Below, in pieces: positions 1-64,000 of a stretch of 64,000 bases of DNA. The notes beneath the pieces are model-generated. The model was not told where the DNA came from. It saw only the letters and a program-made list of their open reading frames with translations, and searched no databases. The DNA lies in IMG/VR virus record IMGVR_UViG_3300020196_000023; one strand, 5' to 3'. The translations under genes and the position numbers were made by a program. The stretch's first letter is position 1. Every line of letters begins with the position of its first letter. This DNA is from an uncultured virus (IMG/VR IMGVR_UViG_3300020196_000023). Lineage: Duplodnaviria; Heunggongvirae; Uroviricota; Caudoviricetes.

Positions 1-1
1 A

Positions 2-166
2 GAAGTATCAGCACCAGCAGTAACAACTCAAACGTCCCCTACTGTAGCCGCTCCAGTTGCCCCACAAACCGCTGTAGTGGCCCCATCCGTAGATGGAAGC
101 TCCTCTGCCGCATCAGCGACAGGTAACGCTTCTGGTAGCTCTACAGCCACTGTAGAAAAGAAGTAG
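2..166 (+). CDS. 3' end of a Ser/Thr/Ala/Pro-rich hypothetical protein (partial, starts before window)
   Basis: Open frame EVSAPAVTTQTSPTVAAPVAPQ...STATVEKK ending TAG 164-166; not in ORF track. Confidence 0.7.
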   Translation, partial: EVSAPAVTTQTSPTVAAPVAPQTAVVAPSVDGSSSAASATGNASGSSTATVEKK

Positions 167-181
167 TTAGCACAATCCCGC

Positions 182-234
182 AGGTGACGGCATGGGGAGT
201 TCGTTTTTTAATGAACAAATAGATGTCGTCATTT
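182..234 (+). other. Structured intergenic RNA hairpin between convergent genes
   Basis: AGGTGACGGCAT (182-193) pairs with ATGTCGTCATTT (223-234); inner stem GTTCGTT/AATGAAC (199-216); G-U pairs form only on the + strand. Confidence 0.5.
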
Positions 235-757
235 ATGATTTCCATCGACCATCTTTATTAGTAAAATGGTCTTCCATGTGACAAGTGGGACATAAAACTT
301 CTAAATTTTCTATTATATTATTGTTTCTATTTCTGTCTTTATGGTGAACATGCAATACTTCTGGAATTTTAGAATATTTACATCTTTCACATTTTTGTTC
401 TTTAGTTCTAAAAGCGAAAGCTCGATAGTCGGTGTTAACCAATCCATAGTGCGGAGGTTGTATTTCTTTAATACCTCCAATTCTTTGTGAAATATCTTTA
501 TGTTCTCTAGAGCAAAAATAAAATCCACTTTTAGAATTTTTCTTTTTAGATTCGCTTAAATAAAACATTTCCTTACAATAAGCACATTCAACGTTTGGTT
601 TATTTATTAAAGCAAATTTTTCTATTTTTTGTTTTTTTATTGATTCATAAGAACATTTTTTGGTACAATACTTCGCGTTGCCTCTATTTACTTCTGACGG
701 TTTAGCTTGAAAAGATTGTTGGCAATTTAAACAATTTTTAGTTATTGTGGTAATCAT
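233..757 (-). CDS. Free-standing HNH homing endonuclease with N-terminal Zn-finger repeats
   Basis: Likely start MITTITK at 757 with GAGG SD; CLNC..YCTKKC and CAYC..FCSREH fingers; CERC..LHVHHKDRNRNNN..NLEVLCPTCH HNH motif. Confidence 0.85.
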   Translation of the reverse strand: MITTITKNCLNCQQSFQAKPSEVNRGNAKYCTKKCSYESIKKQKIEKFALINKPNVECAYCKEMFYLSESKKKNSKSGFYFCSREHKDISQRIGGIKEIQPPHYGLVNTDYRAFAFRTKEQKCERCKYSKIPEVLHVHHKDRNRNNNIIENLEVLCPTCHMEDHFTNKDGRWKS

Positions 758-769
758 ATATATCCTCAC

Positions 770-847
770 GGGGGATGGGACTGCTTGGGGTGGTCGCCTG
801 CCTTGCACGCAGGTTTTTACAGATGGGTTCGATCCCCATATCCTCCA
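770..847 (+). tRNA. tRNA-Ala(UGC), non-canonical core, CCA not encoded
   Basis: Acceptor GGGGGAT/ATCCTCC with G3:U70 and discriminator A; anticodon arm CCTGC-CTTGCAC-GCAGG; T arm ATGGG-TTCGATC-CCCAT; D stem GACT/GGTC. Confidence 0.9.
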
Positions 848-913
848 CTTATAACTAGTGTATACCCTCGGTTTTGCACCAAAAAAAGCACTCTCCACAA
901 AAGGAAAAAACAA

Positions 914-1279
914 ATGAAAATCACAAAACAATATTTGAAACAAGTTATCAAAGAAGAACTTCAAAAAACCAATGAAGCTATTGGAATAACTCAAGCTTTT
1001 ACCAATAGTTTTGACACAACATATGCCAATCTCCACCGCGCTGCCTTATTAGCAATGCAAGGCAGATTAGGAGAAGCTTCAGGAAATTTATCTACTGTAT
1101 TAAAAGGAGTAGATGATAATATTAGAAAAGAAATTACTGATGCATTAAAAAATATTAAGCCAGTTACTATTAATGGAAAAGTTGCTACTTCTAGCGATTT
1201 AGATAAAAGCTTGCCACATAATGATTGGATTAATAACACATTTATTCCGTGGGCAATGCAAAAAATGGGCAAAAAATAA
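914..1279 (+). CDS. Hypothetical protein with MKITKQYLKQVIKEE leader (putative internal head protein)
   Basis: AAGGA SD at 901, ATG 914; N-terminal motif shared with ORF 60507. Confidence 0.75.
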   Translation: MKITKQYLKQVIKEELQKTNEAIGITQAFTNSFDTTYANLHRAALLAMQGRLGEASGNLSTVLKGVDDNIRKEITDALKNIKPVTINGKVATSSDLDKSLPHNDWINNTFIPWAMQKMGKK

Positions 1280-1287
1280 ATAAATTT

Positions 1288-1479
1288 ATGAAAAAAAATA
1301 ATAACAGCAACACTTTATGGTTAAGAATATTAGTAATAATAAACACACTTGCTGTTGCTAGTTATATTTTTTATGGTGAATGGCAAAAAAAACAACCACG
1401 GATGGTAAAACATGTTTGCCAAACCGTGGCTGCTGATCAAGAAAAAGGTTTGATCGCCCTTACCTGCCTAGAAGATTAA
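1288..1479 (+). CDS. Small single-pass membrane protein
   Basis: MKKNNNSN start; hydrophobic LWLRILVIINTLAVASYIFY; stop overlaps stop of convergent protease. Confidence 0.6.
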   Translation: MKKNNNSNTLWLRILVIINTLAVASYIFYGEWQKKQPRMVKHVCQTVAADQEKGLIALTCLED

Positions 1480-2300
1480 GCGTTTTCTAGTTGCCACAAT
1501 CCCTCTGCAAGTGCCAATAATGTTTTAGCATTCTCTAGGCTAACACATATTGATATATGTTCATAATGAACAGTACGTTTGCTTAATAAGCCTATTACTT
1601 TACCTTTGTAAAAAATACCTGAACCGCTATGACCCGGAGCAGAAGGTAAAGTTATAATCTCTTCTCCACTTTCTTCTTCAATCCCCATATACCTACCATC
1701 AGTTACGATGAAGATGTTTTTTGGATGATAACCAAGAGCAGCACCAGATATTAATACACTAGCTCCAACTGGTGGAGTGCTATCAGCTAATTCTGCTGTT
1801 TCTCCTGCTATACAAGCACTTTTAATAACTGACAAATCTTTTTTTCCATCGCCAGCCATTGGATATGCTGCACATTTTTCACCATCCAATCTTTCAACCA
1901 TCATTTCTATTGTATCTATTTTAAAGAAATAAAAACCACTTTCATCAAATTCTAATGTTACTTTTTCTGGATGTGTTACATGGGCAACACTTAATATCAA
2001 ACTTTGTTTTTTGTTGTAGTTATTTCTGACAACCACACCAGAACCTGTCCAGCTTTTGCTTTCACTTTTTTCTTTTGTTTCTGGTGGAACTGAAGCATTA
2101 ACACCCAATAAACTAGCTAAATTGATTCTATGACCAGAGATTTTAGTATATATTTTAACTGTGCTGCTCATTGCTTCACGGGCATCATAACCTTCTTCTT
2201 TAAAAATTCCGCAACGTTTAAAGCAACCACTCATCATTACTAACATCATTGTTGCTGCTATTAATTTGTGTTTAATCCATGTATTATTTCCTTTCATCAC
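1476..2300 (-). CDS. Trypsin-like (S1) serine protease, probable lipoprotein
   Basis: GSGVVV, SVAHV (His), KDLSV (Asp), PGHSGSG (Ser); hydrophobic leader ending MMSGC; GGAG SD. Confidence 0.85.
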   Translation of the reverse strand: MMKGNNTWIKHKLIAATMMLVMMSGCFKRCGIFKEEGYDAREAMSSTVKIYTKISGHRINLASLLGVNASVPPETKEKSESKSWTGSGVVVRNNYNKKQSLILSVAHVTHPEKVTLEFDESGFYFFKIDTIEMMVERLDGEKCAAYPMAGDGKKDLSVIKSACIAGETAELADSTPPVGASVLISGAALGYHPKNIFIVTDGRYMGIEEESGEEIITLPSAPGHSGSGIFYKGKVIGLLSKRTVHYEHISICVSLENAKTLLALAEGLWQLENA

Positions 2301-2454
2301 GCACTCTCCTCCCTATAAAAGTAGGGCTGACCTATTATTAACTAGTGATAAAAAAATTATTCGGCATTTTGCTACTTTTTAACTATTTATTAGTTTTACC
2401 TAAAAACGTTTACAGCACTATTTATTTATGTAATACTAGTTTTGGGAGAATTAT

Positions 2455-2673
2455 ATGAATAATAACTTTATAGGCACACTTAAAGTTTTAGAGGTAAAGG
2501 ATAACCCGGATGGCAGTGCTACTATTGAATTTGATATAAGTGATGAATTTAAAGATAATTTAATTAAACATATGGGATGGGAAGAGTGGTCTGACGAATT
2601 ATTCCAAAAATTTGTGTTAGAGGCTCTAGAAAAAGCCGTTAAGAACAGACCTGTTGACAGAATAGAAGACTAG
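2455..2673 (+). CDS. Hypothetical protein
   Basis: GGGAG SD; 72-aa ORF downstream of two ACTATTTAT motifs. Confidence 0.7.
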   Translation: MNNNFIGTLKVLEVKDNPDGSATIEFDISDEFKDNLIKHMGWEEWSDELFQKFVLEALEKAVKNRPVDRIED

Positions 2674-2682
2674 AAGTACTAT
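2654..2682 (+). promoter_or_regulatory. Sigma70-type promoter of SPOUT methylase gene
   Basis: TTGACA-17 nt-TACTAT, 9 nt before ATG 2692. Confidence 0.7.
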
Positions 2683-2691
2683 CTTCTTACT

Positions 2692-3261
2692 ATGCAAACA
2701 AACACCACCAACAACTCTAATGATACTAGGAACATTGCTGATCGCTATAAGTTTGATCGTCTGGTTAAATGGACCACGGAAATGATTAAAACCGATCTCC
2801 AGCAAAAGGCTTTTCCTTTTGCTGTGATGATGGAAAATCTTGTTGGAGATTTTAATCTTTCTTCTGTTCTTCGTTCCTGTAACGCAATGAATGGTCGTGA
2901 AATGTTCTATCTTGGTCGTAAGCAATATGATCGCCGTGGAACAGTTGGCACACATCATTATACAGATATTATTAATCTAAAGGATCGTGAAGAGCTAATA
3001 AAACTTAAGGATCGTTATACTTTTGTCGCTTTGGAAAATAGCGTTCCACAAGCAGAAAGTATGTATAATTTTGTATGGCCTGATAATCCGCTAATTATTA
3101 TTGGAGAAGAGGGTATTGGGATTACTCAAGAAACTTTATCCCTGTGTGATAGGTTTGTTTATATTCCACAATATGGCAGCGTCAGAAGTATGAATGCAGC
3201 AGTTGCTGGTTCAATTGCAATGAATGATTTCTTAATGAAATATCATAAAAACAATGCATAA
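2692..3261 (+). CDS. SpoU/TrmH-family (SPOUT) RNA 2'-O-methyltransferase
   Basis: Motifs EN..DFNLSSVLRS, IIGEEGIG, IPQYGSVRSMNAAVA. Confidence 0.88.
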   Translation: MQTNTTNNSNDTRNIADRYKFDRLVKWTTEMIKTDLQQKAFPFAVMMENLVGDFNLSSVLRSCNAMNGREMFYLGRKQYDRRGTVGTHHYTDIINLKDREELIKLKDRYTFVALENSVPQAESMYNFVWPDNPLIIIGEEGIGITQETLSLCDRFVYIPQYGSVRSMNAAVAGSIAMNDFLMKYHKNNA

Positions 3262-3279
3262 AATACTATTTATACTGTT

Positions 3280-4701
3280 ATGATTAGAATAAAAATATTA
3301 AATGAATCAAAACAGTTATTAAATGAAGTTTCTTTTGAAGATGCTAAGAAAACTCTTGATGGTAGTAAATTTGTTAAGAGATTAAAAGCACTATCCAATA
3401 TAATTGGACCATTGACAGGTTTAGAAATTTTTAAAAACAATCCTGAACATGAAAATTTTATACTTTATATAAAAAGAGACATTGAAGATACTATTCCATA
3501 TGACATTCCAGATAACAGTAAAGGATTGGCATTATTGTGGTTAAAACAAAAATTAATAGAAGATCCAAAAGGATATTTTAAACATCAACAAGCCGATACT
3601 AGAAACGCAATTGAAAGATTTTTTCAATATAACGGCTCTCAGCAAATGCCTAACTTTATTAATCCTGTAGAAAAAAAGGATCTTAATAAAGTAGAATCTC
3701 TTGATGAATTGCAAAAGTTAGTAAAAGAGGCGACTCCATTATATAATAAATATCAAGAAGAAAGACAGAATAAAGATGTCGAATCAGGAACAGAAAAAAT
3801 ATACGATGGTCCTGAATGGACTATATTAGCAGCACACAATAAGGGTGCAGCGTGTGAATTAGGTAAAGGCACAAGCTGGTGTACCGCTGCGCCCGGTCTT
3901 CATTATTTTAATGAATATTATCAAGAAGGTAGTCCATTATTTATCTTTATTAGTAAAGAAAACCCTATTGAGAAATATCAATTCAGTTACTCTTCTCAAC
4001 AGTTTATGGACAAAGAAGATCGTTCTATATATAAAGAAGATATATTTTATAAATTAAATAAGCTTTTGATTAGTACCCCCGGAATTAAAGAAAAATATCC
4101 TATTTTAAAAGACTTTATATATCATAAAGTGGGCGATAGGATGGTGCAGATTAAAAAAACCAATGATGTTACATATTACATGGTAAACAAAAGAACTATA
4201 ATGACTAAAGATAGTGAAGGACTTATTAATCATTTTGACTATGACAATCAACTTCATAGAGAAAACGGTCCAGCTGTTTATAATAAATATGAATATCAAA
4301 AAGATCCTGAAAACGCACCCCAAACTTGGGCAAAGCATGGGAGTACCTTTAGAATCGATGGTCCAGCAGAAATAGATAAAGAAGGTTATAAATATTGGTT
4401 AATATATGGTAAATATATAAATATAGATCCAAAATATAAATACGGTGGTCCATCAATAATTACGCCAGACGGTAAACAAATATGGCGTATCGGAGTTGAG
4501 CGGTTTACTAACGAACAAGATTTCATTAAGTATATTGAAGATTTTATAAAAAATGAAGACAAGTTAGATGAATATGAAACTTATCCAATAAAAAATTATT
4601 TACAGAAACTTAATGATTATAGGCAAGAATATTTAAAATCTAATTCTAAAAAATTAAAAGAAAATAAGAAATTTGTTATAAGAATTCTAAGGAATACATA
4701 A
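3280..4701 (+). CDS. Hypothetical phage protein with PcfJ-like TxWC motif and HRxxGPA repeats
   Basis: AACELGKGTSWCTAA; LHRENGPA, FRIDGPA, YGGPS repeats; ACTATTTAT 6 nt before ATG. Confidence 0.7.
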   Translation: MIRIKILNESKQLLNEVSFEDAKKTLDGSKFVKRLKALSNIIGPLTGLEIFKNNPEHENFILYIKRDIEDTIPYDIPDNSKGLALLWLKQKLIEDPKGYFKHQQADTRNAIERFFQYNGSQQMPNFINPVEKKDLNKVESLDELQKLVKEATPLYNKYQEERQNKDVESGTEKIYDGPEWTILAAHNKGAACELGKGTSWCTAAPGLHYFNEYYQEGSPLFIFISKENPIEKYQFSYSSQQFMDKEDRSIYKEDIFYKLNKLLISTPGIKEKYPILKDFIYHKVGDRMVQIKKTNDVTYYMVNKRTIMTKDSEGLINHFDYDNQLHRENGPAVYNKYEYQKDPENAPQTWAKHGSTFRIDGPAEIDKEGYKYWLIYGKYINIDPKYKYGGPSIITPDGKQIWRIGVERFTNEQDFIKYIEDFIKNEDKLDEYETYPIKNYLQKLNDYRQEYLKSNSKKLKENKKFVIRILRNT

Positions 4702-6014
4702 TGTCAAAAAAAACCTATATTCTAGATACGAATGTGTTGTTGAGCGATGCAGAAGCGATTAACTCGTATAAGAATAATGACGTTGGGATACCCTTAAAGG
4801 TATTAGAAGAAGTAGATAAGCATAAGAAGCGTCAAGATGGTGTTGGCGCTAACGCTAGACAGTTTATACGTCTATTAGACGCGCTTCGTGAAAAGGGCGA
4901 CATAGTTGAGGGTATTAAACTTGGAAAGGGTAGAGGCTCCATTAGGACGCTTAAATGCGATTTAAGCCTGTTGCCAGATGCTTATGATAGGCAACATCCC
5001 GATAATCAAATACTTGCTTGTGCATTAACAGAGATTAAAGAAGTTGGTGACAACAAAAATATCATTCTTGTCTCTCAAGATATTAACATGAGAGTTAAGT
5101 GCGACTCTGTTGGTGTTAAAACAGATGATTATATTCCTAATCAAATAGTAGAAAGGGCAGAAGAAGTATTTACTGGCTTCACACAATATCTTGTAGATGA
5201 TGCTCTTATAGATCGTTTCTATGCTGGTGAAAAGATTATGCTAGAGCAAAAGGATATTAAGTTATATCCTAACCAGTTTGTTATGTTAGTATCAAACGCT
5301 AATGACAAAAAAACAGCTTTAGCAAGATTTAAAGCATACAATCATCCACTAAGCAAGACAAAAGAATATAAAAATGGCGTTTGGGGTATACATGCCAAGA
5401 ATAAAGAGCAGCAATTTGCCCTTGAATTATTAATGGACCCAGATGTAAAGATTGTTTCTATCATTGGTCGTGCTGGTGGAGGTAAAACTCTTAATGCTTT
5501 GGCAGCTGGTCTTCAACAAATTCTTGATGATAAAGTATATAAGAAACTAATTGTTTCCCGACCAGTACAGCCAATGGGTAAAGATATCGGCTATCTTCCC
5601 GGTACTCTAGAAGAAAAGATGTCCCCTTGGTTAGCACCTGTACAAGATAATTTAGAGTTCCTTATGGGTGACGATAAAGCACATTTACAGATGCTAATGG
5701 AAGCTGGTACTATTGAAATGGAAGCCCTCACATACATTCGTGGTCGTTCCATCGCTAATGCATTTATTATTATTGATGAATCACAAAACTTAACATCCCA
5801 TGAATTAAAGACTATTATTACTCGCGTTGGCGAAGGAACAAAGATTATATTAACAGGAGATATCGAACAGATAGACAATGCTTATGTAGATGCAACAACT
5901 AACGGTCTTACATACGCTGTTGAAAAATTAAAAGACTATGAAATTTCTGGTCATATTACCTTGAAAAAAGGTGAAAGATCTGCTGTCGCAAGCCTCGCCG
6001 CATCAGTATTATAG
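4701..6014 (+). CDS. phoH: PIN-domain PhoH-family ATPase
   Basis: N-terminal YILDTNVLL PIN motif; GRAGGGKT Walker A; DIGYLPG, YIRGRS, IIDESQN, TGDIEQID. Confidence 0.93.
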   Translation: MSKKTYILDTNVLLSDAEAINSYKNNDVGIPLKVLEEVDKHKKRQDGVGANARQFIRLLDALREKGDIVEGIKLGKGRGSIRTLKCDLSLLPDAYDRQHPDNQILACALTEIKEVGDNKNIILVSQDINMRVKCDSVGVKTDDYIPNQIVERAEEVFTGFTQYLVDDALIDRFYAGEKIMLEQKDIKLYPNQFVMLVSNANDKKTALARFKAYNHPLSKTKEYKNGVWGIHAKNKEQQFALELLMDPDVKIVSIIGRAGGGKTLNALAAGLQQILDDKVYKKLIVSRPVQPMGKDIGYLPGTLEEKMSPWLAPVQDNLEFLMGDDKAHLQMLMEAGTIEMEALTYIRGRSIANAFIIIDESQNLTSHELKTIITRVGEGTKIILTGDIEQIDNAYVDATTNGLTYAVEKLKDYEISGHITLKKGERSAVASLAASVL

Positions 6015-6024
6015 AAAGAAAAAT

Positions 6025-6282
6025 ATGGAAATCATTAATCAAGATATTTTAAAACCAGTAGAAAAAATTAATCCCATGAAAGAATGGCTTGTAGATTATG
6101 TCGGCAACAAACTACAACCAGCTAATAACGAAGTTACAGTAGCAATGCTAGTAGAAGCAATGGCAGAAGAATTCCCAGAATTTGTTATGGCAGTTGCAGA
6201 AGAAAACTTTATTCGTGGTTATCAACAAGCATTCAAAGATTTAGAAGCAAATGGTGAAATAACTCCAACAAAAAATGAGTAG
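6025..6282 (+). CDS. Hypothetical protein
   Basis: ATG 6025 just after phoH stop; coupled to next gene. Confidence 0.7.
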   Translation: MEIINQDILKPVEKINPMKEWLVDYVGNKLQPANNEVTVAMLVEAMAEEFPEFVMAVAEENFIRGYQQAFKDLEANGEITPTKNE

Positions 6283-6955
6283 TGTAAATTATATAAAAAA
6301 ATCTTCTGCTAAGAATGCTGCTCAAGTAAGAGAATATAGCTTATTTGGCAGCATTCTTGTTATTGTTGCTAACCCACTTCCTGAAGAAATTAATTTAAAA
6401 AGTGTTTTAAAACGTATAGAAAAAAATATACCAAAACATTTATTTATTAATTTAGATATCATTTATTTTGGTGATTTTAAAGAATTAAAAGCTCGACAAG
6501 TTTCTTCTGCTTATATGGACGGAGGAATATATTTAACCAATCAACAAGTATCTGATGAAGAAATATATAATTCAATTGTACATGAGTTGGCACATAGTAT
6601 AGAAAAAAACTTTGAAAATGATTTATACGGAGATGATAAAGTATTAGAAGAGTTTTTAAATAAACGTAAAAAATTAAAAAGCATTTTAGAATCTAATGGT
6701 CTTTATTGTGCTGATTCTCTATATTTAAGACCAGAATTTACAAGAGATTTTGATGATTTTCTGTTTAAAAAAGTTGGCTACGATAAATTAACATTATTAA
6801 TTTCAAATCTGTTTATTTCTCCCTATTCGCCAACATCATTAAGAGAATATTTTGCTTCTGGATTTGAGTATTATTATTGCGGAGACAATCCAGAATATAT
6901 ATCTCAAATATCTCCAAAGCTTTATAAAAAAATTATTTACTTGACAAAGAAGTAA
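6275..6955 (+). CDS. Zincin-like metallopeptidase domain protein
   Basis: IVHELAHS (HExxH) and downstream REYFA. Confidence 0.65.
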   Translation: MSSVNYIKKSSAKNAAQVREYSLFGSILVIVANPLPEEINLKSVLKRIEKNIPKHLFINLDIIYFGDFKELKARQVSSAYMDGGIYLTNQQVSDEEIYNSIVHELAHSIEKNFENDLYGDDKVLEEFLNKRKKLKSILESNGLYCADSLYLRPEFTRDFDDFLFKKVGYDKLTLLISNLFISPYSPTSLREYFASGFEYYYCGDNPEYISQISPKLYKKIIYLTKK

Positions 6956-6969
6956 ATTAGACTTATAAT
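6941..6969 (+). promoter_or_regulatory. Consensus sigma70 promoter heading nuclease/glycan operon
   Basis: TTGACA (6941-46)-17 nt-TATAAT (6964-69). Confidence 0.85.
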
Positions 6970-6992
6970 ACTCGCTAGAAAGTGAGTACTAC

Positions 6993-7766
6993 ATGTCTAA
7001 TCATATATCTTTTTCTGCTTTAAAGCTTTGGAATGACTGCCCTTTTAAATATAAATTAACATACATTGATAATGTTCAAAAGTTTCGTGGTAGCGAATAT
7101 ACAATCTTTGGTACTTCGCTGCATGAAGCTTGTGAAAAAAAGCTTCTAGACAATAATATTAATGAAGTAGAATATTTTTTAAATAAGTTTGATGAAGAGC
7201 TAAAAAATATTCCTTCTGATGTTCAACTAGATCCCAATCTTTTAACTGAAATGAAAGAGCAAGGTAAGACACTTGCATCTATGGCATTGCCTGCCCTTAA
7301 AGAAAAGTTTGGTAATTTTAAAGTCTTAGCAGCAGAAGAGGACATCTTTGAAACCATTAAAAAAATTCCTGAATTGAATTATAATTTTAAAGGTTATATT
7401 GATTTAATTATTCAAACAGAAGATAATAAGATACATATCTTAGATTGGAAAACATGTGCTTGGGGTTGGGATGCTAAAAAGAAAAGTGATCCAATGATTA
7501 CTTACCAGTTAACTTTTTATAAATATTTCTATTCTCAAAAGCATAATATAGATCCAAAAAATATTGAAACATATTTTGCGCTTCTTAAGAGAACTGCTAA
7601 GAAAGACAATGTAGAAATTTTCCGCGTAACAAGCGGAGACAAAAAAACAGAAAATGCATTTAACTTATTAACAAAAGCACTTTATAGTATTAATAAAGGT
7701 TTTTTTCCAAAGAACCGTCTTGCTTGCAAATATTGCGAGTATAATAAAACAAAGGATTGTCCCTAG
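6993..7766 (+). CDS. PD-(D/E)XK exonuclease, Cas4/AddB-like
   Basis: SFS..CP, GTSLH, E..KGYIDL..ILDWKT, QLTFY, C-terminal CKYC..C (four-Cys arrangement). Confidence 0.85.
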   Translation: MSNHISFSALKLWNDCPFKYKLTYIDNVQKFRGSEYTIFGTSLHEACEKKLLDNNINEVEYFLNKFDEELKNIPSDVQLDPNLLTEMKEQGKTLASMALPALKEKFGNFKVLAAEEDIFETIKKIPELNYNFKGYIDLIIQTEDNKIHILDWKTCAWGWDAKKKSDPMITYQLTFYKYFYSQKHNIDPKNIETYFALLKRTAKKDNVEIFRVTSGDKKTENAFNLLTKALYSINKGFFPKNRLACKYCEYNKTKDCP

Positions 7767-8767
7767 TGAAAACAGCAATTATTACAGGTATTACTGGGCA
7801 AGATGGTAGCTATCTTGCAGAACTGCTTTTAGAAAAAAATTATAAAGTAGTTGGCCTTGTTCGTAGAAGTGCGATGGAAGACAAAAAGCTTTATAATATC
7901 CAACATCTTTTAAATAACTCTAATTTAATTATAGAAAATGGTGATTTAACCGATTCTCCATCTTTGTGGAGAGTTATAGGCAGTCATCAGCCCGATGAGT
8001 TTTATAATTTAGCAGCACAAAGTCATGTTGGCGCCTCCTTTACATCCCCAGAAAGTACTTTTCAAATAAATGCAACTGGCGTATTAAATTGTTTAGAAGC
8101 GATAAGGGTACTTAAACGAAATACAAAGTTTTATCAAGCTTCTACTAGCGAAATGTTTGGCGATAATTCTAGCGCTCCTCAAGGAGAAGAAACACCCCTT
8201 TCTCCAGTTTCTCCATACGCTTGTGCAAAAGTAGCGGCACATCATTTAATAATAAATTATCGTAAAGCATATAATATATTTGCTTGCTCTGGTGTTCTTT
8301 TCAATCATGAAAGCCCAAGGCGTGGCGAACAGTTTGTTACGAGAAAGATCACAAAAGCAGCTGCCAGAATCAAGCTTGGTTTACAAAAAGAATTACGTCT
8401 TGGTAATCTTGAAGCAAAACGAGATTGGGGATATGCAAAAGAATATGTAGAAGGTATGTGGATGATGATGCAGCATCATGCGCCCGACGATTACGTTCTA
8501 GGCACAGGAAAAACATACACTATTAAACAATTCATTGATTGCATAAGTGAAATAGCTGGTTATAATTTAATGCAATATGTTGTTATTGATGATAAATATA
8601 AACGTCCTAGCGAGGTTCCGTTATTATTAGCTGATCCAACAAAAGCTAAAAAAGTCTTAGGCTGGGAGCCTAAAACCAATTTAAAACAATTAGCAGAATT
8701 AATGTATAATTGTGATTTAGAAAAGGAAAAAATCTTAAAGGAGATTTTAGATGAACAAAAAAATTAA
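7766..8767 (+). CDS. gmd: GDP-mannose 4,6-dehydratase
   Basis: GITGQDGSYL, NLAAQSHV, FYQASTSE, SPYACAK, FNHESPRRG, RDWG; GTG start overlaps upstream TAG. Confidence 0.95.
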   Translation: MKTAIITGITGQDGSYLAELLLEKNYKVVGLVRRSAMEDKKLYNIQHLLNNSNLIIENGDLTDSPSLWRVIGSHQPDEFYNLAAQSHVGASFTSPESTFQINATGVLNCLEAIRVLKRNTKFYQASTSEMFGDNSSAPQGEETPLSPVSPYACAKVAAHHLIINYRKAYNIFACSGVLFNHESPRRGEQFVTRKITKAAARIKLGLQKELRLGNLEAKRDWGYAKEYVEGMWMMMQHHAPDDYVLGTGKTYTIKQFIDCISEIAGYNLMQYVVIDDKYKRPSEVPLLLADPTKAKKVLGWEPKTNLKQLAELMYNCDLEKEKILKEILDEQKN

Positions 8768-10240
8768 AATATTAACTCTTTCTGACCATCCGTTAACCAG
8801 CCGGTAACAGCGGATATAAAACTGGGTGAATTGCTGGAAACTTTCATAAATAATTTCGCTACAGCATAGTTGGAAACGACAAGTGCAAAAGCCAAAAAGA
8901 AATTATTGAAACAATCAGCAGCCAAGTGCCTGTCTTGAAAAAGTGGCAAAGGTTCAGAGACTACGGTTAGCCTAAACATTTTATGTATGGCAATGATCCG
9001 ACAGCGCCCAGCACTTTAATAAGTGATGATATAGTCCAACAAAGTGTCACCATCTGGTGTAGGTAGTCAGTCCAACTACATCTTCCAAGGTCTGTTAAAA
9101 ACAGGCAAATATCAAATTATTTCTTTAGGTGGTGCCATTAAACATCAAGACTATCGCCCTGTCAAGTTCCATGAATATGGCGATGATTTCGTGATTATCC
9201 CAGTTAATGGCTATGGAACGCCAGAATTAATTCGTACAATTTTAATGAAAGAAAAGCCTGATATCATTTGGATGATGACTGATCCAAGATTTTATACGTG
9301 GTTATGGAATATGGAACAAGAGATTCGTCCTAATGTTCCAATTGTTTATTATCATGTGTGGGACAACTATCCATATCCTAAATTTAATCGTGCATATTAT
9401 CAATCGAATGACATGATAGCTACGATTTCTAAACTTACAAGCGATATTGTTAGGACAGTAGCACCAGAAGTCGAAGAACGTTATGTGCCACATGCGGTAA
9501 ATCCAGATTTATTTAAGATTTTAGATGAAAAAGAATATGCACATTTACGTAATCCAAATAAAACACTTTTCTTCTGGACTAACAGAAATGCCAGACGTAA
9601 AATGAGCGGCAGCGTTGTATGGTGGTATAAAGAATTTCTTGATAAAGTTGGACACGATAAAGCATTTTTGCTAATGCATACAGATCCTAAAGATCCTCAT
9701 GGACAAGATCTTGTAGCAATTGCAGAAGAATTAGGCTTGACTAAAGAAAATTTTGCAATTTCTGCTGGTAAAGTTTCACAAGCGGAAATGACTAAATTTT
9801 ATAATGCTGCCGATTGTACAATAAACATCAGCGATGCAGAAGGCTTTGGTTTGTCATGTTTAGAAAGTCTTTCTTGCGGTACTCCTGTTATAGCTAATAA
9901 AACTGGTGGAATGCAAGATCAATTAACAGATGGTGTAGATACATATGGTGTTCTTATAGAACCTGCTAGTCGTGCAGTTATTGGCTCTCAAGAGGTACCA
10001 TATATCTATGAAGATCGTGTTAGTAACAAAGATGTAGTTGAAGCGATGATTAAAATTCATAATATGTCACGCGAAGAACGTAAAGCGCTTGGTCGTAAGG
10101 GACATGACAATGTGCAAAAGAATTTTAATTTTGCAACTTTCCAAGAAACTTGGGATAAACTATTAACAGAAGTTCACGAAAAATGCGGTTCTTGGGAAAC
10201 ACGTAAAAATTATAAATCCCTAAGCGTAAAGGAATACTAA
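8751..10240 (+). CDS. GT4 (GT-B) glycosyltransferase, spliced join(8751..8793,9045..10240), 412 aa
   Basis: AAGGAG SD; exon1 MNKKIKILTLSDHP+T joins TG-TCA to read SDHPLSPSGVG; RNARRK and EGFGLSCLE motifs. Confidence 0.88.
8794..9044 (+). mobile_element. Self-splicing group I intron, 251 nt, no ORF
   Basis: P AATTGCTG, Q AATCAGCAG, R GTTCAGAGACTA (8952-63), S GATATAGTCC (9028-37); P3 CTGGGTG/CGCCCAG; P8 CACTT/AAGTG; P1 ATCCGT/GCGGAT with U8793-G8810 wobble; terminal G9044. Confidence 0.93.
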
Positions 10241-10241
10241 A

Positions 10242-12185
10242 ATGAAAAAAATTTTAATCTCTGGTCCTGTGTTGTCAAAATCTGGATACGGAAAGATGTC
10301 TCAGTTTGCGTATCGTTCTCTAAAAGATAGAACTGATGTGGATTTATATATTATTCCAACTGCTTGGGGAAATACTGGTTGGCATTTTGAAGATAACGAA
10401 GAAAGACGCCACATTGATTCTCTTGTGGCAAAAACACAAACATATATTCAACAAAGCAATGGTCAGCCGCAATTTGATGTTGCAATTCAAATTTCTATTC
10501 CAAATGAATGGAAAAAGATGGCACCAGTAAACATTGGTTATACCGCTGGTATTGAAACGAACCTTATATCTCCAACTTGGCTACAACCTTGTCAGCAAAT
10601 GGATAAGATTATTGTTATCAGCGAACACGCTAAAGCTGGCTTTGTTAATACAATCTTTGGAAATCCGCAAGGACAGCAGTTTAAAGTTACTACACCGGTA
10701 GAAGTAGTTCATTTACCTTATCAGGATGCCACTAAAAAGGCTCTAGAATTGGATTTAAGGCACGATTTCAACTTCTTGGCTGTATGTCAATGGGGACCAA
10801 GAAAAAACTTAGAACAGACTATTGTGGGCTTTATAGAAGAATTCCGCAAAGAAGAAGTTGGATTAGTATTAAAAATTAATTCTGCAAATGATTCTATCAT
10901 GGATAGAACGTATACCGGGAAACGTTTGGAACAGCTATTATCTGCTTATCCTGACCGTAAATGCACTGTTACATTAGTTCACGGTCATTTAAGCGAAGGT
11001 GAAATGGAATCACTTTACGTTCATCCAAAGATTAAGGCAATTGTTTCTACAACTCACGGTGAAGGGTTTGGTTTACCATTGTTAGAAGCTGCCGCAAATG
11101 AACTTCCTGTGCTTGCAACTGATTGGAGTGGTCATACAGACTTCCTATACATGCCAGACGGAGAAGAAAAGAAGCGTATGTTTGGTAAGATTGATTATGA
11201 CTTAAAACCTATCGAAGCAGCACATGTTTGGAAGGGTGTTCTAGAAGAAGGAACTCAATGGGCATTTCCAAAGACGGCATCTTATAAAGAAAAACTCCGT
11301 GATTGTTATAAAGATTATGGCCGCTATAAGTCACAAGCCAAAAAATTAGCTCCTTGGGTAAAAGAAAATTTTAATGAAAGTAAATTAGAAAATAAATTTT
11401 CTGTTTTATCTGCGGGAGAATTGCCAATACAAGTTAAAACAGAAGAATTGCCTTTGATTTCTATTTTTGCTTCAGTTTATAATTCTGATGAATACATAGA
11501 ACAATATTTAGATGATGTAACTAGACAGAGCATTTTTAAAGATAAATGTGAATTAATTCTTATTAATCCCAACTCTCCCGGTAATGAAGAAATAATTATT
11601 AAAAAATATATGGAAAAATATCCAAATATTAAATATATTAAATTGGATCACGATCCGGGTATTTATGATACTTGGAATCAAGCAATCAAATTATGTTCTG
11701 GCGAATACATAACAAATGCTAATTTAGATGATAGAAAATCTCCATTATCAATAGAAAAACACGCTAAAGCGCTTTTTTCTAATCCAAATGTAGACTTGGT
11801 ATATGCAGATAGTTATATTGTTACTGAATCTAATAAACGTTGGGAAGATATTAAAGAAGATACACAAAAATATAATTTTGAACAGTTTTCTCTAGATGCA
11901 ATGTTAAGAGGCAATCCACCACATAATAATCCAATGTGGCGTAAGACTATGCATAATAAAAACGGTTGGTTCAACCAAAAATATAAATCTGCTGCTGATT
12001 GGGATTTCTGGTTAAAATGCGCGTTTAATGGTTCAAAATACATGAAAATAAATGAAGTATTGGGTATTTATTATCACAATCCAAAAGGTATGTCTACCAA
12101 TCCCGAAAATAGCTCTTGGAAGAGAGAAGAAGAAAAAGAAATATTTAAAAAATACATGAACATGTATCAGGAAAGAAATAAGTAA
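10242..12185 (+). CDS. Fused GT4 + GT2 glycosyltransferase
   Basis: SGYG, RKN, GEGFGLPLLEA in N half; ISIFASVYN, NANLDD, AADWDFW in C half. Confidence 0.88.
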   Translation: MKKILISGPVLSKSGYGKMSQFAYRSLKDRTDVDLYIIPTAWGNTGWHFEDNEERRHIDSLVAKTQTYIQQSNGQPQFDVAIQISIPNEWKKMAPVNIGYTAGIETNLISPTWLQPCQQMDKIIVISEHAKAGFVNTIFGNPQGQQFKVTTPVEVVHLPYQDATKKALELDLRHDFNFLAVCQWGPRKNLEQTIVGFIEEFRKEEVGLVLKINSANDSIMDRTYTGKRLEQLLSAYPDRKCTVTLVHGHLSEGEMESLYVHPKIKAIVSTTHGEGFGLPLLEAAANELPVLATDWSGHTDFLYMPDGEEKKRMFGKIDYDLKPIEAAHVWKGVLEEGTQWAFPKTASYKEKLRDCYKDYGRYKSQAKKLAPWVKENFNESKLENKFSVLSAGELPIQVKTEELPLISIFASVYNSDEYIEQYLDDVTRQSIFKDKCELILINPNSPGNEEIIIKKYMEKYPNIKYIKLDHDPGIYDTWNQAIKLCSGEYITNANLDDRKSPLSIEKHAKALFSNPNVDLVYADSYIVTESNKRWEDIKEDTQKYNFEQFSLDAMLRGNPPHNNPMWRKTMHNKNGWFNQKYKSAADWDFWLKCAFNGSKYMKINEVLGIYYHNPKGMSTNPENSSWKREEEKEIFKKYMNMYQERNK

Positions 12186-12186
12186 T

Positions 12187-13062
12187 ATGGTTTTGTTTAC
12201 TGTTACTAATAATGTTTTTGCACCATGCGTTTTTAACCTTATAGAAAGTTATAAACTTTATTCTTGTAATAAAGAAATATTTATAATTTATTATGATTTA
12301 AATGATGACTATATAAAGCTTTTTAAAAATAAATATGGCTCACAAGTCAATTTAATACCAGTAGAGAAGGAATGCGAGCATGCTTTTAATTCAAGATTTT
12401 ATTTTCCAAAAGCCTATGCTCTTAAAATAGCGCATAGTTTAAATAAGCCTTTTATGTTATCCGATGCTTCAAATGCTTTTTTGTATAATACTTATGAATT
12501 AGAATATTTAGTTAAAGAAAAAAGTAGATTTTTTATTGAATATCCAACAGAAATATTTAAAAATAAATATTGGGCAACTAAAAAAAGTTTAGAAATAATG
12601 AAGTGCAATTCTGTACATCATAAAGAAGCACAATCCTATTGGTCTGGTTTTCATGCTTATGAGCCAACAGACGAAAATAAGCAAATGATATTTGATCAAT
12701 ATAAATTAATGTTGAATTCTGATATAGCTGGTCCTTCAAATTTATTAAACAAACCAGATGGTAGCGATGCAGATTGCATTGCTCACAGAAACGATCAAAC
12801 AGTTTTATCTTTAATGATAAATAAGTATGGCTTTAATCAAGCATTTAATATTGATAAATACAATAAATTTGGCGATCAGCAAACAGCCAAATTTATGTTA
12901 CCAGATATATTTCGCAATTTTGACGAAAGAAAAATTTGTCTATATTCTAGATTTTCAAAAAATAATAATTTTAAATTTATTGATAATGATCTAAAATCTA
13001 AATTAGAAAAAATTTTTGAAATGTATAATATAGATAGAAATACAGGTAAAATTATAAAATGA
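12187..13062 (+). CDS. Putative GT-A-like glycosyltransferase
   Basis: YYDL..PK..SDAS..HRNDQTVLSL motifs; operon context. Confidence 0.55.
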   Translation: MVLFTVTNNVFAPCVFNLIESYKLYSCNKEIFIIYYDLNDDYIKLFKNKYGSQVNLIPVEKECEHAFNSRFYFPKAYALKIAHSLNKPFMLSDASNAFLYNTYELEYLVKEKSRFFIEYPTEIFKNKYWATKKSLEIMKCNSVHHKEAQSYWSGFHAYEPTDENKQMIFDQYKLMLNSDIAGPSNLLNKPDGSDADCIAHRNDQTVLSLMINKYGFNQAFNIDKYNKFGDQQTAKFMLPDIFRNFDERKICLYSRFSKNNNFKFIDNDLKSKLEKIFEMYNIDRNTGKIIK

Positions 13063-13823
13063 ATAATATAAAAGTTTTGCTTTCTTGTGATGATAATCCA
13101 TTTTATTATAATTTTTGGAATGATGTTTCATATGTATGGAAACAAATATTTAATTTTGACCCGGTATTAATATATGTATCAGATGTTGAAAATAATAATC
13201 TTAGTAGTGCTAATGGACAAATAATTAGAGTTAATAAAATAGAAAATATTCCCACTTATCTACAAGCACAATTAGCAAGAGTATATTATACTTCTCTTTA
13301 TAAAAATGATGTCTGTATGTTATCTGATATAGACATGATACCTATTAACAAAAGTTTTTTTAATAAAGAAAAAATCTTAGAACATACTAAAGATAATTCT
13401 ATGTTTCATTTGAATCCTACCCCAAGAGAGTTTGGTCAATATCCAATGTGTTATTACTGTGGCACAGGACAGGCATTTGCATTTGCTACTAGTGATAAAT
13501 CATGGGAAAATTTTATGAAAGAAGTAGTATCATGCAATTTTTCTGTTAACAAATTAAATTACAATCTTCCTTCGCATTTAAAAGGAAAAGATTTATGGTT
13601 TAGCGATGAATTATTTTTATATACAAAATTAAATCAAACAAAAACAAATATTAAAATAAATAATCAAATAATTAAAAGTTTTCAAAGATTAGATAGAGAA
13701 CAAATACTATCTTTAGATCATAAATCAATAAATAATTACATTGATTGTCACATGCCGCGCCCTTTTGATTTATATGAAAAACAAATTAATTATATTATAC
13801 ATGGTATAGAAAATGCACAATGA
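13059..13823 (+). CDS. Putative glycosyltransferase
   Basis: LSDIDM DxD motif, SDE, DCH; operon context. Confidence 0.5.
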   Translation: MNNIKVLLSCDDNPFYYNFWNDVSYVWKQIFNFDPVLIYVSDVENNNLSSANGQIIRVNKIENIPTYLQAQLARVYYTSLYKNDVCMLSDIDMIPINKSFFNKEKILEHTKDNSMFHLNPTPREFGQYPMCYYCGTGQAFAFATSDKSWENFMKEVVSCNFSVNKLNYNLPSHLKGKDLWFSDELFLYTKLNQTKTNIKINNQIIKSFQRLDREQILSLDHKSINNYIDCHMPRPFDLYEKQINYIIHGIENAQ

Positions 13824-14616
13824 AGATTTTTTTAATACGATTATAGATAAAAAAGAATATATATGTGGCAATTCATTTATTGATATTTCTAATGGAAAGG
13901 ATATATTATTCTGTAAAATAGACAATGTATCAGAACACTACGGAAAGCAAATTGACACCTTCATTACGCATAATGGTGATTATAGCGTAGATCAAAATGC
14001 CTATAATATTGGACCAAAGTGCAATAAATGGTATGGACAAAATAAAAATATAAATATGGAAAAGGTACTATCTATACCTATAGGATTAGAAAATTTTGAA
14101 CCTGAATTTTCATTTAAAAGTAATTATGGCAGATATTCTACTATGCCACCGATGGGTTACCAAAAAAAAGAGTATATATCTTTTTTATCATCCAACTGTA
14201 ATGAACATAAAAATTTAATATATTTAAACTTTAATTCTACTACATTCCCTACAGAAAGAAATTATGTAAAAAGTTTATTTTTTAATGAATCTTGGGTTAC
14301 TAAAGAAAATAATGTTGATTGGAAAATATATTATAATTCATTAATAAATAGCAAATTTTGTTTTTCTCCACGCGGCAATGGTATTGACTGTCATAGAACA
14401 TGGGAAGCGCTATATTTAAGAACAATACCAATATTAAAAAAAGAATTTTATATGGAAGAATTTTCCGATCTTCCTATACTTTTTGTTGATCATTGGTCGC
14501 AAATAAATGAAGATTTTTTAAATATAAGTTATGAACAAATGATAAAAAAACAGTATAATTTAGATAAATTAAAAATCTCATTTTGGAAAAGGCATATATT
14601 AAATGCCAATAATTAA
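13813..14616 (+). CDS. Exostosin/GT47-like glycosyltransferase
   Basis: SKFCFSPRGNGIDCHRTWEALY..IP motif. Confidence 0.7.
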   Translation: MHNEDFFNTIIDKKEYICGNSFIDISNGKDILFCKIDNVSEHYGKQIDTFITHNGDYSVDQNAYNIGPKCNKWYGQNKNINMEKVLSIPIGLENFEPEFSFKSNYGRYSTMPPMGYQKKEYISFLSSNCNEHKNLIYLNFNSTTFPTERNYVKSLFFNESWVTKENNVDWKIYYNSLINSKFCFSPRGNGIDCHRTWEALYLRTIPILKKEFYMEEFSDLPILFVDHWSQINEDFLNISYEQMIKKQYNLDKLKISFWKRHILNANN

Positions 14617-15385
14617 TTTTTGGTTCGGCAGATTAGGTAATAATATACAGCAACTTTCTAATGCTATATTTTATTCACAAAATAATAATGTTAATTTTTC
14701 TTCTCCAATGCATCCATTTATAAAATGTTTTAGTATTATCAATGGCAAAGAAGATGATTTTAGTTCAAGATTCTTTTTTTATAACGGTTCACAAAAAGAT
14801 TTTGAATGTGATGAAGAATTGTTAAATAAAGCTAGAAGAGATATATGTTTAAAATACATAACGCCTAATTTAAATATATCGTTTGAAAAACCATTTTCTG
14901 ACGATACATTAGTTATACATCTTAGATCTGGTGACGTTTTTATATCTAATCCACCTTCTACTTATACTCAAAACCCACTTTCTTTTTATAAAAAAATAAT
15001 AAAAAACTTTAAAAAAATTATAATAGTTAGTGAAGACAATAAACATCCACTACTTCAAGAATTATTAAAAGAAGAGAACGTTTCTTATCAATCATCGAGT
15101 ATATCAGACGATTTTTCTACATTAATAAGAGCAAAACATTTAGCTACTTCAGGGGTTGGTACGTTTTCTATAGCAGCTGCTCTTTGTTCAATAAATTTAA
15201 AAAAACTCTATTGTTCTGATATATTTTGTAACGAACATTTAAATCCTACAATGTTGCTTAACAGCGATATAGAAGTTGAAATGTATAATATATCAAATTA
15301 TATAAAAATTGGCGATTGGAAAAACACAATTGAACAAAGAAAAATTATGCTTGAACATGAGATAAAATATGTTAATACCTTATAA
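14603..15385 (+). CDS. GT11-like fucosyltransferase
   Basis: GRLGN, HLRSGD, SED, DF..GTFS motifs. Confidence 0.7.
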   Translation: MPIINFWFGRLGNNIQQLSNAIFYSQNNNVNFSSPMHPFIKCFSIINGKEDDFSSRFFFYNGSQKDFECDEELLNKARRDICLKYITPNLNISFEKPFSDDTLVIHLRSGDVFISNPPSTYTQNPLSFYKKIIKNFKKIIIVSEDNKHPLLQELLKEENVSYQSSSISDDFSTLIRAKHLATSGVGTFSIAAALCSINLKKLYCSDIFCNEHLNPTMLLNSDIEVEMYNISNYIKIGDWKNTIEQRKIMLEHEIKYVNTL

Positions 15386-15995
15386 AAAAATAATAGAAAA
15401 ATATAATTTAAATATCAAAAATATATTACATATAGGCGCTCATAACGCTGAAGAAAAAGATGATTATTTTGATAATGGATGTAAAAAAGTAATTTGGGTT
15501 GAAGCAAATCCCCAGCTAATAGAAAATTTGTCAAAGACAATTAAAGATGATAATAACATTATTTTAGAAGCCATAATATCTAATATTGATAATAAAGAAA
15601 TAAATTTTAATTTAACAAATAACGGTCAATCTTCTTCTATTTTAAATCTTGGTTTACATAAAAATTTATTTCCTGATATTGTAGTTAATAAAACAATTTG
15701 TACAAAGACAATTACAATTAAAACTCTTTTTGAACAAAATAAGCTAAGTATTAAAGATATAGATTTTATAAATCTTGATATACAAGGGGCAGAATTATTA
15801 GCTCTTCAGGGAATTGGTGATGAATTAGAAAACGTGAAAGCGATTTTTACTGAAATAAATACTGATTATGTATATGAAAACTGTGCGCTTGTGGAACAAA
15901 TAGATTATTTTCTTTCTTTATATAGCTTTAATAGAGTAGAAACAGTAATGTGGTGTGATCATCCTTGGGGCGATGCTTTGTATGTGAAACAATAA
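15369..15995 (+). CDS. FkbM-family methyltransferase
   Basis: HIGAH, VEANP, SSSIL, LDIQGAEL, WGDALY. Confidence 0.88.
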   Translation: MLIPYKKIIEKYNLNIKNILHIGAHNAEEKDDYFDNGCKKVIWVEANPQLIENLSKTIKDDNNIILEAIISNIDNKEINFNLTNNGQSSSILNLGLHKNLFPDIVVNKTICTKTITIKTLFEQNKLSIKDIDFINLDIQGAELLALQGIGDELENVKAIFTEINTDYVYENCALVEQIDYFLSLYSFNRVETVMWCDHPWGDALYVKQ

Positions 15996-16053
15996 AATAA
16001 ATAAACACGTTCTATACGATAACAATAACAACATAAATGCTTTTTGGCTTTAT

Positions 16054-16131
16054 ACAAGTTATTATAATTTAGAAAAATTAAAAATCTTATTTTGGAAGAA
16101 AACAATCCTAGGAAATTATTATGACAAATGA
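16054..16131 (+). pseudogene. 3' remnant of a second GT47-like gene
   Basis: Reads YNLEKLKILFWKKTIL versus YNLDKLKISFWKRHIL at end of ORF 13813; 16063-16097 matches 14554-14588 at 33/35 nt. Confidence 0.6.
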
Positions 16132-16690
16132 TCCATTCGCTACCCATCAACCAGTGTTAAAAAAAATTTTATCTATTTTAGATAAAAATAAACCAATTCT
16201 TGAATTAGGATGTGGTCATGGCAGTACGCCGTTGCTACACGACTTTTCTACATCGCATCAAGTTGAAATATATACATTTGATAATAATGAAGAATGGTTA
16301 AATATTATTTCTTCACAATATAAATCTCATAAATATCATAATTATATAAAAGTGAACGATTGGAATATTGAGTTAAAAGAATATTTAAAATATGATTGGT
16401 CATTAGTATTTATTGATCAAGCACCGTGGGAAGCCAGAACGTTATCTTTAGAGCTTTTTAAAAATAAAACTGATTATGTAATTTTACATGATTGTGATTA
16501 TTTTCCGGCTAATAATGTTTTTGGAAAACAATATAGTCCAATAATTTCTTCGCTATCAACTGGCCATAGAGATTATTCTGATATATTAAAATATTATGTA
16601 GAATATTTTCCTAAACACTTTGCTTCCCCTAGTGGTCCACCAACCCTTTTAGGAAGCCAATATAATAAAATAGATTTTTTAATAGAATAA
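16121..16690 (+). CDS. Class I SAM methyltransferase-like protein
   Basis: ILELGCGHGST, LVFID, ILHD. Confidence 0.65.
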   Translation: MTNDPFATHQPVLKKILSILDKNKPILELGCGHGSTPLLHDFSTSHQVEIYTFDNNEEWLNIISSQYKSHKYHNYIKVNDWNIELKEYLKYDWSLVFIDQAPWEARTLSLELFKNKTDYVILHDCDYFPANNVFGKQYSPIISSLSTGHRDYSDILKYYVEYFPKHFASPSGPPTLLGSQYNKIDFLIE

Positions 16691-16740
16691 TATATGCTAT
16701 CAACTATTAATTATTGATATAAAACAATGGAAATAAAATT

Positions 16741-17676
16741 ATGAAAATTATAACCGGCGGTTCTGGTTTACTTGGCAATGCGTTTAAAAAATTAACTCCT
16801 AATGCTCTTTTCCCAACTCATAAAGAACTTGATTTAGTAAATAAAAATAATACTCAAGAGTATTTTGATAAATTTGCAGCTAGTGTTGATACAATAATCC
16901 ATTTAGCAGGAAAAGTTGGCGGCGTAAAAGCCAATACGCAATATGTATCAGATTTTTATGAAGTTAATTCTGCTATTAACAACAATCTTATTACTACATG
17001 TGTAAAAAATAAAATTCCTACGCTCGTTTGTTGCTTATCAACTTGTATTTATCCAGATGAAAAATATATTAACTATCCATTGACAGAAGAACAATTACAT
17101 AATGGTCCACCGCATGATTCAAATTTTGGCTATGCTTATGCTAAACGAATGGTTGATATACAATTAAAGGCAGTGAGACAACAGTACGGTTATGATTATA
17201 TAGCAGTAATACCAAATAATATGTATGGCGAACATGATAATTTTGATTTAGAAAATGGTCATGTTATACCTTCTTTAATACGTAAGATTTGGGAAGCAAA
17301 AATAAATAACAAACCAACATTTGAAGTTTGGGGCGATGGAGAGATATATCGTGAATTTACTTACGCAGAAGATATTGCTAAAGTTATATTATTTTGCATA
17401 GATAAATATAATAGTTCAGAACCAATTAATATTGGAAGCACACAAGAGTATAAATTAAAAGATGTTATAGAAATTATTACTAAAGAGTTAAACTATAAAG
17501 GTAATATAGTTTTCGATACATCAAAACCAAAAGGACAAATTCGCAAACCAACAAGCAATAAAAAATTATTAGATCTTGGATGGAAAAATGAATGGTATAC
17601 GCCATTAGAAGTTGGTTTGAAAAAAACCTGTGATTGGTTTGTAAATAATTATCCTAATGTTAGAGGAGTTAAATAA
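16741..17676 (+). CDS. fcl: GDP-L-fucose synthase
   Basis: GGSGLLG, HLAGKVGG, LSTCIYP, YAYAK, PNNMYG, HVIPSLI, REF. Confidence 0.92.
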   Translation: MKIITGGSGLLGNAFKKLTPNALFPTHKELDLVNKNNTQEYFDKFAASVDTIIHLAGKVGGVKANTQYVSDFYEVNSAINNNLITTCVKNKIPTLVCCLSTCIYPDEKYINYPLTEEQLHNGPPHDSNFGYAYAKRMVDIQLKAVRQQYGYDYIAVIPNNMYGEHDNFDLENGHVIPSLIRKIWEAKINNKPTFEVWGDGEIYREFTYAEDIAKVILFCIDKYNSSEPINIGSTQEYKLKDVIEIITKELNYKGNIVFDTSKPKGQIRKPTSNKKLLDLGWKNEWYTPLEVGLKKTCDWFVNNYPNVRGVK

Positions 17677-18573
17677 GTGAAATGCTTGGTAACTGGCGGT
17701 GCTGGTTTTATTGGCTCTAATTTAGTAGATAGATTGTTACAGCTAGGACATGAAGTAATTGCAATAGATAACGAATCCTCAGAATCACATGAAAAATTTT
17801 ATTGGAATAATAAATGCGAAAATCACAAACTAGATATTTGTCATTACGAGCAAATATCTAGTTTATTTAAAAACGTAGATTGGGTATTTCATTTAGCAGC
17901 AGAAGCTAGAATTCAACCAGCTATTTTAAATCCATTAAAAGCTATTAAAACAAATGTTTTAGGAACTTGCAATGTGTTGCAGGCTTCTAGAGAACATAAA
18001 ATTAAAAGAGTAATTTATTCTTCTACTAGTTCTGCTTATGGTACAAAAAATATTCCACCGCTTGTTGAAACAATGCCAAAAGATTGCTTAAATCCATATT
18101 CTGTTTCAAAAACTTCAGGTGAAGAGCTGTGTTCAATGTATTACAAATTATTTGGTTTACAAACAGTGATATTTAGATATTTTAACGTTTACGGCGAAAG
18201 ACAACCGACAAAAGGACAATACGCTCCAGTGATCGGTTTATTTTTAAAACAAAAAGAATTAGGAAAAAAAATGACTGTTGTAGGTGATGGTTTGCAAAAA
18301 AGAGATTTTACTCATATTAGTGATATAGTAAATGCTAATATATTAGCCGCATCTACTAATAATCTTGAAATATTTGGAGAAACATTTAATATTGGAACAG
18401 GTATTAATTATAGTATATTAGAATTGGTTAAAATAATTGGTGGCGATTATGAGCATATACCAGCTAGAATGGGAGAAGCTAAAATAACTTTAGCAAATAT
18501 AAATAAAGCTAAAAATATGTTAAACTGGCAACCAAAAATTATATTAGAGGATTGGATAAATGCCAATAAATAG
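17677..18573 (+). CDS. NAD-dependent NDP-sugar epimerase/dehydratase
   Basis: TGGAGFIG, YSVSK, RYFNVYG, RDFTH. Confidence 0.9.
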   Translation: MKCLVTGGAGFIGSNLVDRLLQLGHEVIAIDNESSESHEKFYWNNKCENHKLDICHYEQISSLFKNVDWVFHLAAEARIQPAILNPLKAIKTNVLGTCNVLQASREHKIKRVIYSSTSSAYGTKNIPPLVETMPKDCLNPYSVSKTSGEELCSMYYKLFGLQTVIFRYFNVYGERQPTKGQYAPVIGLFLKQKELGKKMTVVGDGLQKRDFTHISDIVNANILAASTNNLEIFGETFNIGTGINYSILELVKIIGGDYEHIPARMGEAKITLANINKAKNMLNWQPKIILEDWINANK

Positions 18574-19396
18574 CATAGGAATAGTTGGTAATGGTTTCGT
18601 TGGTAATGCACTATACGTAAACTTTAAAGATAAATACAATACAAAAGTATATGACAGTCTACAAGAAAGATGCTTTAATACTTTAGAGGAAGTATTAGAT
18701 TGTGATTATGTATTTGTGTGCTTGCCAACACCAATGAAATCAGCTGAAGGGGCAGAATGTAACTTAAGTATATTAAATAATTTTATTAATAATATACCAT
18801 TGAATAATAAGTCTCTTTTTATTATAAAGTCTACAGTTCCTATTGGAACTACTAAAAATTTTAAAAGTTTAAGACCAGATTTAAAAATAGTACACAATCC
18901 AGAATTTTTAACTGCTGCAAACGCTGCTAATGATTTTAAAAATTCTTATAGAAATATAATAGGTGGAGAATTAGAAGATTGCAAATACTTAGCACAATTA
19001 TTATCTGATATGTTTCCTAATGCGACTAATCTATTAGTTTCCTCAGATGAATCAGAAATGATAAAATATTTTGCTAATACCTTTTTAGCTGTTAAAGTTG
19101 CTTATTTTAACATGATGTATGATTTATGTATTGATATTAATGCTAATTATGATAATATTGTACAAGGTGTGTGTAGCGACGAAAGAATAGGTTATTCGCA
19201 TTCTAAAGTTCCGGGGCCGGATGGTGATAGAGGTTTCGGCGGAACATGTTTTCCAAAAGATATTAATTCTTTAATCAAAACATATGAACAACGTGGATTA
19301 AATTGTGATATTATTAAAGAAGTGTGGAAGCAAAATAAGAACATAAGAAAAAACTGGGATTGGGCTGTATCTAAATCGGCAGTTTTAGGAGAGTAA
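18560..19396 (+). CDS. UDP-glucose/GDP-mannose dehydrogenase family, short form
   Basis: GNGFVG, CLPTP, KST, NPEFL, KYFAN, GFGGTCFPKD; ends before usual C-terminal domain. Confidence 0.88.
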   Translation: MPINSIGIVGNGFVGNALYVNFKDKYNTKVYDSLQERCFNTLEEVLDCDYVFVCLPTPMKSAEGAECNLSILNNFINNIPLNNKSLFIIKSTVPIGTTKNFKSLRPDLKIVHNPEFLTAANAANDFKNSYRNIIGGELEDCKYLAQLLSDMFPNATNLLVSSDESEMIKYFANTFLAVKVAYFNMMYDLCIDINANYDNIVQGVCSDERIGYSHSKVPGPDGDRGFGGTCFPKDINSLIKTYEQRGLNCDIIKEVWKQNKNIRKNWDWAVSKSAVLGE

Positions 19397-19398
19397 AT

Positions 19399-19575
19399 AT
19401 GAAAATGTCTAACCAAATGCTATCTGCAATTATGATTTCATTACAAAAGAGCCTCATGGAACAAACAGATATAGTTCCACTACTAAAAGGTTTTGAAATG
19501 GAACTAGAAGGTGAAGAGTTAGTAGTTAAAAATCCTCCTAATAGCATTTCCGCTAAACCATTAACTGGTGAATAA
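19399..19575 (+). CDS. Small hypothetical protein (58 aa, below ORF-track cutoff)
   Basis: AGGAG SD; MKMSNQMLSAIMISLQKSLMEQTDIVPLLKG...; fills the gap between neighbours. Confidence 0.75.
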   Translation: MKMSNQMLSAIMISLQKSLMEQTDIVPLLKGFEMELEGEELVVKNPPNSISAKPLTGE

Positions 19576-19576
19576 T

Positions 19577-19831
19577 ATGCCAACCTATATTTATAAGTGT
19601 GATAAATGCGAAAATACCTTTAAAGCATTTCACGGTATGAACGATACACTTACTGAATGCTTAGACTGTCATGAAACAGGGTGTATAAATAAAATTCCTT
19701 CATTACTAACTTCATTACCGGAACGTAATAGAGATATAACGGCGGCTGGCACTCGCGTTAAAGAGGCTATAGAAGATAATAGACAGCTACTTTTAGATCA
19801 AAAGCAGCAATTATTAGCTAAAAAAATATAA
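19577..19831 (+). CDS. FmdB-like zinc-ribbon protein
   Basis: MPTYIYKCDKC...CLDC. Confidence 0.8.
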   Translation: MPTYIYKCDKCENTFKAFHGMNDTLTECLDCHETGCINKIPSLLTSLPERNRDITAAGTRVKEAIEDNRQLLLDQKQQLLAKKI

Positions 19832-19832
19832 T

Positions 19833-20189
19833 ATGACCTTTTTACTAAGCTTATTATTAGTCGCATCCCTAGCTGGAAATGTAGTATTGATATGGTATAC
19901 CCGTAAATTAGTACAAAATCTTTATTACGGCGTTAAAAATGTTGATGAAATGCAAAAATTACTTAGTGAATATGCTTCGCTATTAGAACCATTATTAACT
20001 ATGGAAAATTATTATGGCGATCCTGCTATAACTTCTGCCATTGCCAACACTAAGCTAGTTGTTGATGCTTGCAAGGCATATAAAAATTCAATTATAGAAA
20101 GCCAAGATGAAGAAAATAAAGAAAACGAAGAAGACAAAGGCAATCAAGTCAAAAGCACAACCCAAAACCAAGCGCAAACACCCGCCTAA
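19833..20189 (+). CDS. Hypothetical membrane-anchored protein
   Basis: N-terminal hydrophobic helix, acidic tail. Confidence 0.7.
   Translation: MTFLLSLLLVASLAGNVVLIWYTRKLVQNLYYGVKNVDEMQKLLSEYASLLEPLLTMENYYGDPAITSAIANTKLVVDACKAYKNSIIESQDEENKENEEDKGNQVKSTTQNQAQTPA
19969..20001 (+). repeat. 33-bp exact direct repeat, copy 1 (copy 2 at 28175-28207)
   Basis: AATATGCTTCGCTATTAGAACCATTATTAACTA. Confidence 0.9.
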
Positions 20190-20988
20190 ACCTTCTAAAA
20201 AGACTTATAAACCACGTAAAGCTAAGAAACAAGTAAAGACAGCTATTGTCGTTGCAAAACCCGCTATAGCCCCTTCTGAGCCCAAGCAAGAAAAAGGGCA
20301 ATATTTTACCAAGGTTCATGAAGACGCCATATTAGCTTATGCGTCAAGCACTGACAATAATCGTAAAACAGAATTATATATGACCCTTATCCAACCAGTA
20401 TTTAATGAGATGGTTGAAAAGATAGTTTATACCTATAAATTCAATAGTTTACCAAACATAGATGATCTTAAAAATGAATGCAAGATCTTTTTAACTACTA
20501 TATTAGATAAATATGATACCTCTCGGGGTTCAAAGGCATTTTCCTATTTTTCAGTAATTACTAAAAACTGGTTTATACACAAAGTAAAGAAAAATAATAA
20601 TAAAAAAGAAGTATACATAGAAGATATTAAAGATTCACCACAAGAAGAGGAATTAGTATACGAAGAAAGTTATTTATCAAATCGAGAAAAGGAAGAATTT
20701 TGGTCTGCTTTAGATATAGAGATGAATGGTTGGTTTGATAAACGGTTAAAAGAAAATGAAATAAAAGTTTATAAAGCGATAATAATGCTTTTTAAAGAAT
20801 GTGACTCTATAGAAATTTTTAATAAAAAGGCTATTTATTTATATATGAGAGAAATAACCGGTTTAAATACTAAACAGGTTGTTAACAATCTAAAGAAGTT
20901 TCGTAATAAATATGACCAATTTAGAGAAAATTGGGAAAATGGAAAAGTTACCCACGTTAATATAGAGGCACAAGCATATGAGCAATAA
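20107..20988 (+). CDS. Phage sigma-like factor (T4 gp55-like late sigma) with Lys-rich N-tail
   Basis: YFT..E, DLKNEC..KYD..GSKAFSYFSVITKN region-2-like motif; C-terminal REITGLNTKQV HTH-like segment. Confidence 0.7.
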   Translation: MKKIKKTKKTKAIKSKAQPKTKRKHPPKPSKKTYKPRKAKKQVKTAIVVAKPAIAPSEPKQEKGQYFTKVHEDAILAYASSTDNNRKTELYMTLIQPVFNEMVEKIVYTYKFNSLPNIDDLKNECKIFLTTILDKYDTSRGSKAFSYFSVITKNWFIHKVKKNNNKKEVYIEDIKDSPQEEELVYEESYLSNREKEEFWSALDIEMNGWFDKRLKENEIKVYKAIIMLFKECDSIEIFNKKAIYLYMREITGLNTKQVVNNLKKFRNKYDQFRENWENGKVTHVNIEAQAYEQ

Positions 20989-21274
20989 AACATTAGAAGA
21001 CTATATTGCTGAAACCACCGTCAACATACAAAATGATAGAGCATTAGCCAGTAAATTGCTTATTGATTTGATGGAACAGATGGAAAAACAAAAAGAAGAA
21101 AAATATACACACAAGAACTTTGGTGAAATAGCTGCTATGTATCTTGAAACACTACAACGATCTAATGAGCAATTAGTTAAATTAGCTGCCATTGTTCAAC
21201 GCCAAGAAGGCGGTAAAGATGGCATGTCTAAAAAAGAAAAGGATAATCTTTTTGATTTAATCCGTGAGGGATAA
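20978..21274 (+). CDS. Hypothetical helical protein
   Basis: GAGG SD, coupled to sigma gene. Confidence 0.75.
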   Translation: MSNKTLEDYIAETTVNIQNDRALASKLLIDLMEQMEKQKEEKYTHKNFGEIAAMYLETLQRSNEQLVKLAAIVQRQEGGKDGMSKKEKDNLFDLIREG

Positions 21275-21278
21275 ATAA

Positions 21279-22490
21279 TTGTCTGCTGAAAGACCAACGA
21301 AAGTCAATCTCACATCTTTAGTATTTGATAGATTCAAGCCAACGCTAGATCTTAAAAATACCACTATTGAATCTTTATTGCGAAACGTTGCTGTAGATTA
21401 TTACAAACCTGACACTCTTAAAAATGTAACTTTTTTTTCTGGACGTATACTAAGAAAAGTTGATGATCCAAAAAAGTTCGATCCGTCGCCATTTAACGAA
21501 ATAAATAGCACATCAGACACAAATATTTCTAGATATAAAGTTTGGGTTCATGATTTATGTATTGTCAACGATCCAAGTGAAAATACCAATGTTAATAATC
21601 AAGGAAGTATTGTAGAAAATATTTATCCTTCCGATGACACAGAATACGGCAGATCTCTAATAAGCTGTTTGCAAGATTATATTGTAACCGACTCAGAATT
21701 AAATTCGCCATGTGTCGGTGATGATGTCGTAGTTACCTACAGAGATCTAACAAATTTTAAACATGGCATTATTACAGAAATACAAAATAAAACTTCAAAT
21801 GGTGAAAATACAATAAATCCAAATGCTGCTGGTGGTGTTCCCGTGAGCGGGAGTAACAAACCATCCGCTGCTTTTGCTACTGCTACACCCGCTGCAAATA
21901 TTGAAGAATCTAATAATGATGAAGAAATAGAATTATATAATCAAAATGGTAAAGTATATAAAAAAGTAAAAGCTAGAAAAGTTCCTTCTACTGATGGATC
22001 TAAGCAATTATTAATTGTACAAATGGCAGAAGATTTTAAAAAAATGGCTTTAGATGCTAAAGCAGACGGAATAAACTTGACTGCCAATTCTGCTTATAGG
22101 AATATTGATCAACAAATAGAAATATTTGACAAAAGATGGACAATAAAATATGCCGAAGGAAGGCCAAAAATATTACCTAAAGATAAAGGTGGGCAAAACG
22201 AATTAAATTCTGTAGGAAAAACAAGCGGGACGGCTGCTATTCCGGGGGGAAGTCCACACAATAGATCTGAAGCAGTAGATATTAGTATAGGTGGTGGTCC
22301 TAACTTAATAGATAAATTTAATACTCCTAATTATAAATGGCTACAAAAAAATGCTTATAAATATGGTTTTTTCAATACCGGTTATAAAATTAAAAAAACT
22401 CCTGAAGCATGGCATTGGTCGTACAAACCATCAGAAAAAGGTAATAAAAATGCTATTATAAATCCACCAAAAGAAAGGGAATCGGAATAA
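21279..22490 (+). CDS. Baseplate-associated protein with C-terminal M15B (VanY-like) peptidoglycan peptidase
   Basis: SAYR..QQ, PGGSPH..AVD, WLQKNAYKYGF, EAWHW. Confidence 0.8.
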   Translation: MSAERPTKVNLTSLVFDRFKPTLDLKNTTIESLLRNVAVDYYKPDTLKNVTFFSGRILRKVDDPKKFDPSPFNEINSTSDTNISRYKVWVHDLCIVNDPSENTNVNNQGSIVENIYPSDDTEYGRSLISCLQDYIVTDSELNSPCVGDDVVVTYRDLTNFKHGIITEIQNKTSNGENTINPNAAGGVPVSGSNKPSAAFATATPAANIEESNNDEEIELYNQNGKVYKKVKARKVPSTDGSKQLLIVQMAEDFKKMALDAKADGINLTANSAYRNIDQQIEIFDKRWTIKYAEGRPKILPKDKGGQNELNSVGKTSGTAAIPGGSPHNRSEAVDISIGGGPNLIDKFNTPNYKWLQKNAYKYGFFNTGYKIKKTPEAWHWSYKPSEKGNKNAIINPPKERESE

Positions 22491-22493
22491 ATT

Positions 22494-23396
22494 ATGGGTA
22501 GTCCTAACGATGTCACAGAGCGTCCTGCTGCGATAGATCCTGTAAAACCAAATTCAGAAAATGGATTTAATAATAATCAACTATATGAGCCTTCTAACAC
22601 ATTAGTATTTAATAATTCTACAGCTGAAAAAGTATTTTCTGGTAGAAATAATACATGGATTGTCTTAGGTAGAGATAGAAATGGCCCCTTAAATAGTGGC
22701 TTTGGAGGAAAAGGACATAGTAAGTCTGGTGCGATTGATATAGTAGTAGGTCGGTTATCGGCTGTTGATGCTAAAAGTTTAAAAGATAAAAAAGTAAATC
22801 CATCTTTTACGGCAGATGCTGCAAGAATATATATTTCTCAAAAATGTCTTATAGATGAATATTTTATGATCGGTAACATGTCTAATGCAAAAACTAGTCC
22901 GAGTTCAGCCATAGGTATAAAAGCTGACAATGTTAGAATTATTGGTAGAAATAGTATTAAACTTGTTACTAGAACTGATAGCTTAATGTCTAATAATAAT
23001 CCGCCCTACGATATGATGGGTATACAGTTAATAGCTAATAATGATGAAGCTTCTTTGCAGCCGATGGTTCTTGGTACTAATTTAGTTAATGCTCTCGGTA
23101 AATTAACAGATGAAATGGCAACTATAATTGGACATTTGCAAAAGTTCGTAAATATTCAGGTACAATTTAATGATTCTTTGGCAAATCACACGCATTTATC
23201 ACCATTTTATGGTCAAAAAACATCTTTTGATCCAAACGTAATAATAGAAGCAAAAAAAGCATATATGAAAGTATTTACTACTGTTGCGCAGGAACTATTA
23301 AGTTCAACTAATAATTTAATAAGCTGGCAATCAAAATATTTAATTTGCGGCAATAAAGGCAATTATATAAACAGTATGTATAATTTTACTAATTAA
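22494..23396 (+). CDS. Putative baseplate central spike protein
   Basis: Beta-rich core and C-terminal NHTH (HxH metal motif); position before gp25-like gene. Confidence 0.55.
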   Translation: MGSPNDVTERPAAIDPVKPNSENGFNNNQLYEPSNTLVFNNSTAEKVFSGRNNTWIVLGRDRNGPLNSGFGGKGHSKSGAIDIVVGRLSAVDAKSLKDKKVNPSFTADAARIYISQKCLIDEYFMIGNMSNAKTSPSSAIGIKADNVRIIGRNSIKLVTRTDSLMSNNNPPYDMMGIQLIANNDEASLQPMVLGTNLVNALGKLTDEMATIIGHLQKFVNIQVQFNDSLANHTHLSPFYGQKTSFDPNVIIEAKKAYMKVFTTVAQELLSSTNNLISWQSKYLICGNKGNYINSMYNFTN

Positions 23397-23403
23397 GGAT
23401 TAT

Positions 23404-26400
23404 ATGAGTAATTTTGAAGAAGTGAAATATCCACCAACCCCAAATTATGAAACACACTTCTTAAACAAAGAATCAGTTTATTTAGATGTGTCAAGAGAAG
23501 AATTGCTTCTTTCATCTAGTTTTAGCGTTAATACCACCAACAAAGCACCACAGAATACCAAAGTCACAATAATAGAAGAGGGTTTGGGTGTTAACGCACT
23601 TTGGAATTATGTAAAATATAATAACAAAAGTGTATATTTTTTAAGAGAAAATTTAACACCATTAAATGGCATAAAACAATCGATGCCATTAGCTATAGAT
23701 TCTGCATATCAACAAAATTTACAATCTCCAAAAATTGATTGGAGAGAACAAAAGCCAAATACAGTTTATTTAGACACATATAATGCTAAATTCTGTACTC
23801 ATATAGAATTACCATATGAAAAAGTAAACGGTAAAGAGGATTTAAAAGAAAAAATTAAAGAAGGCTATTATAAAGGCGTTGCTTTAATATTAAAGGAAAC
23901 TGCTAAACAATATGATATAGTTTATATTAATCAGCTAACTGATAGCTATTATAAATTTGCTGAAGCGGAAGAATATTTTTTTCCACTTAGGGAATGTTCT
24001 ACATTACGAGTTTTAGTTACTATATCATCAAAATATTTAAATTCTGGATTTATAAATAATAATAAAGTAAATAAAAAAGGTATTTATGAAGAAAAAGAAT
24101 TATTAGATCTTTTTAATTCACAGCTTTTTGATGAAGATACGTTTGGTTCTTCCGAAGGATCTGGACCCACTTCAGATCAAGACCAAATTAGTATATATGA
24201 AACTTTAGAATATAATAATTATGATTTATTTTCTAGACATATTAGCGAAATAAAAAATATATTAATCCAAAATCAAGTTATTTATGCCACTGGTCAATGG
24301 GATATAGTACCCGATGGTGTAAATTTAAACTTTTTAACTGAAATAGCAAATATAGAATTATTTTTTAATAAAATAAATAAATTTTTAGATAGTAATATAT
24401 CTAAGAAGCCAATTGATCAAGCTTTTAATATCAATAATCTTGTTAGTTCCATAGTTGGAGAGCCTTGGTCTGGTAATTTAAAATTTATATTAAACAAAAA
24501 CGACACTAAAATAGTTGATATACAATTTTTTGATAATTTTAATAATAAAATTCCTTTAAATATTGGCTATTATTCTATTTTGCAAGATGAAACAATATTA
24601 AATAAAACAACAATTAATTATTTAAAAAAAATTAAAAAACCAACCACTTTAGATGATATTTTACTTGGCATAAGTGGCAGCATTATGCCTTCTTTGCAAA
24701 GTGCTGCTTCCAGTTTAACGCTAGCAGTTACAAATCCAGAACAGGCATTAAAGAATTTAGCTGCCGACATACAAAATGCTCCTGAAAATATAGCGAATAA
24801 TTTAGCCAACGCAGCAGATAATGTAAGTTCTGGTATTGACAATGCAGCACAAAATATTCAACAACTAATACCAGATGAAATTTTAAAAAAGTTTTTAATT
24901 AATTATCACGAACCATCAATAACAGATATTATTAGAAGGCCGATAGATTTAGCACAGTGCGTGCAATCAAATTATAATTTATTAAAAGAAATAGAAAATA
25001 ATATAAAACCAGCAGCTTTAAGACAATTTGAATCTCAAATACAAGAGTATCAAAAAAGAAAAAAAGAATTTGATGGTAGCACGTTTGATAAAATATTATC
25101 TGGCGATATAAGTAAAACCTTTGATCCAAGATTAAGAAAATTATTTGGATTAGATCCAATAGATTTTTCTAATCCCATACGAGGATTAAATGAAATATTA
25201 GGAATTATCAATTTATTTGATATACAAAGATGGCTATTGGAATCATTAAAGTGCGGTACTCTTGATTTTGACCCACAACAATTTAATAAATTGTTAGAAC
25301 AATATGGTAATGTAAAAAAAGCTCTAGATGCGTTAGCTGTAATCTCTGTATGTAATCCAAATTTTACTAATGTTTTAAAATTATATACTTCTTTTACGCT
25401 GCCTTTATTACCTACTACTAATCCTAATCGCTCTTTAATTGAACAGCTTATAAAATTAGTTGTTCAAGTAACAAATGATATTGTTGTTTTGACTATTAGA
25501 CAGTTATTAACAAATTCATTTAAAAATTGCGCAGATGATAAGAGAAGAAATAATCTTCCTAATTCATTAAGCAATAACATAGATCCAAACGCTGGCTTTA
25601 ACGGGGCTGCTATTGATGATTTATTAAATGATATATCAGGTGGCATATATGATGAAAATGGAGAGATCATTCCAGAAGCTAGAGATGCCGCTAAACAAAA
25701 ATTGAAACAATTATTAGATGAGTTAAGTAATTGTTTATCTACTAGAGAATTGTGTGCATTATTGACTGGTAAAACAGTTAACGATTCTGTTATAGATGCG
25801 ATAGTATCATTTATAAAAAGAAAATATAACAATCCAAACGGTATTACTAATTTAGCAAATAAATTTAATAATAGAGATTATATTATAAATTTCTTTTTAG
25901 TCCTTGGTCGTAATCTTGGCGATGATTTATTAATTTGTGACGATATTTTAAATCAACCAGAAGATTTCAATAAGAATCCTCTTTGCGATGATGGAACAAT
26001 AAATAATCTACGTAAAAAATTATTGGGCGATAAAGGATTAACTCCTGATTTAATAGATGATTTATTAAAAGATATAAATGATAAAAAAGCTAAAAATCTT
26101 GATGATTTACTTAAGTTTTTAGATTCAGACGATCCATTTAAGTATGATAATATACCATCAGTATTATGCAAAGATGGTATACCTCCCGCAATTAAAGTAT
26201 CTCCGTCTATAGATAGTTTTAAGGGTTTGTTAAATGCTCTTTTTAGAGATGTATATGACAACTTTGATAGAGAATCAACTGAATGGTATAAAACCACTTA
26301 TTCTACTAAGGGTGGTCCTAAAACAATGTCTTTTGATGAAAGCGGCAAGCTAGTATTTGATACTAGTTCCGCTGGTGAAGCTACTGATTCTGATAAAAGC

Positions 26401-28992
26401 GGTTTACAGGAAATTATACCTAATTTTCTTTTTGATCAAAGTATAACAACGGTTACAAATAATTCTTTGTATGATGATAAAAGCTATTCTTATAAAGTAT
26501 TTTTAAATGGTAAAGCACAAAGAGACTTAGACGTTACAATACTAGAATCTAGTATAAAAACCGATATAGAAACGGCTGAAAAAAGCTTAAGAGATTTTTT
26601 GTCCGATTTTAATATTGCTTATAATCTGTATATAACTACTTTGGGAATACAGATTGGTTTTGAAGTTGGTACAGCTATTCAATCTAATAATTTTCAAAGA
26701 GCATCTAGCAACTCTGGAGTTTTGCAAACTTTAGAAGCAAATATTAAAGGTTTAAGTCCAACATTTTTTAATGAATTTTTAAAATTTATTAGATTACAAG
26801 ACATGTTTATGGTTAATAGTATATCTGACATAGACGAGCTAAAAGTTCTATTTCCAGATAATAAATTATTAGCTAATCATTTAGTTATTTCTGATTCTGG
26901 TATTGCTGTGTATATAACAGTTTGTGAATATTTAATTAAACATAAAAATGATTTAAGCAATATGCTTAACCAAATAGCACAAAGGCTTCGTCCCGCTTCT
27001 GAGAATACTTTAATACCTAATGAAAATGTCGCAAGTTATAATGATTTATTACAACAATTAGAATTTGCTATTAGTCAATACAATCAAATAAAAAATGCTT
27101 ATGAATTATTATTAAATTCTTCAATCAATTATCCTTCTTATGATTTAAATATGTCATTTGGCTTATCGTCATATAGCGGAATAAAAAATTATGATAATGA
27201 ATCAATTTATAATATTTCTTCTACGCTAATTAAAAAAAATAATAAACAATATATAAAATTTGGTAGTAAAAATAAAGTAAAAGACTCAATAAAAAATTAT
27301 ATTTTAAATGATTTAAAAATAGACAAAGACGGAATAAACAAAAATAATATTTTTAATGAATATATAAAATCTAAAAACGATTTATACAACTCTTATATTG
27401 ATATTAATTCAGATATTGTATTTGATAATAATAAATTTTCTTCTTTAGATAAATTTATTTTTAATAAACTAGTAAATAATATTAAATCACCAAATAATTT
27501 ATTTGATAACTGTAGAATTATTAAACAAGAATTTAAGCCAACTCCTGATAGCGAAGTGGAAATTAAAGAACATAAAGTACCTTATACTAAATTGTTTGGC
27601 GATAAATTAGTGATTAAACAAACCCCAGAGCAAAAAGCTTGTAATGTTCGTCCACATTATTTGGATATTGATTCTATAAAAAGCGATATTATTAATAACA
27701 AAGAAAAAAGCTTGTGTTCTATAGAAGAAGCTAAAAATGAAAATATTATTAATAATATCCCTATTAACTCCTCAGAGATGCAAAATTTAGAAACTTCTGA
27801 AACGCAAAATATAATTTTAAATGGAGTTTTTAAATTAGCGATACGTACATATTTGCATGACATTTTGTTAAGAGGAATAAATTTATTTTCTTATTATGAT
27901 CCACAAAGTTTAAGAAAAGATGAATCCTTTATTAGCTTTATGGCTTATTTAGTAGAATCTGAAATGAGGGGTGTGGATAACACTTTCTTTACACTTATGA
28001 TGAGTGGTATAAACCGCGCAGTAAATCCTGACAGCTCTAGAACACAACAAGAAATAGATTTCTTATCTAGGGACATGTTTAAAGACACGGTAGCAGTAGA
28101 ATTGCAAGAAGTAGTATTGCCAAAATTAGCCAAAAGACTAAATGAAGATACTAATAAATATTTAATACAAAGTCAATATGCTTCGCTATTAGAACCATTA
28201 TTAACTAGTGATAGTAATAAAACTCTTAAATTAGTAAATGTGGTTAAAGATGCTAAAGATTTATTTGCAGAAAATATTTTGTTTCAAAAACAAGATGGAG
28301 TTTATTTATTGGTTGATAATAATAAAGCCATAAAAATATCAGATGGTACTTATGAACAATTCGCCAATTCTGTGGATTATGAATTGTTGTTTGAATATTT
28401 ATTTCCACAAACGCAATATTTAAGCTTTATGTTTATTACAAGCGCGTTGAGCACTTCTACAAGAAGAAGTATACTGGATATTTTTAAAGATACAAAAGCC
28501 TGTATTAGAAATCTAGGCAAGATAGCTCAAACAAACGGTGCTAATATCACCCCAGACTTAACTAATGCTCAAGATATTATTAACAACGATACCGATGATT
28601 TATTAAAAAAGTATCTTTTTGAGACATTATTAAAAACTCCATTCCTTATTTTTAAAGGTTTTGCTGAAATGTCAGAGCCTAATTTATTAATAAGTTCAAG
28701 CATTTATAAAACTTTGAGCCTTTTTGTTCCTGAAACTCCATCTTTTATTATTCCTCCTACTTCCGGTATATTATTTGCCACAGGCATATCATTTGTAAAT
28801 CCTATAGTTTATTTCTTATATTTAGGAGGCTTCTTCTGGTATGAAGATAAATCTAATAATTCTGATATAGCTAAAAAATCTATGTTATTAAAATTTGCTG
28901 AAGGCTCTGGCGAAGATATGAATTGTGAAAGTATTACCAATAATAACAACGACTTAGTTAAATTAAATAATGAAGGTATATATGAAATATAA
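23404..28992 (+). CDS. Large (1862 aa) putative virion/baseplate protein
   Basis: Long ORF within baseplate module; no recognised catalytic motif. Confidence 0.6.
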   Translation: MSNFEEVKYPPTPNYETHFLNKESVYLDVSREELLLSSSFSVNTTNKAPQNTKVTIIEEGLGVNALWNYVKYNNKSVYFLRENLTPLNGIKQSMPLAIDSAYQQNLQSPKIDWREQKPNTVYLDTYNAKFCTHIELPYEKVNGKEDLKEKIKEGYYKGVALILKETAKQYDIVYINQLTDSYYKFAEAEEYFFPLRECSTLRVLVTISSKYLNSGFINNNKVNKKGIYEEKELLDLFNSQLFDEDTFGSSEGSGPTSDQDQISIYETLEYNNYDLFSRHISEIKNILIQNQVIYATGQWDIVPDGVNLNFLTEIANIELFFNKINKFLDSNISKKPIDQAFNINNLVSSIVGEPWSGNLKFILNKNDTKIVDIQFFDNFNNKIPLNIGYYSILQDETILNKTTINYLKKIKKPTTLDDILLGISGSIMPSLQSAASSLTLAVTNPEQALKNLAADIQNAPENIANNLANAADNVSSGIDNAAQNIQQLIPDEILKKFLINYHEPSITDIIRRPIDLAQCVQSNYNLLKEIENNIKPAALRQFESQIQEYQKRKKEFDGSTFDKILSGDISKTFDPRLRKLFGLDPIDFSNPIRGLNEILGIINLFDIQRWLLESLKCGTLDFDPQQFNKLLEQYGNVKKALDALAVISVCNPNFTNVLKLYTSFTLPLLPTTNPNRSLIEQLIKLVVQVTNDIVVLTIRQLLTNSFKNCADDKRRNNLPNSLSNNIDPNAGFNGAAIDDLLNDISGGIYDENGEIIPEARDAAKQKLKQLLDELSNCLSTRELCALLTGKTVNDSVIDAIVSFIKRKYNNPNGITNLANKFNNRDYIINFFLVLGRNLGDDLLICDDILNQPEDFNKNPLCDDGTINNLRKKLLGDKGLTPDLIDDLLKDINDKKAKNLDDLLKFLDSDDPFKYDNIPSVLCKDGIPPAIKVSPSIDSFKGLLNALFRDVYDNFDRESTEWYKTTYSTKGGPKTMSFDESGKLVFDTSSAGEATDSDKSGLQEIIPNFLFDQSITTVTNNSLYDDKSYSYKVFLNGKAQRDLDVTILESSIKTDIETAEKSLRDFLSDFNIAYNLYITTLGIQIGFEVGTAIQSNNFQRASSNSGVLQTLEANIKGLSPTFFNEFLKFIRLQDMFMVNSISDIDELKVLFPDNKLLANHLVISDSGIAVYITVCEYLIKHKNDLSNMLNQIAQRLRPASENTLIPNENVASYNDLLQQLEFAISQYNQIKNAYELLLNSSINYPSYDLNMSFGLSSYSGIKNYDNESIYNISSTLIKKNNKQYIKFGSKNKVKDSIKNYILNDLKIDKDGINKNNIFNEYIKSKNDLYNSYIDINSDIVFDNNKFSSLDKFIFNKLVNNIKSPNNLFDNCRIIKQEFKPTPDSEVEIKEHKVPYTKLFGDKLVIKQTPEQKACNVRPHYLDIDSIKSDIINNKEKSLCSIEEAKNENIINNIPINSSEMQNLETSETQNIILNGVFKLAIRTYLHDILLRGINLFSYYDPQSLRKDESFISFMAYLVESEMRGVDNTFFTLMMSGINRAVNPDSSRTQQEIDFLSRDMFKDTVAVELQEVVLPKLAKRLNEDTNKYLIQSQYASLLEPLLTSDSNKTLKLVNVVKDAKDLFAENILFQKQDGVYLLVDNNKAIKISDGTYEQFANSVDYELLFEYLFPQTQYLSFMFITSALSTSTRRSILDIFKDTKACIRNLGKIAQTNGANITPDLTNAQDIINNDTDDLLKKYLFETLLKTPFLIFKGFAEMSEPNLLISSSIYKTLSLFVPETPSFIIPPTSGILFATGISFVNPIVYFLYLGGFFWYEDKSNNSDIAKKSMLLKFAEGSGEDMNCESITNNNNDLVKLNNEGIYEI
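28175..28207 (+). repeat. 33-bp exact direct repeat, copy 2
   Basis: Identical to 19969-20001; both encode YASLLEPLLT. Confidence 0.9.
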
Positions 28993-29034
28993 ATTTTATT
29001 TATTTTAAAAACTATTTAAAATTAGGAAAACATT

Positions 29035-29409
29035 ATGAAAGGCTTTTCACCAAAGTTACCATTAGTAAATGATAAATTAGATGGACCATATTCTTTAAAT
29101 AAAGATATTAAAGAATTAACAAAACAAAATTTAAAAATGTTAATTTTAACTAATCCCGGTGAAAGAATAATGATTCCCACATTTGGTGTTGGAATTAAGC
29201 AATTTTTGTTTAGTCTTGATATACCGGAGACAAGAAATCAATTAAGCAAAAAAATTTATGAACAAGTACAAAGGTATCTTCCATATATAAAAGTTACAGA
29301 ATTAGATTTTTCTAGTCCTAATTCTAACGATAATAACACTTTATACGTATCTATAAAATATAATATAGATTATTTAGCAATAAATGATGAACTAAATATT
29401 CAAATATAA
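29035..29409 (+). CDS. Baseplate wedge protein, T4 gp25/GPW-like
   Basis: QNLKMLILTNPGER...PTFGVG motif. Confidence 0.88.
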   Translation: MKGFSPKLPLVNDKLDGPYSLNKDIKELTKQNLKMLILTNPGERIMIPTFGVGIKQFLFSLDIPETRNQLSKKIYEQVQRYLPYIKVTELDFSSPNSNDNNTLYVSIKYNIDYLAINDELNIQI

Positions 29410-29438
29410 TCTAATTATTTATATTTGAGGCTAAATAA

Positions 29439-31244
29439 ATGGCAAAAAAAATAGTTCCTATAAAATATACTAGTCGTGATTTTGAAACAATAAAAAACGA
29501 TTTAATACAACACGCTAAAAGATATTATCCAGAAACATATAAAGACTTTAGCGAGGCTTCATTCGGTTCATTAATGCTTGATACTGTCGCTTATGTAGGC
29601 GATATAATGTCTTTTTATTTAGATTATCAAGCTAATGAAGCATTTTTAGACACAGCTTCAGAATTTGAAAATATTTTAAAACTTGGTAAACAGGTAGGCT
29701 ACAAATTTTCTAATTCTAATTCTTCTACCGGTATAGCATCATTCTATATCTCGGTTCCAGCTAATTCTACTGGTCTTGGCCCTAATTTAGACTATGCCCC
29801 GATTATTAAAAAAGGCAGCACATTCGCTACCAATAGTGATGTAAATTTTATATTAAATGAAGATGTGCGTTTTGATAACCCTAAAAATGAAATAAGAGTT
29901 TTAACTGTAGATAATGCTACCGGTACTCCATTATATTATGCCATAAAAGCCAAAGGACAAGTGATATCTGGTGTCATTGGCAGAGAACAAATACAAATTG
30001 GTGATTTTGAAAGATTTAAAAAAGTTTCTTTGCAGCAATCAAACATTATAGAAGTACTATCAGTATTTGATTCCGAAGGAAATGAATATTATGAAGTTGA
30101 TTACTTGTCACAAAACATAATTTATAAATCTATAACTAATAGAGATATTACTGAATCTACTTTAGCTAAAGAAATACTAAAACCATATTTAGTACCAAGA
30201 AGATTTATAGTTGATAAAACACTTAATACCAGTACTTTAGTTTTTGGTGCCAGTTCAGATAATATAGTTCAAGACGATTTATCGTCGTATGCAGAGCCTA
30301 CAAATGTAGTATTAAATATGTTTGGAAAAAACTATATTTCTTCTGATGCTTTTGACCCAAGTAAACTTTTAAATAGTGATAAATTTGGAGTTGCCCCATC
30401 AAATACAGTTTTAACTATAAATTATCGTTATTTGAACGCTAATATACAAGTTAATTTTGCCTCTAACTCGCTCACATCTGTAAGAAATGCGCAGTTATTT
30501 TTTGGTGATGAACAGAACTTAAATTCTGCAATAAAAACTAAGGTTATTTCTAGTCTAGAAGTTAATAATGAATCACCACTTTTGGGTGACACAACAGTAA
30601 TCGATTCTGACGAGTTAAGAAGAAGAATAGAAAATTCTTTTGCTTCACAAAATCGCGCTGTAACAGAACAAGATTATAAAGTATTAACTTATTTGATGCC
30701 ACAAAAATTTGGTTCTATCAAAAGAATAAATGTTAAAAAAGATTTAAATTCATTAAAAAGAAATTTAAATTTATATGTTCTATGCGAAGATTCAGATGGA
30801 TACCTTACCGCTCCCAACCAAACAGTAAAAAACAATATTAAAACTTGGTTAGATAAAAATAGAATGATTAATGATACTATTGATATTCTAGATGGTAAAG
30901 TTGTTAATTATGCTATAACTTTTACTGCTGTTGGTAGTAATAATCGTTCTAAATATGATATTTTAACAGACGCTATTAACCAATTAAAAATAGATTTTGC
31001 TAGATTGCCAGATTTTGGTGAACCTTTTATGATTACAAATATTTACGATAGTTTAAAAAAGGTTGATGGATTATTAGATGTTGTTTCAGTAAATATCGAA
31101 GAACGAGTTGGTGGTTTATATTCTAATGCGCAGTTTAGCTTTAAAAACAATACTTCAGCTGATGATAGACACATTACTGTGCCAGATAACGTTGTAATGG
31201 AACTAAAATATCCAAATACAAACATTAAAGGAACTATTTTGTAA
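29439..31244 (+). CDS. Baseplate wedge protein, T4 gp6/baseplate J-like
   Basis: YTSRDFETIK..L, D.SEAS.G, EAFLDTA, SQNRAVTEQDY. Confidence 0.88.
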   Translation: MAKKIVPIKYTSRDFETIKNDLIQHAKRYYPETYKDFSEASFGSLMLDTVAYVGDIMSFYLDYQANEAFLDTASEFENILKLGKQVGYKFSNSNSSTGIASFYISVPANSTGLGPNLDYAPIIKKGSTFATNSDVNFILNEDVRFDNPKNEIRVLTVDNATGTPLYYAIKAKGQVISGVIGREQIQIGDFERFKKVSLQQSNIIEVLSVFDSEGNEYYEVDYLSQNIIYKSITNRDITESTLAKEILKPYLVPRRFIVDKTLNTSTLVFGASSDNIVQDDLSSYAEPTNVVLNMFGKNYISSDAFDPSKLLNSDKFGVAPSNTVLTINYRYLNANIQVNFASNSLTSVRNAQLFFGDEQNLNSAIKTKVISSLEVNNESPLLGDTTVIDSDELRRRIENSFASQNRAVTEQDYKVLTYLMPQKFGSIKRINVKKDLNSLKRNLNLYVLCEDSDGYLTAPNQTVKNNIKTWLDKNRMINDTIDILDGKVVNYAITFTAVGSNNRSKYDILTDAINQLKIDFARLPDFGEPFMITNIYDSLKKVDGLLDVVSVNIEERVGGLYSNAQFSFKNNTSADDRHITVPDNVVMELKYPNTNIKGTIL

Positions 31245-32674
31245 TGTCAATAAAAAAATATATTGCCAACAAAGATACTACCATAACTAATGCCTTCATG
31301 GAAAACATGATTACAAGAGGCATTAACTCAAATATGGGTGCTTCTGATTCACTTGAAGTTTTCACAATATATGGTCAAGTTACCACTTCCTCATTAGAAA
31401 AAACAAGGCTTTTAGTACAGTTTCCAGTTGATAATATTGCGTCTGATAGGGTTTCTGGTTCTATACCTGCTAGCGGTAGCGTGTCTTTTTATTTAAGGCT
31501 ATACAACGTAGTTCATCCATTTAGTGTTCCAAGACAAGTTACATTATCTATAAATCCATTGTCTAAATCTTGGGAGGAAGGTTATGGATTAGACATGGAA
31601 GGTTATACAGATAAAGGTTATGTAAGCGACACAGCAGGGTACGGCAGTACATGGATGTACGCTGCTAGCGGCTCTGCATGGGTTAATGAAGGAGGCGATT
31701 ATTTAACGTCCTCTGGATATGATTTAAGCTATTATTTAGAAAGCGGCCTTGAAGATATAGAAATGGATATTACATCCTTAACAGAACAATGGCTTACTGG
31801 TTCTCTAGCTAACAATGGCTTGATCGTTAGACTTTCTTCTTCTTTAGAAAACGGTTCCAGACTAGAAAGTTTTTATACTAAAAAGTTTTCAGCGCGTGGT
31901 TCTGAGTTTTATATGCGCAGACCATGCATAGAAGCTCGATGGGATCCATCTATAACAGATGATAGAAATAATTTCTTTGCTTCTAGCAGCTTAGTAAGCG
32001 CAGAAGATAATAAGATGAGTTTATATTTCTATAATAAAGTTAATGGACGTTTAAAAAATATTGCTGGTAATCCAACATTATCTTTGCAGCTTTTTACTAA
32101 TTCATCTTTTAGTGATGCTATAACGGCTTCTTATAATGTCGTTAGCAATCCGTTACCGGGTGTTTATAAAGCTCAAGTAGCGATAGATACAACCTCTAGC
32201 GTATTATACGATAAATGGGTAAACAGCTCTAGCGCTTCTATTAAATATTTTTCTGGTTCTTTTGACGTAAATACTAGAGAAGGCGACAATAGTTCTTATC
32301 TACCAGAATATATTTATAATATTACTAATTTAAAAAATGTTTATGACCAAAATGAAAAAGCAAGATTTAATATTTTTGTTCGTGAACGTGATTGGCAACC
32401 AACAATTTATACCGTTGCATATAATAATGTAGAAAATACTGCAATTCCTAATTTATATTACAAAATTTTTAGATTTAACGATAATTATACAGTAGTTGAC
32501 TATTCCACTGGCTCTTTAGCATATACAAAAACTTCATATGATTCAAATGGTAATTATTTTGAATTAGACATGAATATTCTTGAAAAAGATTATGGATATG
32601 GTATAAAATTAGCAACTTGGGATGGCGTACAACTTGCAGAGTATAAGGACGTATATAAATTTAGGATTCGGTAA
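31244..32674 (+). CDS. Virion structural protein (DNRLRE-like beta domain)
   Basis: KDTTI, RLLVQF, W.EG.G, DITSL..W, N.GLIVR, RPCIEARW pattern; SGS-rich. Confidence 0.6.
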   Translation: MSIKKYIANKDTTITNAFMENMITRGINSNMGASDSLEVFTIYGQVTTSSLEKTRLLVQFPVDNIASDRVSGSIPASGSVSFYLRLYNVVHPFSVPRQVTLSINPLSKSWEEGYGLDMEGYTDKGYVSDTAGYGSTWMYAASGSAWVNEGGDYLTSSGYDLSYYLESGLEDIEMDITSLTEQWLTGSLANNGLIVRLSSSLENGSRLESFYTKKFSARGSEFYMRRPCIEARWDPSITDDRNNFFASSSLVSAEDNKMSLYFYNKVNGRLKNIAGNPTLSLQLFTNSSFSDAITASYNVVSNPLPGVYKAQVAIDTTSSVLYDKWVNSSSASIKYFSGSFDVNTREGDNSSYLPEYIYNITNLKNVYDQNEKARFNIFVRERDWQPTIYTVAYNNVENTAIPNLYYKIFRFNDNYTVVDYSTGSLAYTKTSYDSNGNYFELDMNILEKDYGYGIKLATWDGVQLAEYKDVYKFRIR

Positions 32675-32676
32675 CT

Positions 32677-35600
32677 ATGTCATTAAAAGATCTATTTGGT
32701 AAAACTTCTGAAAAAATAGTCTCCAATAAACAATTACAAGATTTATACGAGCAAGCAGAATCAGAAGGTTTTCTAGAAGAACTAGTAGAAGATAGGCAAA
32801 GATATTTGCCTTCTGTGGATTTTTCTAATTTTTCTAATTATATTATATATGGTTCCGCAGAGCGCTATTTTGTTGATGGTATAACAAATATATATCAAAA
32901 TTATCCATATGACGGTTCTAAAAAAGAAAAGCAAGATTGGAGAAATAATTCTTCTCAATTAGATTTATATATATTTGATGAAATATATCCAAAAACCAAA
33001 GGATATGTTGTATTAAGTGGCAGCAATGTCTCTGTTAATGGTTCAAACATTCGCTCTTCTTCGGCTCCACAGTATGTGTTGATTAAAGGTGGTCCTAATC
33101 AATCTGCTGATGGAAAGTTTGAAAAATCTAATATTTATGATTTAGATACTAATCGTGAAAGTAATTTAGGAATTACTCAAAATGGCAATACCGTTGAATT
33201 TTGGTTTAAAGATAACGTTACCTCTGGAAGCTCCTTATCAACAGCAGAATACTGTTTATTAGATCTTTGGAATGGTAATAGTAGTGGTAGTGCAAATTAT
33301 ACTCGATTAACAATTAGTAAGCAATACAGCACTAGCAATAACAAATTTTTTGTAACTTATGTATCTGGTACTGCGGGTATTGTTTCACAATTGCTTGATT
33401 ATGATTTCGATCCATATAGTTGGCATCATTATGCCTTTACATTTAGCAATACAAACATCACAGATTTAGAAGTTTGTTTATTTGTAGATGGCAACCTTGT
33501 TAAAAAAACCAATTTTGCTTCCGTTGGTAGTATTAATTTAGCTGACAATTCTAATTTAATTGCGTTTTTGGGTGCCTATAGAGCAGACCAAAATGGTAAT
33601 TCTTCTAGTTATTCTAGTTTGGGTCAAAGTCACGGTTCATATGACGAATTCAGATTTTGGAAAACGGCTAGAACTCCAAGGCAAATATATAGAAATTGGT
33701 TTACTAATGTCGGAGGTGGCTCTAATACCGATGATTCCAACACTAATCTAGGAGTATATTTTAAATTTAATGAAGGTATTGTAGACAATTCCTCAATCAA
33801 TTCTCTAGATGCAGTGTGCTTAGATTACAGCGGTAGAGTATCAAATGGTACCATAATTAATTATGATGTAAATTGCAAGTCTACTTCATCAGCTATAGAT
33901 ATATATTTTGATACGTCGCTAGAACAAGCAGAACCAATAGTATTCTCTTCTAATCCACTAGTACAAAATAAAATAGAAGAATATACAGATTTAGGTTTTC
34001 AATACGATGTAACAAATGTATCTAGTATATACAGAAAATTACCATCTTGGATTACAGAAGAAGCAGAAAAAGATAACTATCCTGATTTACAAAGACTAGT
34101 ACAAATTATCTCTAGCTATTTTGATACTTTGCATTTACAAATAAAAAATCTTTCTTCTATAAAAAATATAGAATATTCTTCTGAGAATGATAAACCAAAA
34201 CCTTTTTATAGCAATATATTAGCTTCTCATGGTTTTGATAATATAGAGATATTTAACAATAGTACATTTTTAGAAGATGTTTTATCAAGAAATGAATCAA
34301 GTGAATTTGAAAATAAAATTTCTGATATTAAAAATGTAATTTATCAAAATATATATAACAATCTCTCTTATATATATAAGAGCAAAGGTACAGAAAAATC
34401 ATTTAGAAATTTAATTCGCTCTTTTGGCGTTGATAACGAATTAATAAAAATAAATCTTTATGCCAATAATGCCGAATATGATTTTTCAGATAAGTACAAT
34501 TATACTTCTATAAATAAAAAATATATAGATTTTAATAATCCCAATAGATATTCTGGAACAGTTATACAGTATTACAAATCTGCTGATACTGATACAAATG
34601 GGTATATTACTGGTCTTGCTTCTGGCAAGCTTGACTATGCTCCAATAACAGTACAAGCAGAAATATTATTTCCTAAAAAATCTGATAGCGAATTTGAAAA
34701 TTATCAATATACAGATTTTACTGATATATCACTATTTGGAAGCCATACTGCTAATTCAAATAATACTGTTTTATCTTGGGCTAATAATGATAATTTTAAT
34801 TTTCAAGTTTATGCAATAAAAAATGATCCAAATAGTACAGATGTATATTTTAAATTAACTGGCTCTTTATCTGCTAGCGGCTTTAGTTTAACTTCCAGCT
34901 GGTATCCTGATGTATACGAAAATAAGAAATGGAACCTAGCTGTCAGAATTAAACCTGATAAATTAGGAAATATCGGGTATAGTTCCGGTAGCTCTAACAC
35001 AGATTATGTTATTGAATTTGTTGGTTATAATTCCATTCTAGATACCAAATTAGAAGAAGGATTTATATTATCTGCAACTATTCCTCAAGCTGATGCAATA
35101 TCAGCACTACGAGAAAATAAAAGATTGTATGCCGGTGCGCATTACGATAATTATGATTCTTCTAGCTTACTAGCTAAAACAGATGTTAAAGTTTCTTCTG
35201 TAAGATATTGGCTTGATTATTTAACAGATGAAGAATTAAAAAATCATTCCTATGATGCTTCTAGTTATGGCTCTTTAAGACCCAATTGGCGTCCAGATTT
35301 TATAACAGACAATCTAATAGTTACTAAAGCAGATATGTTGTTGCTAAATTGGTCTTTCGATAGTGTAACCGGGACTAACAATCAAGGTCAGTTTATAGTT
35401 GATGATATATCTTCTGGATCTGTTGATCTTGCCAATAGATATGGATTAGATTGGCTAGGGCCAGTTATCGGGTACCAGCAAAGTGGTTTAGCGTTTGGAT
35501 TTGGCGCAAATGATTCACAGGTAGCCAATAAAGAATATATTTATTCTGCTAAAATAGCTACACCAGAAATCTTCAATGGCTCCGACATGATTCAAGTCCC

Positions 35601-38600
35601 AGCCACTGATGATTTTGCCAGAACAAAAATTGGAAAACCAGTTTCTTTCTATTTTTCTATTGAAAAAAGCATGGCGCAAATTATTAATGATGAAATATTA
35701 AATTGGTTTGCCACTATAAAAAATTTCAATAATTTAATTGGTTTACCTAATCATAAATATAAAAAAGAATATTCTGATCTTGTGCATATGAGAAAAATAT
35801 TCTTTGAAAAAGTAAACAACGAGCCAGATTATGAAAAATTCCTAGAATTTTATAAATGGATTGATTCATCGATTTCGATGATGATTGGACAATTAGCACC
35901 AGCATCAGCTAATGTTTCTGATAAAGTTAGAAATGTGGTAGAAAATACTTTATTAGACAGAAATAAATATGAAAATAAATTACCTATTATAAAATATAAA
36001 GATAGAATAGTTCCGGTCGGCGGCGGCGGTGGTTTGTCGCAAATCAACTATTCTTCTTTACGTGCGCCTAGTAGCCCAGCTGGAAAAGAATGGTACAAAA
36101 AACGCGCCATCAGGACACAAGAAATAAGTGGCAGCGGTGAAACTATCACTACTCCATTAGAACCACAAAATGATATTGATAGAGAAATTATTAGACAAGT
36201 AATTAATTATTCATCTTATGGTAAGGATGTAACTTTATATTCTGCCGAAAATGATACTTTTTATGAAGGCAAAAAAGATCTAAATAAAATTTATTCTAAG
36301 CACTATGTTTTAAATGCGGATAAATTACTTATTGTAGAAGGTAAAATATTAGGTAATGAATTGACAAATATTTCTTCTAGCAATCAATTTATATTTGCTG
36401 CTGATTTAATGGCTTCTTCTAGCGATACTCAAGTTATTGATCCTTCAAAATCGTTATATAATATAATTTCAACGCCAACATTGTTTGACTTAGATAGTTC
36501 TTCTTCTTATGCTGGTATTAGAAAAGCAACAAAAACAAGCTATAAATTTAAAAATCCATATGAGTATTTCCAGACTTCTGGTAGATCTGCCAACAATAAA
36601 GCATTTGTAGATTTGGAAGGGGGTGTTTCTGGGACAGCAAATATAGATATACTTGAAGTTACTAGTAGAACATTACCAAATAGAAATACGGCCAATGGTA
36701 ATGGGCGTAAAACAATATTTGTTGAAAGATTTAGTGCCCCCGGAGGTCCAGAGGTAAATAGCAGGGGCGCTCTTGATTCTGTGGCAGAAGAATATTCTGC
36801 TTATAATTCATTAAATTATAGGAATTTTAGAGTACGTAAACATTTAAATTCTTGGTTAGCAGAAACATCTAGTTTTGATGAACAAAATCCTTCTTATCAT
36901 AAAGTACCAAATAATATAGCTAGATATCCTGCCGATGATAATGGTAATAGTATAAATTCTCAAAATGATAATGCCTTTATAAGTCACGCAATTCCAAGAA
37001 GCGATAGGCAGTATGCTTGGGTAAACGCTTCATTAGATGCAGACGATGGATTTAGCGGCTATGCAAGCGAGTTTGCTAACTTAAATAAGAGTTATCAAAC
37101 AATTAGTTCATCTGAAATTATTGGCTTATCTAGCATACCATATGTTAATTTTAGATATTTAGATTCGGTTAGTTATAATAATTTATTAACAGATAAAATT
37201 ATTAATACTGGCTCTAATATTATAAGTACTGGTAGCTTATTTGCTACCACTTTAGATTATTTTGGTTTATATTTCTACTTGACTACACTAAATGGTCCTT
37301 ATCAATACCCGTCTTGGAAACAAATTAGAAATTCTGAAAATCCCATAGTTGTTCAATCAAAGAAAAACAACAATATTCTTGTTCAAGATCAGTCTATACA
37401 GCTGTTTAAGAGTGTTAATGGTACTTTGGTACCATATGTTGATTCAAAATCTCAAACATTTAAAGCCTATAAAGAACCGCCTATTGAATATAACATTCCT
37501 ATGAAACACGTAGTAGAGGTAAGTGGTTCAACAGGTTCTATCGAAGTTATAAGCACATATGATAATAATATTAATAAGTTTGCTAATGCTTCATTGATGA
37601 CAACACTTGGTCAAAAAGAAAGAAGTGAATTGCAGACTCATAATACCTTGGTTGCTATGAGCAAGGGTGAGTACATCCCAGAACCACAAATATTATCTGC
37701 TTCATATAGCAAAATGCTATTCCCATCTAGAAAATATGTTGGCTTAAAAGAAACTCGTACAAGACCAAATTATACTGAAATAGCTGGCACGGGAAGCAAC
37801 GGTTACGACAGAAATTCTGCTAAAATTAGAACTTTTTGGAAAGATGCTATTGCCGATAGACAAAGAACTAATGCATTTTTCTCATCCAATAAAACCGGTT
37901 CTATTAATTGTTTAAATATAGCACAATTAAGCGCTAGTACAGGTATAAGTAATGCAATTTTTGCAGGTTATGTTCGCCACTCTTCTTCTACTTGGGATAA
38001 TATCCAACCAGCATTTGCTGTAGAAACAAATTTTTCGAATTATTACGATTCATTTAATAGTATAGAATATAGCAGTAGTTATACTATGGGTTTAATAGCC
38101 TATGGTTTAGGTATCATTGTATATACTACAGAAAGTTACACTCTAACGAGCGATTTAGCTGGGTTTAGTGAGTTAGAGGCGCAACGGTTTTTATCAGCCC
38201 AACCCGGAACATATTTCTATATTCCAGTTACAGGTACTAATGGTAAAACTATACAAGTGGAACATTTTCGTTATGATCCAGCGGTTAACTTTGTAAGACC
38301 AAAACCTTCTTATGCATATAAAATTCATTATCCTAGTGTAGCTTCACAAAGAAGCAGTTCTTATGGATTAGCGAATATATATACCACTGCTATTAGACAT
38401 TTTATTAATGAAGGTATGTATTATAATACTAATATTTTGGCAGGAAAAAATCCTTGGTATAATACATACGAACAATATTTTGAAGATTTTGAAGACTTAA
38501 AACCCTATTCTATTTCTGCGTCTATTCTGCCAGAATTTAATTATTCAGAAAACGGTGATTATTATATAAGCGGTAATACCACTATACCACCAAATAATTA

Positions 38601-41097
38601 TATATCTTTTGCTGGTACTGATGCGGAAGTAAATAATATTGATAATGCATATAACTTAACAGATAAATTAGATAATTTTATTTTAAATGACCTAGAAGGT
38701 AACAAAAAAATTAAGTTATCTATTAATGGAGTAAAAAAGTTATTACCATATAAAGGCTTTTATCCACAAGAACGAGCAGTGCAGATAGTAGATTTATTTC
38801 AAAAATCATTCTTTAATATTTCTATGAATGACATAACGGGTGGTTATCCAACATATAAATATTATCGAAATGATACTGTAGCTCACGGCGGCGGCTCTCC
38901 AATTATTCAACAAATGCAAACACTACTACAGCCTTATTTTGCTCCGGGTATTTTATTTAATACAATTAAATCCGGCATTGCTGTTGATTGGCCTATTCTT
39001 TATAGCGATACTCCGCAAGAAAAATACTACAATAGTAGTATTTTAGGATCAGTGCATAAATATTATCCACCTAATCACAATACAGCGTCTTTTGCTACCA
39101 GCAGTATAAATGAAAAAGTAATGTTTTTGTCAGGCGCTTTTTCTGCTAGAATACCATTTGAATCTTTGTTAAATCTTAAAGGATTAGATACAAATCAAGT
39201 TATTAGCTATATAGATCCAACAAGATTTAATACAGAAACATTTACTGACATTACAAGTAGTACATTTACAAATGGATTTCCTGCTTCTACAAGTGGTTTA
39301 AGAAAAAATCCAATATTTTCTTTTAATGATCCTAACAATAACGAAATTAAAACTTTTAAAGATGATAGATATACAAAAGCAATAAATAATTATCTAGCTG
39401 AAATACCAAAATTTTTCTTACAAAACTCTTCATTAACTGAATTTACATCTAAGAATTTTTCAGGTGATTTAAGATTTGAATCAGGCAAGACTTATGAAAT
39501 GAAATTACAAATAAGCATGCCAGAAAAATACCGCATGATATTAGACACCACGGATGAAAAGCCGTATTATTATGATTTCGGTGATATAGTAACTAATACA
39601 AGAATAGCAGGAGCTTCTGTTTTCGGCCCTCCAACCCAATATTTCGTTGATTCTTCTGGCAGTGAATTAAAATTAGGGCATAAAGCTTATGATGGTGCAG
39701 CATATGCTCCGTATGCACCTCCATATTTGTATGGTCCACAAGTTATTAAATTTCAATTCACCCCAGAAGATGGCATTACTAATTATACTTATGATCAGAT
39801 TATTAGTGCTTTAACAGTTTCTTGTGAGCCTTCTACCGACGCAGTTTACAATTATTTTAGTCAATCAGCATACGATATTAATAACGGTAATAATCCAAAA
39901 AACTTTACAAATACAATGGCTTATGCGAATAAAATGCCGCTATCGTCTAGTATTCGATATGATTTAATTGTTAAAGAACCTTTATCAGTTAAAGAAGCTA
40001 ACGGTAACATCAAACAATACGACGAAAATACAGATAATACAAAAACTAAATGGAAAATACAAACTAAATTTGAAACACCTGTATTTAACTTTAATAATGA
40101 TTTAAATAAGTCGATTGATACTTCATATACTGAAGTATTACCTCCCGTTAATTATACTAAACCACATCCTATATTAACAAGTCTTAATGATAAATATGAT
40201 ATCGATTGTGAAGTGACAAAATATGGATTTACTGGCATGTGGGGCGGTTATGCAACGGGAGATGCTTTAGAATCTGGCTTGACATTACAATTATTAGATG
40301 GTGTAGAGAATAAAACTACTGGTAATTTAGCTGAAGTGTGTGGATTTGAAATAGCTACAAAAAAAGTAGGACAAATCGCAGATAAAAAACAGATTAGCGA
40401 AGCAATAGTAATGATACCATATACTAGTACAAAAGACAATGATTTTGCCTCTGTGATTAAACCTCCTGCTGGTGAAGAAAATAATGAAAAGTATTATTTT
40501 AGAGTACAAAAAATTATTATAAGCCAACTGTTTGATGATAATAATATTAACATTAACTTTAATTTGCCGCCCGAAGACAAAGAAGCAATAAAATATAAAA
40601 ATATTAAAAAATTACTAAATAATAGTAATTTATCTAATAACTCTATATTAAATACTATGAAACTTATGACTCAATATATACTACCTCCTCATTTAGATTG
40701 GGTATACGATAGAAACATAGAACCATTTGTAATGTATATATTTGAGTTTAAACATGAACTTACAAAACAGGAATTAGCCGATATATGGCAAGGAGTCATG
40801 CCAGAATCAGCTATGAAAACAAGCTTAGATAGCCCAGATCCAATCGAACATGCTTTGACAGAAAAAGAATTCTTTCACGGTAAAAAATTACCAAATGATA
40901 TTAAGTGGAAAGTATTTAAAATCAAAAAACGTGCGGAGCATTCATATGATCAATTAGTAAATTATGATGCCAATAAAGACGAAAATCCCTTCTCATATAA
41001 TTGGCCTTATGATTATTTCTCTCTAGTTGAACTAGTTAATATTAAAGCTTCATTAGAAGTAGAAAATGAAAGTAAAAAAGAAGCAGGAACTGCCTAG
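32677..41097 (+). CDS. Giant (2806 aa) baseplate/tail protein with LamG/concanavalin-like domains
   Basis: TVEFWFK, WHHYAFTF, LFVDG, DEFRFWK, YFKFNEG; YKSKGT..IR.FG baseplate motif. Confidence 0.75.
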   Translation: MSLKDLFGKTSEKIVSNKQLQDLYEQAESEGFLEELVEDRQRYLPSVDFSNFSNYIIYGSAERYFVDGITNIYQNYPYDGSKKEKQDWRNNSSQLDLYIFDEIYPKTKGYVVLSGSNVSVNGSNIRSSSAPQYVLIKGGPNQSADGKFEKSNIYDLDTNRESNLGITQNGNTVEFWFKDNVTSGSSLSTAEYCLLDLWNGNSSGSANYTRLTISKQYSTSNNKFFVTYVSGTAGIVSQLLDYDFDPYSWHHYAFTFSNTNITDLEVCLFVDGNLVKKTNFASVGSINLADNSNLIAFLGAYRADQNGNSSSYSSLGQSHGSYDEFRFWKTARTPRQIYRNWFTNVGGGSNTDDSNTNLGVYFKFNEGIVDNSSINSLDAVCLDYSGRVSNGTIINYDVNCKSTSSAIDIYFDTSLEQAEPIVFSSNPLVQNKIEEYTDLGFQYDVTNVSSIYRKLPSWITEEAEKDNYPDLQRLVQIISSYFDTLHLQIKNLSSIKNIEYSSENDKPKPFYSNILASHGFDNIEIFNNSTFLEDVLSRNESSEFENKISDIKNVIYQNIYNNLSYIYKSKGTEKSFRNLIRSFGVDNELIKINLYANNAEYDFSDKYNYTSINKKYIDFNNPNRYSGTVIQYYKSADTDTNGYITGLASGKLDYAPITVQAEILFPKKSDSEFENYQYTDFTDISLFGSHTANSNNTVLSWANNDNFNFQVYAIKNDPNSTDVYFKLTGSLSASGFSLTSSWYPDVYENKKWNLAVRIKPDKLGNIGYSSGSSNTDYVIEFVGYNSILDTKLEEGFILSATIPQADAISALRENKRLYAGAHYDNYDSSSLLAKTDVKVSSVRYWLDYLTDEELKNHSYDASSYGSLRPNWRPDFITDNLIVTKADMLLLNWSFDSVTGTNNQGQFIVDDISSGSVDLANRYGLDWLGPVIGYQQSGLAFGFGANDSQVANKEYIYSAKIATPEIFNGSDMIQVPATDDFARTKIGKPVSFYFSIEKSMAQIINDEILNWFATIKNFNNLIGLPNHKYKKEYSDLVHMRKIFFEKVNNEPDYEKFLEFYKWIDSSISMMIGQLAPASANVSDKVRNVVENTLLDRNKYENKLPIIKYKDRIVPVGGGGGLSQINYSSLRAPSSPAGKEWYKKRAIRTQEISGSGETITTPLEPQNDIDREIIRQVINYSSYGKDVTLYSAENDTFYEGKKDLNKIYSKHYVLNADKLLIVEGKILGNELTNISSSNQFIFAADLMASSSDTQVIDPSKSLYNIISTPTLFDLDSSSSYAGIRKATKTSYKFKNPYEYFQTSGRSANNKAFVDLEGGVSGTANIDILEVTSRTLPNRNTANGNGRKTIFVERFSAPGGPEVNSRGALDSVAEEYSAYNSLNYRNFRVRKHLNSWLAETSSFDEQNPSYHKVPNNIARYPADDNGNSINSQNDNAFISHAIPRSDRQYAWVNASLDADDGFSGYASEFANLNKSYQTISSSEIIGLSSIPYVNFRYLDSVSYNNLLTDKIINTGSNIISTGSLFATTLDYFGLYFYLTTLNGPYQYPSWKQIRNSENPIVVQSKKNNNILVQDQSIQLFKSVNGTLVPYVDSKSQTFKAYKEPPIEYNIPMKHVVEVSGSTGSIEVISTYDNNINKFANASLMTTLGQKERSELQTHNTLVAMSKGEYIPEPQILSASYSKMLFPSRKYVGLKETRTRPNYTEIAGTGSNGYDRNSAKIRTFWKDAIADRQRTNAFFSSNKTGSINCLNIAQLSASTGISNAIFAGYVRHSSSTWDNIQPAFAVETNFSNYYDSFNSIEYSSSYTMGLIAYGLGIIVYTTESYTLTSDLAGFSELEAQRFLSAQPGTYFYIPVTGTNGKTIQVEHFRYDPAVNFVRPKPSYAYKIHYPSVASQRSSSYGLANIYTTAIRHFINEGMYYNTNILAGKNPWYNTYEQYFEDFEDLKPYSISASILPEFNYSENGDYYISGNTTIPPNNYISFAGTDAEVNNIDNAYNLTDKLDNFILNDLEGNKKIKLSINGVKKLLPYKGFYPQERAVQIVDLFQKSFFNISMNDITGGYPTYKYYRNDTVAHGGGSPIIQQMQTLLQPYFAPGILFNTIKSGIAVDWPILYSDTPQEKYYNSSILGSVHKYYPPNHNTASFATSSINEKVMFLSGAFSARIPFESLLNLKGLDTNQVISYIDPTRFNTETFTDITSSTFTNGFPASTSGLRKNPIFSFNDPNNNEIKTFKDDRYTKAINNYLAEIPKFFLQNSSLTEFTSKNFSGDLRFESGKTYEMKLQISMPEKYRMILDTTDEKPYYYDFGDIVTNTRIAGASVFGPPTQYFVDSSGSELKLGHKAYDGAAYAPYAPPYLYGPQVIKFQFTPEDGITNYTYDQIISALTVSCEPSTDAVYNYFSQSAYDINNGNNPKNFTNTMAYANKMPLSSSIRYDLIVKEPLSVKEANGNIKQYDENTDNTKTKWKIQTKFETPVFNFNNDLNKSIDTSYTEVLPPVNYTKPHPILTSLNDKYDIDCEVTKYGFTGMWGGYATGDALESGLTLQLLDGVENKTTGNLAEVCGFEIATKKVGQIADKKQISEAIVMIPYTSTKDNDFASVIKPPAGEENNEKYYFRVQKIIISQLFDDNNININFNLPPEDKEAIKYKNIKKLLNNSNLSNNSILNTMKLMTQYILPPHLDWVYDRNIEPFVMYIFEFKHELTKQELADIWQGVMPESAMKTSLDSPDPIEHALTEKEFFHGKKLPNDIKWKVFKIKKRAEHSYDQLVNYDANKDENPFSYNWPYDYFSLVELVNIKASLEVENESKKEAGTA

Positions 41098-41107
41098 GTG
41101 AGTATAC

Positions 41108-42085
41108 ATGTCTTTTTTTGATAGCAAACAAGAAACAATAAATATAGAATTAACATCTTATGGAAAGATGTTGTTATCAAAAGGCAAATTTAAACCTGTA
41201 TATTATGCTTTTTTTGACGATGACGTAATTTATGATTCATCATATATAAACATTACTGAATCTCAAAATGACATCGTTCAAAGAATAATGAACGAAACAC
41301 CAGTTAATAAACCACAATATATTTTTGTTGGCACTGATCAAACAGTTGGTAATAACATAGAATTATTTTCTGAATATGTAGTTCAAGAAACAGAGACAAT
41401 GAGCATAAAAGATGCACTAAAAACCTTGGAACAACAAAATATTTCTGAAAAAAAATACGCTCTGTCTGCCCCTCTAGGCAAATCATCCTTCAAATCAGAG
41501 TATTACCCTGCTTGGCATATAAATCTATTAAGTGGGGCTATTAGCTCTTCTAATCCATATGTTGATAATAGTGATGGATTCCTTGGCTCGCTACAACCAT
41601 ATCTAAAAATACCACAATTAAATTTAACAGACGGTATACAACAATTATTATTAAGAAAAGATAATTCTTTTCAAACCACACCAGAAGGATATGAAAATGT
41701 TGGCTTTTTAATTGATTCTAATGGTGATACGACTTCGATAAATCTAAAAATAGAACAATATTTATTAGAAGTTATGGAAAAAAATGTCGATGATGTAAAA
41801 GATAATTTTGATATTGAAGTATTTATAGAACAAAGCGGTAGTCAAAGTGTTATTTGGAAACAGCTTTCATTTATCAAACAGCCAACATATATTAAAAATA
41901 ATATATTATTAGACGTTCCAGAAGAACCAAAAAATGCCTCAGAAATATATAAAAATCCTAATTTCGTTGAACATTATTTAAAAATATTAATTGATGATGA
42001 GATAATATTGCCGCCTAAACAAAAGATTAAAGTTCAAGCATACGATTCCAAGGTTACACCTGATTCTATTGGAGATGATTGCTAA
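41108..42085 (+). CDS. Virion structural protein, N-terminus similar to 47435
   Basis: FFD..ELTSYGKMLLSKG..YAFFDDDVIY resembles FLD..VLTDTGRMRLAKG..FALADDEIDY. Confidence 0.6.
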   Translation: MSFFDSKQETINIELTSYGKMLLSKGKFKPVYYAFFDDDVIYDSSYINITESQNDIVQRIMNETPVNKPQYIFVGTDQTVGNNIELFSEYVVQETETMSIKDALKTLEQQNISEKKYALSAPLGKSSFKSEYYPAWHINLLSGAISSSNPYVDNSDGFLGSLQPYLKIPQLNLTDGIQQLLLRKDNSFQTTPEGYENVGFLIDSNGDTTSINLKIEQYLLEVMEKNVDDVKDNFDIEVFIEQSGSQSVIWKQLSFIKQPTYIKNNILLDVPEEPKNASEIYKNPNFVEHYLKILIDDEIILPPKQKIKVQAYDSKVTPDSIGDDC

Positions 42086-45000
42086 TGATTTTTACTGTTA
42101 GCCAAGAAAATATTGATAGCATTATATCATCTACTTTTCCGACAGTAGAATATTTTAATTTTAATTCTGTAATTTTAGATAATTATGGTCCAAGTGCCAC
42201 TTCTGTTAAGCTATCCTTTATATTACAAGATGATATACAATCATTAAAAGTATTTAATAACCTAACAGCTAAAAAAATGATGTTTTTAAAAATATTTGAA
42301 ATTAATTCGCAACAAATGCGGGATCAAATATCAACTATTAAAAATATAAAAGATTTAAATAAAATACTACAACAAAATAATGTTTATTATAAAGATTTAA
42401 ATGCCGCCCTGTCTTTTATAGGAGATACAAAAGATGTTTATCAGCATTTTACGCAAGATAAAAGAGTATTTTTAAATTATTCTTTTAATTTTACATTACC
42501 TAAAAAAGACCCGCAATATTTATCTTTTGGAGCTGTATTTTATTATGATACAGATATATATTCAGAGGAAAACAAATTACCAAAAGAATATATTAATTAC
42601 GAAACTATATTCGGGCCTGTAAAAACAACCAATATTATAGATAACTTTTTGCCTAATTCCCCAGTTCTAAAAGATTTAAGAATATTAAAAGATATTTTTA
42701 CAGTAGAAAAGCTATACCAACAAATTAGTTTTAAAACAACTGGCCCAAAGTTGTTATCATCAAAAACTAAAAAAACTCCATATAATCAATATTTTTCAAA
42801 TTTATATATTTCTAAAAAATCAGAAAATACAGCTGGATTATTATTTAACATAGATTATCATAAATTAATTTTTGAGAATTCTCCTGTTAAAGATATTATT
42901 TTTAGAAGCCAAGATGTAAATACTTTATTAAATAAATCTTATATATCGAATGTTACAATTAAAAAAAGGTTAGTAAAAAAACATAATAAATCCTTTATAG
43001 ATTTAACTGAGCAACCAGAAAATCTAATAAGCACATCTGATGGAGACAATTTATTATTAGTAAATAATAATAATGATAATGGCGGAATAGAAGAAGTAGT
43101 TTTAGATACTAGTTCCACTTTAAAGCTAAGAACTGTTGCTGCGGAAGACAAAAAAGTTTATTCTAATAAAAAAGGCTCTTATCAATACGGTGTGGAGATA
43201 AAGGTAGTTGATGGTATAATAGAATATTTAAAAAATATTAGCAAACTATTATCAGATGATAATAATATGATAGTTAAATATTTATCTGAGACTGATAAGA
43301 CGGTTACTACTTCTAGAATGCTTTATGAGGCTAATCCACACTCTAAGGCAAGTAATAGTGCTATGTCTGGCTTCTATGATCCATTAGCTGGTAAATTTAC
43401 ACCATACTTTATGTATGTGTATTTTCCAAGAAATTATAGTGATAGCTTATTAACTGCTATTTCTAGATTTATGAGCGTATTGGATCTTTTTGGTTTTGTT
43501 AAAAAAGACATAGAAAAAGTAAGGTCTGTGCTTATATCATTTATTAATCCTGCTTTTGCTACTGCGCAAACAATACAATATTTTGCCAATTCACATAGTC
43601 GATTAATAAATCAAATCAACAAAATATTAAATGAATCTTATAACAATAATTATTCGTTAGAGCATTGGTTTGAAAATGATGTATTGGAAGTAGATAATAA
43701 ATCACAATATGGCTATAGATTTATAAATATCCAAAATGATTCTATATTTGGTAAAATAGATAGTGATTATATTAATCTTAGAACCGAAGAAGAGATATTA
43801 AAATACTCCAGCAAGTCAGATATTTCTGGTTCCCAGTTAAGTTCTAAGTTTTCATATGTATCACCAATAGAGATATCTTTAGAAAATAATACATTTGATT
43901 TAGAACAATTAAAAGTAGAAAAGAATTTCTATCCTCTAGAAGATTACAAAAATATAGAATTAGAAATTAAGCGTTATAACTTATTAAAAGAAAAAGATAA
44001 GCAAGTTATAACCTCTAATAAGATAACTGCCATATCACAAAATCAACAAAAAGAAATATTGAAAAATAATAGATTATTTAGTGACGAATCTGTATCTATA
44101 CAAATTATTGATTCGCTAGCTAGTGATATAAGCGGTAGCGAATATAAACTTAAAACAGATATTGATCCAACAATGCTTTATTTAGGTTTGGCTAAGTATC
44201 CCGATAAACAAAATAATGTTGCAAGCTCAAGTTTGCAAGCAGAATTATTAATTGAAGGCAACGGTCGTTATTTTGATAACACAAATAAAGAAAATATATT
44301 TTTGAAAGATTTAGATCTTAACTCTAAATATAATATTTTATATAACACTATACATAAAATAGATTTCCTATCCTATGATCAAAATTTGAAGAAAGAAATA
44401 TGGACTACTTTTGATCAAAAATCATATTTGGATATGGAAAGTAAGAAAACAATCCTATGCAGAATAACGCCAACCAATATTGATGCCTATTCTAATATTT
44501 CTTTACCAATACACAATAAGTATTTCCTGCTTACATATAAACAGGAAACGCCCGTCAGTTTTAGAACACCCGATGATGAAATAGTGAATCCTATTAGGCC
44601 ATCTTTTGTATTTCCAAAACCACCGCCAATTATTGATCAGCCACCACTTCCCTCCATACCAGAACCAGCAACTTTGGAATTGGGACCGATTTTTGTTACT
44701 TCTTTTGTTGCTGCCGAGCCGCCAGCTATATCTTTACCTATTGAGCCACCGGCAGACCCACCGCCTGTATTGCCTGTAGATGGGAATTATAAATTAGACA
44801 GTGATAAGTTTAATACTGATATAAATGGCTGGGAACTCGCCCCCGATACCAGATATTCTATCAATGATAGACAAAATATTATATTTGGCCCTAGTATATC
44901 TAAAAAAATTATAATTTTAAAAAGCCGAACAAAAATTGGTAATGATTCTAGATATATGTTTATTGCCCAACATGTTGATCCTAATAGAAAATTATATAGA

Positions 45001-45405
45001 AATAAAAAAAATCGCTTATACATTATCGATAGATTACAAGATAAAATTTTATGGGAATTGGGGGCCGGGGACGGTACGTTAAATAACGTCTGGGAATTAG
45101 ATGATAATCTAGATAACACGGGTCCAGAATTCATAACAATTAGGGATGGACAATTACAAATTTTTACACGCGGTACAGACTCAAGCTCATATAAAGTATT
45201 AATAACCGCCGGTATACAATATTCTGATCCCTCTATAGCTTCTACTGCCTATTTAATTTTGCAAGATGATGGCAACTTATCACTTTATGTAGCTGGAAAC
45301 CAAGTGTGGGCTACGAATACCTACGATGGACGCTACAGTAAATCTCCAAAAAATTATGGTGGTGGTAGTGGTAATGATATAAACGTAATTAAGGGAGTTA
45401 AATAG
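42085..45405 (+). CDS. Virion protein with Pro-rich linker and C-terminal bulb-type lectin domain
   Basis: TAATG coupling at 42083; PPPIIDQPPLP..PPADPPP; LILQDDGNLSLY..VWATNT. Confidence 0.65.
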   Translation: MIFTVSQENIDSIISSTFPTVEYFNFNSVILDNYGPSATSVKLSFILQDDIQSLKVFNNLTAKKMMFLKIFEINSQQMRDQISTIKNIKDLNKILQQNNVYYKDLNAALSFIGDTKDVYQHFTQDKRVFLNYSFNFTLPKKDPQYLSFGAVFYYDTDIYSEENKLPKEYINYETIFGPVKTTNIIDNFLPNSPVLKDLRILKDIFTVEKLYQQISFKTTGPKLLSSKTKKTPYNQYFSNLYISKKSENTAGLLFNIDYHKLIFENSPVKDIIFRSQDVNTLLNKSYISNVTIKKRLVKKHNKSFIDLTEQPENLISTSDGDNLLLVNNNNDNGGIEEVVLDTSSTLKLRTVAAEDKKVYSNKKGSYQYGVEIKVVDGIIEYLKNISKLLSDDNNMIVKYLSETDKTVTTSRMLYEANPHSKASNSAMSGFYDPLAGKFTPYFMYVYFPRNYSDSLLTAISRFMSVLDLFGFVKKDIEKVRSVLISFINPAFATAQTIQYFANSHSRLINQINKILNESYNNNYSLEHWFENDVLEVDNKSQYGYRFINIQNDSIFGKIDSDYINLRTEEEILKYSSKSDISGSQLSSKFSYVSPIEISLENNTFDLEQLKVEKNFYPLEDYKNIELEIKRYNLLKEKDKQVITSNKITAISQNQQKEILKNNRLFSDESVSIQIIDSLASDISGSEYKLKTDIDPTMLYLGLAKYPDKQNNVASSSLQAELLIEGNGRYFDNTNKENIFLKDLDLNSKYNILYNTIHKIDFLSYDQNLKKEIWTTFDQKSYLDMESKKTILCRITPTNIDAYSNISLPIHNKYFLLTYKQETPVSFRTPDDEIVNPIRPSFVFPKPPPIIDQPPLPSIPEPATLELGPIFVTSFVAAEPPAISLPIEPPADPPPVLPVDGNYKLDSDKFNTDINGWELAPDTRYSINDRQNIIFGPSISKKIIILKSRTKIGNDSRYMFIAQHVDPNRKLYRNKKNRLYIIDRLQDKILWELGAGDGTLNNVWELDDNLDNTGPEFITIRDGQLQIFTRGTDSSSYKVLITAGIQYSDPSIASTAYLILQDDGNLSLYVAGNQVWATNTYDGRYSKSPKNYGGGSGNDINVIKGVK

Positions 45406-47378
45406 TGTCTAAAATAGATAAAAAAATAAAACTCTTTTCAACCGATATATATCAATTTTCTAAAGATCCGTTTAGAAACGCTATAAGTGTCATAAAAAAG
45501 GATAGTGGCGATATAACACTTAATCCTACAATTAGAATTAATGAATATCGAGAGGCATATAATAACTTAAATATTTTTTCTGGTTATTTTGAATTTGATT
45601 GTGGCTCAAAAAACGCTAAACAGCTAGCTAATACATTAAAGCCAATTTTAAATATTCCAATACAAAATACCTATATAGTTGCTGATAAACATTATGAAAT
45701 AAATGAAGAAATGAAAAAAGCTGGTTTGCAAAATGCCAGCGGGCTATTAAAGTTTGAATCTAAATTTACATATAACTATCTTTCTAAAAATTATGAAACT
45801 TATTTAAATTCATATCCAAATTTATTAGAACTTAATTATCCATATTTTTATGGAATAATGAATGAAATATATGCTAGTAGATATGCTTCTAAGGCATTAT
45901 TATTGTTAAAAAATAAGTTTAATCTTCCACAAAGCCTAATCAATACAACAAATATTAGAAATAATTTAAAGAAAATTACAATACCATCAAAAATATTATT
46001 TCAAAATACATTAACTAATTTCAATAATGTATTTAATACACTTAACGCGGATTCTAATTATTTTCCATTTTATTCTAGTACATTTATTGATTTACATCAA
46101 AAGCCCTTAAATAACATAAGCGATTTATTTGCTGATAATAATATTTATGGTTCTTTATTAAATTATTCAACTGTTGGCGGTATAAGTCAAAAACTTGCCA
46201 CTTACGAAAGAGGTTCCGCAGCAGTTATAAAAGAATATAATAAGAAATATGTTGATAGCACAACTGTAGACACATTAATAGCTGGTATGCGCGGCAAATC
46301 AATAATTTTCTTAAATAAATTTACAGAAAGAATGTTATCTAATAATGTTAAATTTAGAGATGTTCTTTATGGCGCTCCAAACTATAGTGAAGTTATAGGT
46401 TATGTTTTAAATAAATATGATACTTTTGGACCTAAATCTTCACCAATACAACAGATTTTATTTCCAAATACTAACATCGGACCAAGCATAAATTATATTG
46501 ACACACAACTAAAGTATAATAAAAAATATCGCTATTCTGTAGACTTGCTAGTAATGAATATAGATATGGTTTATAAATACACATTTGTTTCTGCTATGCC
46601 AAGTACAAATACTTTAAGGGTACAATATAGTTATGAAATAAAACCAAATATTTTATTAATAAACAATAGCGCTGAATATACAAATAAAATAATGAGTTCG
46701 CCTCCTGTAAAGCCTTATGTTGAACACTTGCCGTATGTCAATACTCCAAATAAATTAAAATTTATTGTTTATAATAATAATATACAAAATATTATAGAAA
46801 ATCCTATCTCTATACAATCATCAGACGCAGCACGTATACAAGATATAGTTTCTACACAAAATCGCACAGATGGCAAAGTGGCTTATAATTTTGATGATGG
46901 CGTAGCAACAAAATTTGAAGTTTATAGAAGTACAGAAAAACCAACGTCATATAATGATTTGGGTAATAAATTATATAAAGTAATAGAAACAAAAGATTTA
47001 GAAAATATGGCCTTCGAAGACGATATAACGCCAGAAAAATATTATTACTATACCTTTAGAGCAATTGATTATCACGAACAATTCTCTAATCCAACAGAAA
47101 TATATGAAATAGTTCATACAAATGGCGTACTTTCTATGAACACTGTTTCTTTTGATGTGCCACAAGAAGATCTAAATAAAACATTTAGAAGATTTATACA
47201 GGTATCCCCAAGCCTAGCACAATTAGAAACAGTTGAAAATTCTTTGGATGCTGTACGATTAGGCATTAATAAAGAATCAGTATGGGATAAAAAATTTAAA
47301 GTTCGTCTTACTTCTCGCTCTACCGGAAAAAAGATTGATTTTAATTTAACATTTAAGTATAATGTGCGAGATAATTAA
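45405..47378 (+). CDS. Virion structural protein with FN3-like folds
   Basis: FEVYRS..FEDDI..YYYTFRAID..SNP. Confidence 0.6.
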   Translation: MSKIDKKIKLFSTDIYQFSKDPFRNAISVIKKDSGDITLNPTIRINEYREAYNNLNIFSGYFEFDCGSKNAKQLANTLKPILNIPIQNTYIVADKHYEINEEMKKAGLQNASGLLKFESKFTYNYLSKNYETYLNSYPNLLELNYPYFYGIMNEIYASRYASKALLLLKNKFNLPQSLINTTNIRNNLKKITIPSKILFQNTLTNFNNVFNTLNADSNYFPFYSSTFIDLHQKPLNNISDLFADNNIYGSLLNYSTVGGISQKLATYERGSAAVIKEYNKKYVDSTTVDTLIAGMRGKSIIFLNKFTERMLSNNVKFRDVLYGAPNYSEVIGYVLNKYDTFGPKSSPIQQILFPNTNIGPSINYIDTQLKYNKKYRYSVDLLVMNIDMVYKYTFVSAMPSTNTLRVQYSYEIKPNILLINNSAEYTNKIMSSPPVKPYVEHLPYVNTPNKLKFIVYNNNIQNIIENPISIQSSDAARIQDIVSTQNRTDGKVAYNFDDGVATKFEVYRSTEKPTSYNDLGNKLYKVIETKDLENMAFEDDITPEKYYYYTFRAIDYHEQFSNPTEIYEIVHTNGVLSMNTVSFDVPQEDLNKTFRRFIQVSPSLAQLETVENSLDAVRLGINKESVWDKKFKVRLTSRSTGKKIDFNLTFKYNVRDN

Positions 47379-47434
47379 TAAATTATTATTTTACGTACTA
47401 GTTATAGAAAAAACTAAAAGAGGAACTATACAAC

Positions 47435-48391
47435 ATGGCATTTCTTGATAATTCTGGCGATATAATTTTAGATGCGGTTTTAACAGATACTGGTCGCATG
47501 AGATTAGCTAAAGGTGATGGTTCTTTTCGCATAGTTAAATTTGCATTAGCAGACGATGAAATAGATTATACTACCTACAATTCCTCTCATCCAAGTGGTT
47601 CTGCATATTATGATTTAGAAATTTTGCAAAGTCCTGTTTTAGAAGCTTTTACTAATAACGCTTCATCTATGAAAAGCAAGTTAATATCAATTAATAGAAA
47701 TAATCTATTATACTTACCAGTAATGAAAGTAAATAATATAGAAAGCAATGGTAATCAATTTGCGCTTTCTAGTTTAGTAAGTAATGGATATATTTTAGCT
47801 GCCGATACTATTTCTGAAACATTTCTTTCTAATACTTCGTTACTATATAATGGTTCTGCATTAAACAATCAAGGTATTTTATATGGCGCAGATAAAAGCA
47901 AAGGATCATCTATAAAAATTGATCAAGGCATAGATAATACAGCTATTAATGCTTCTACCACTCTAGATCCAGATTTAAAAGAAACTCAATATTTAATAGA
48001 AATTGATAATAGATTTGCTTCTATAGTTGACGTTAACGGCACGAATAGCGCTACACCATCATATATTGATGATGACAATATCGCAACTTATTCTTTTTCT
48101 TATAATGTTGATACTGAATTCGTTGGTGATATTCCACCCGCAGTTAATAATTCGTCCGCTGGACAAGTCATAGCTGGCGCGAGGGGCACATACTTTAAAT
48201 TTAAACTTGCTTCCGCCCTTGATATTTCTTCAACAAATTATTTATTTAATACACTAGGCATGACTATGACAGGTTTTACTGGCGTTATCGTAGCAAATGT
48301 CCAATCAATTTTAACAAGTATAAGAATCTCAGGAGTTACAACTGGTAATTATGTTGATATTCCGTTGCTAATTGTTAGAGCAAGTTCTTAA
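47435..48391 (+). CDS. Baseplate/tail-collar-like structural protein
   Basis: GAGG SD; ACTAGTTAT upstream; LTDTGR..FALADDEIDY. Confidence 0.65.
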   Translation: MAFLDNSGDIILDAVLTDTGRMRLAKGDGSFRIVKFALADDEIDYTTYNSSHPSGSAYYDLEILQSPVLEAFTNNASSMKSKLISINRNNLLYLPVMKVNNIESNGNQFALSSLVSNGYILAADTISETFLSNTSLLYNGSALNNQGILYGADKSKGSSIKIDQGIDNTAINASTTLDPDLKETQYLIEIDNRFASIVDVNGTNSATPSYIDDDNIATYSFSYNVDTEFVGDIPPAVNNSSAGQVIAGARGTYFKFKLASALDISSTNYLFNTLGMTMTGFTGVIVANVQSILTSIRISGVTTGNYVDIPLLIVRASS

Positions 48392-48414
48392 GAATAACAA
48401 AAAGGAATTAAATA

Positions 48415-49521
48415 ATGTCTACAACATTTAAGACTTTATTAGACGATGACGTAGTATCAACAAAAACCCTATTACACGAAAACATACCAATAACTGGTAC
48501 CATCGTATCTAGTTCGGTATATGGCACTAATAGTATTAAATCATATTCTCATGGCATGTTCCAAAGCGTATATGATTATCCATATTTAAGCTCTTCTGCG
48601 AATCAGCTATTTGATATGATAGTTGGACAAACTGCTAATTCTCCCGGTAGCAGTTCTTCTGACGCATACGCAAAAAAGAAAATAAATATCTATAACCAAA
48701 TGGCACAAGTATTAGCAGGACATGATACTACTGGTTCTGTACTACGTTTTGATAGAGATGGCAACCCATCCAGCACAGAAGATAAATTTACATCAATGTT
48801 TTTCCTTAATTTCTCTCGTCTTCTTGTTAAAGACGAAATTAAAAAAGGAAGTTTTGCATTAACTCTAGGTATAGCTTCTTCTAGTGCTGCTCCTTTTACC
48901 AGCACATGCACCGTTTTGGATGCTAGTGGTTCAACAAATTATTTAATTAATTCACCCGCTGGTGAATATGGCATTCTTTATTCTTCTGGTAGCGATTTAA
49001 GTGCCGGTAGAAACAATGCAGTTGGTTTTGTATTCTACCAAGCAGGAGTAGCAGCAATTTCTACTGGTATTTTTGCACAATCTGGTACAAACAATCCAAC
49101 ATCTTCTATGTCTAGCAGCTATTACGGACAATTGACCGGTACATTAAATGCCTCTGTAAATAACTCTTCTTCTTGGACAATACAAGATTTATTTAGGTCT
49201 GGCACCATTGACCAAGCAAACGCCGCTTTAAGAAATCGCATACAAAATATTACATTTAATAATACAACTGAATTAAATTCTACTATTCATTTTTGTCGTA
49301 TAAATCATAATGAATTCAACTATAGTTCTAATCAAACATACCTAACTTCTAGCCAAATAAGAGTTAAGGGCGGAAATGCATCAGCCGCACCAGTTAGTTA
49401 TATAACCACTGTTGGATTATATTCTCCAGATAATGAATTGCTAGCCGTAGCTAAATTATCAGAACCAATAAAAAAATCGCCAACTGAGGAGATGATACTT
49501 CGCGTGCGGTTAGATTACTGA
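48415..49521 (+). CDS. Baseplate/tail structural protein
   Basis: C-terminal EFNYSSN..YITTVGLY..ELLAVAKLSEPIKK..VRLDY; paralog of 51355. Confidence 0.7.
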   Translation: MSTTFKTLLDDDVVSTKTLLHENIPITGTIVSSSVYGTNSIKSYSHGMFQSVYDYPYLSSSANQLFDMIVGQTANSPGSSSSDAYAKKKINIYNQMAQVLAGHDTTGSVLRFDRDGNPSSTEDKFTSMFFLNFSRLLVKDEIKKGSFALTLGIASSSAAPFTSTCTVLDASGSTNYLINSPAGEYGILYSSGSDLSAGRNNAVGFVFYQAGVAAISTGIFAQSGTNNPTSSMSSSYYGQLTGTLNASVNNSSSWTIQDLFRSGTIDQANAALRNRIQNITFNNTTELNSTIHFCRINHNEFNYSSNQTYLTSSQIRVKGGNASAAPVSYITTVGLYSPDNELLAVAKLSEPIKKSPTEEMILRVRLDY

Positions 49522-49589
49522 TTTTCATACTTCTTACTTAACACGATTTTTGTTTTCTGCTACTATATACTTTATAGGAGGCAAAAAAC

Positions 49590-50564
49590 ATGCCAACATA
49601 TAATAAAATTTGTGAAGCTTGTAAAAAAGATTTTATTGCGGGCAGAAAAGACAAACAATTTTGCTCTGTTGGCTGCATAAAGAAGGAACTTTACAAGAAA
49701 ATTGAACCAAAAAAGCTTATATGCATCTTTTGTAATGCGGAATTCTTCTCAAAAAAACAATCTTCCAAATATTGTTCAAAAACTTGTATTAACAAGGGCG
49801 CTAAATCACATCCCGATGTGCAATTAATATGCAAAGAATGCAATAATCCATTCAATGTTAAATATGTTCATCGCGATAAGCTATTTTGTTCAAGAAGCTG
49901 TGCTACTACACATCAAAATAGAAAGATGTTTGCTGACGATATAGTAAAAACCAAAATTTCAGAAACAAAGAAAGCGCAATATGCATCTGGTGAAATCCTG
50001 CATCCATTTTCTGGAAGGGCTCACACGGAAGAAACAAAGAAAAAGATATCAAAAATACGTATTGACAATGATCTTTCAAAGGGCGCTAACAATCCTATGT
50101 ATGGAAAAAGCCATAGTGAAGAAACAAAACAAAAAATTTCTAATACAAGAATTAAAAAAATTATGAATGGAGATTATTCTCAATGGTTTAAAAAAGGTAC
50201 TTTATTTAGTATTAAGCTAAGAAGAGAAATAACGTTTAGAAGCTCTTGGGAGGAAATAGCTTATAAGTTTTTAGAAACTTGTAAAGATGTAAAAGAATAC
50301 TCTCCAGAACCCTTTAGTATACCATATAAATATTTTTCAGCAAGAAGGTTATATTTACCAGATATTTTAATTACTTATTATGATGGACGACAAAAACTAA
50401 TAGAAATTAAACCAATATCTTTAATAACTGCCGATATTAACCAATCTAAGTTCAAAGCCGCTCGACAATATTGTGAAGAAAAAGGCATCATATTTGAAGT
50501 ATGGTCAGAGCAAAAAATAGAAGAATTAAAAAAGTTGCTTGATTTAGAATGCGCTACTATTTAG
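49590..50564 (+). CDS. Putative homing endonuclease: Zn-finger repeats, NUMOD3 motifs, TnsA/gp4-like PD-(D/E)XK domain
   Basis: Three CxxC..F/YCS..C units; HTEETKKKIS and NPMYGKSHSEETKQKIS; FRSSWE..EP..YLPD..EIKP; AGGAGG SD. Confidence 0.82.
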   Translation: MPTYNKICEACKKDFIAGRKDKQFCSVGCIKKELYKKIEPKKLICIFCNAEFFSKKQSSKYCSKTCINKGAKSHPDVQLICKECNNPFNVKYVHRDKLFCSRSCATTHQNRKMFADDIVKTKISETKKAQYASGEILHPFSGRAHTEETKKKISKIRIDNDLSKGANNPMYGKSHSEETKQKISNTRIKKIMNGDYSQWFKKGTLFSIKLRREITFRSSWEEIAYKFLETCKDVKEYSPEPFSIPYKYFSARRLYLPDILITYYDGRQKLIEIKPISLITADINQSKFKAARQYCEEKGIIFEVWSEQKIEELKKLLDLECATI

Positions 50565-50568
50565 TCAT

Positions 50569-50805
50569 ATGTCATATAAAAAATTTGATGAAACAGATAT
50601 AATATTTAATACCGTAAAAACTAAACCAAAGTTTAAATTTAAAATTTATGGTGGTAGTTTATATATTAATAACACAGTAGAAAGTTCTATATACTTACAA
50701 AAGTTAAATGAAGAAGTTATATATATACCTCCTACTGGCTGTTTGTTAGATTATGCTTATGATTTTTCTTGTGCTGCAAATTCACAGTATGTCGCTACTA
50801 TGTAA
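50569..50805 (+). CDS. Small structural-module protein
   Basis: 78-aa ORF after ACTATTTAG. Confidence 0.6.
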   Translation: MSYKKFDETDIIFNTVKTKPKFKFKIYGGSLYINNTVESSIYLQKLNEEVIYIPPTGCLLDYAYDFSCAANSQYVATM

Positions 50806-50815
50806 GGTATAGTAT

Positions 50816-51316
50816 ATGTCACTAAATATTAAAGACGGTAATGGGTCGTCAACAACATTAAAAACAACATTAGATTCTGGCGATCATGTCCCGCATCATA
50901 AAATTGATGGAACTATAACCGTCACTTCCTCTTTAGCTAGTCCTTTAGCTATTACAGGCACCATAACAACTGCTGTTCCTGCGGTTACGACAGTTACAAA
51001 AGCTGCCACTACTTCTTTTTCTTGGAATACGGTAGCTAGTGGAACATTTAATATCGTTAGTGAGAGCGTTTCTAGAAAAGGTTTAACAATATTTAACCCC
51101 GGTCCAAATAATCTATATATTTCTCTTTCTACAAACGGTGGCGTAACGCACGGTTTTACATTATTAAATACGGCAAGCGCACCTACAGTTTATACAACAA
51201 TTTTATACCCATCAGGTACATATATAGCTGATCAAACAAACGCTGGCGTATATTATGGTGGATATTTCATTAGCGGCTCTGCATCAACTGGCATATTTGC
51301 TACTTCAATATCATAA
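50816..51316 (+). CDS. Ser/Thr-rich beta protein, probably virion-associated
   Basis: ITVTSS/ITGT repeats, RKGLTIFN..LYI motif. Confidence 0.6.
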   Translation: MSLNIKDGNGSSTTLKTTLDSGDHVPHHKIDGTITVTSSLASPLAITGTITTAVPAVTTVTKAATTSFSWNTVASGTFNIVSESVSRKGLTIFNPGPNNLYISLSTNGGVTHGFTLLNTASAPTVYTTILYPSGTYIADQTNAGVYYGGYFISGSASTGIFATSIS

Positions 51317-51335
51317 AATATCTTAATTTTTATTT

Positions 51336-51346
51336 TGTGGTATAAT
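51336..51346 (+). promoter_or_regulatory. Extended -10 promoter, near-leaderless
   Basis: TGTGGTATAAT 8 nt before ATG 51355; no SD. Confidence 0.55.
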
Positions 51347-51354
51347 TATATATT

Positions 51355-52335
51355 ATGCCTATTGATAAAACCAAAAATCTTTATTATCTTCCAAAAGGTG
51401 GTTTTTCAAACGCTTTAGAAAACACCTCTTTACAAGATTATAATAAAACTCAATTTGGTGATTTGTTTAGCGGTTTGTTCCCACAATCTGCTTCAATAGC
51501 TTTTTATTGTTTGCCGTATTCGTCTACAAGAATAGATGATAGAAAATATATTTATGCATTAAAAAATGTGTTAAATAGCTATATTGGCGTTAGTCCGCAT
51601 TATGAATATAGTTCAAGCATATATGGTAATAAAGAAACGCAAAAAATAAACTTAATCGCCATTCCGAGCGCATTTTATGGTTCTTCTATAGATAAAGGAT
51701 CGGTAAAGTTAGAATATTATATATCCGGTACGCTAATAAGCAAACTAGAAGATATAAACAAAAATGGAGAATTAATACAAACTACTGGCTCCAATGGATA
51801 TGATAATGTAGCTGGGGTTATTTTATATAATGAAGGTTTTATTATTTTAACTGGTAGTTGGCAGCTAGACGCCTCTCATCAAGAGATATATGAATCTGGT
51901 TCTTCCGCCGATTATCCTAGGTGGCTATATTTTGGAGCAGGCAATAGCTCTTGTTCAGTTAATGCACCCAGTTCCAGTTATGATTTAGAATTTGATGGTG
52001 TAAACTATATAAACACTATAACAATGTTTGCACACGCAGAAAAAAACGATTTAAATCATTCTAATAATCCAACATATATAGAATATTCTAATATTAGCAA
52101 TTTATCTCCTTTGATAAATACAAACACTTATTTAGAAAAGGAATTTTTAACAATAAAAAATACAACTAAATATCCTTATGAAAATTATACCGGCTCTTTA
52201 GAAAAACAAACTTTTATAACAAAAATAGGTATTTTTGATCAAAATAAAAATTTAATAGCTGTAGCAAAAATTTCTAAACCTATTAAAAAAACAGAAAACA
52301 GAGATTTTACTTTTAAATTAAAGTTGGACATATAA
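51355..52335 (+). CDS. Baseplate/tail structural protein, paralog of 48415
   Basis: NHSNNPTY..FITKIGIFD..LIAVAKISKPIKK..KLDI. Confidence 0.7.
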   Translation: MPIDKTKNLYYLPKGGFSNALENTSLQDYNKTQFGDLFSGLFPQSASIAFYCLPYSSTRIDDRKYIYALKNVLNSYIGVSPHYEYSSSIYGNKETQKINLIAIPSAFYGSSIDKGSVKLEYYISGTLISKLEDINKNGELIQTTGSNGYDNVAGVILYNEGFIILTGSWQLDASHQEIYESGSSADYPRWLYFGAGNSSCSVNAPSSSYDLEFDGVNYINTITMFAHAEKNDLNHSNNPTYIEYSNISNLSPLINTNTYLEKEFLTIKNTTKYPYENYTGSLEKQTFITKIGIFDQNKNLIAVAKISKPIKKTENRDFTFKLKLDI

Positions 52336-52336
52336 T

Positions 52337-54343
52337 ATGTCAGAAACGCTAATTTCGGAAGAAACAAAAAATATTGTTCTTAATCAAAGTTCTATAGAAA
52401 CTGTTGATTCTGCTTTTTTAGAGTATGTAGAAGGTTTAAATATATTTTGTGAAACCTCCAATAATAGAATAAAAGTCCCAGTTATTTGGTCTTCTGCTGA
52501 AAGATCATATCAATTAAAAAACAATGTTGCAATCCGCGATAAACACGGTGCTTTAATAGCACCAATTATTTCTCTTGAAAGATTTAGTATTACTAAAGAC
52601 CCAAATAAAAAAGGTAACTTTCAAGCTAATTTATCACCTAAAAACGATAGATATTATATTACTAAAGTTTTAAATCAAGATAAAACTTCTAATTTTGCAA
52701 ATGCAGATACGCTAAAAAAAAGCGGTCAATTAAATTTCTTAACTTCAAAGAAAAATAAAAAAATTGTTTATCAACACATGGAAGTTCGCATACCTGTGTA
52801 TGTAACAATAGAATATAAAATTAATATTTTTACAAATTATCAGGCTCAAATGAATGAAATAATGGAGCCATTTATTGCCAAAACAGCTCAAAACTATTTT
52901 ATTATCACTAAAGATGACCATAGATTTGAATGTTTCATGGATCCTACTTTTAATACTGATAGTATAGCAAATTTAGGTGAAGAAGAACGTAAATATAAAT
53001 CTACTATAAGTGTTAAAGTATTGGCACAAATTATTGGCGAAGGCACCAATACAGAAGATCCAATAATTAAAACAAAAGAAAATGCTGTTGAATTAAAAAT
53101 ACCTAAAGAAAACGTAATCACTGAAGAATCATTAGCAGTTAAAAGAAAACGAGCAATAAAAAAACTTTCTGCCACAAAAACAGAAGTAACACACACAAAA
53201 AAGCAAGAAGTAAAAAAAAATACTAATATTGCTAATTCTGGTAAAAAAACTTCTGGCGGTGAAAAAACCGATTCAGAACAAACAAAAAAATTAAATACCT
53301 CTGCCAGTAACTTAGAAACTATTGATGGTGCTTTATATAATTATCTTGAAGAATTAAACATATTTTGTAATACAAATAATGGATGGGATAAAGTTCCTCT
53401 TATTTGGTCTACTGCCGAACGAGCGTTTCAAATAAAAAATAATAAAGAAATTCGTGACAAAAACGGATCTCTTATACCGCCAATTATCTCAATAGAAAGA
53501 GATAAAGTTACTAAAGACCCAAATAAAAAAGGTAACTTTCAAGCTAATTTATCACCTAAAAACGATAGATATTATATTACTAAAGTTTTAAATCAAGATA
53601 AAACTTCTAATTTTGCAAATGCAGATGCATTGCGTAAAAGTGGACAATTAAATTTCATTACTTCTAAACGTAATGAAAAAGTAGTTTATCAACATTATGC
53701 CATGCGTATTCCAATTTATATTAATGTGGAATACAAAATTAATATTTTAACTAATTATCAGCTTCAAATGAACGAAATTTTGCAGCCTTTTATGGCCCAT
53801 ACCGCGCAAAATTATTTTACAATTTCTAAAGATGGTCACACATATGAAGGTTTTTATAATCCCGAGTTTAATCAAGAAGTTATAAGCGATTTAGGCGAAG
53901 AAGAAAGAAAATATAAAACTGTTATTTCTTTAAGAGTGTTAGGTTATTTATTAAGCGAGGGAGATAATAGAGAAGATAGAAATATAGATATATTTGAAAA
54001 TGCTGTTGAAATAAAGCTTCCTAAAGAAAAAATAATAATTGATGGCGTAGAGCCAAAGAAAAAGAAACAAAAAGAAATAGCAGGTGGTTATGGGGTTGAA
54101 ACACCCGCCGCTACCACCAGTGGAACAATCAAAAAAACATTTATTATTGGTAATGGAGTAGACACCAAATATACTATTAATCACGGTTTAAATACCCGTG
54201 ATGCTTATGTGTCAGTAAGAGAAGATTATGGTGGTTTTTTTCAAGTTATTGCCCACGTAGAATTTCCTAATTTAAATTCTATAGAAGTGGATATGGGCGA
54301 TATTATTGATGAAAATAGCCATGTGGTAACAATAATAGGTTAA
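52337..54343 (+). CDS. Tandem-duplicated tail-completion-like (gp15-like) protein with C-terminal small beta domain
   Basis: Two copies of ET.D.A..Y..LNIFC..KVP.IWS.AER..RDK.G.LI.PIIS.ER; C-terminal INHGLNTRDAYVSV. Confidence 0.6.
   Translation: MSETLISEETKNIVLNQSSIETVDSAFLEYVEGLNIFCETSNNRIKVPVIWSSAERSYQLKNNVAIRDKHGALIAPIISLERFSITKDPNKKGNFQANLSPKNDRYYITKVLNQDKTSNFANADTLKKSGQLNFLTSKKNKKIVYQHMEVRIPVYVTIEYKINIFTNYQAQMNEIMEPFIAKTAQNYFIITKDDHRFECFMDPTFNTDSIANLGEEERKYKSTISVKVLAQIIGEGTNTEDPIIKTKENAVELKIPKENVITEESLAVKRKRAIKKLSATKTEVTHTKKQEVKKNTNIANSGKKTSGGEKTDSEQTKKLNTSASNLETIDGALYNYLEELNIFCNTNNGWDKVPLIWSTAERAFQIKNNKEIRDKNGSLIPPIISIERDKVTKDPNKKGNFQANLSPKNDRYYITKVLNQDKTSNFANADALRKSGQLNFITSKRNEKVVYQHYAMRIPIYINVEYKINILTNYQLQMNEILQPFMAHTAQNYFTISKDGHTYEGFYNPEFNQEVISDLGEEERKYKTVISLRVLGYLLSEGDNREDRNIDIFENAVEIKLPKEKIIIDGVEPKKKKQKEIAGGYGVETPAATTSGTIKKTFIIGNGVDTKYTINHGLNTRDAYVSVREDYGGFFQVIAHVEFPNLNSIEVDMGDIIDENSHVVTIIG
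52590..53626 (+). repeat. 119-bp exact direct repeat (52590-52708 and 53508-53626)
   Basis: TTACTAAAGACCCAAAT...GCAAATGCAGAT identical in both domain copies. Confidence 0.9.
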
Positions 54344-54378
54344 GTAAAAACCAAAATAATTCTTTTCCAAAAATTAAA

Positions 54379-54387
54379 ACTATTTAT
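54379..54387 (+). promoter_or_regulatory. Representative copy of recurring ACTA(T/G)TTA putative late promoter
   Basis: Also at 2382, 2417, 3265, 29011, 47397, 50556, 55847, 57766 (+) and 2339-2346, 852-860 (-). Confidence 0.65.
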
Positions 54388-54467
54388 TATACAGCGATTT
54401 TAATCGGTTGTTTAGGTTAAAATCGTTAGTTTATTATCCGCTCTATAGAGCAAGGAAATGCATTAAA

Positions 54468-55772
54468 ATGGCTAATGGATTAAAGATTTTAACAGTATTA
54501 ACTGCTTCTGAAGCTGCTCAATTTAAGAAAGCAGTACAAGTAGAAACTGGCGGTTTAGTAGTTTCTGCTGGCGATACAAACGTACAAGCACTTTATGCTA
54601 CAAATTTAAGTGCCTCTGGTAACGCACAAGTAGGTGGCAATGTAACTGTAGCAGGCAACGCAGTATTAACTACCGTTTCTGCTTCTAACATCAGTGCTTC
54701 TGGTGATTTAGTAGTACGTGATGTAACATTACGTAATGCATATTTATCTGGCGATGCACATTTACAAAACGCTTACTTAAACAGTGCTTATTTGTCTGGT
54801 TCTGCTACCTTTATTGATGGTGTTGCATTTAACACTATCTCTGGTAGTATTTCTAGCAGCCTCGCGGCAGAAACAGTAGCACGTATTGCTGGCGATGCAG
54901 CAGTAGCAGCAACAGCTTCAACTAACTTAAACACAGTTTCTGGTGCATTTGATGTCCGCGTAACTGCTCTTTCTGGTGCAGTATCAAGCTCCATCGAAGC
55001 TGAAGCTTTGGCTCGTTCAAACGAAGATTTAACCTTCTTGAAATTAGATGGTAGCCGTGCAATGACTGCCGCTCTTAACATGGGCAGCCAAGATATCACC
55101 TCTGCTAAGAGCGGTTCATTCTCTGGTGACGTAACTGTAGTCGGTAACTTACAAGTAAACGGTGCATTAACTTATATTGCTACCACCAACCTTGATGTAA
55201 CCGACAAACTCGTAACATTAGCTAAAGGTGCAGCAAACGCAGCAGCAGCAAATGGCGGCGGTATTGAATTAGAAGGTGCAGGCGCAAGCTTAACCTACGC
55301 AGAAACTGGCGACAAATGGGTTTCTAACAAGTCATTCCAAGTAGCAAGCGATTTGTTTATCTCTGGCGCTAGCGATTTCTCATACATCAACGTTGCTCGT
55401 TCTGCCGGTCAATACGATGTAGACGCAGCAATCCAAGCACTAGACCTAGCAGTAAGCGGCGCTGTAAATTCTGGTGGTAACTTCAAGTCAGATTACAATG
55501 CTCATCGTCACGTTGCAACTGGTAGCTTGGTCAGCGGCCAAGTAATTCTTAACCTAACCACTCTTGGCGGTGCAGAATTCGCAGCTGGTGAAATCTCTAA
55601 GATTGCATTAGACGTTATGATTAAAGAATCTGAGGAGACTGGTTTTACAAACGACTTGGTAGCAATCAAGATGTTTGTTGATGGTGCAGACGTTAAAGTA
55701 CAAATTGATGCACCAGCTACACCAAGCGCAGCTTATCGCTTAATCGCAGTAAACGAAGAAGACATTGCTTAA
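54468..55772 (+). CDS. Fibre-like virion protein, probably highly expressed
   Basis: Start MANGLK after AAGGA; beta repeats, helical stretch, LKLDGSRAMT, GNLQVNG; strongly biased codons; followed by terminator. Confidence 0.75.
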   Translation: MANGLKILTVLTASEAAQFKKAVQVETGGLVVSAGDTNVQALYATNLSASGNAQVGGNVTVAGNAVLTTVSASNISASGDLVVRDVTLRNAYLSGDAHLQNAYLNSAYLSGSATFIDGVAFNTISGSISSSLAAETVARIAGDAAVAATASTNLNTVSGAFDVRVTALSGAVSSSIEAEALARSNEDLTFLKLDGSRAMTAALNMGSQDITSAKSGSFSGDVTVVGNLQVNGALTYIATTNLDVTDKLVTLAKGAANAAAANGGGIELEGAGASLTYAETGDKWVSNKSFQVASDLFISGASDFSYINVARSAGQYDVDAAIQALDLAVSGAVNSGGNFKSDYNAHRHVATGSLVSGQVILNLTTLGGAEFAAGEISKIALDVMIKESEETGFTNDLVAIKMFVDGADVKVQIDAPATPSAAYRLIAVNEEDIA

Positions 55773-55810
55773 TTAGTATATTAATCTAGTTGAAAAATTA
55801 GATTAGGGGA

Positions 55811-55839
55811 GGGAGGCAGAAATGCCTCCCTTTCTTTTT
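55811..55839 (+). terminator. Intrinsic terminator
   Basis: GGGAGGCA-GAAA-TGCCTCCC then TTTCTTTTT. Confidence 0.9.
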
Positions 55840-55861
55840 GTTTTTAACTATTTATTGTACT

Positions 55862-56065
55862 ATGAAACGTAAAATAACCTATCTTATCAAAGACTTTGAC
55901 AAAATAATGCGTGAAATCCTACCACATACGGGTGATTTTAAAAGCGAAGTAATGTTACTTAAACGTAAAGATGAATTTATAGTAATGATTGATCATATGG
56001 CAGAAAAATACGATAAAATTATACAATTAATAGAACAAGAAAAGGAATTACCAGATGAAGTATAA
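55862..56065 (+). CDS. Small hypothetical protein
   Basis: ATG 6 nt after ACTATTTAT. Confidence 0.65.
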   Translation: MKRKITYLIKDFDKIMREILPHTGDFKSEVMLLKRKDEFIVMIDHMAEKYDKIIQLIEQEKELPDEV

Positions 56066-56309
56066 ATTTTCTTTTATTCAAATAACTAACTGGTTAATGA
56101 TTTGCCGTGATAATCTTAAAAAGATTCGTGAAGAAGCAAATGAAGGTTTTGATAATAAAGAGGAGGTTATACAAAAATTAAATAAACAAAAGCGAGATCT
56201 TTTGTTGGTTAAAGAGATATTAAATAGAAAAATAAAATTACATGGTATTAGTCCTGATTTCTTGAAAAATTTAAACAATATTAAGAAAGAATACGGCATA
56301 GGAGAATAA
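56055..56309 (+). CDS. Small coiled-coil hypothetical protein
   Basis: AAGGA SD; overlaps upstream stop. Confidence 0.65.
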   Translation: MKYKFSFIQITNWLMICRDNLKKIREEANEGFDNKEEVIQKLNKQKRDLLLVKEILNRKIKLHGISPDFLKNLNNIKKEYGIGE

Positions 56310-56321
56310 GGAAAGATAAAA

Positions 56322-57761
56322 ATGGCAGTTAAGCCAACAAAAGCGATTGCGGATTTACTTGCGCGAAAGCAAATATTAAAAGTTGATAAAGACAATAATA
56401 TTCTTTTCAAAGTATCAGGAACTTTAGGATCTGGTGCTGTTAGTTCTTCTTTACCAATTACGGCTTCTAATATATTTTCTGCTTTTGATTCTTTTATTTC
56501 GGGCACATTAACTACTAAAAATTTAGTTATAACTGATGATAAAAGTTATGTAAACATAAATCAACTAAGCAATGTATCTGCCTCTAATGCTACAGAAGGA
56601 AAATTTTTAACTTATGATGGAAATAATTGGGTTCCTTCAGAAATACAAGTAAACGCTGGTATTGGATCGCAAGCATATTCATCTCTAAGATATCATTCAG
56701 ATGGTTTATTTAATGGCAGTGAAACAATAGTTTTAAATCTACCATTATCTTCTGCTTATGGTCCAAGTTTTCCTGTAGAATCAATTAATTATTTTACTTA
56801 TAATCTTTTGATTCAAGAAGAATCTGGTTCAAATTGGAAAAATGATTTAGCAGTACTTCAGTTTATTGTAACTGGTTCTGGTACTCCTTATGTTGCTGCT
56901 GTCATAGAAGCACAATTTGTACCATATGCTTATACATTTAACGCAACAAACGAAAATACAGCGGATTTACGAACATCTGTAGCATTTAATGGTTTTGGTG
57001 TTTCGGAAGAATCTTATAATCGCTTAAGATTTCATGATCTTGGATATTTTACAAGTGACCAAGCAGAAATTCCTTTACCCGTATTTTCTACTTTTGGTGT
57101 TGCATTCCCAACCGGATCATTAAAATATATTACTTACAACGTTTTAATTAAGGAAACTTCTGGTTCAAACTGGAAAAATGATTTAGCTTCTGTAGAATTT
57201 AAAATATCAGGTTCGCAAATATGGGCTGTTATATCCGCCCCGGCCAATCCTTATGCTTATACATTTAATGCGATAAATAATAATCCAATAGATGTACCAT
57301 CTGATGTATCTATCGCAAATTATACAAATATTTATGTATCAAACAACGCAGAAATATTAGGAGATTTAACCGTTAAAGGGACAAACGAATTATCTAATAT
57401 AGGTAATAACTTATTAGTTGATGATTTATATAATGTTGCCGATGTGTTTTCTGCTGTTGATACACGTTTTGCACAGATGGTGACAAATTTTAATAATTTA
57501 CGAGAAGTTATTACAGGAAGTTTTGATATATATGGAGAAAAAATTGTTACATTAAATAATTTTGCAGCAGCAGATATAGATTATTTGTCTCTTGATGTAA
57601 TGATTAAGTATAGCGGCAGCACACAATATGTTAATGATTTAGTTAGTATACGTATGTCTGGAACGTTTAGCGACAAAATAAACGTAGAAATAAGTGCGCC
57701 AAGTGTAACTAGTGAAGATTTTTATAGAATTATTGCAGTAAAAGAGACAGGAAGTTTATAA
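56322..57761 (+). CDS. Fibre-like virion protein with three copies of a shared ~95-aa domain
   Basis: Y..LR...LI.E.SGSNWKNDLA..YAYTFNA twice plus DVMIK..NDL..YRIIA. Confidence 0.7.
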   Translation: MAVKPTKAIADLLARKQILKVDKDNNILFKVSGTLGSGAVSSSLPITASNIFSAFDSFISGTLTTKNLVITDDKSYVNINQLSNVSASNATEGKFLTYDGNNWVPSEIQVNAGIGSQAYSSLRYHSDGLFNGSETIVLNLPLSSAYGPSFPVESINYFTYNLLIQEESGSNWKNDLAVLQFIVTGSGTPYVAAVIEAQFVPYAYTFNATNENTADLRTSVAFNGFGVSEESYNRLRFHDLGYFTSDQAEIPLPVFSTFGVAFPTGSLKYITYNVLIKETSGSNWKNDLASVEFKISGSQIWAVISAPANPYAYTFNAINNNPIDVPSDVSIANYTNIYVSNNAEILGDLTVKGTNELSNIGNNLLVDDLYNVADVFSAVDTRFAQMVTNFNNLREVITGSFDIYGEKIVTLNNFAAADIDYLSLDVMIKYSGSTQYVNDLVSIRMSGTFSDKINVEISAPSVTSEDFYRIIAVKETGSL

Positions 57762-57802
57762 AGAAACTATTTATTAAAAATTGTAAAAAGGAGAATTATT
57801 AA

Positions 57803-58897
57803 ATGGCAGTTAAACCAGTTAAAGTGTTAACAGATCTGCAAACAAATAAGCAGATTACAAAAGTAGATCGCAATGCAGGAAACGCAGTATTATTTAATGT
57901 ATCTGGTACAGTAGCTGGTGGTGGTCATGTTAGTTCTTCTTTACCTATTACAAGCTCTGGATTATTAATCAGCGGCGATGCGACAGTAAGTGGAACACTT
58001 TATGTTCGTACCTATCATTCCATTGAAACAACTGCTTCTGTTCTTTTTCAAAGTGGTTCAAGTAAATTTGGCAATAGCGCAGATGATACACACCAATTTA
58101 CAGGTAGTGTTTCTATTAGCGGTTCTTTCTCTGCCGATTATTTAACTGCATCATATGGTTTATATTCAGGTGGACCATCAGAATTATCAGGCGCTGTAAC
58201 TGCCAATAATGGTCTAACAATACTTGGTGCGCCATTAAATGCATCAACGGTAGCTGTTAGCGCAAGTGCATTAAACGCTTCTACTGTTGCTAACGTGGGC
58301 GGTTTATTATCAGCGGGTAGTCTATCATCTTCAGCTGGTTTACAAGTAACTGGTTCTACTAGTTTATTAGGCACACTTAGTGGTAGTAGCACAGTATATG
58401 CTCCAATTGTTTCTGGTAATGTAGGTTCTTTTGTTACCAGTTCTGTTGCTACAACAGCTAGCTTTAATAATATTCCTATAATTACCTCATCAATTCCAAA
58501 TGGTTCTGGTGTTTATGATATGTACAGCATTGATCAAGCATTCCATGCCATTGATGCCGTAATAGCCGATTCTAGCAAAACACAAAATGCTTATAAACGT
58601 TTACGTTATCAAACAAGTGGCACATTTGATGTAAGTGGTATTCAATTAATTTCTCTTCCAACAACACAATTTGGTGGCGCAGCATTTAGTACATCGTCAT
58701 TAGATTATATTACAATTGATGTAATGGTTAAATTAGAGAGTGGTGATAACTGGATGAATGATGTAGTGGCAATTGAAACATATGTTACTGGATCTCCCGG
58801 TTCAAAATATGTAGAAGTTGCTATTTACAGCGCTGATGTACCATATGCTTATCGTTTGATAGCATTAAATGAAGATCCAAGCAAATATGTGATATAA
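57803..58897 (+). CDS. Fibre-like virion protein, paralog of 56322
   Basis: MAVKP..DL..KQI.KVD N-terminus; SGSSKFGNSADDTHQFTGS; shared C-terminal domain. Confidence 0.72.
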   Translation: MAVKPVKVLTDLQTNKQITKVDRNAGNAVLFNVSGTVAGGGHVSSSLPITSSGLLISGDATVSGTLYVRTYHSIETTASVLFQSGSSKFGNSADDTHQFTGSVSISGSFSADYLTASYGLYSGGPSELSGAVTANNGLTILGAPLNASTVAVSASALNASTVANVGGLLSAGSLSSSAGLQVTGSTSLLGTLSGSSTVYAPIVSGNVGSFVTSSVATTASFNNIPIITSSIPNGSGVYDMYSIDQAFHAIDAVIADSSKTQNAYKRLRYQTSGTFDVSGIQLISLPTTQFGGAAFSTSSLDYITIDVMVKLESGDNWMNDVVAIETYVTGSPGSKYVEVAIYSADVPYAYRLIALNEDPSKYVI

Positions 58898-58906
58898 TAA
58901 TCACAT

Positions 58907-59437
58907 ATGATTCTTGGTTTAGACATATCAACTTCAATAACCGGCATTACTATCCTTGATGATACGGGTAATGTGTTGTTATTTGATATGGTTGATATGC
59001 GTTCTAAGAAATATAGTAGTTTTTTTCTTAAAGCCGACGCAGTAGAACGGCGGCTGGTACAATTAAAAAAAGACTATAATATAGATAAAATATTTATAGA
59101 GGAAAGTTTACAAGCATTTAGACCCGGATTAAGTAGTGCAAGTGTTATTTTGACTCTTGGACGTTTTAATGGTATAATAAGTTGGATATCTTATAAAATA
59201 TTTGGCTTTGAACCACAATATATCGGCGCTTCGACTGCTAGGAAAGCTGTTGGCATAAAGGTAGAGCGGGGTCAAAATGCCAAAGAAATCGTTTTAAAGC
59301 GCGGGGTGGAGCTTGAAAAGGGCTTCCTAGTCGAGTATACTCCCCACGGCAATCCTGTTGCTGGCTGCTATGATAGAGCCGATGCATATGTTATAGCCCG
59401 TGCGGGGTATTTATCTTGTCAGACTCTAAAAAAATAG
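58907..59437 (+). CDS. RuvC-like Holliday junction resolvase
   Basis: ILGLDISTSITG, IFIEE, DRADA. Confidence 0.85.
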   Translation: MILGLDISTSITGITILDDTGNVLLFDMVDMRSKKYSSFFLKADAVERRLVQLKKDYNIDKIFIEESLQAFRPGLSSASVILTLGRFNGIISWISYKIFGFEPQYIGASTARKAVGIKVERGQNAKEIVLKRGVELEKGFLVEYTPHGNPVAGCYDRADAYVIARAGYLSCQTLKK

Positions 59438-60357
59438 AGATTCTTAAGCAAATTCTTGGAGACTATTATTCTTCTGGGAATGAAAAGCTATTCTTTTGCC
59501 CAAAATGCTCGCATCATAAGAAAAAATTAAGTATAAACATTACTAAAGACGTATTTAAATGCTGGAAATGTGATTGGTCAGGTAAATCTATACGCCGCTT
59601 AATACAAAGGTATGGTAATTATGTCCAACAAAAGACATGGAATGAGCTTTCTGGTATTGTCGAAATTACAGAATATGAGAAGATATTCCTTGCAGAAAAA
59701 AACGTTGAAGAAAAAGTACAATCAATCTTATTACCAACAGAATTCCAGACGTTATGCAACAAGGATTCTAGCCTAACATCGTTACCAGCTCGTCGTTATC
59801 TGCGTGATCGCGGTATATCTAAACAAGATATACTTTATTGGAAAATCGGTTATGCAGTTTCTGGAGAATATTCTGGTCGTGTGATAATTCCATCTTTTAA
59901 TTTAGATGGTAATATAGATTATTTTATTGCTAGAACTTATGAAAATGATTGGAAGAGATATTTAAATCCTCCAACACCAAAAGACATCATTTTTAATGAA
60001 CTTTATATTGATTGGTCAAGCGATATAACAATAGTAGAAGGTGTATTTGATGCCATTAAAGCAAAAAATGCTATTCCTATTCTTGGATCTACTTTGAGAG
60101 AAGGATCTAGATTATTTCGTGAATTAATAAAAAATGATCCTGCAATATATATCGCCCTAGATCCCGATGCAGAGAAAAAAGCTGAAAAACTTATTAATAC
60201 ACTTTTAGCATATGATGCAGAAGTGTATAAAATTCCCATCCCAGCTGAAAAAGATGTTGGCGATATGAGTAATGAGGAATTTTTAGAGCGTAAGAAGGAC
60301 GCTAAACTAATTAAAGATAGTGATTACTTTTTGATTAATAAAATCATGAGCATATAA
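59416..60357 (+). CDS. DNA primase (Zn finger + TOPRIM)
   Basis: CPKC..FKCWKC; YLRDRG; RVIIP; IVEGVFDA; ALDPDA; KDVGD. Confidence 0.9.
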   Translation: MSDSKKIEILKQILGDYYSSGNEKLFFCPKCSHHKKKLSINITKDVFKCWKCDWSGKSIRRLIQRYGNYVQQKTWNELSGIVEITEYEKIFLAEKNVEEKVQSILLPTEFQTLCNKDSSLTSLPARRYLRDRGISKQDILYWKIGYAVSGEYSGRVIIPSFNLDGNIDYFIARTYENDWKRYLNPPTPKDIIFNELYIDWSSDITIVEGVFDAIKAKNAIPILGSTLREGSRLFRELIKNDPAIYIALDPDAEKKAEKLINTLLAYDAEVYKIPIPAEKDVGDMSNEEFLERKKDAKLIKDSDYFLINKIMSI

Positions 60358-60358
60358 A

Positions 60359-60556
60359 ATGTCAGAAGGCAAAAAATATAATCCTAAAACGGTTATAGCA
60401 TTATTAAAGTTAATGCTTTCTATGCGCAAAGATTTAACAAAAGAAGAAAAAGAATCTGTTGTTAGATTAGCAGAACAAATGATACTTAAAGGTAAAAATA
60501 AAGACTATGAAGATAAACAAATCTTTTCTATCAAAGATTATAAAAGAAGAAATTAA
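60359..60556 (+). CDS. Small hypothetical protein
   Basis: Starts 1 nt after primase stop. Confidence 0.55.
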   Translation: MSEGKKYNPKTVIALLKLMLSMRKDLTKEEKESVVRLAEQMILKGKNKDYEDKQIFSIKDYKRRN

Positions 60557-61691
60557 AAAAGTTTTGTATGATTCTCATAAACCTTGGGAAGTTGCTGTCG
60601 TGAGAAAAATGGTTGATATTTTTAATGATATTCATGACGGCAAGCAAAAATCAAGAGAAGAGTATATTGCCCATATACAACAGATAATTAACGACACCTC
60701 TAATAAAGAAACGCCAGAGCAAGCGTTTGATTATTTTAAAGAAGAAAACGCCGTAGATCCAGATATGTTTGAAGCTGTTGCAGGATATCTATATCCACGA
60801 TTTTCCGATGATCAAATACCGGCATCTTATAAAGACATACATGCAAAGTATAAAGAAATGGCAAAAGGCTATGTCAAACATGATGCTGGACCCAGTTCTA
60901 CGTTTTTAAGAAAGCCAAAGTCAATTGATCCACAAGATCAAGAAGACGTTAGAAAAAATAGAAAAACATTAATTCATGAAGAAGAGCAGCCTGATGCTAG
61001 AGAAGCAAAAGGAGAATTATATGTTAGAATGCCTCCGCAAAAGTTTTTACAATTAGCAGCTAGTGATGTGTCATGCGAAGAAAGAGTTTCAAAATTCTCT
61101 ATCAAAAAATATGATGAAACCGGCTTAAGAGGCAATCCAGTTTTACGTATAGATGCGTTAAATAACAAAGTATTTTATCATGATGGTCGTGGTAGAGCTT
61201 GTTTAGCAATAAATAATAAATTATCAGAAATTAATGTAGCATTAGTCTTCTATAAAGAAGATCTAAAAACAAGAGCGATTAGAAGTTGGGATTATATAAC
61301 TAAAATTGGTTATATTACTAATCAGGATGGGACAGAAAATATAGATTTATCTGGTATTCGTTTAATAAATGAACCACCTGATTGGCCTAGAAGATTAAGA
61401 ATATATGCTGTAAAATATATTGATAAAAGCGACAAGCAAACGCCATCAGAAAAAATAGATTATAATATCAATAGTCTGATTATAGATATGTATTTAAATT
61501 ATCCTAATATAAAACAACCAATAGAAGTTTATAGATTAATACCAAATAAAAGTGTAAAATCCGGCGAACCGCCTTATAAATTAGACAATGAAGGTCGTGT
61601 AGTATTAAAAAATAAAAATTTAGAAGATGAAAGTGTATGGGAAAAGGTTCCAAAAGATGAATGGGATAGTCTTCCTGCTCATCGTAAATAA
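60507..61691 (+). CDS. Putative internal head protein with IIKEE leader and ParB/Srx-like motif
   Basis: MKINKSFLSKIIKEE; PVLRID..HDGRGRA. Confidence 0.55.
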   Translation: MKINKSFLSKIIKEEIKKVLYDSHKPWEVAVVRKMVDIFNDIHDGKQKSREEYIAHIQQIINDTSNKETPEQAFDYFKEENAVDPDMFEAVAGYLYPRFSDDQIPASYKDIHAKYKEMAKGYVKHDAGPSSTFLRKPKSIDPQDQEDVRKNRKTLIHEEEQPDAREAKGELYVRMPPQKFLQLAASDVSCEERVSKFSIKKYDETGLRGNPVLRIDALNNKVFYHDGRGRACLAINNKLSEINVALVFYKEDLKTRAIRSWDYITKIGYITNQDGTENIDLSGIRLINEPPDWPRRLRIYAVKYIDKSDKQTPSEKIDYNINSLIIDMYLNYPNIKQPIEVYRLIPNKSVKSGEPPYKLDNEGRVVLKNKNLEDESVWEKVPKDEWDSLPAHRK

Positions 61692-61747
61692 TTAGCTATT
61701 TAACTTGTACTAGTAGTGTTGTATCATCTGTTCTGATTGGAGAACAA

Positions 61748-64000
61748 ATGAAAATATTGCATTTGGCTGACACACATATTAAAAATCTTAAGTATCATGA
61801 TGAATATCGTCAAATTTTTAATGAAATTTATAAAATTGCTAGAGAACAAAAAGTAGAATTAATTATTCATTGTGGCGATATTGCTCACACTAAAACTCAA
61901 ATCAGTCCAGAATTTGTTGAAATGGCTGGTGATTTTTTTAGCAATCTTGCCTCAATCGCTCCAACGCATATTATTCTTGGTAATCACGATGTAAACTTAA
62001 AGAATGAATCGCGTCAAGATTCTATCTCTCCAATTATTAAAGCTCTTAATTTACCAAATCTTTTTCTTCATAAATATTCCGGCGAAGTCTCAATTAATGA
62101 TCATTTTAGCTTAAACGTATTGAGCATTATTGATGAGGACAAATGGGTTAAGCCAAGTAACGCCGAAAAAATTAATATTGGTTTATATCACGGTGCCATT
62201 TCTGGTATTACAACTGATACTGGTTATCAACTTGAAAGCGATGTTCATCTTGTTGATGTTTATGATGGACATGATTATGTTTTTCTTGGTGATATTCATA
62301 AAACAAATCAATCAGTGGATAAAGAGGGTAAGGTTCGCTATCCCGGTTCAACCGTTCAGCAAGGCTTCGCAGAGACAAACGATAAAGGATTTCTAATTTG
62401 GGACATACAATCAAAAAATGATTTTACATGTACACATTATGCTATCAAAAATCCAAAACCATATATTGATATTATTCTTGGAGATCAAGGTGAGGTTCCT
62501 AGCGTTGATATTGCTCCTAATGCTCGCATACGTATTATTGCCGACAAAAGTATATCATTGGATAAAATTAAAAAGGCAACAGATATTGTAAAAAATAGTT
62601 TTAATCCTGAAAGTGTAAGCTTTGTTAGCAAGGCTATTATTAGTAAAAACAATACCGCTTCTACAATACTTGATAATCAAGACAATTTACGCGATCTTGG
62701 AGTTCAAGAAAAGCTTATTCGTAATTATTTAAAAGAATATAAAGCAGAAGAAGATATATTACTGAAAGTATTAGAATTAAATAAAAAGTTTTCTTCTGCT
62801 ATTGAAGATGGTGAAGAAACATATCGCAATATTAATTGGAAATTAAAATCTCTTGAATGGGATAATCTATTTAATTATGGAGAAGGTAATAAAATAGATT
62901 TTTCTAATCTAAATGGTATAGTAGGTATCTTTGGCAAAAACTATTCCGGCAAATCATCAGTTATTGATGGCTTGTTATATACTGTTTTTAATACTACTTC
63001 TAAAAACAACAGAAAGAATCTTAACGTTATTAATCAAAACGCTGAGAGTGCTTTTGGTAAGGCTACGATAGATATTGATGGTGAAGAATATATTATTGAT
63101 CGTAAAAGCGAAAAATATATTAAAAAGACAAAAGGCGTAGAGGTAATTGAAGCAAAAACAGATGTTCAATTTACAACAGATAGTGAATCTTTGAACGGTT
63201 TGGCTCGTAATGATACAGATAAAAACATTCGTCGCTTCTTTGGCACTGTAGATGATTTTTTCTTAACATCTATGGCTAGCCAGTTTGGTTATTTATCTTT
63301 TATTACAGAAGGATCTACTAATCGTAAACAAATTCTTGCCAAGTTCTTGGATCTAGAGACATTTGAAAAGAAATTTAAAATGGCCAAAGAAGAAAGCTCA
63401 GAGTTAAAAACTCTCTTGAAAAAACTAGAGGGTGTTAATTATGAAAAAGACATTTCTCTAGCACAAGATGAAATTTCTAAGATTGAAATGGAAATTCAAA
63501 GTAAGAAAGTGTCGATTGATGATTTGAAAGAAAAAATTTCTATTGCCAATCAGGCTATTGCTGAATTGCAAGTAGCCATTAGCAGCATGCCTACTGAAGT
63601 AATAGATTATAAAATGACAGAAACATCTTTGCATAATTATCTAGGTAAGCAAAAAGAACTTCTAGACACCAATATTAAAGTTGAGATTGATACAGAAAAG
63701 AAAAATACATTATTAAATGAAATAAACAATCTTATTTCTAGTATCAACGAGGAAGAACTACGCAAAAAAGACGCTGAACTTGTTTCCTTGTCTAAGGAAG
63801 TAAACGCTTTAGAAAAAAAATATTCATTACTAAGCGGCGAGTTATCTACAAGAGATAACAAAATTAAACTTTTAAATGAGATTCCTTGCGGGGATTCTTT
63901 CCCAAGCTGTAAGTTTATCAAGGATGCTTTTGCAGCTAAGGAGGGCTATAAGGGCATTTTTGAAGAAACTATTGAACTTGGTAACTCTCTTAATGAAAAA
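61748..64000 (+). CDS. Fused SbcD/Mre11 nuclease - SbcC/Rad50 ATPase (partial, runs off window)
   Basis: GGAG SD; HLADTH, HCGD, GNHD, YHG, LGDIH, YPGS, then in the same frame WKLKSLEWDNLFNYG, GKNYSGKSS, SQ, coiled coil; absent from track because no stop in window. Confidence 0.9.
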   Translation, partial: MKILHLADTHIKNLKYHDEYRQIFNEIYKIAREQKVELIIHCGDIAHTKTQISPEFVEMAGDFFSNLASIAPTHIILGNHDVNLKNESRQDSISPIIKALNLPNLFLHKYSGEVSINDHFSLNVLSIIDEDKWVKPSNAEKINIGLYHGAISGITTDTGYQLESDVHLVDVYDGHDYVFLGDIHKTNQSVDKEGKVRYPGSTVQQGFAETNDKGFLIWDIQSKNDFTCTHYAIKNPKPYIDIILGDQGEVPSVDIAPNARIRIIADKSISLDKIKKATDIVKNSFNPESVSFVSKAIISKNNTASTILDNQDNLRDLGVQEKLIRNYLKEYKAEEDILLKVLELNKKFSSAIEDGEETYRNINWKLKSLEWDNLFNYGEGNKIDFSNLNGIVGIFGKNYSGKSSVIDGLLYTVFNTTSKNNRKNLNVINQNAESAFGKATIDIDGEEYIIDRKSEKYIKKTKGVEVIEAKTDVQFTTDSESLNGLARNDTDKNIRRFFGTVDDFFLTSMASQFGYLSFITEGSTNRKQILAKFLDLETFEKKFKMAKEESSELKTLLKKLEGVNYEKDISLAQDEISKIEMEIQSKKVSIDDLKEKISIANQAIAELQVAISSMPTEVIDYKMTETSLHNYLGKQKELLDTNIKVEIDTEKKNTLLNEINNLISSINEEELRKKDAELVSLSKEVNALEKKYSLLSGELSTRDNKIKLLNEIPCGDSFPSCKFIKDAFAAKEGYKGIFEETIELGNSLNEK

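Follow-up and report, generated by a model that had tools for sequence, protein, structure and literature searches.

An intron at positions 8794..9044 of the window, by which we mean the whole analysed stretch of 64,000 nucleotides of DNA from an uncultured virus, matches the group I class and truly lacks the P9 arm. It interrupts a GT4 glycosyltransferase gene of an uncultured myovirus-like phage. With a probability of roughly 0.78, we consider it a working, secondarily minimised intron of the IA type, in which nothing but the terminal G and P10 would select the 3' splice site. For comparison, a family set was compiled which comprises 29 distinct introns from 52 loci, all at one shared gene site. 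Unless stated otherwise, conservation values refer to this set, and all features described below lie on the plus strand.

The Rfam group I intron model RF00028 matches 8794-9044 with 76 bits (E=1.6e-17; gathering score 50) and is the sole Rfam match at the gathering threshold within the window. The intron measures 251 nt, and its limits follow from intronless homologues and from P10. It is inserted at codon 15. Exon 1 (8751..8793) runs from ATG to CCG T and encodes MNKKIKILTLSDHP plus the first base of a Leu codon; exon 2 (9045..10240) opens with UG, which finishes the Leu codon, and continues as SPSGVGSQ... to the stop. The latter is a full 398-codon ORF with matches to Pfam Glycos_transf_1 and GT4, and it shares 72-100% identity with full-length relatives. 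The translation across both exons agrees with intronless homologues: ten of eleven related glycosyltransferase loci show no RF00028 match and read uninterrupted through DHP(L/F/K)S(P/S)SGVG, and the eleventh is identical to the window. The distribution of the intron is sporadic, as glycosyltransferase homologues at 90% amino-acid identity occur without it.

No ORF was found in the intron, nor any endonuclease in its surroundings within the window. Searching 50,697 phage records with blastn gave no match to the region 8600-9300, while tblastn with exon 2 gave nine records, each at ≤32% identity. A two-piece match in Microcystis phage Mel-JY01 was rejected as an intron, as it has no Rfam match at E<=0.01. 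Contigs from four DNA runs yielded only related family members, none joined across the intron. No RNA run was found to contain the locus. On sequence criteria, 8794-9044 qualifies as a genuine group I intron, probably of the IA type, without P2 and without an encoded endonuclease.

An earlier note on this DNA had claimed that no more than 7 nt (AACAAAG) separate the 3' strand of P7 (TAGTCC, 9032-9037) from the terminal G, leaving no room for P9. The sequence and the fixed 3' boundary bear this out. The linker AACAAA and the terminal G9044 (9038..9044) are unpaired and lie where P9 and P9.0 would be expected, and the tail does not fold. Since AACAAA alone separates the end of P7 (9037) from the terminal G, there is neither P9 nor P9.0. 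The boundary itself is given by P10, in which the intron strand GGUAACA (8803..8809) pairs with UGUCACC of exon 2 (9045-9051) with one mismatch. Over the 29 introns, the five core pairs of P10 are 95.2% paired, with changes on both sides in four of five. Because this pairing co-varies, the 3' splice site is fixed after G9044; a terminal G occupies this site in 29/29 introns.

Automatic annotation places the 3' end elsewhere. The Rfam alignment (cmscan) puts a terminal 'P9' hairpin at 9040-9057, across the splice site and into coding sequence, as would be expected if the true 3' splice site lay downstream and P9 were built from exon 2. This aligned hairpin, however, pairs poorly. Protein homology to intronless genes begins at 9047, the spliced product reads DHPL before and SPSGVGSQ after the junction, just as in the ten intronless loci, and the invariant terminal G coincides with the co-varying P10 at exactly the G9044 junction in the 29 introns. 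Protein homology and P10 covariation thus refute a downstream site with P9 in the exon, to which we assign next to no probability. Such a site is one of the outcomes that the earlier note named as refuting its claim. Automatic annotation evidently misplaces the 3' end of such introns.

The remaining anatomy is that of a group I core. The P1 guide sequence GCGGAU (8810..8815) pairs with AUCCGU of exon 1 (8788-8793); all six pairs are invariant (6/6, 100% paired, n=29), and the U-G pair of P1 is kept in 29/29 relatives. J1/3 (AUAAAA, 8816..8821) leads from P1 straight to P3. Thus P2 is absent, as had been read from the ATAAAA at this position, and [AG]UAAAA occurs in all 29 relatives. P2 is missing in some group I introns, according to the review of Hausner (2014), and its absence here appears ordinary and unremarkable. 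The 5' strand of P3, CUGGGUG (8822..8828), pairs with CGCCCAG (9005-9011; 100% paired, 3/7 pairs compensatory) and crosses P7 to form a pseudoknot. The 5' strand of P4, UGCUGG (8832..8837), pairs with UCAGCA (8915-8920; 99.4% paired).

P5 and its extended P5a-c arm (8842..8911), drawn after the MFE fold, end in the tip GUUG-GAAA-CGAC, and the GAAA tetraloop (8873-8876) is located as predicted from the letters; the distal helix of the arm is 97% paired with 6/8 pairs compensatory. P6/P6a/P6b (8922..8952) carries an invariant GAAA loop (8937-8940), is 99-100% paired, and shows compensation at 7/9 pairs. The predicted guanosine-binding helix P7 has a 5' strand (8957..8963) composed of G8957, the bulged A8958 and GACUA, which pairs with UAGUCC (9032-9037). 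Its five core pairs (TAGTC with GACTA, 8959-8963) are invariant in 29/29 introns, and the pair G8957-C9037 across the bulged A8958 is formed by GC in 26 of the 29 relatives and by AU in the other 3. Between P7 and P3' lies the P7.1 hairpin (8964..9000; arms CGG/UUA/GCC/ACAU), whose proposed existence is supported by 97.3% pairing and compensation at 5/9 pairs (n=29). A single hairpin occupies this position and no P7.2 is present, such that the IA-type marker, extra pairing between P7 and P3', is seen as P7.1 alone. P8 (CACUU-UAAU-AAGUG, 9012..9025) is 85.5% paired with 3/5 pairs compensatory, and J8/7 (AUGAUA) together with the P7 3' strand UAGUCC (9026..9037) forms the block TGATATAGTC, invariant in 29/29.

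Over the 29 introns, 90.2% of the cells of the hand-drawn structure are paired, compared with 31-40% when the partners are slid. Changes on both sides occur at 45/80 pairs, a value reached by 0/500 shuffles. The single-sequence fold is modestly better than that of shuffled sequences (z=-2.06; 7/200 shuffles equally good). Anatomy, boundaries, family relationships and the conservation of structure after P9 loss are documented by these comparisons at the level of sequence.

According to their tails, the 29 introns form three classes. Seven carry P9 with a GAAA loop, three a shrunken 7-bp mini-hairpin, and 19, including that of the window, are P9-less, have bare, non-folding tails 8-22 nt long and lack the P5 motif. 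The window intron appears to be a derived form within a family in which P9 with the GAAA loop persists in other introns (7/29). Five further loci (L273, L282, L323, L344, L372) were left out because they did not pass the exon-2 test or broke off at the locus end. Three of them belong to the family when judged by eye, namely L282 (with a longer hairpin), L372 (with the tail of L139) and L344 (truncated). The pattern CATCCGT...GCGGATRTAAAA used in the metagenome scan was too loose; 115 pattern loci from the metagenome and viral scans were discarded, as they have no P7 3' motif and are apparent chance matches in unrelated genes.

The P9-bearing introns are also distinguished by their P5 arm. The motif GAUU[AG]G is found in 7/7 P9-bearing introns and in 0/22 others, and CCU..AG in 6/7 and 0/22, respectively; the window's arm is without the CCU(A/U)AG...GAUUGG motif of its P9-bearing relatives. 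Except for P9 itself, no other columns of the alignment discriminate as well as those of P5. The association between P9 and the P5 motif comprises 1-2 phylogenetically independent contrasts, and for this reason a sign test is powerless. P9 changes four times on the best tree, one change being forced by well-supported branches. In the AU test, a single P9-less clade receives p=0.036 and a single P9-bearing clade p=0.12.

If the loss of P9 had crippled splicing, the intron would be decaying, a tolerated lesion in a gene that is becoming a pseudogene. The gene sits among sugar-metabolism genes in an accessory glycan cluster and is plausibly dispensable, which would accommodate such a course. Against this, the 19 P9-less sequences taken alone keep 92.2% of core pairs, with 39/80 pairs compensatory, and their P10 co-varies as well (95.8% paired, 4/5 pairs changed on both sides), although part of the covariation inside this set may be older than independent losses of P9. 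In 29/29 family members, the exon-2 frame stays open up to the end of the locus (17-128 codons), and the window's exon 2 is full length at the above 72-100% identity to intronless homologues. With a dead intron near the gene start no protein would be made, and still the frame downstream of it is conserved. We therefore regard decay as very improbable.

A real P9-less intron may also have lost its self-sufficiency, the second possibility raised in the earlier note, and splice only where a phage or host protein, chaperone or maturase-like, stands in for the L9-P5 clamp and positions the 3' splice site. A group I fold that has lost a tertiary clamp should be less stable, and no RNA element compensating for the lost P9 was found in the 29 introns. 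A longer P10 was rejected as compensation, the mean number of contiguous pairs being 4.9 in P9-less and 4.6 in P9-bearing introns; neither a conserved tail motif nor a tail pairing was detected, the tails having only the first CA and the final G in common. In the part of Pombert et al. (2013; PMC3873408) concerned, moreover, P9 is called essential and its absence taken to imply accessory factors. No candidate helper gene is linked to the window intron, however, the neighbours being the sugar-metabolism genes. The sole endonuclease-like upstream ORF seen in a relative, that of L077, is HNH-like by eye but matches 0 Pfam families. P9-less introns are found in numerous divergent phage contigs as well as in a second family, in psbA, and a dedicated helper would therefore have to be widespread. 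On balance, dependence on a protein seems unlikely, though clearly less so than decay.

The minimised, self-sufficient intron remains our preferred reading, and we infer that splicing probably continues, and does so without a dedicated helper. Ancestors at the same gene site would have carried a single P9 hairpin with a GAAA loop, for which a receptor-like internal loop in P5 was the most likely docking site. In the lineage of the window, both the P9 GAAA loop and the P5 motif are gone. Splicing presumably follows the standard two-step, guanosine-initiated pathway. After step one, the terminal G, held on a short tether, would enter the P7 pocket, and the 3' exon would be aligned only by a P10 of 5-7 bp between exon 2 and the bases immediately upstream of the guide. 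A tether this short may take over from P9/P9.0 the task of delivering the 3' splice site to the core.

The suggestion of a rare P9-less subclass, likewise made in the earlier note, is in good agreement with the survey. P9-less forms are the majority inside the glycosyltransferase-site family (19/29) and rare among phage group I introns generally. In a scan independent of the 3' end, at least 3/112 unique phage loci were P9-less, a value that counts loci with a checked 3' splice site and is a lower bound because the crude hairpin detector misclassifies (L052 and L128 were miscalled 'with hairpin' and several imperfect P9s 'without'). In a wider version of our reading, a widespread aquatic-phage lineage shed P9/P9.0 and the P5 docking site, possibly repeatedly, an unrelated psbA family did likewise, and all of them still self-splice protein-free by means of a 6-20 nt tether, the terminal G and P10. 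We consider the odds of this generalisation to be about even.

The L9-P5 contact is one of the textbook clamps between the two halves of the group I ribozyme. P9 is drawn as part of the P3-P9 catalytic domain in the relevant part of Hausner (2014). One gene site provides a natural series, from full P9 with the receptor-like motif over the shrunken hairpin to forms with neither P9 nor motif. In this series, evolution has in effect already set up an experiment on the amount of periphery that a group I ribozyme requires and on the way in which the 3' splice site is found without P9/P9.0. Protein-free self-splicing, if true, would make the P9-less form the smallest natural architecture known for both splicing steps in cis and the L9-P5 clamp dispensable in vivo. 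P9-less forms that self-splice would furthermore suit ribozyme engineering as compact scaffolds, about 250 nt long and with the 3' end almost on the core. The window intron is a candidate natural minimal ribozyme, worth bench testing.

The P9-bearing sisters at the same glycosyltransferase site, from uncultured phage contigs (L139/L077, L153, L216, L283, L338, L395, L400), share with the window intron the guide GCGGAU, J1/3 [AG]UAAAA without P2, the P7.1 insert, the extended P5 arm with GAAA loop, the GAAA loop of P6b and the J8/7-P7 block. They differ by a P9 of 7-8 bp with GAAA loop, a 3' tail of 29-31 nt and the CCU(A/U)AG...GAUUGG internal loop in P5. Subgroup IA introns of phages include T4 td, nrdB and sunY and Twort orf142. 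The window intron resembles these in its location in a protein-coding gene of a tailed phage, its P7.1-type insert and its conserved core, and is unlike them in having no P9, P9.0, P9.1 or P9.2, no P2 and no homing-endonuclease ORF.

In the sections of the literature on subgroups IA2 and IA3 considered here, their features include P7.1 (and P7.2) between P7 and P3' (Tourasse & Kolsto 2008; Tourasse 2014), and in IA3, P9 is one stem with a short 3' end behind it (Tourasse & Kolsto 2008). The window intron has one hairpin in the place of the P7.1 and P7.2 of IA2. As far as those sections describe P9 of IA3, the seven P9-bearing sisters match it, while the single P9 stem is missing from the window intron and the 18 other P9-less members. 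A P9 hairpin 3' of P7, customary for group I introns as a whole, is likewise missing from the window intron. Because the catalytic definition of the family does not rest on P9, group I membership stands, as an atypical member.

The psbA intron of cyanophage S-PM2 (AY329638.1) is, like that of the window, small and ORF-less, resides in an auxiliary gene of an aquatic myovirus, and has the same GTTCAGAGACTA...GATATAGTC core spacing. Unlike the window intron, it has kept P9 (CCUGGUA-GUAA-UACCAGA) and has a longer 3' tail; as P9 is present in its sequence, it was rejected as a published P9-less example. Two unrelated psbA introns of uncultured phages (L052, L128), whose site lies 6 nt downstream of that of the S-PM2 intron, are P9-less with tails of 10-11 nt and a 5-bp P10. 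Unlike the window intron, they contain P2.

A natural group I intron modelled without P9 is the trans-spliced Pa.rnl.1 of Prasinoderma coloniale mitochondria, described in the part of Pombert et al. (2013; PMC3873408) devoted to it as a fragmented organellar IB intron, for which the authors suspect that a third piece is missing or that accessory factors are involved. Unlike Pa.rnl.1 as described there, the window intron is contiguous, with intronless alleles and P10 defining its 3' end. In full-text literature on P9 loss or deletion and on group I introns of phage glycosyltransferase genes, a scope lying outside most subscription journals and the classic 1990 structural catalogue, neither a description of this family nor a contiguous natural P9-less group I intron was found. 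Engineered ribozymes truncated at the 3' end, i.e., the sunY 'mini-ribozymes' and Tetrahymena deletions of the P9 region, demonstrate that catalysis is possible without this region; they usually need higher Mg2+ and often act in trans. The truncation of the window intron, by contrast, arose in nature and has been retained by many lineages, and it has to permit both steps of splicing in cis.

The RF00028 group I intron (8755-9057, 76 bits at a threshold of 50, E=1.6e-17) is the sole Rfam family in the whole 64-kb window. Its host, a GT4 glycosyltransferase gene, starts with ATG at 8751; exon 1 reads MNKKIKILTLSDHP plus one base, ending with U8793, and the frame picks up at 9045, where UG completes a Leu codon followed by SPSGVGSQ.... 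Relatives of the exon-2 protein were found at 11 loci in viral contigs (72-100% identity). An RF00028 match is present in only one of these, which is identical to the window, and the remaining ten read uninterruptedly ...SDHP(L/F/K)S(P/S)SGVG.... Since these intronless homologues read through the junction, the intron comprises 8794-9044 (251 nt). The junction is ambiguous by one base, as U8794 equals U9045; this is resolved by the 5' exon ending with the U of a U-G pair (U8793 with G8810) and the intron ending in G (G9044). The Rfam alignment forces the last hairpin onto 9040-9057, i.e., across the splice site and 13 nt into the exon-2 coding sequence, with poor pairing. Such P9-less introns would be given a wrong 3' splice site by automatic annotation.

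P1 (8788-8793 with 8810-8815) is connected by J1/3 (AUAAAA, 8816-8821) to P3 (8822-8828 with 9005-9011). P4 (8832-8837 with 8915-8920) encloses P5 with its long P5a-c arm (8842-8911, terminal GAAA at 8873-8876) and is followed by P6/6a/6b (8922-8952, GAAA loop at 8937-8940). P7 is composed of G8957, a bulged A8958 and GACUA (8959-8963), pairing with UAGUCC (9032-9037); P7.1 (8964-9000) is a single hairpin, and P8 (9012-9025) leads via J8/7 (9026-9031) back to P7. The 3' end consists of AACAAA (9038-9043) and G9044, while P10 pairs exon-2 UGUCACC (9045-9051) with GGUAACA (8803-8809), directly 5' of the guide sequence. P2 and P9 are absent, and there is no room for P9.0. All elements named in the earlier note, which had already described an apparent lack of P2 and P9, were found at the positions it assigned to them.

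Viral contigs were scanned for the core spacing GTTCAGAGACTA-N55-85-GATATAGTC, which is independent of the sequence after P7, and at least 119 loci were obtained. In nearly all of them, P7 is directly followed by a hairpin with a GNRA loop. In a generic phage intron, L115, P7 is directly followed, at the usual place of P9, by a ribosome-binding site and the start of an ORF (MKLYGIIYCAYNK...); the ORF looks GIY-YIG-like by eye. Among the matches listed, three introns occupy the same glycosyltransferase gene and the same codon. Further scans and a script, combining the guide-sequence pattern, the P7 3' motif and an in-frame exon 2 (P-[LFIMVK]-x(1-3)-[ST]-G-[VI]-[GAC]), extended this GT intron family to 52 loci with 29 distinct introns, including that of the window. 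Left out of the count were 103 general-scan loci with a different guide sequence, five loci that did not pass the exon test or were cut off by the end of the sequence, and 115 loci with the pattern but without the P7 motif, which were rejected as chance matches in unrelated genes. No GT intron was found in cultured phage records.

The family reveals a graded series of 3' tails, counted from the base after UAGUC through the terminal G. Nineteen unique introns have unfolded tails of 8-22 nt, in three others the 25-nt tail forms a 7-bp stem closed by a 3-nt loop, and seven have tails of 29-31 nt with a P9 of 7-8 bp capped by GAAA. The tail of the window's intron measures 8 nt (CAACAAAG); that of its nearest relative, L277, reads CAUCAAAG (core identity 85%). 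This series, found at one gene site, marks P9 as ancestral in the GT family, and the window's intron is among the members that lost it. The P9-less subclass proposed from the sequence alone gains support from 19 of the 29 introns. On a tree of core columns, from which P5, tail and exon columns were removed, the P9-less state needs four changes (bootstrap range 3-5), of which the well-supported branches force just one. The AU test against a single clade gave p=0.036 for the P9-less introns and p=0.12 for the P9-bearing ones. Several losses of P9 within the family are likely.

The proposed structure is 90.2% paired on a MAFFT alignment of all 29 introns, compared to 31-40% when partners are slid by 1-3 columns. 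Both sides change in 45 of the 80 pairs, and none of 500 shuffles reached the observed values. P7 and P1 are invariant; pairing in P3, P6 and P7.1 amounts to 97-100%. For P10 it is 95.2%, with both-side changes in four of five pairs, which locates the 3' splice site without recourse to protein homology. Intronless homologues and co-varying P10 together fix the intron end at G9044 and not further downstream, the alternative raised in the earlier note. In an alignment of the 19 P9-less introns, pairing holds in 92.2% of the cells, with compensatory changes in 39 of 80 pairs (P10: 95.8% and four of five). The exon-2 frame is open to the locus end after all 29 introns (17-128 codons), and exon 2 of the window is full length. 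Pairing kept without P9 and open exon-2 frames are as expected of ribozymes under selection, not of wreckage. The P9-less group I architecture is natural and recurrent and, judged by these sequence patterns, apparently functional.

Outside the P9 columns, P9-bearing and P9-less introns differ most clearly in both strands of P5 and by an insertion in the P1 loop. GAUU[AG]G is found in the P5 3' strand of all seven P9-bearing introns and CCU[AUG][AG](A)G in the 5' strand of six; neither occurs in the 22 others. The asymmetric P5 loop of the P9-bearing introns, which resembles the 11-nt GAAA receptor without being identical to it, is read here as a docking site for L9 that was lost along with the L9 loop. 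Given just one to two independent contrasts on the tree, the association between P9 and the P5 motif is indistinguishable from shared descent. A longer P10 does not substitute for P9 (4.9 contiguous pairs in P9-less versus 4.6 in P9-bearing introns), and the tails have no more in common than an initial CA and the terminal G. The GAAA loops L5c and L6b are invariant with or without P9. The P1 loop measures 15-16 nt in P9-less introns and 9-10 nt in six of the seven P9-bearing ones. In the simplest mechanism, the 6-nt tether would set the terminal G beside its P7 pocket and P10 would align the exon.

The intron resides in a cluster of sugar-nucleotide and glycosyltransferase genes, among them a GDP-mannose 4,6-dehydratase (7757-8767) and the GT4 enzyme (9044-10240). 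This glycan-biosynthesis block (7757-18573), a long one in a phage, also includes a 647-aa GT4/GT2 fusion, a GT47/RXYLT1-like ORF, an FkbM methyltransferase and two NAD-dependent epimerases. Downstream of the glycosyltransferase cluster are phage tail and baseplate genes, with two very large ORFs (23404-28992 and 32677-41097; 1862 and 2806 aa). Elsewhere, the window encodes a tRNA-Ala (UGC, 770-848), a 437-aa fusion of PIN and PhoH domains (PIN_4 + PhoH, 4701-6014) and a 226-aa ORF (6275-6955) with weak metallopeptidase-type Pfam matches (ATLF-domain at 28.3 bits, barely above cut-off; Peptidase_M90 below it), probably a small zinc peptidase-like protein. At family locus L077, an ORF of which the last 83 aa are present (3-251) lies upstream of the intron-bearing GT gene, whose start codon coincides with the ORF end; this C-terminal part shows an H-x-D-H...N pattern, HNH-like by eye, and no Pfam family was found for it, so that it is at most a candidate for a free-standing endonuclease beside the intron. 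The nearest record found, an uncultured virus contig, has 75% of the window's sampled words in common and the same 76-bit RF00028 match. The window stretch occurs in runs labelled lake-water metagenome, none of them an RNA run. When 8500-9400 was compared with four DNA runs (X11-X14), contigs with other family members differing in P1 loops and tails were found, so several variants occur together in samples of this kind.

By checked splice sites, at least three of the 112 unique loci in the 3'-end-independent sample are P9-less, among the matches listed: one in the GT family (L050) and two in cyanophage psbA (L052 and L128). The psbA introns (L052:338-549 and L128) are inserted after ...AACGCT, with 10-11 nt from P7 to the terminal G and a P10 of 5 bp (CACAA with UUGUG). 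They are a second, unrelated P9-less family.

Engineered truncated group I ribozymes, sunY and Tetrahymena, exist. The literature search found no description of a phage glycosyltransferase gene with an intron, and the full-text search for P9 loss yielded one relevant passage, in which Pombert (2013) modelled a trans-spliced mitochondrial intron without P9, called P9 essential and suspected a missing piece or helper. A passage in Hausner (2014) mentions some introns without P2 and assigns P9 to the catalytic domain, and one in Bao (2008) cites unpublished data that deletion of P9.2 and P9.0 hardly alters folding of the Candida ribozyme. The P9-bearing sisters of the window's intron fit the IA3 description by Tourasse and Kolsto (2008), in which a short 3' end comes after one P9. 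In contrast to the window's intron, the L052/L128 psbA introns have a P2 hairpin; the published psbA intron of S-PM2 is located 6 nt upstream of their site and, unlike them, possesses P9.
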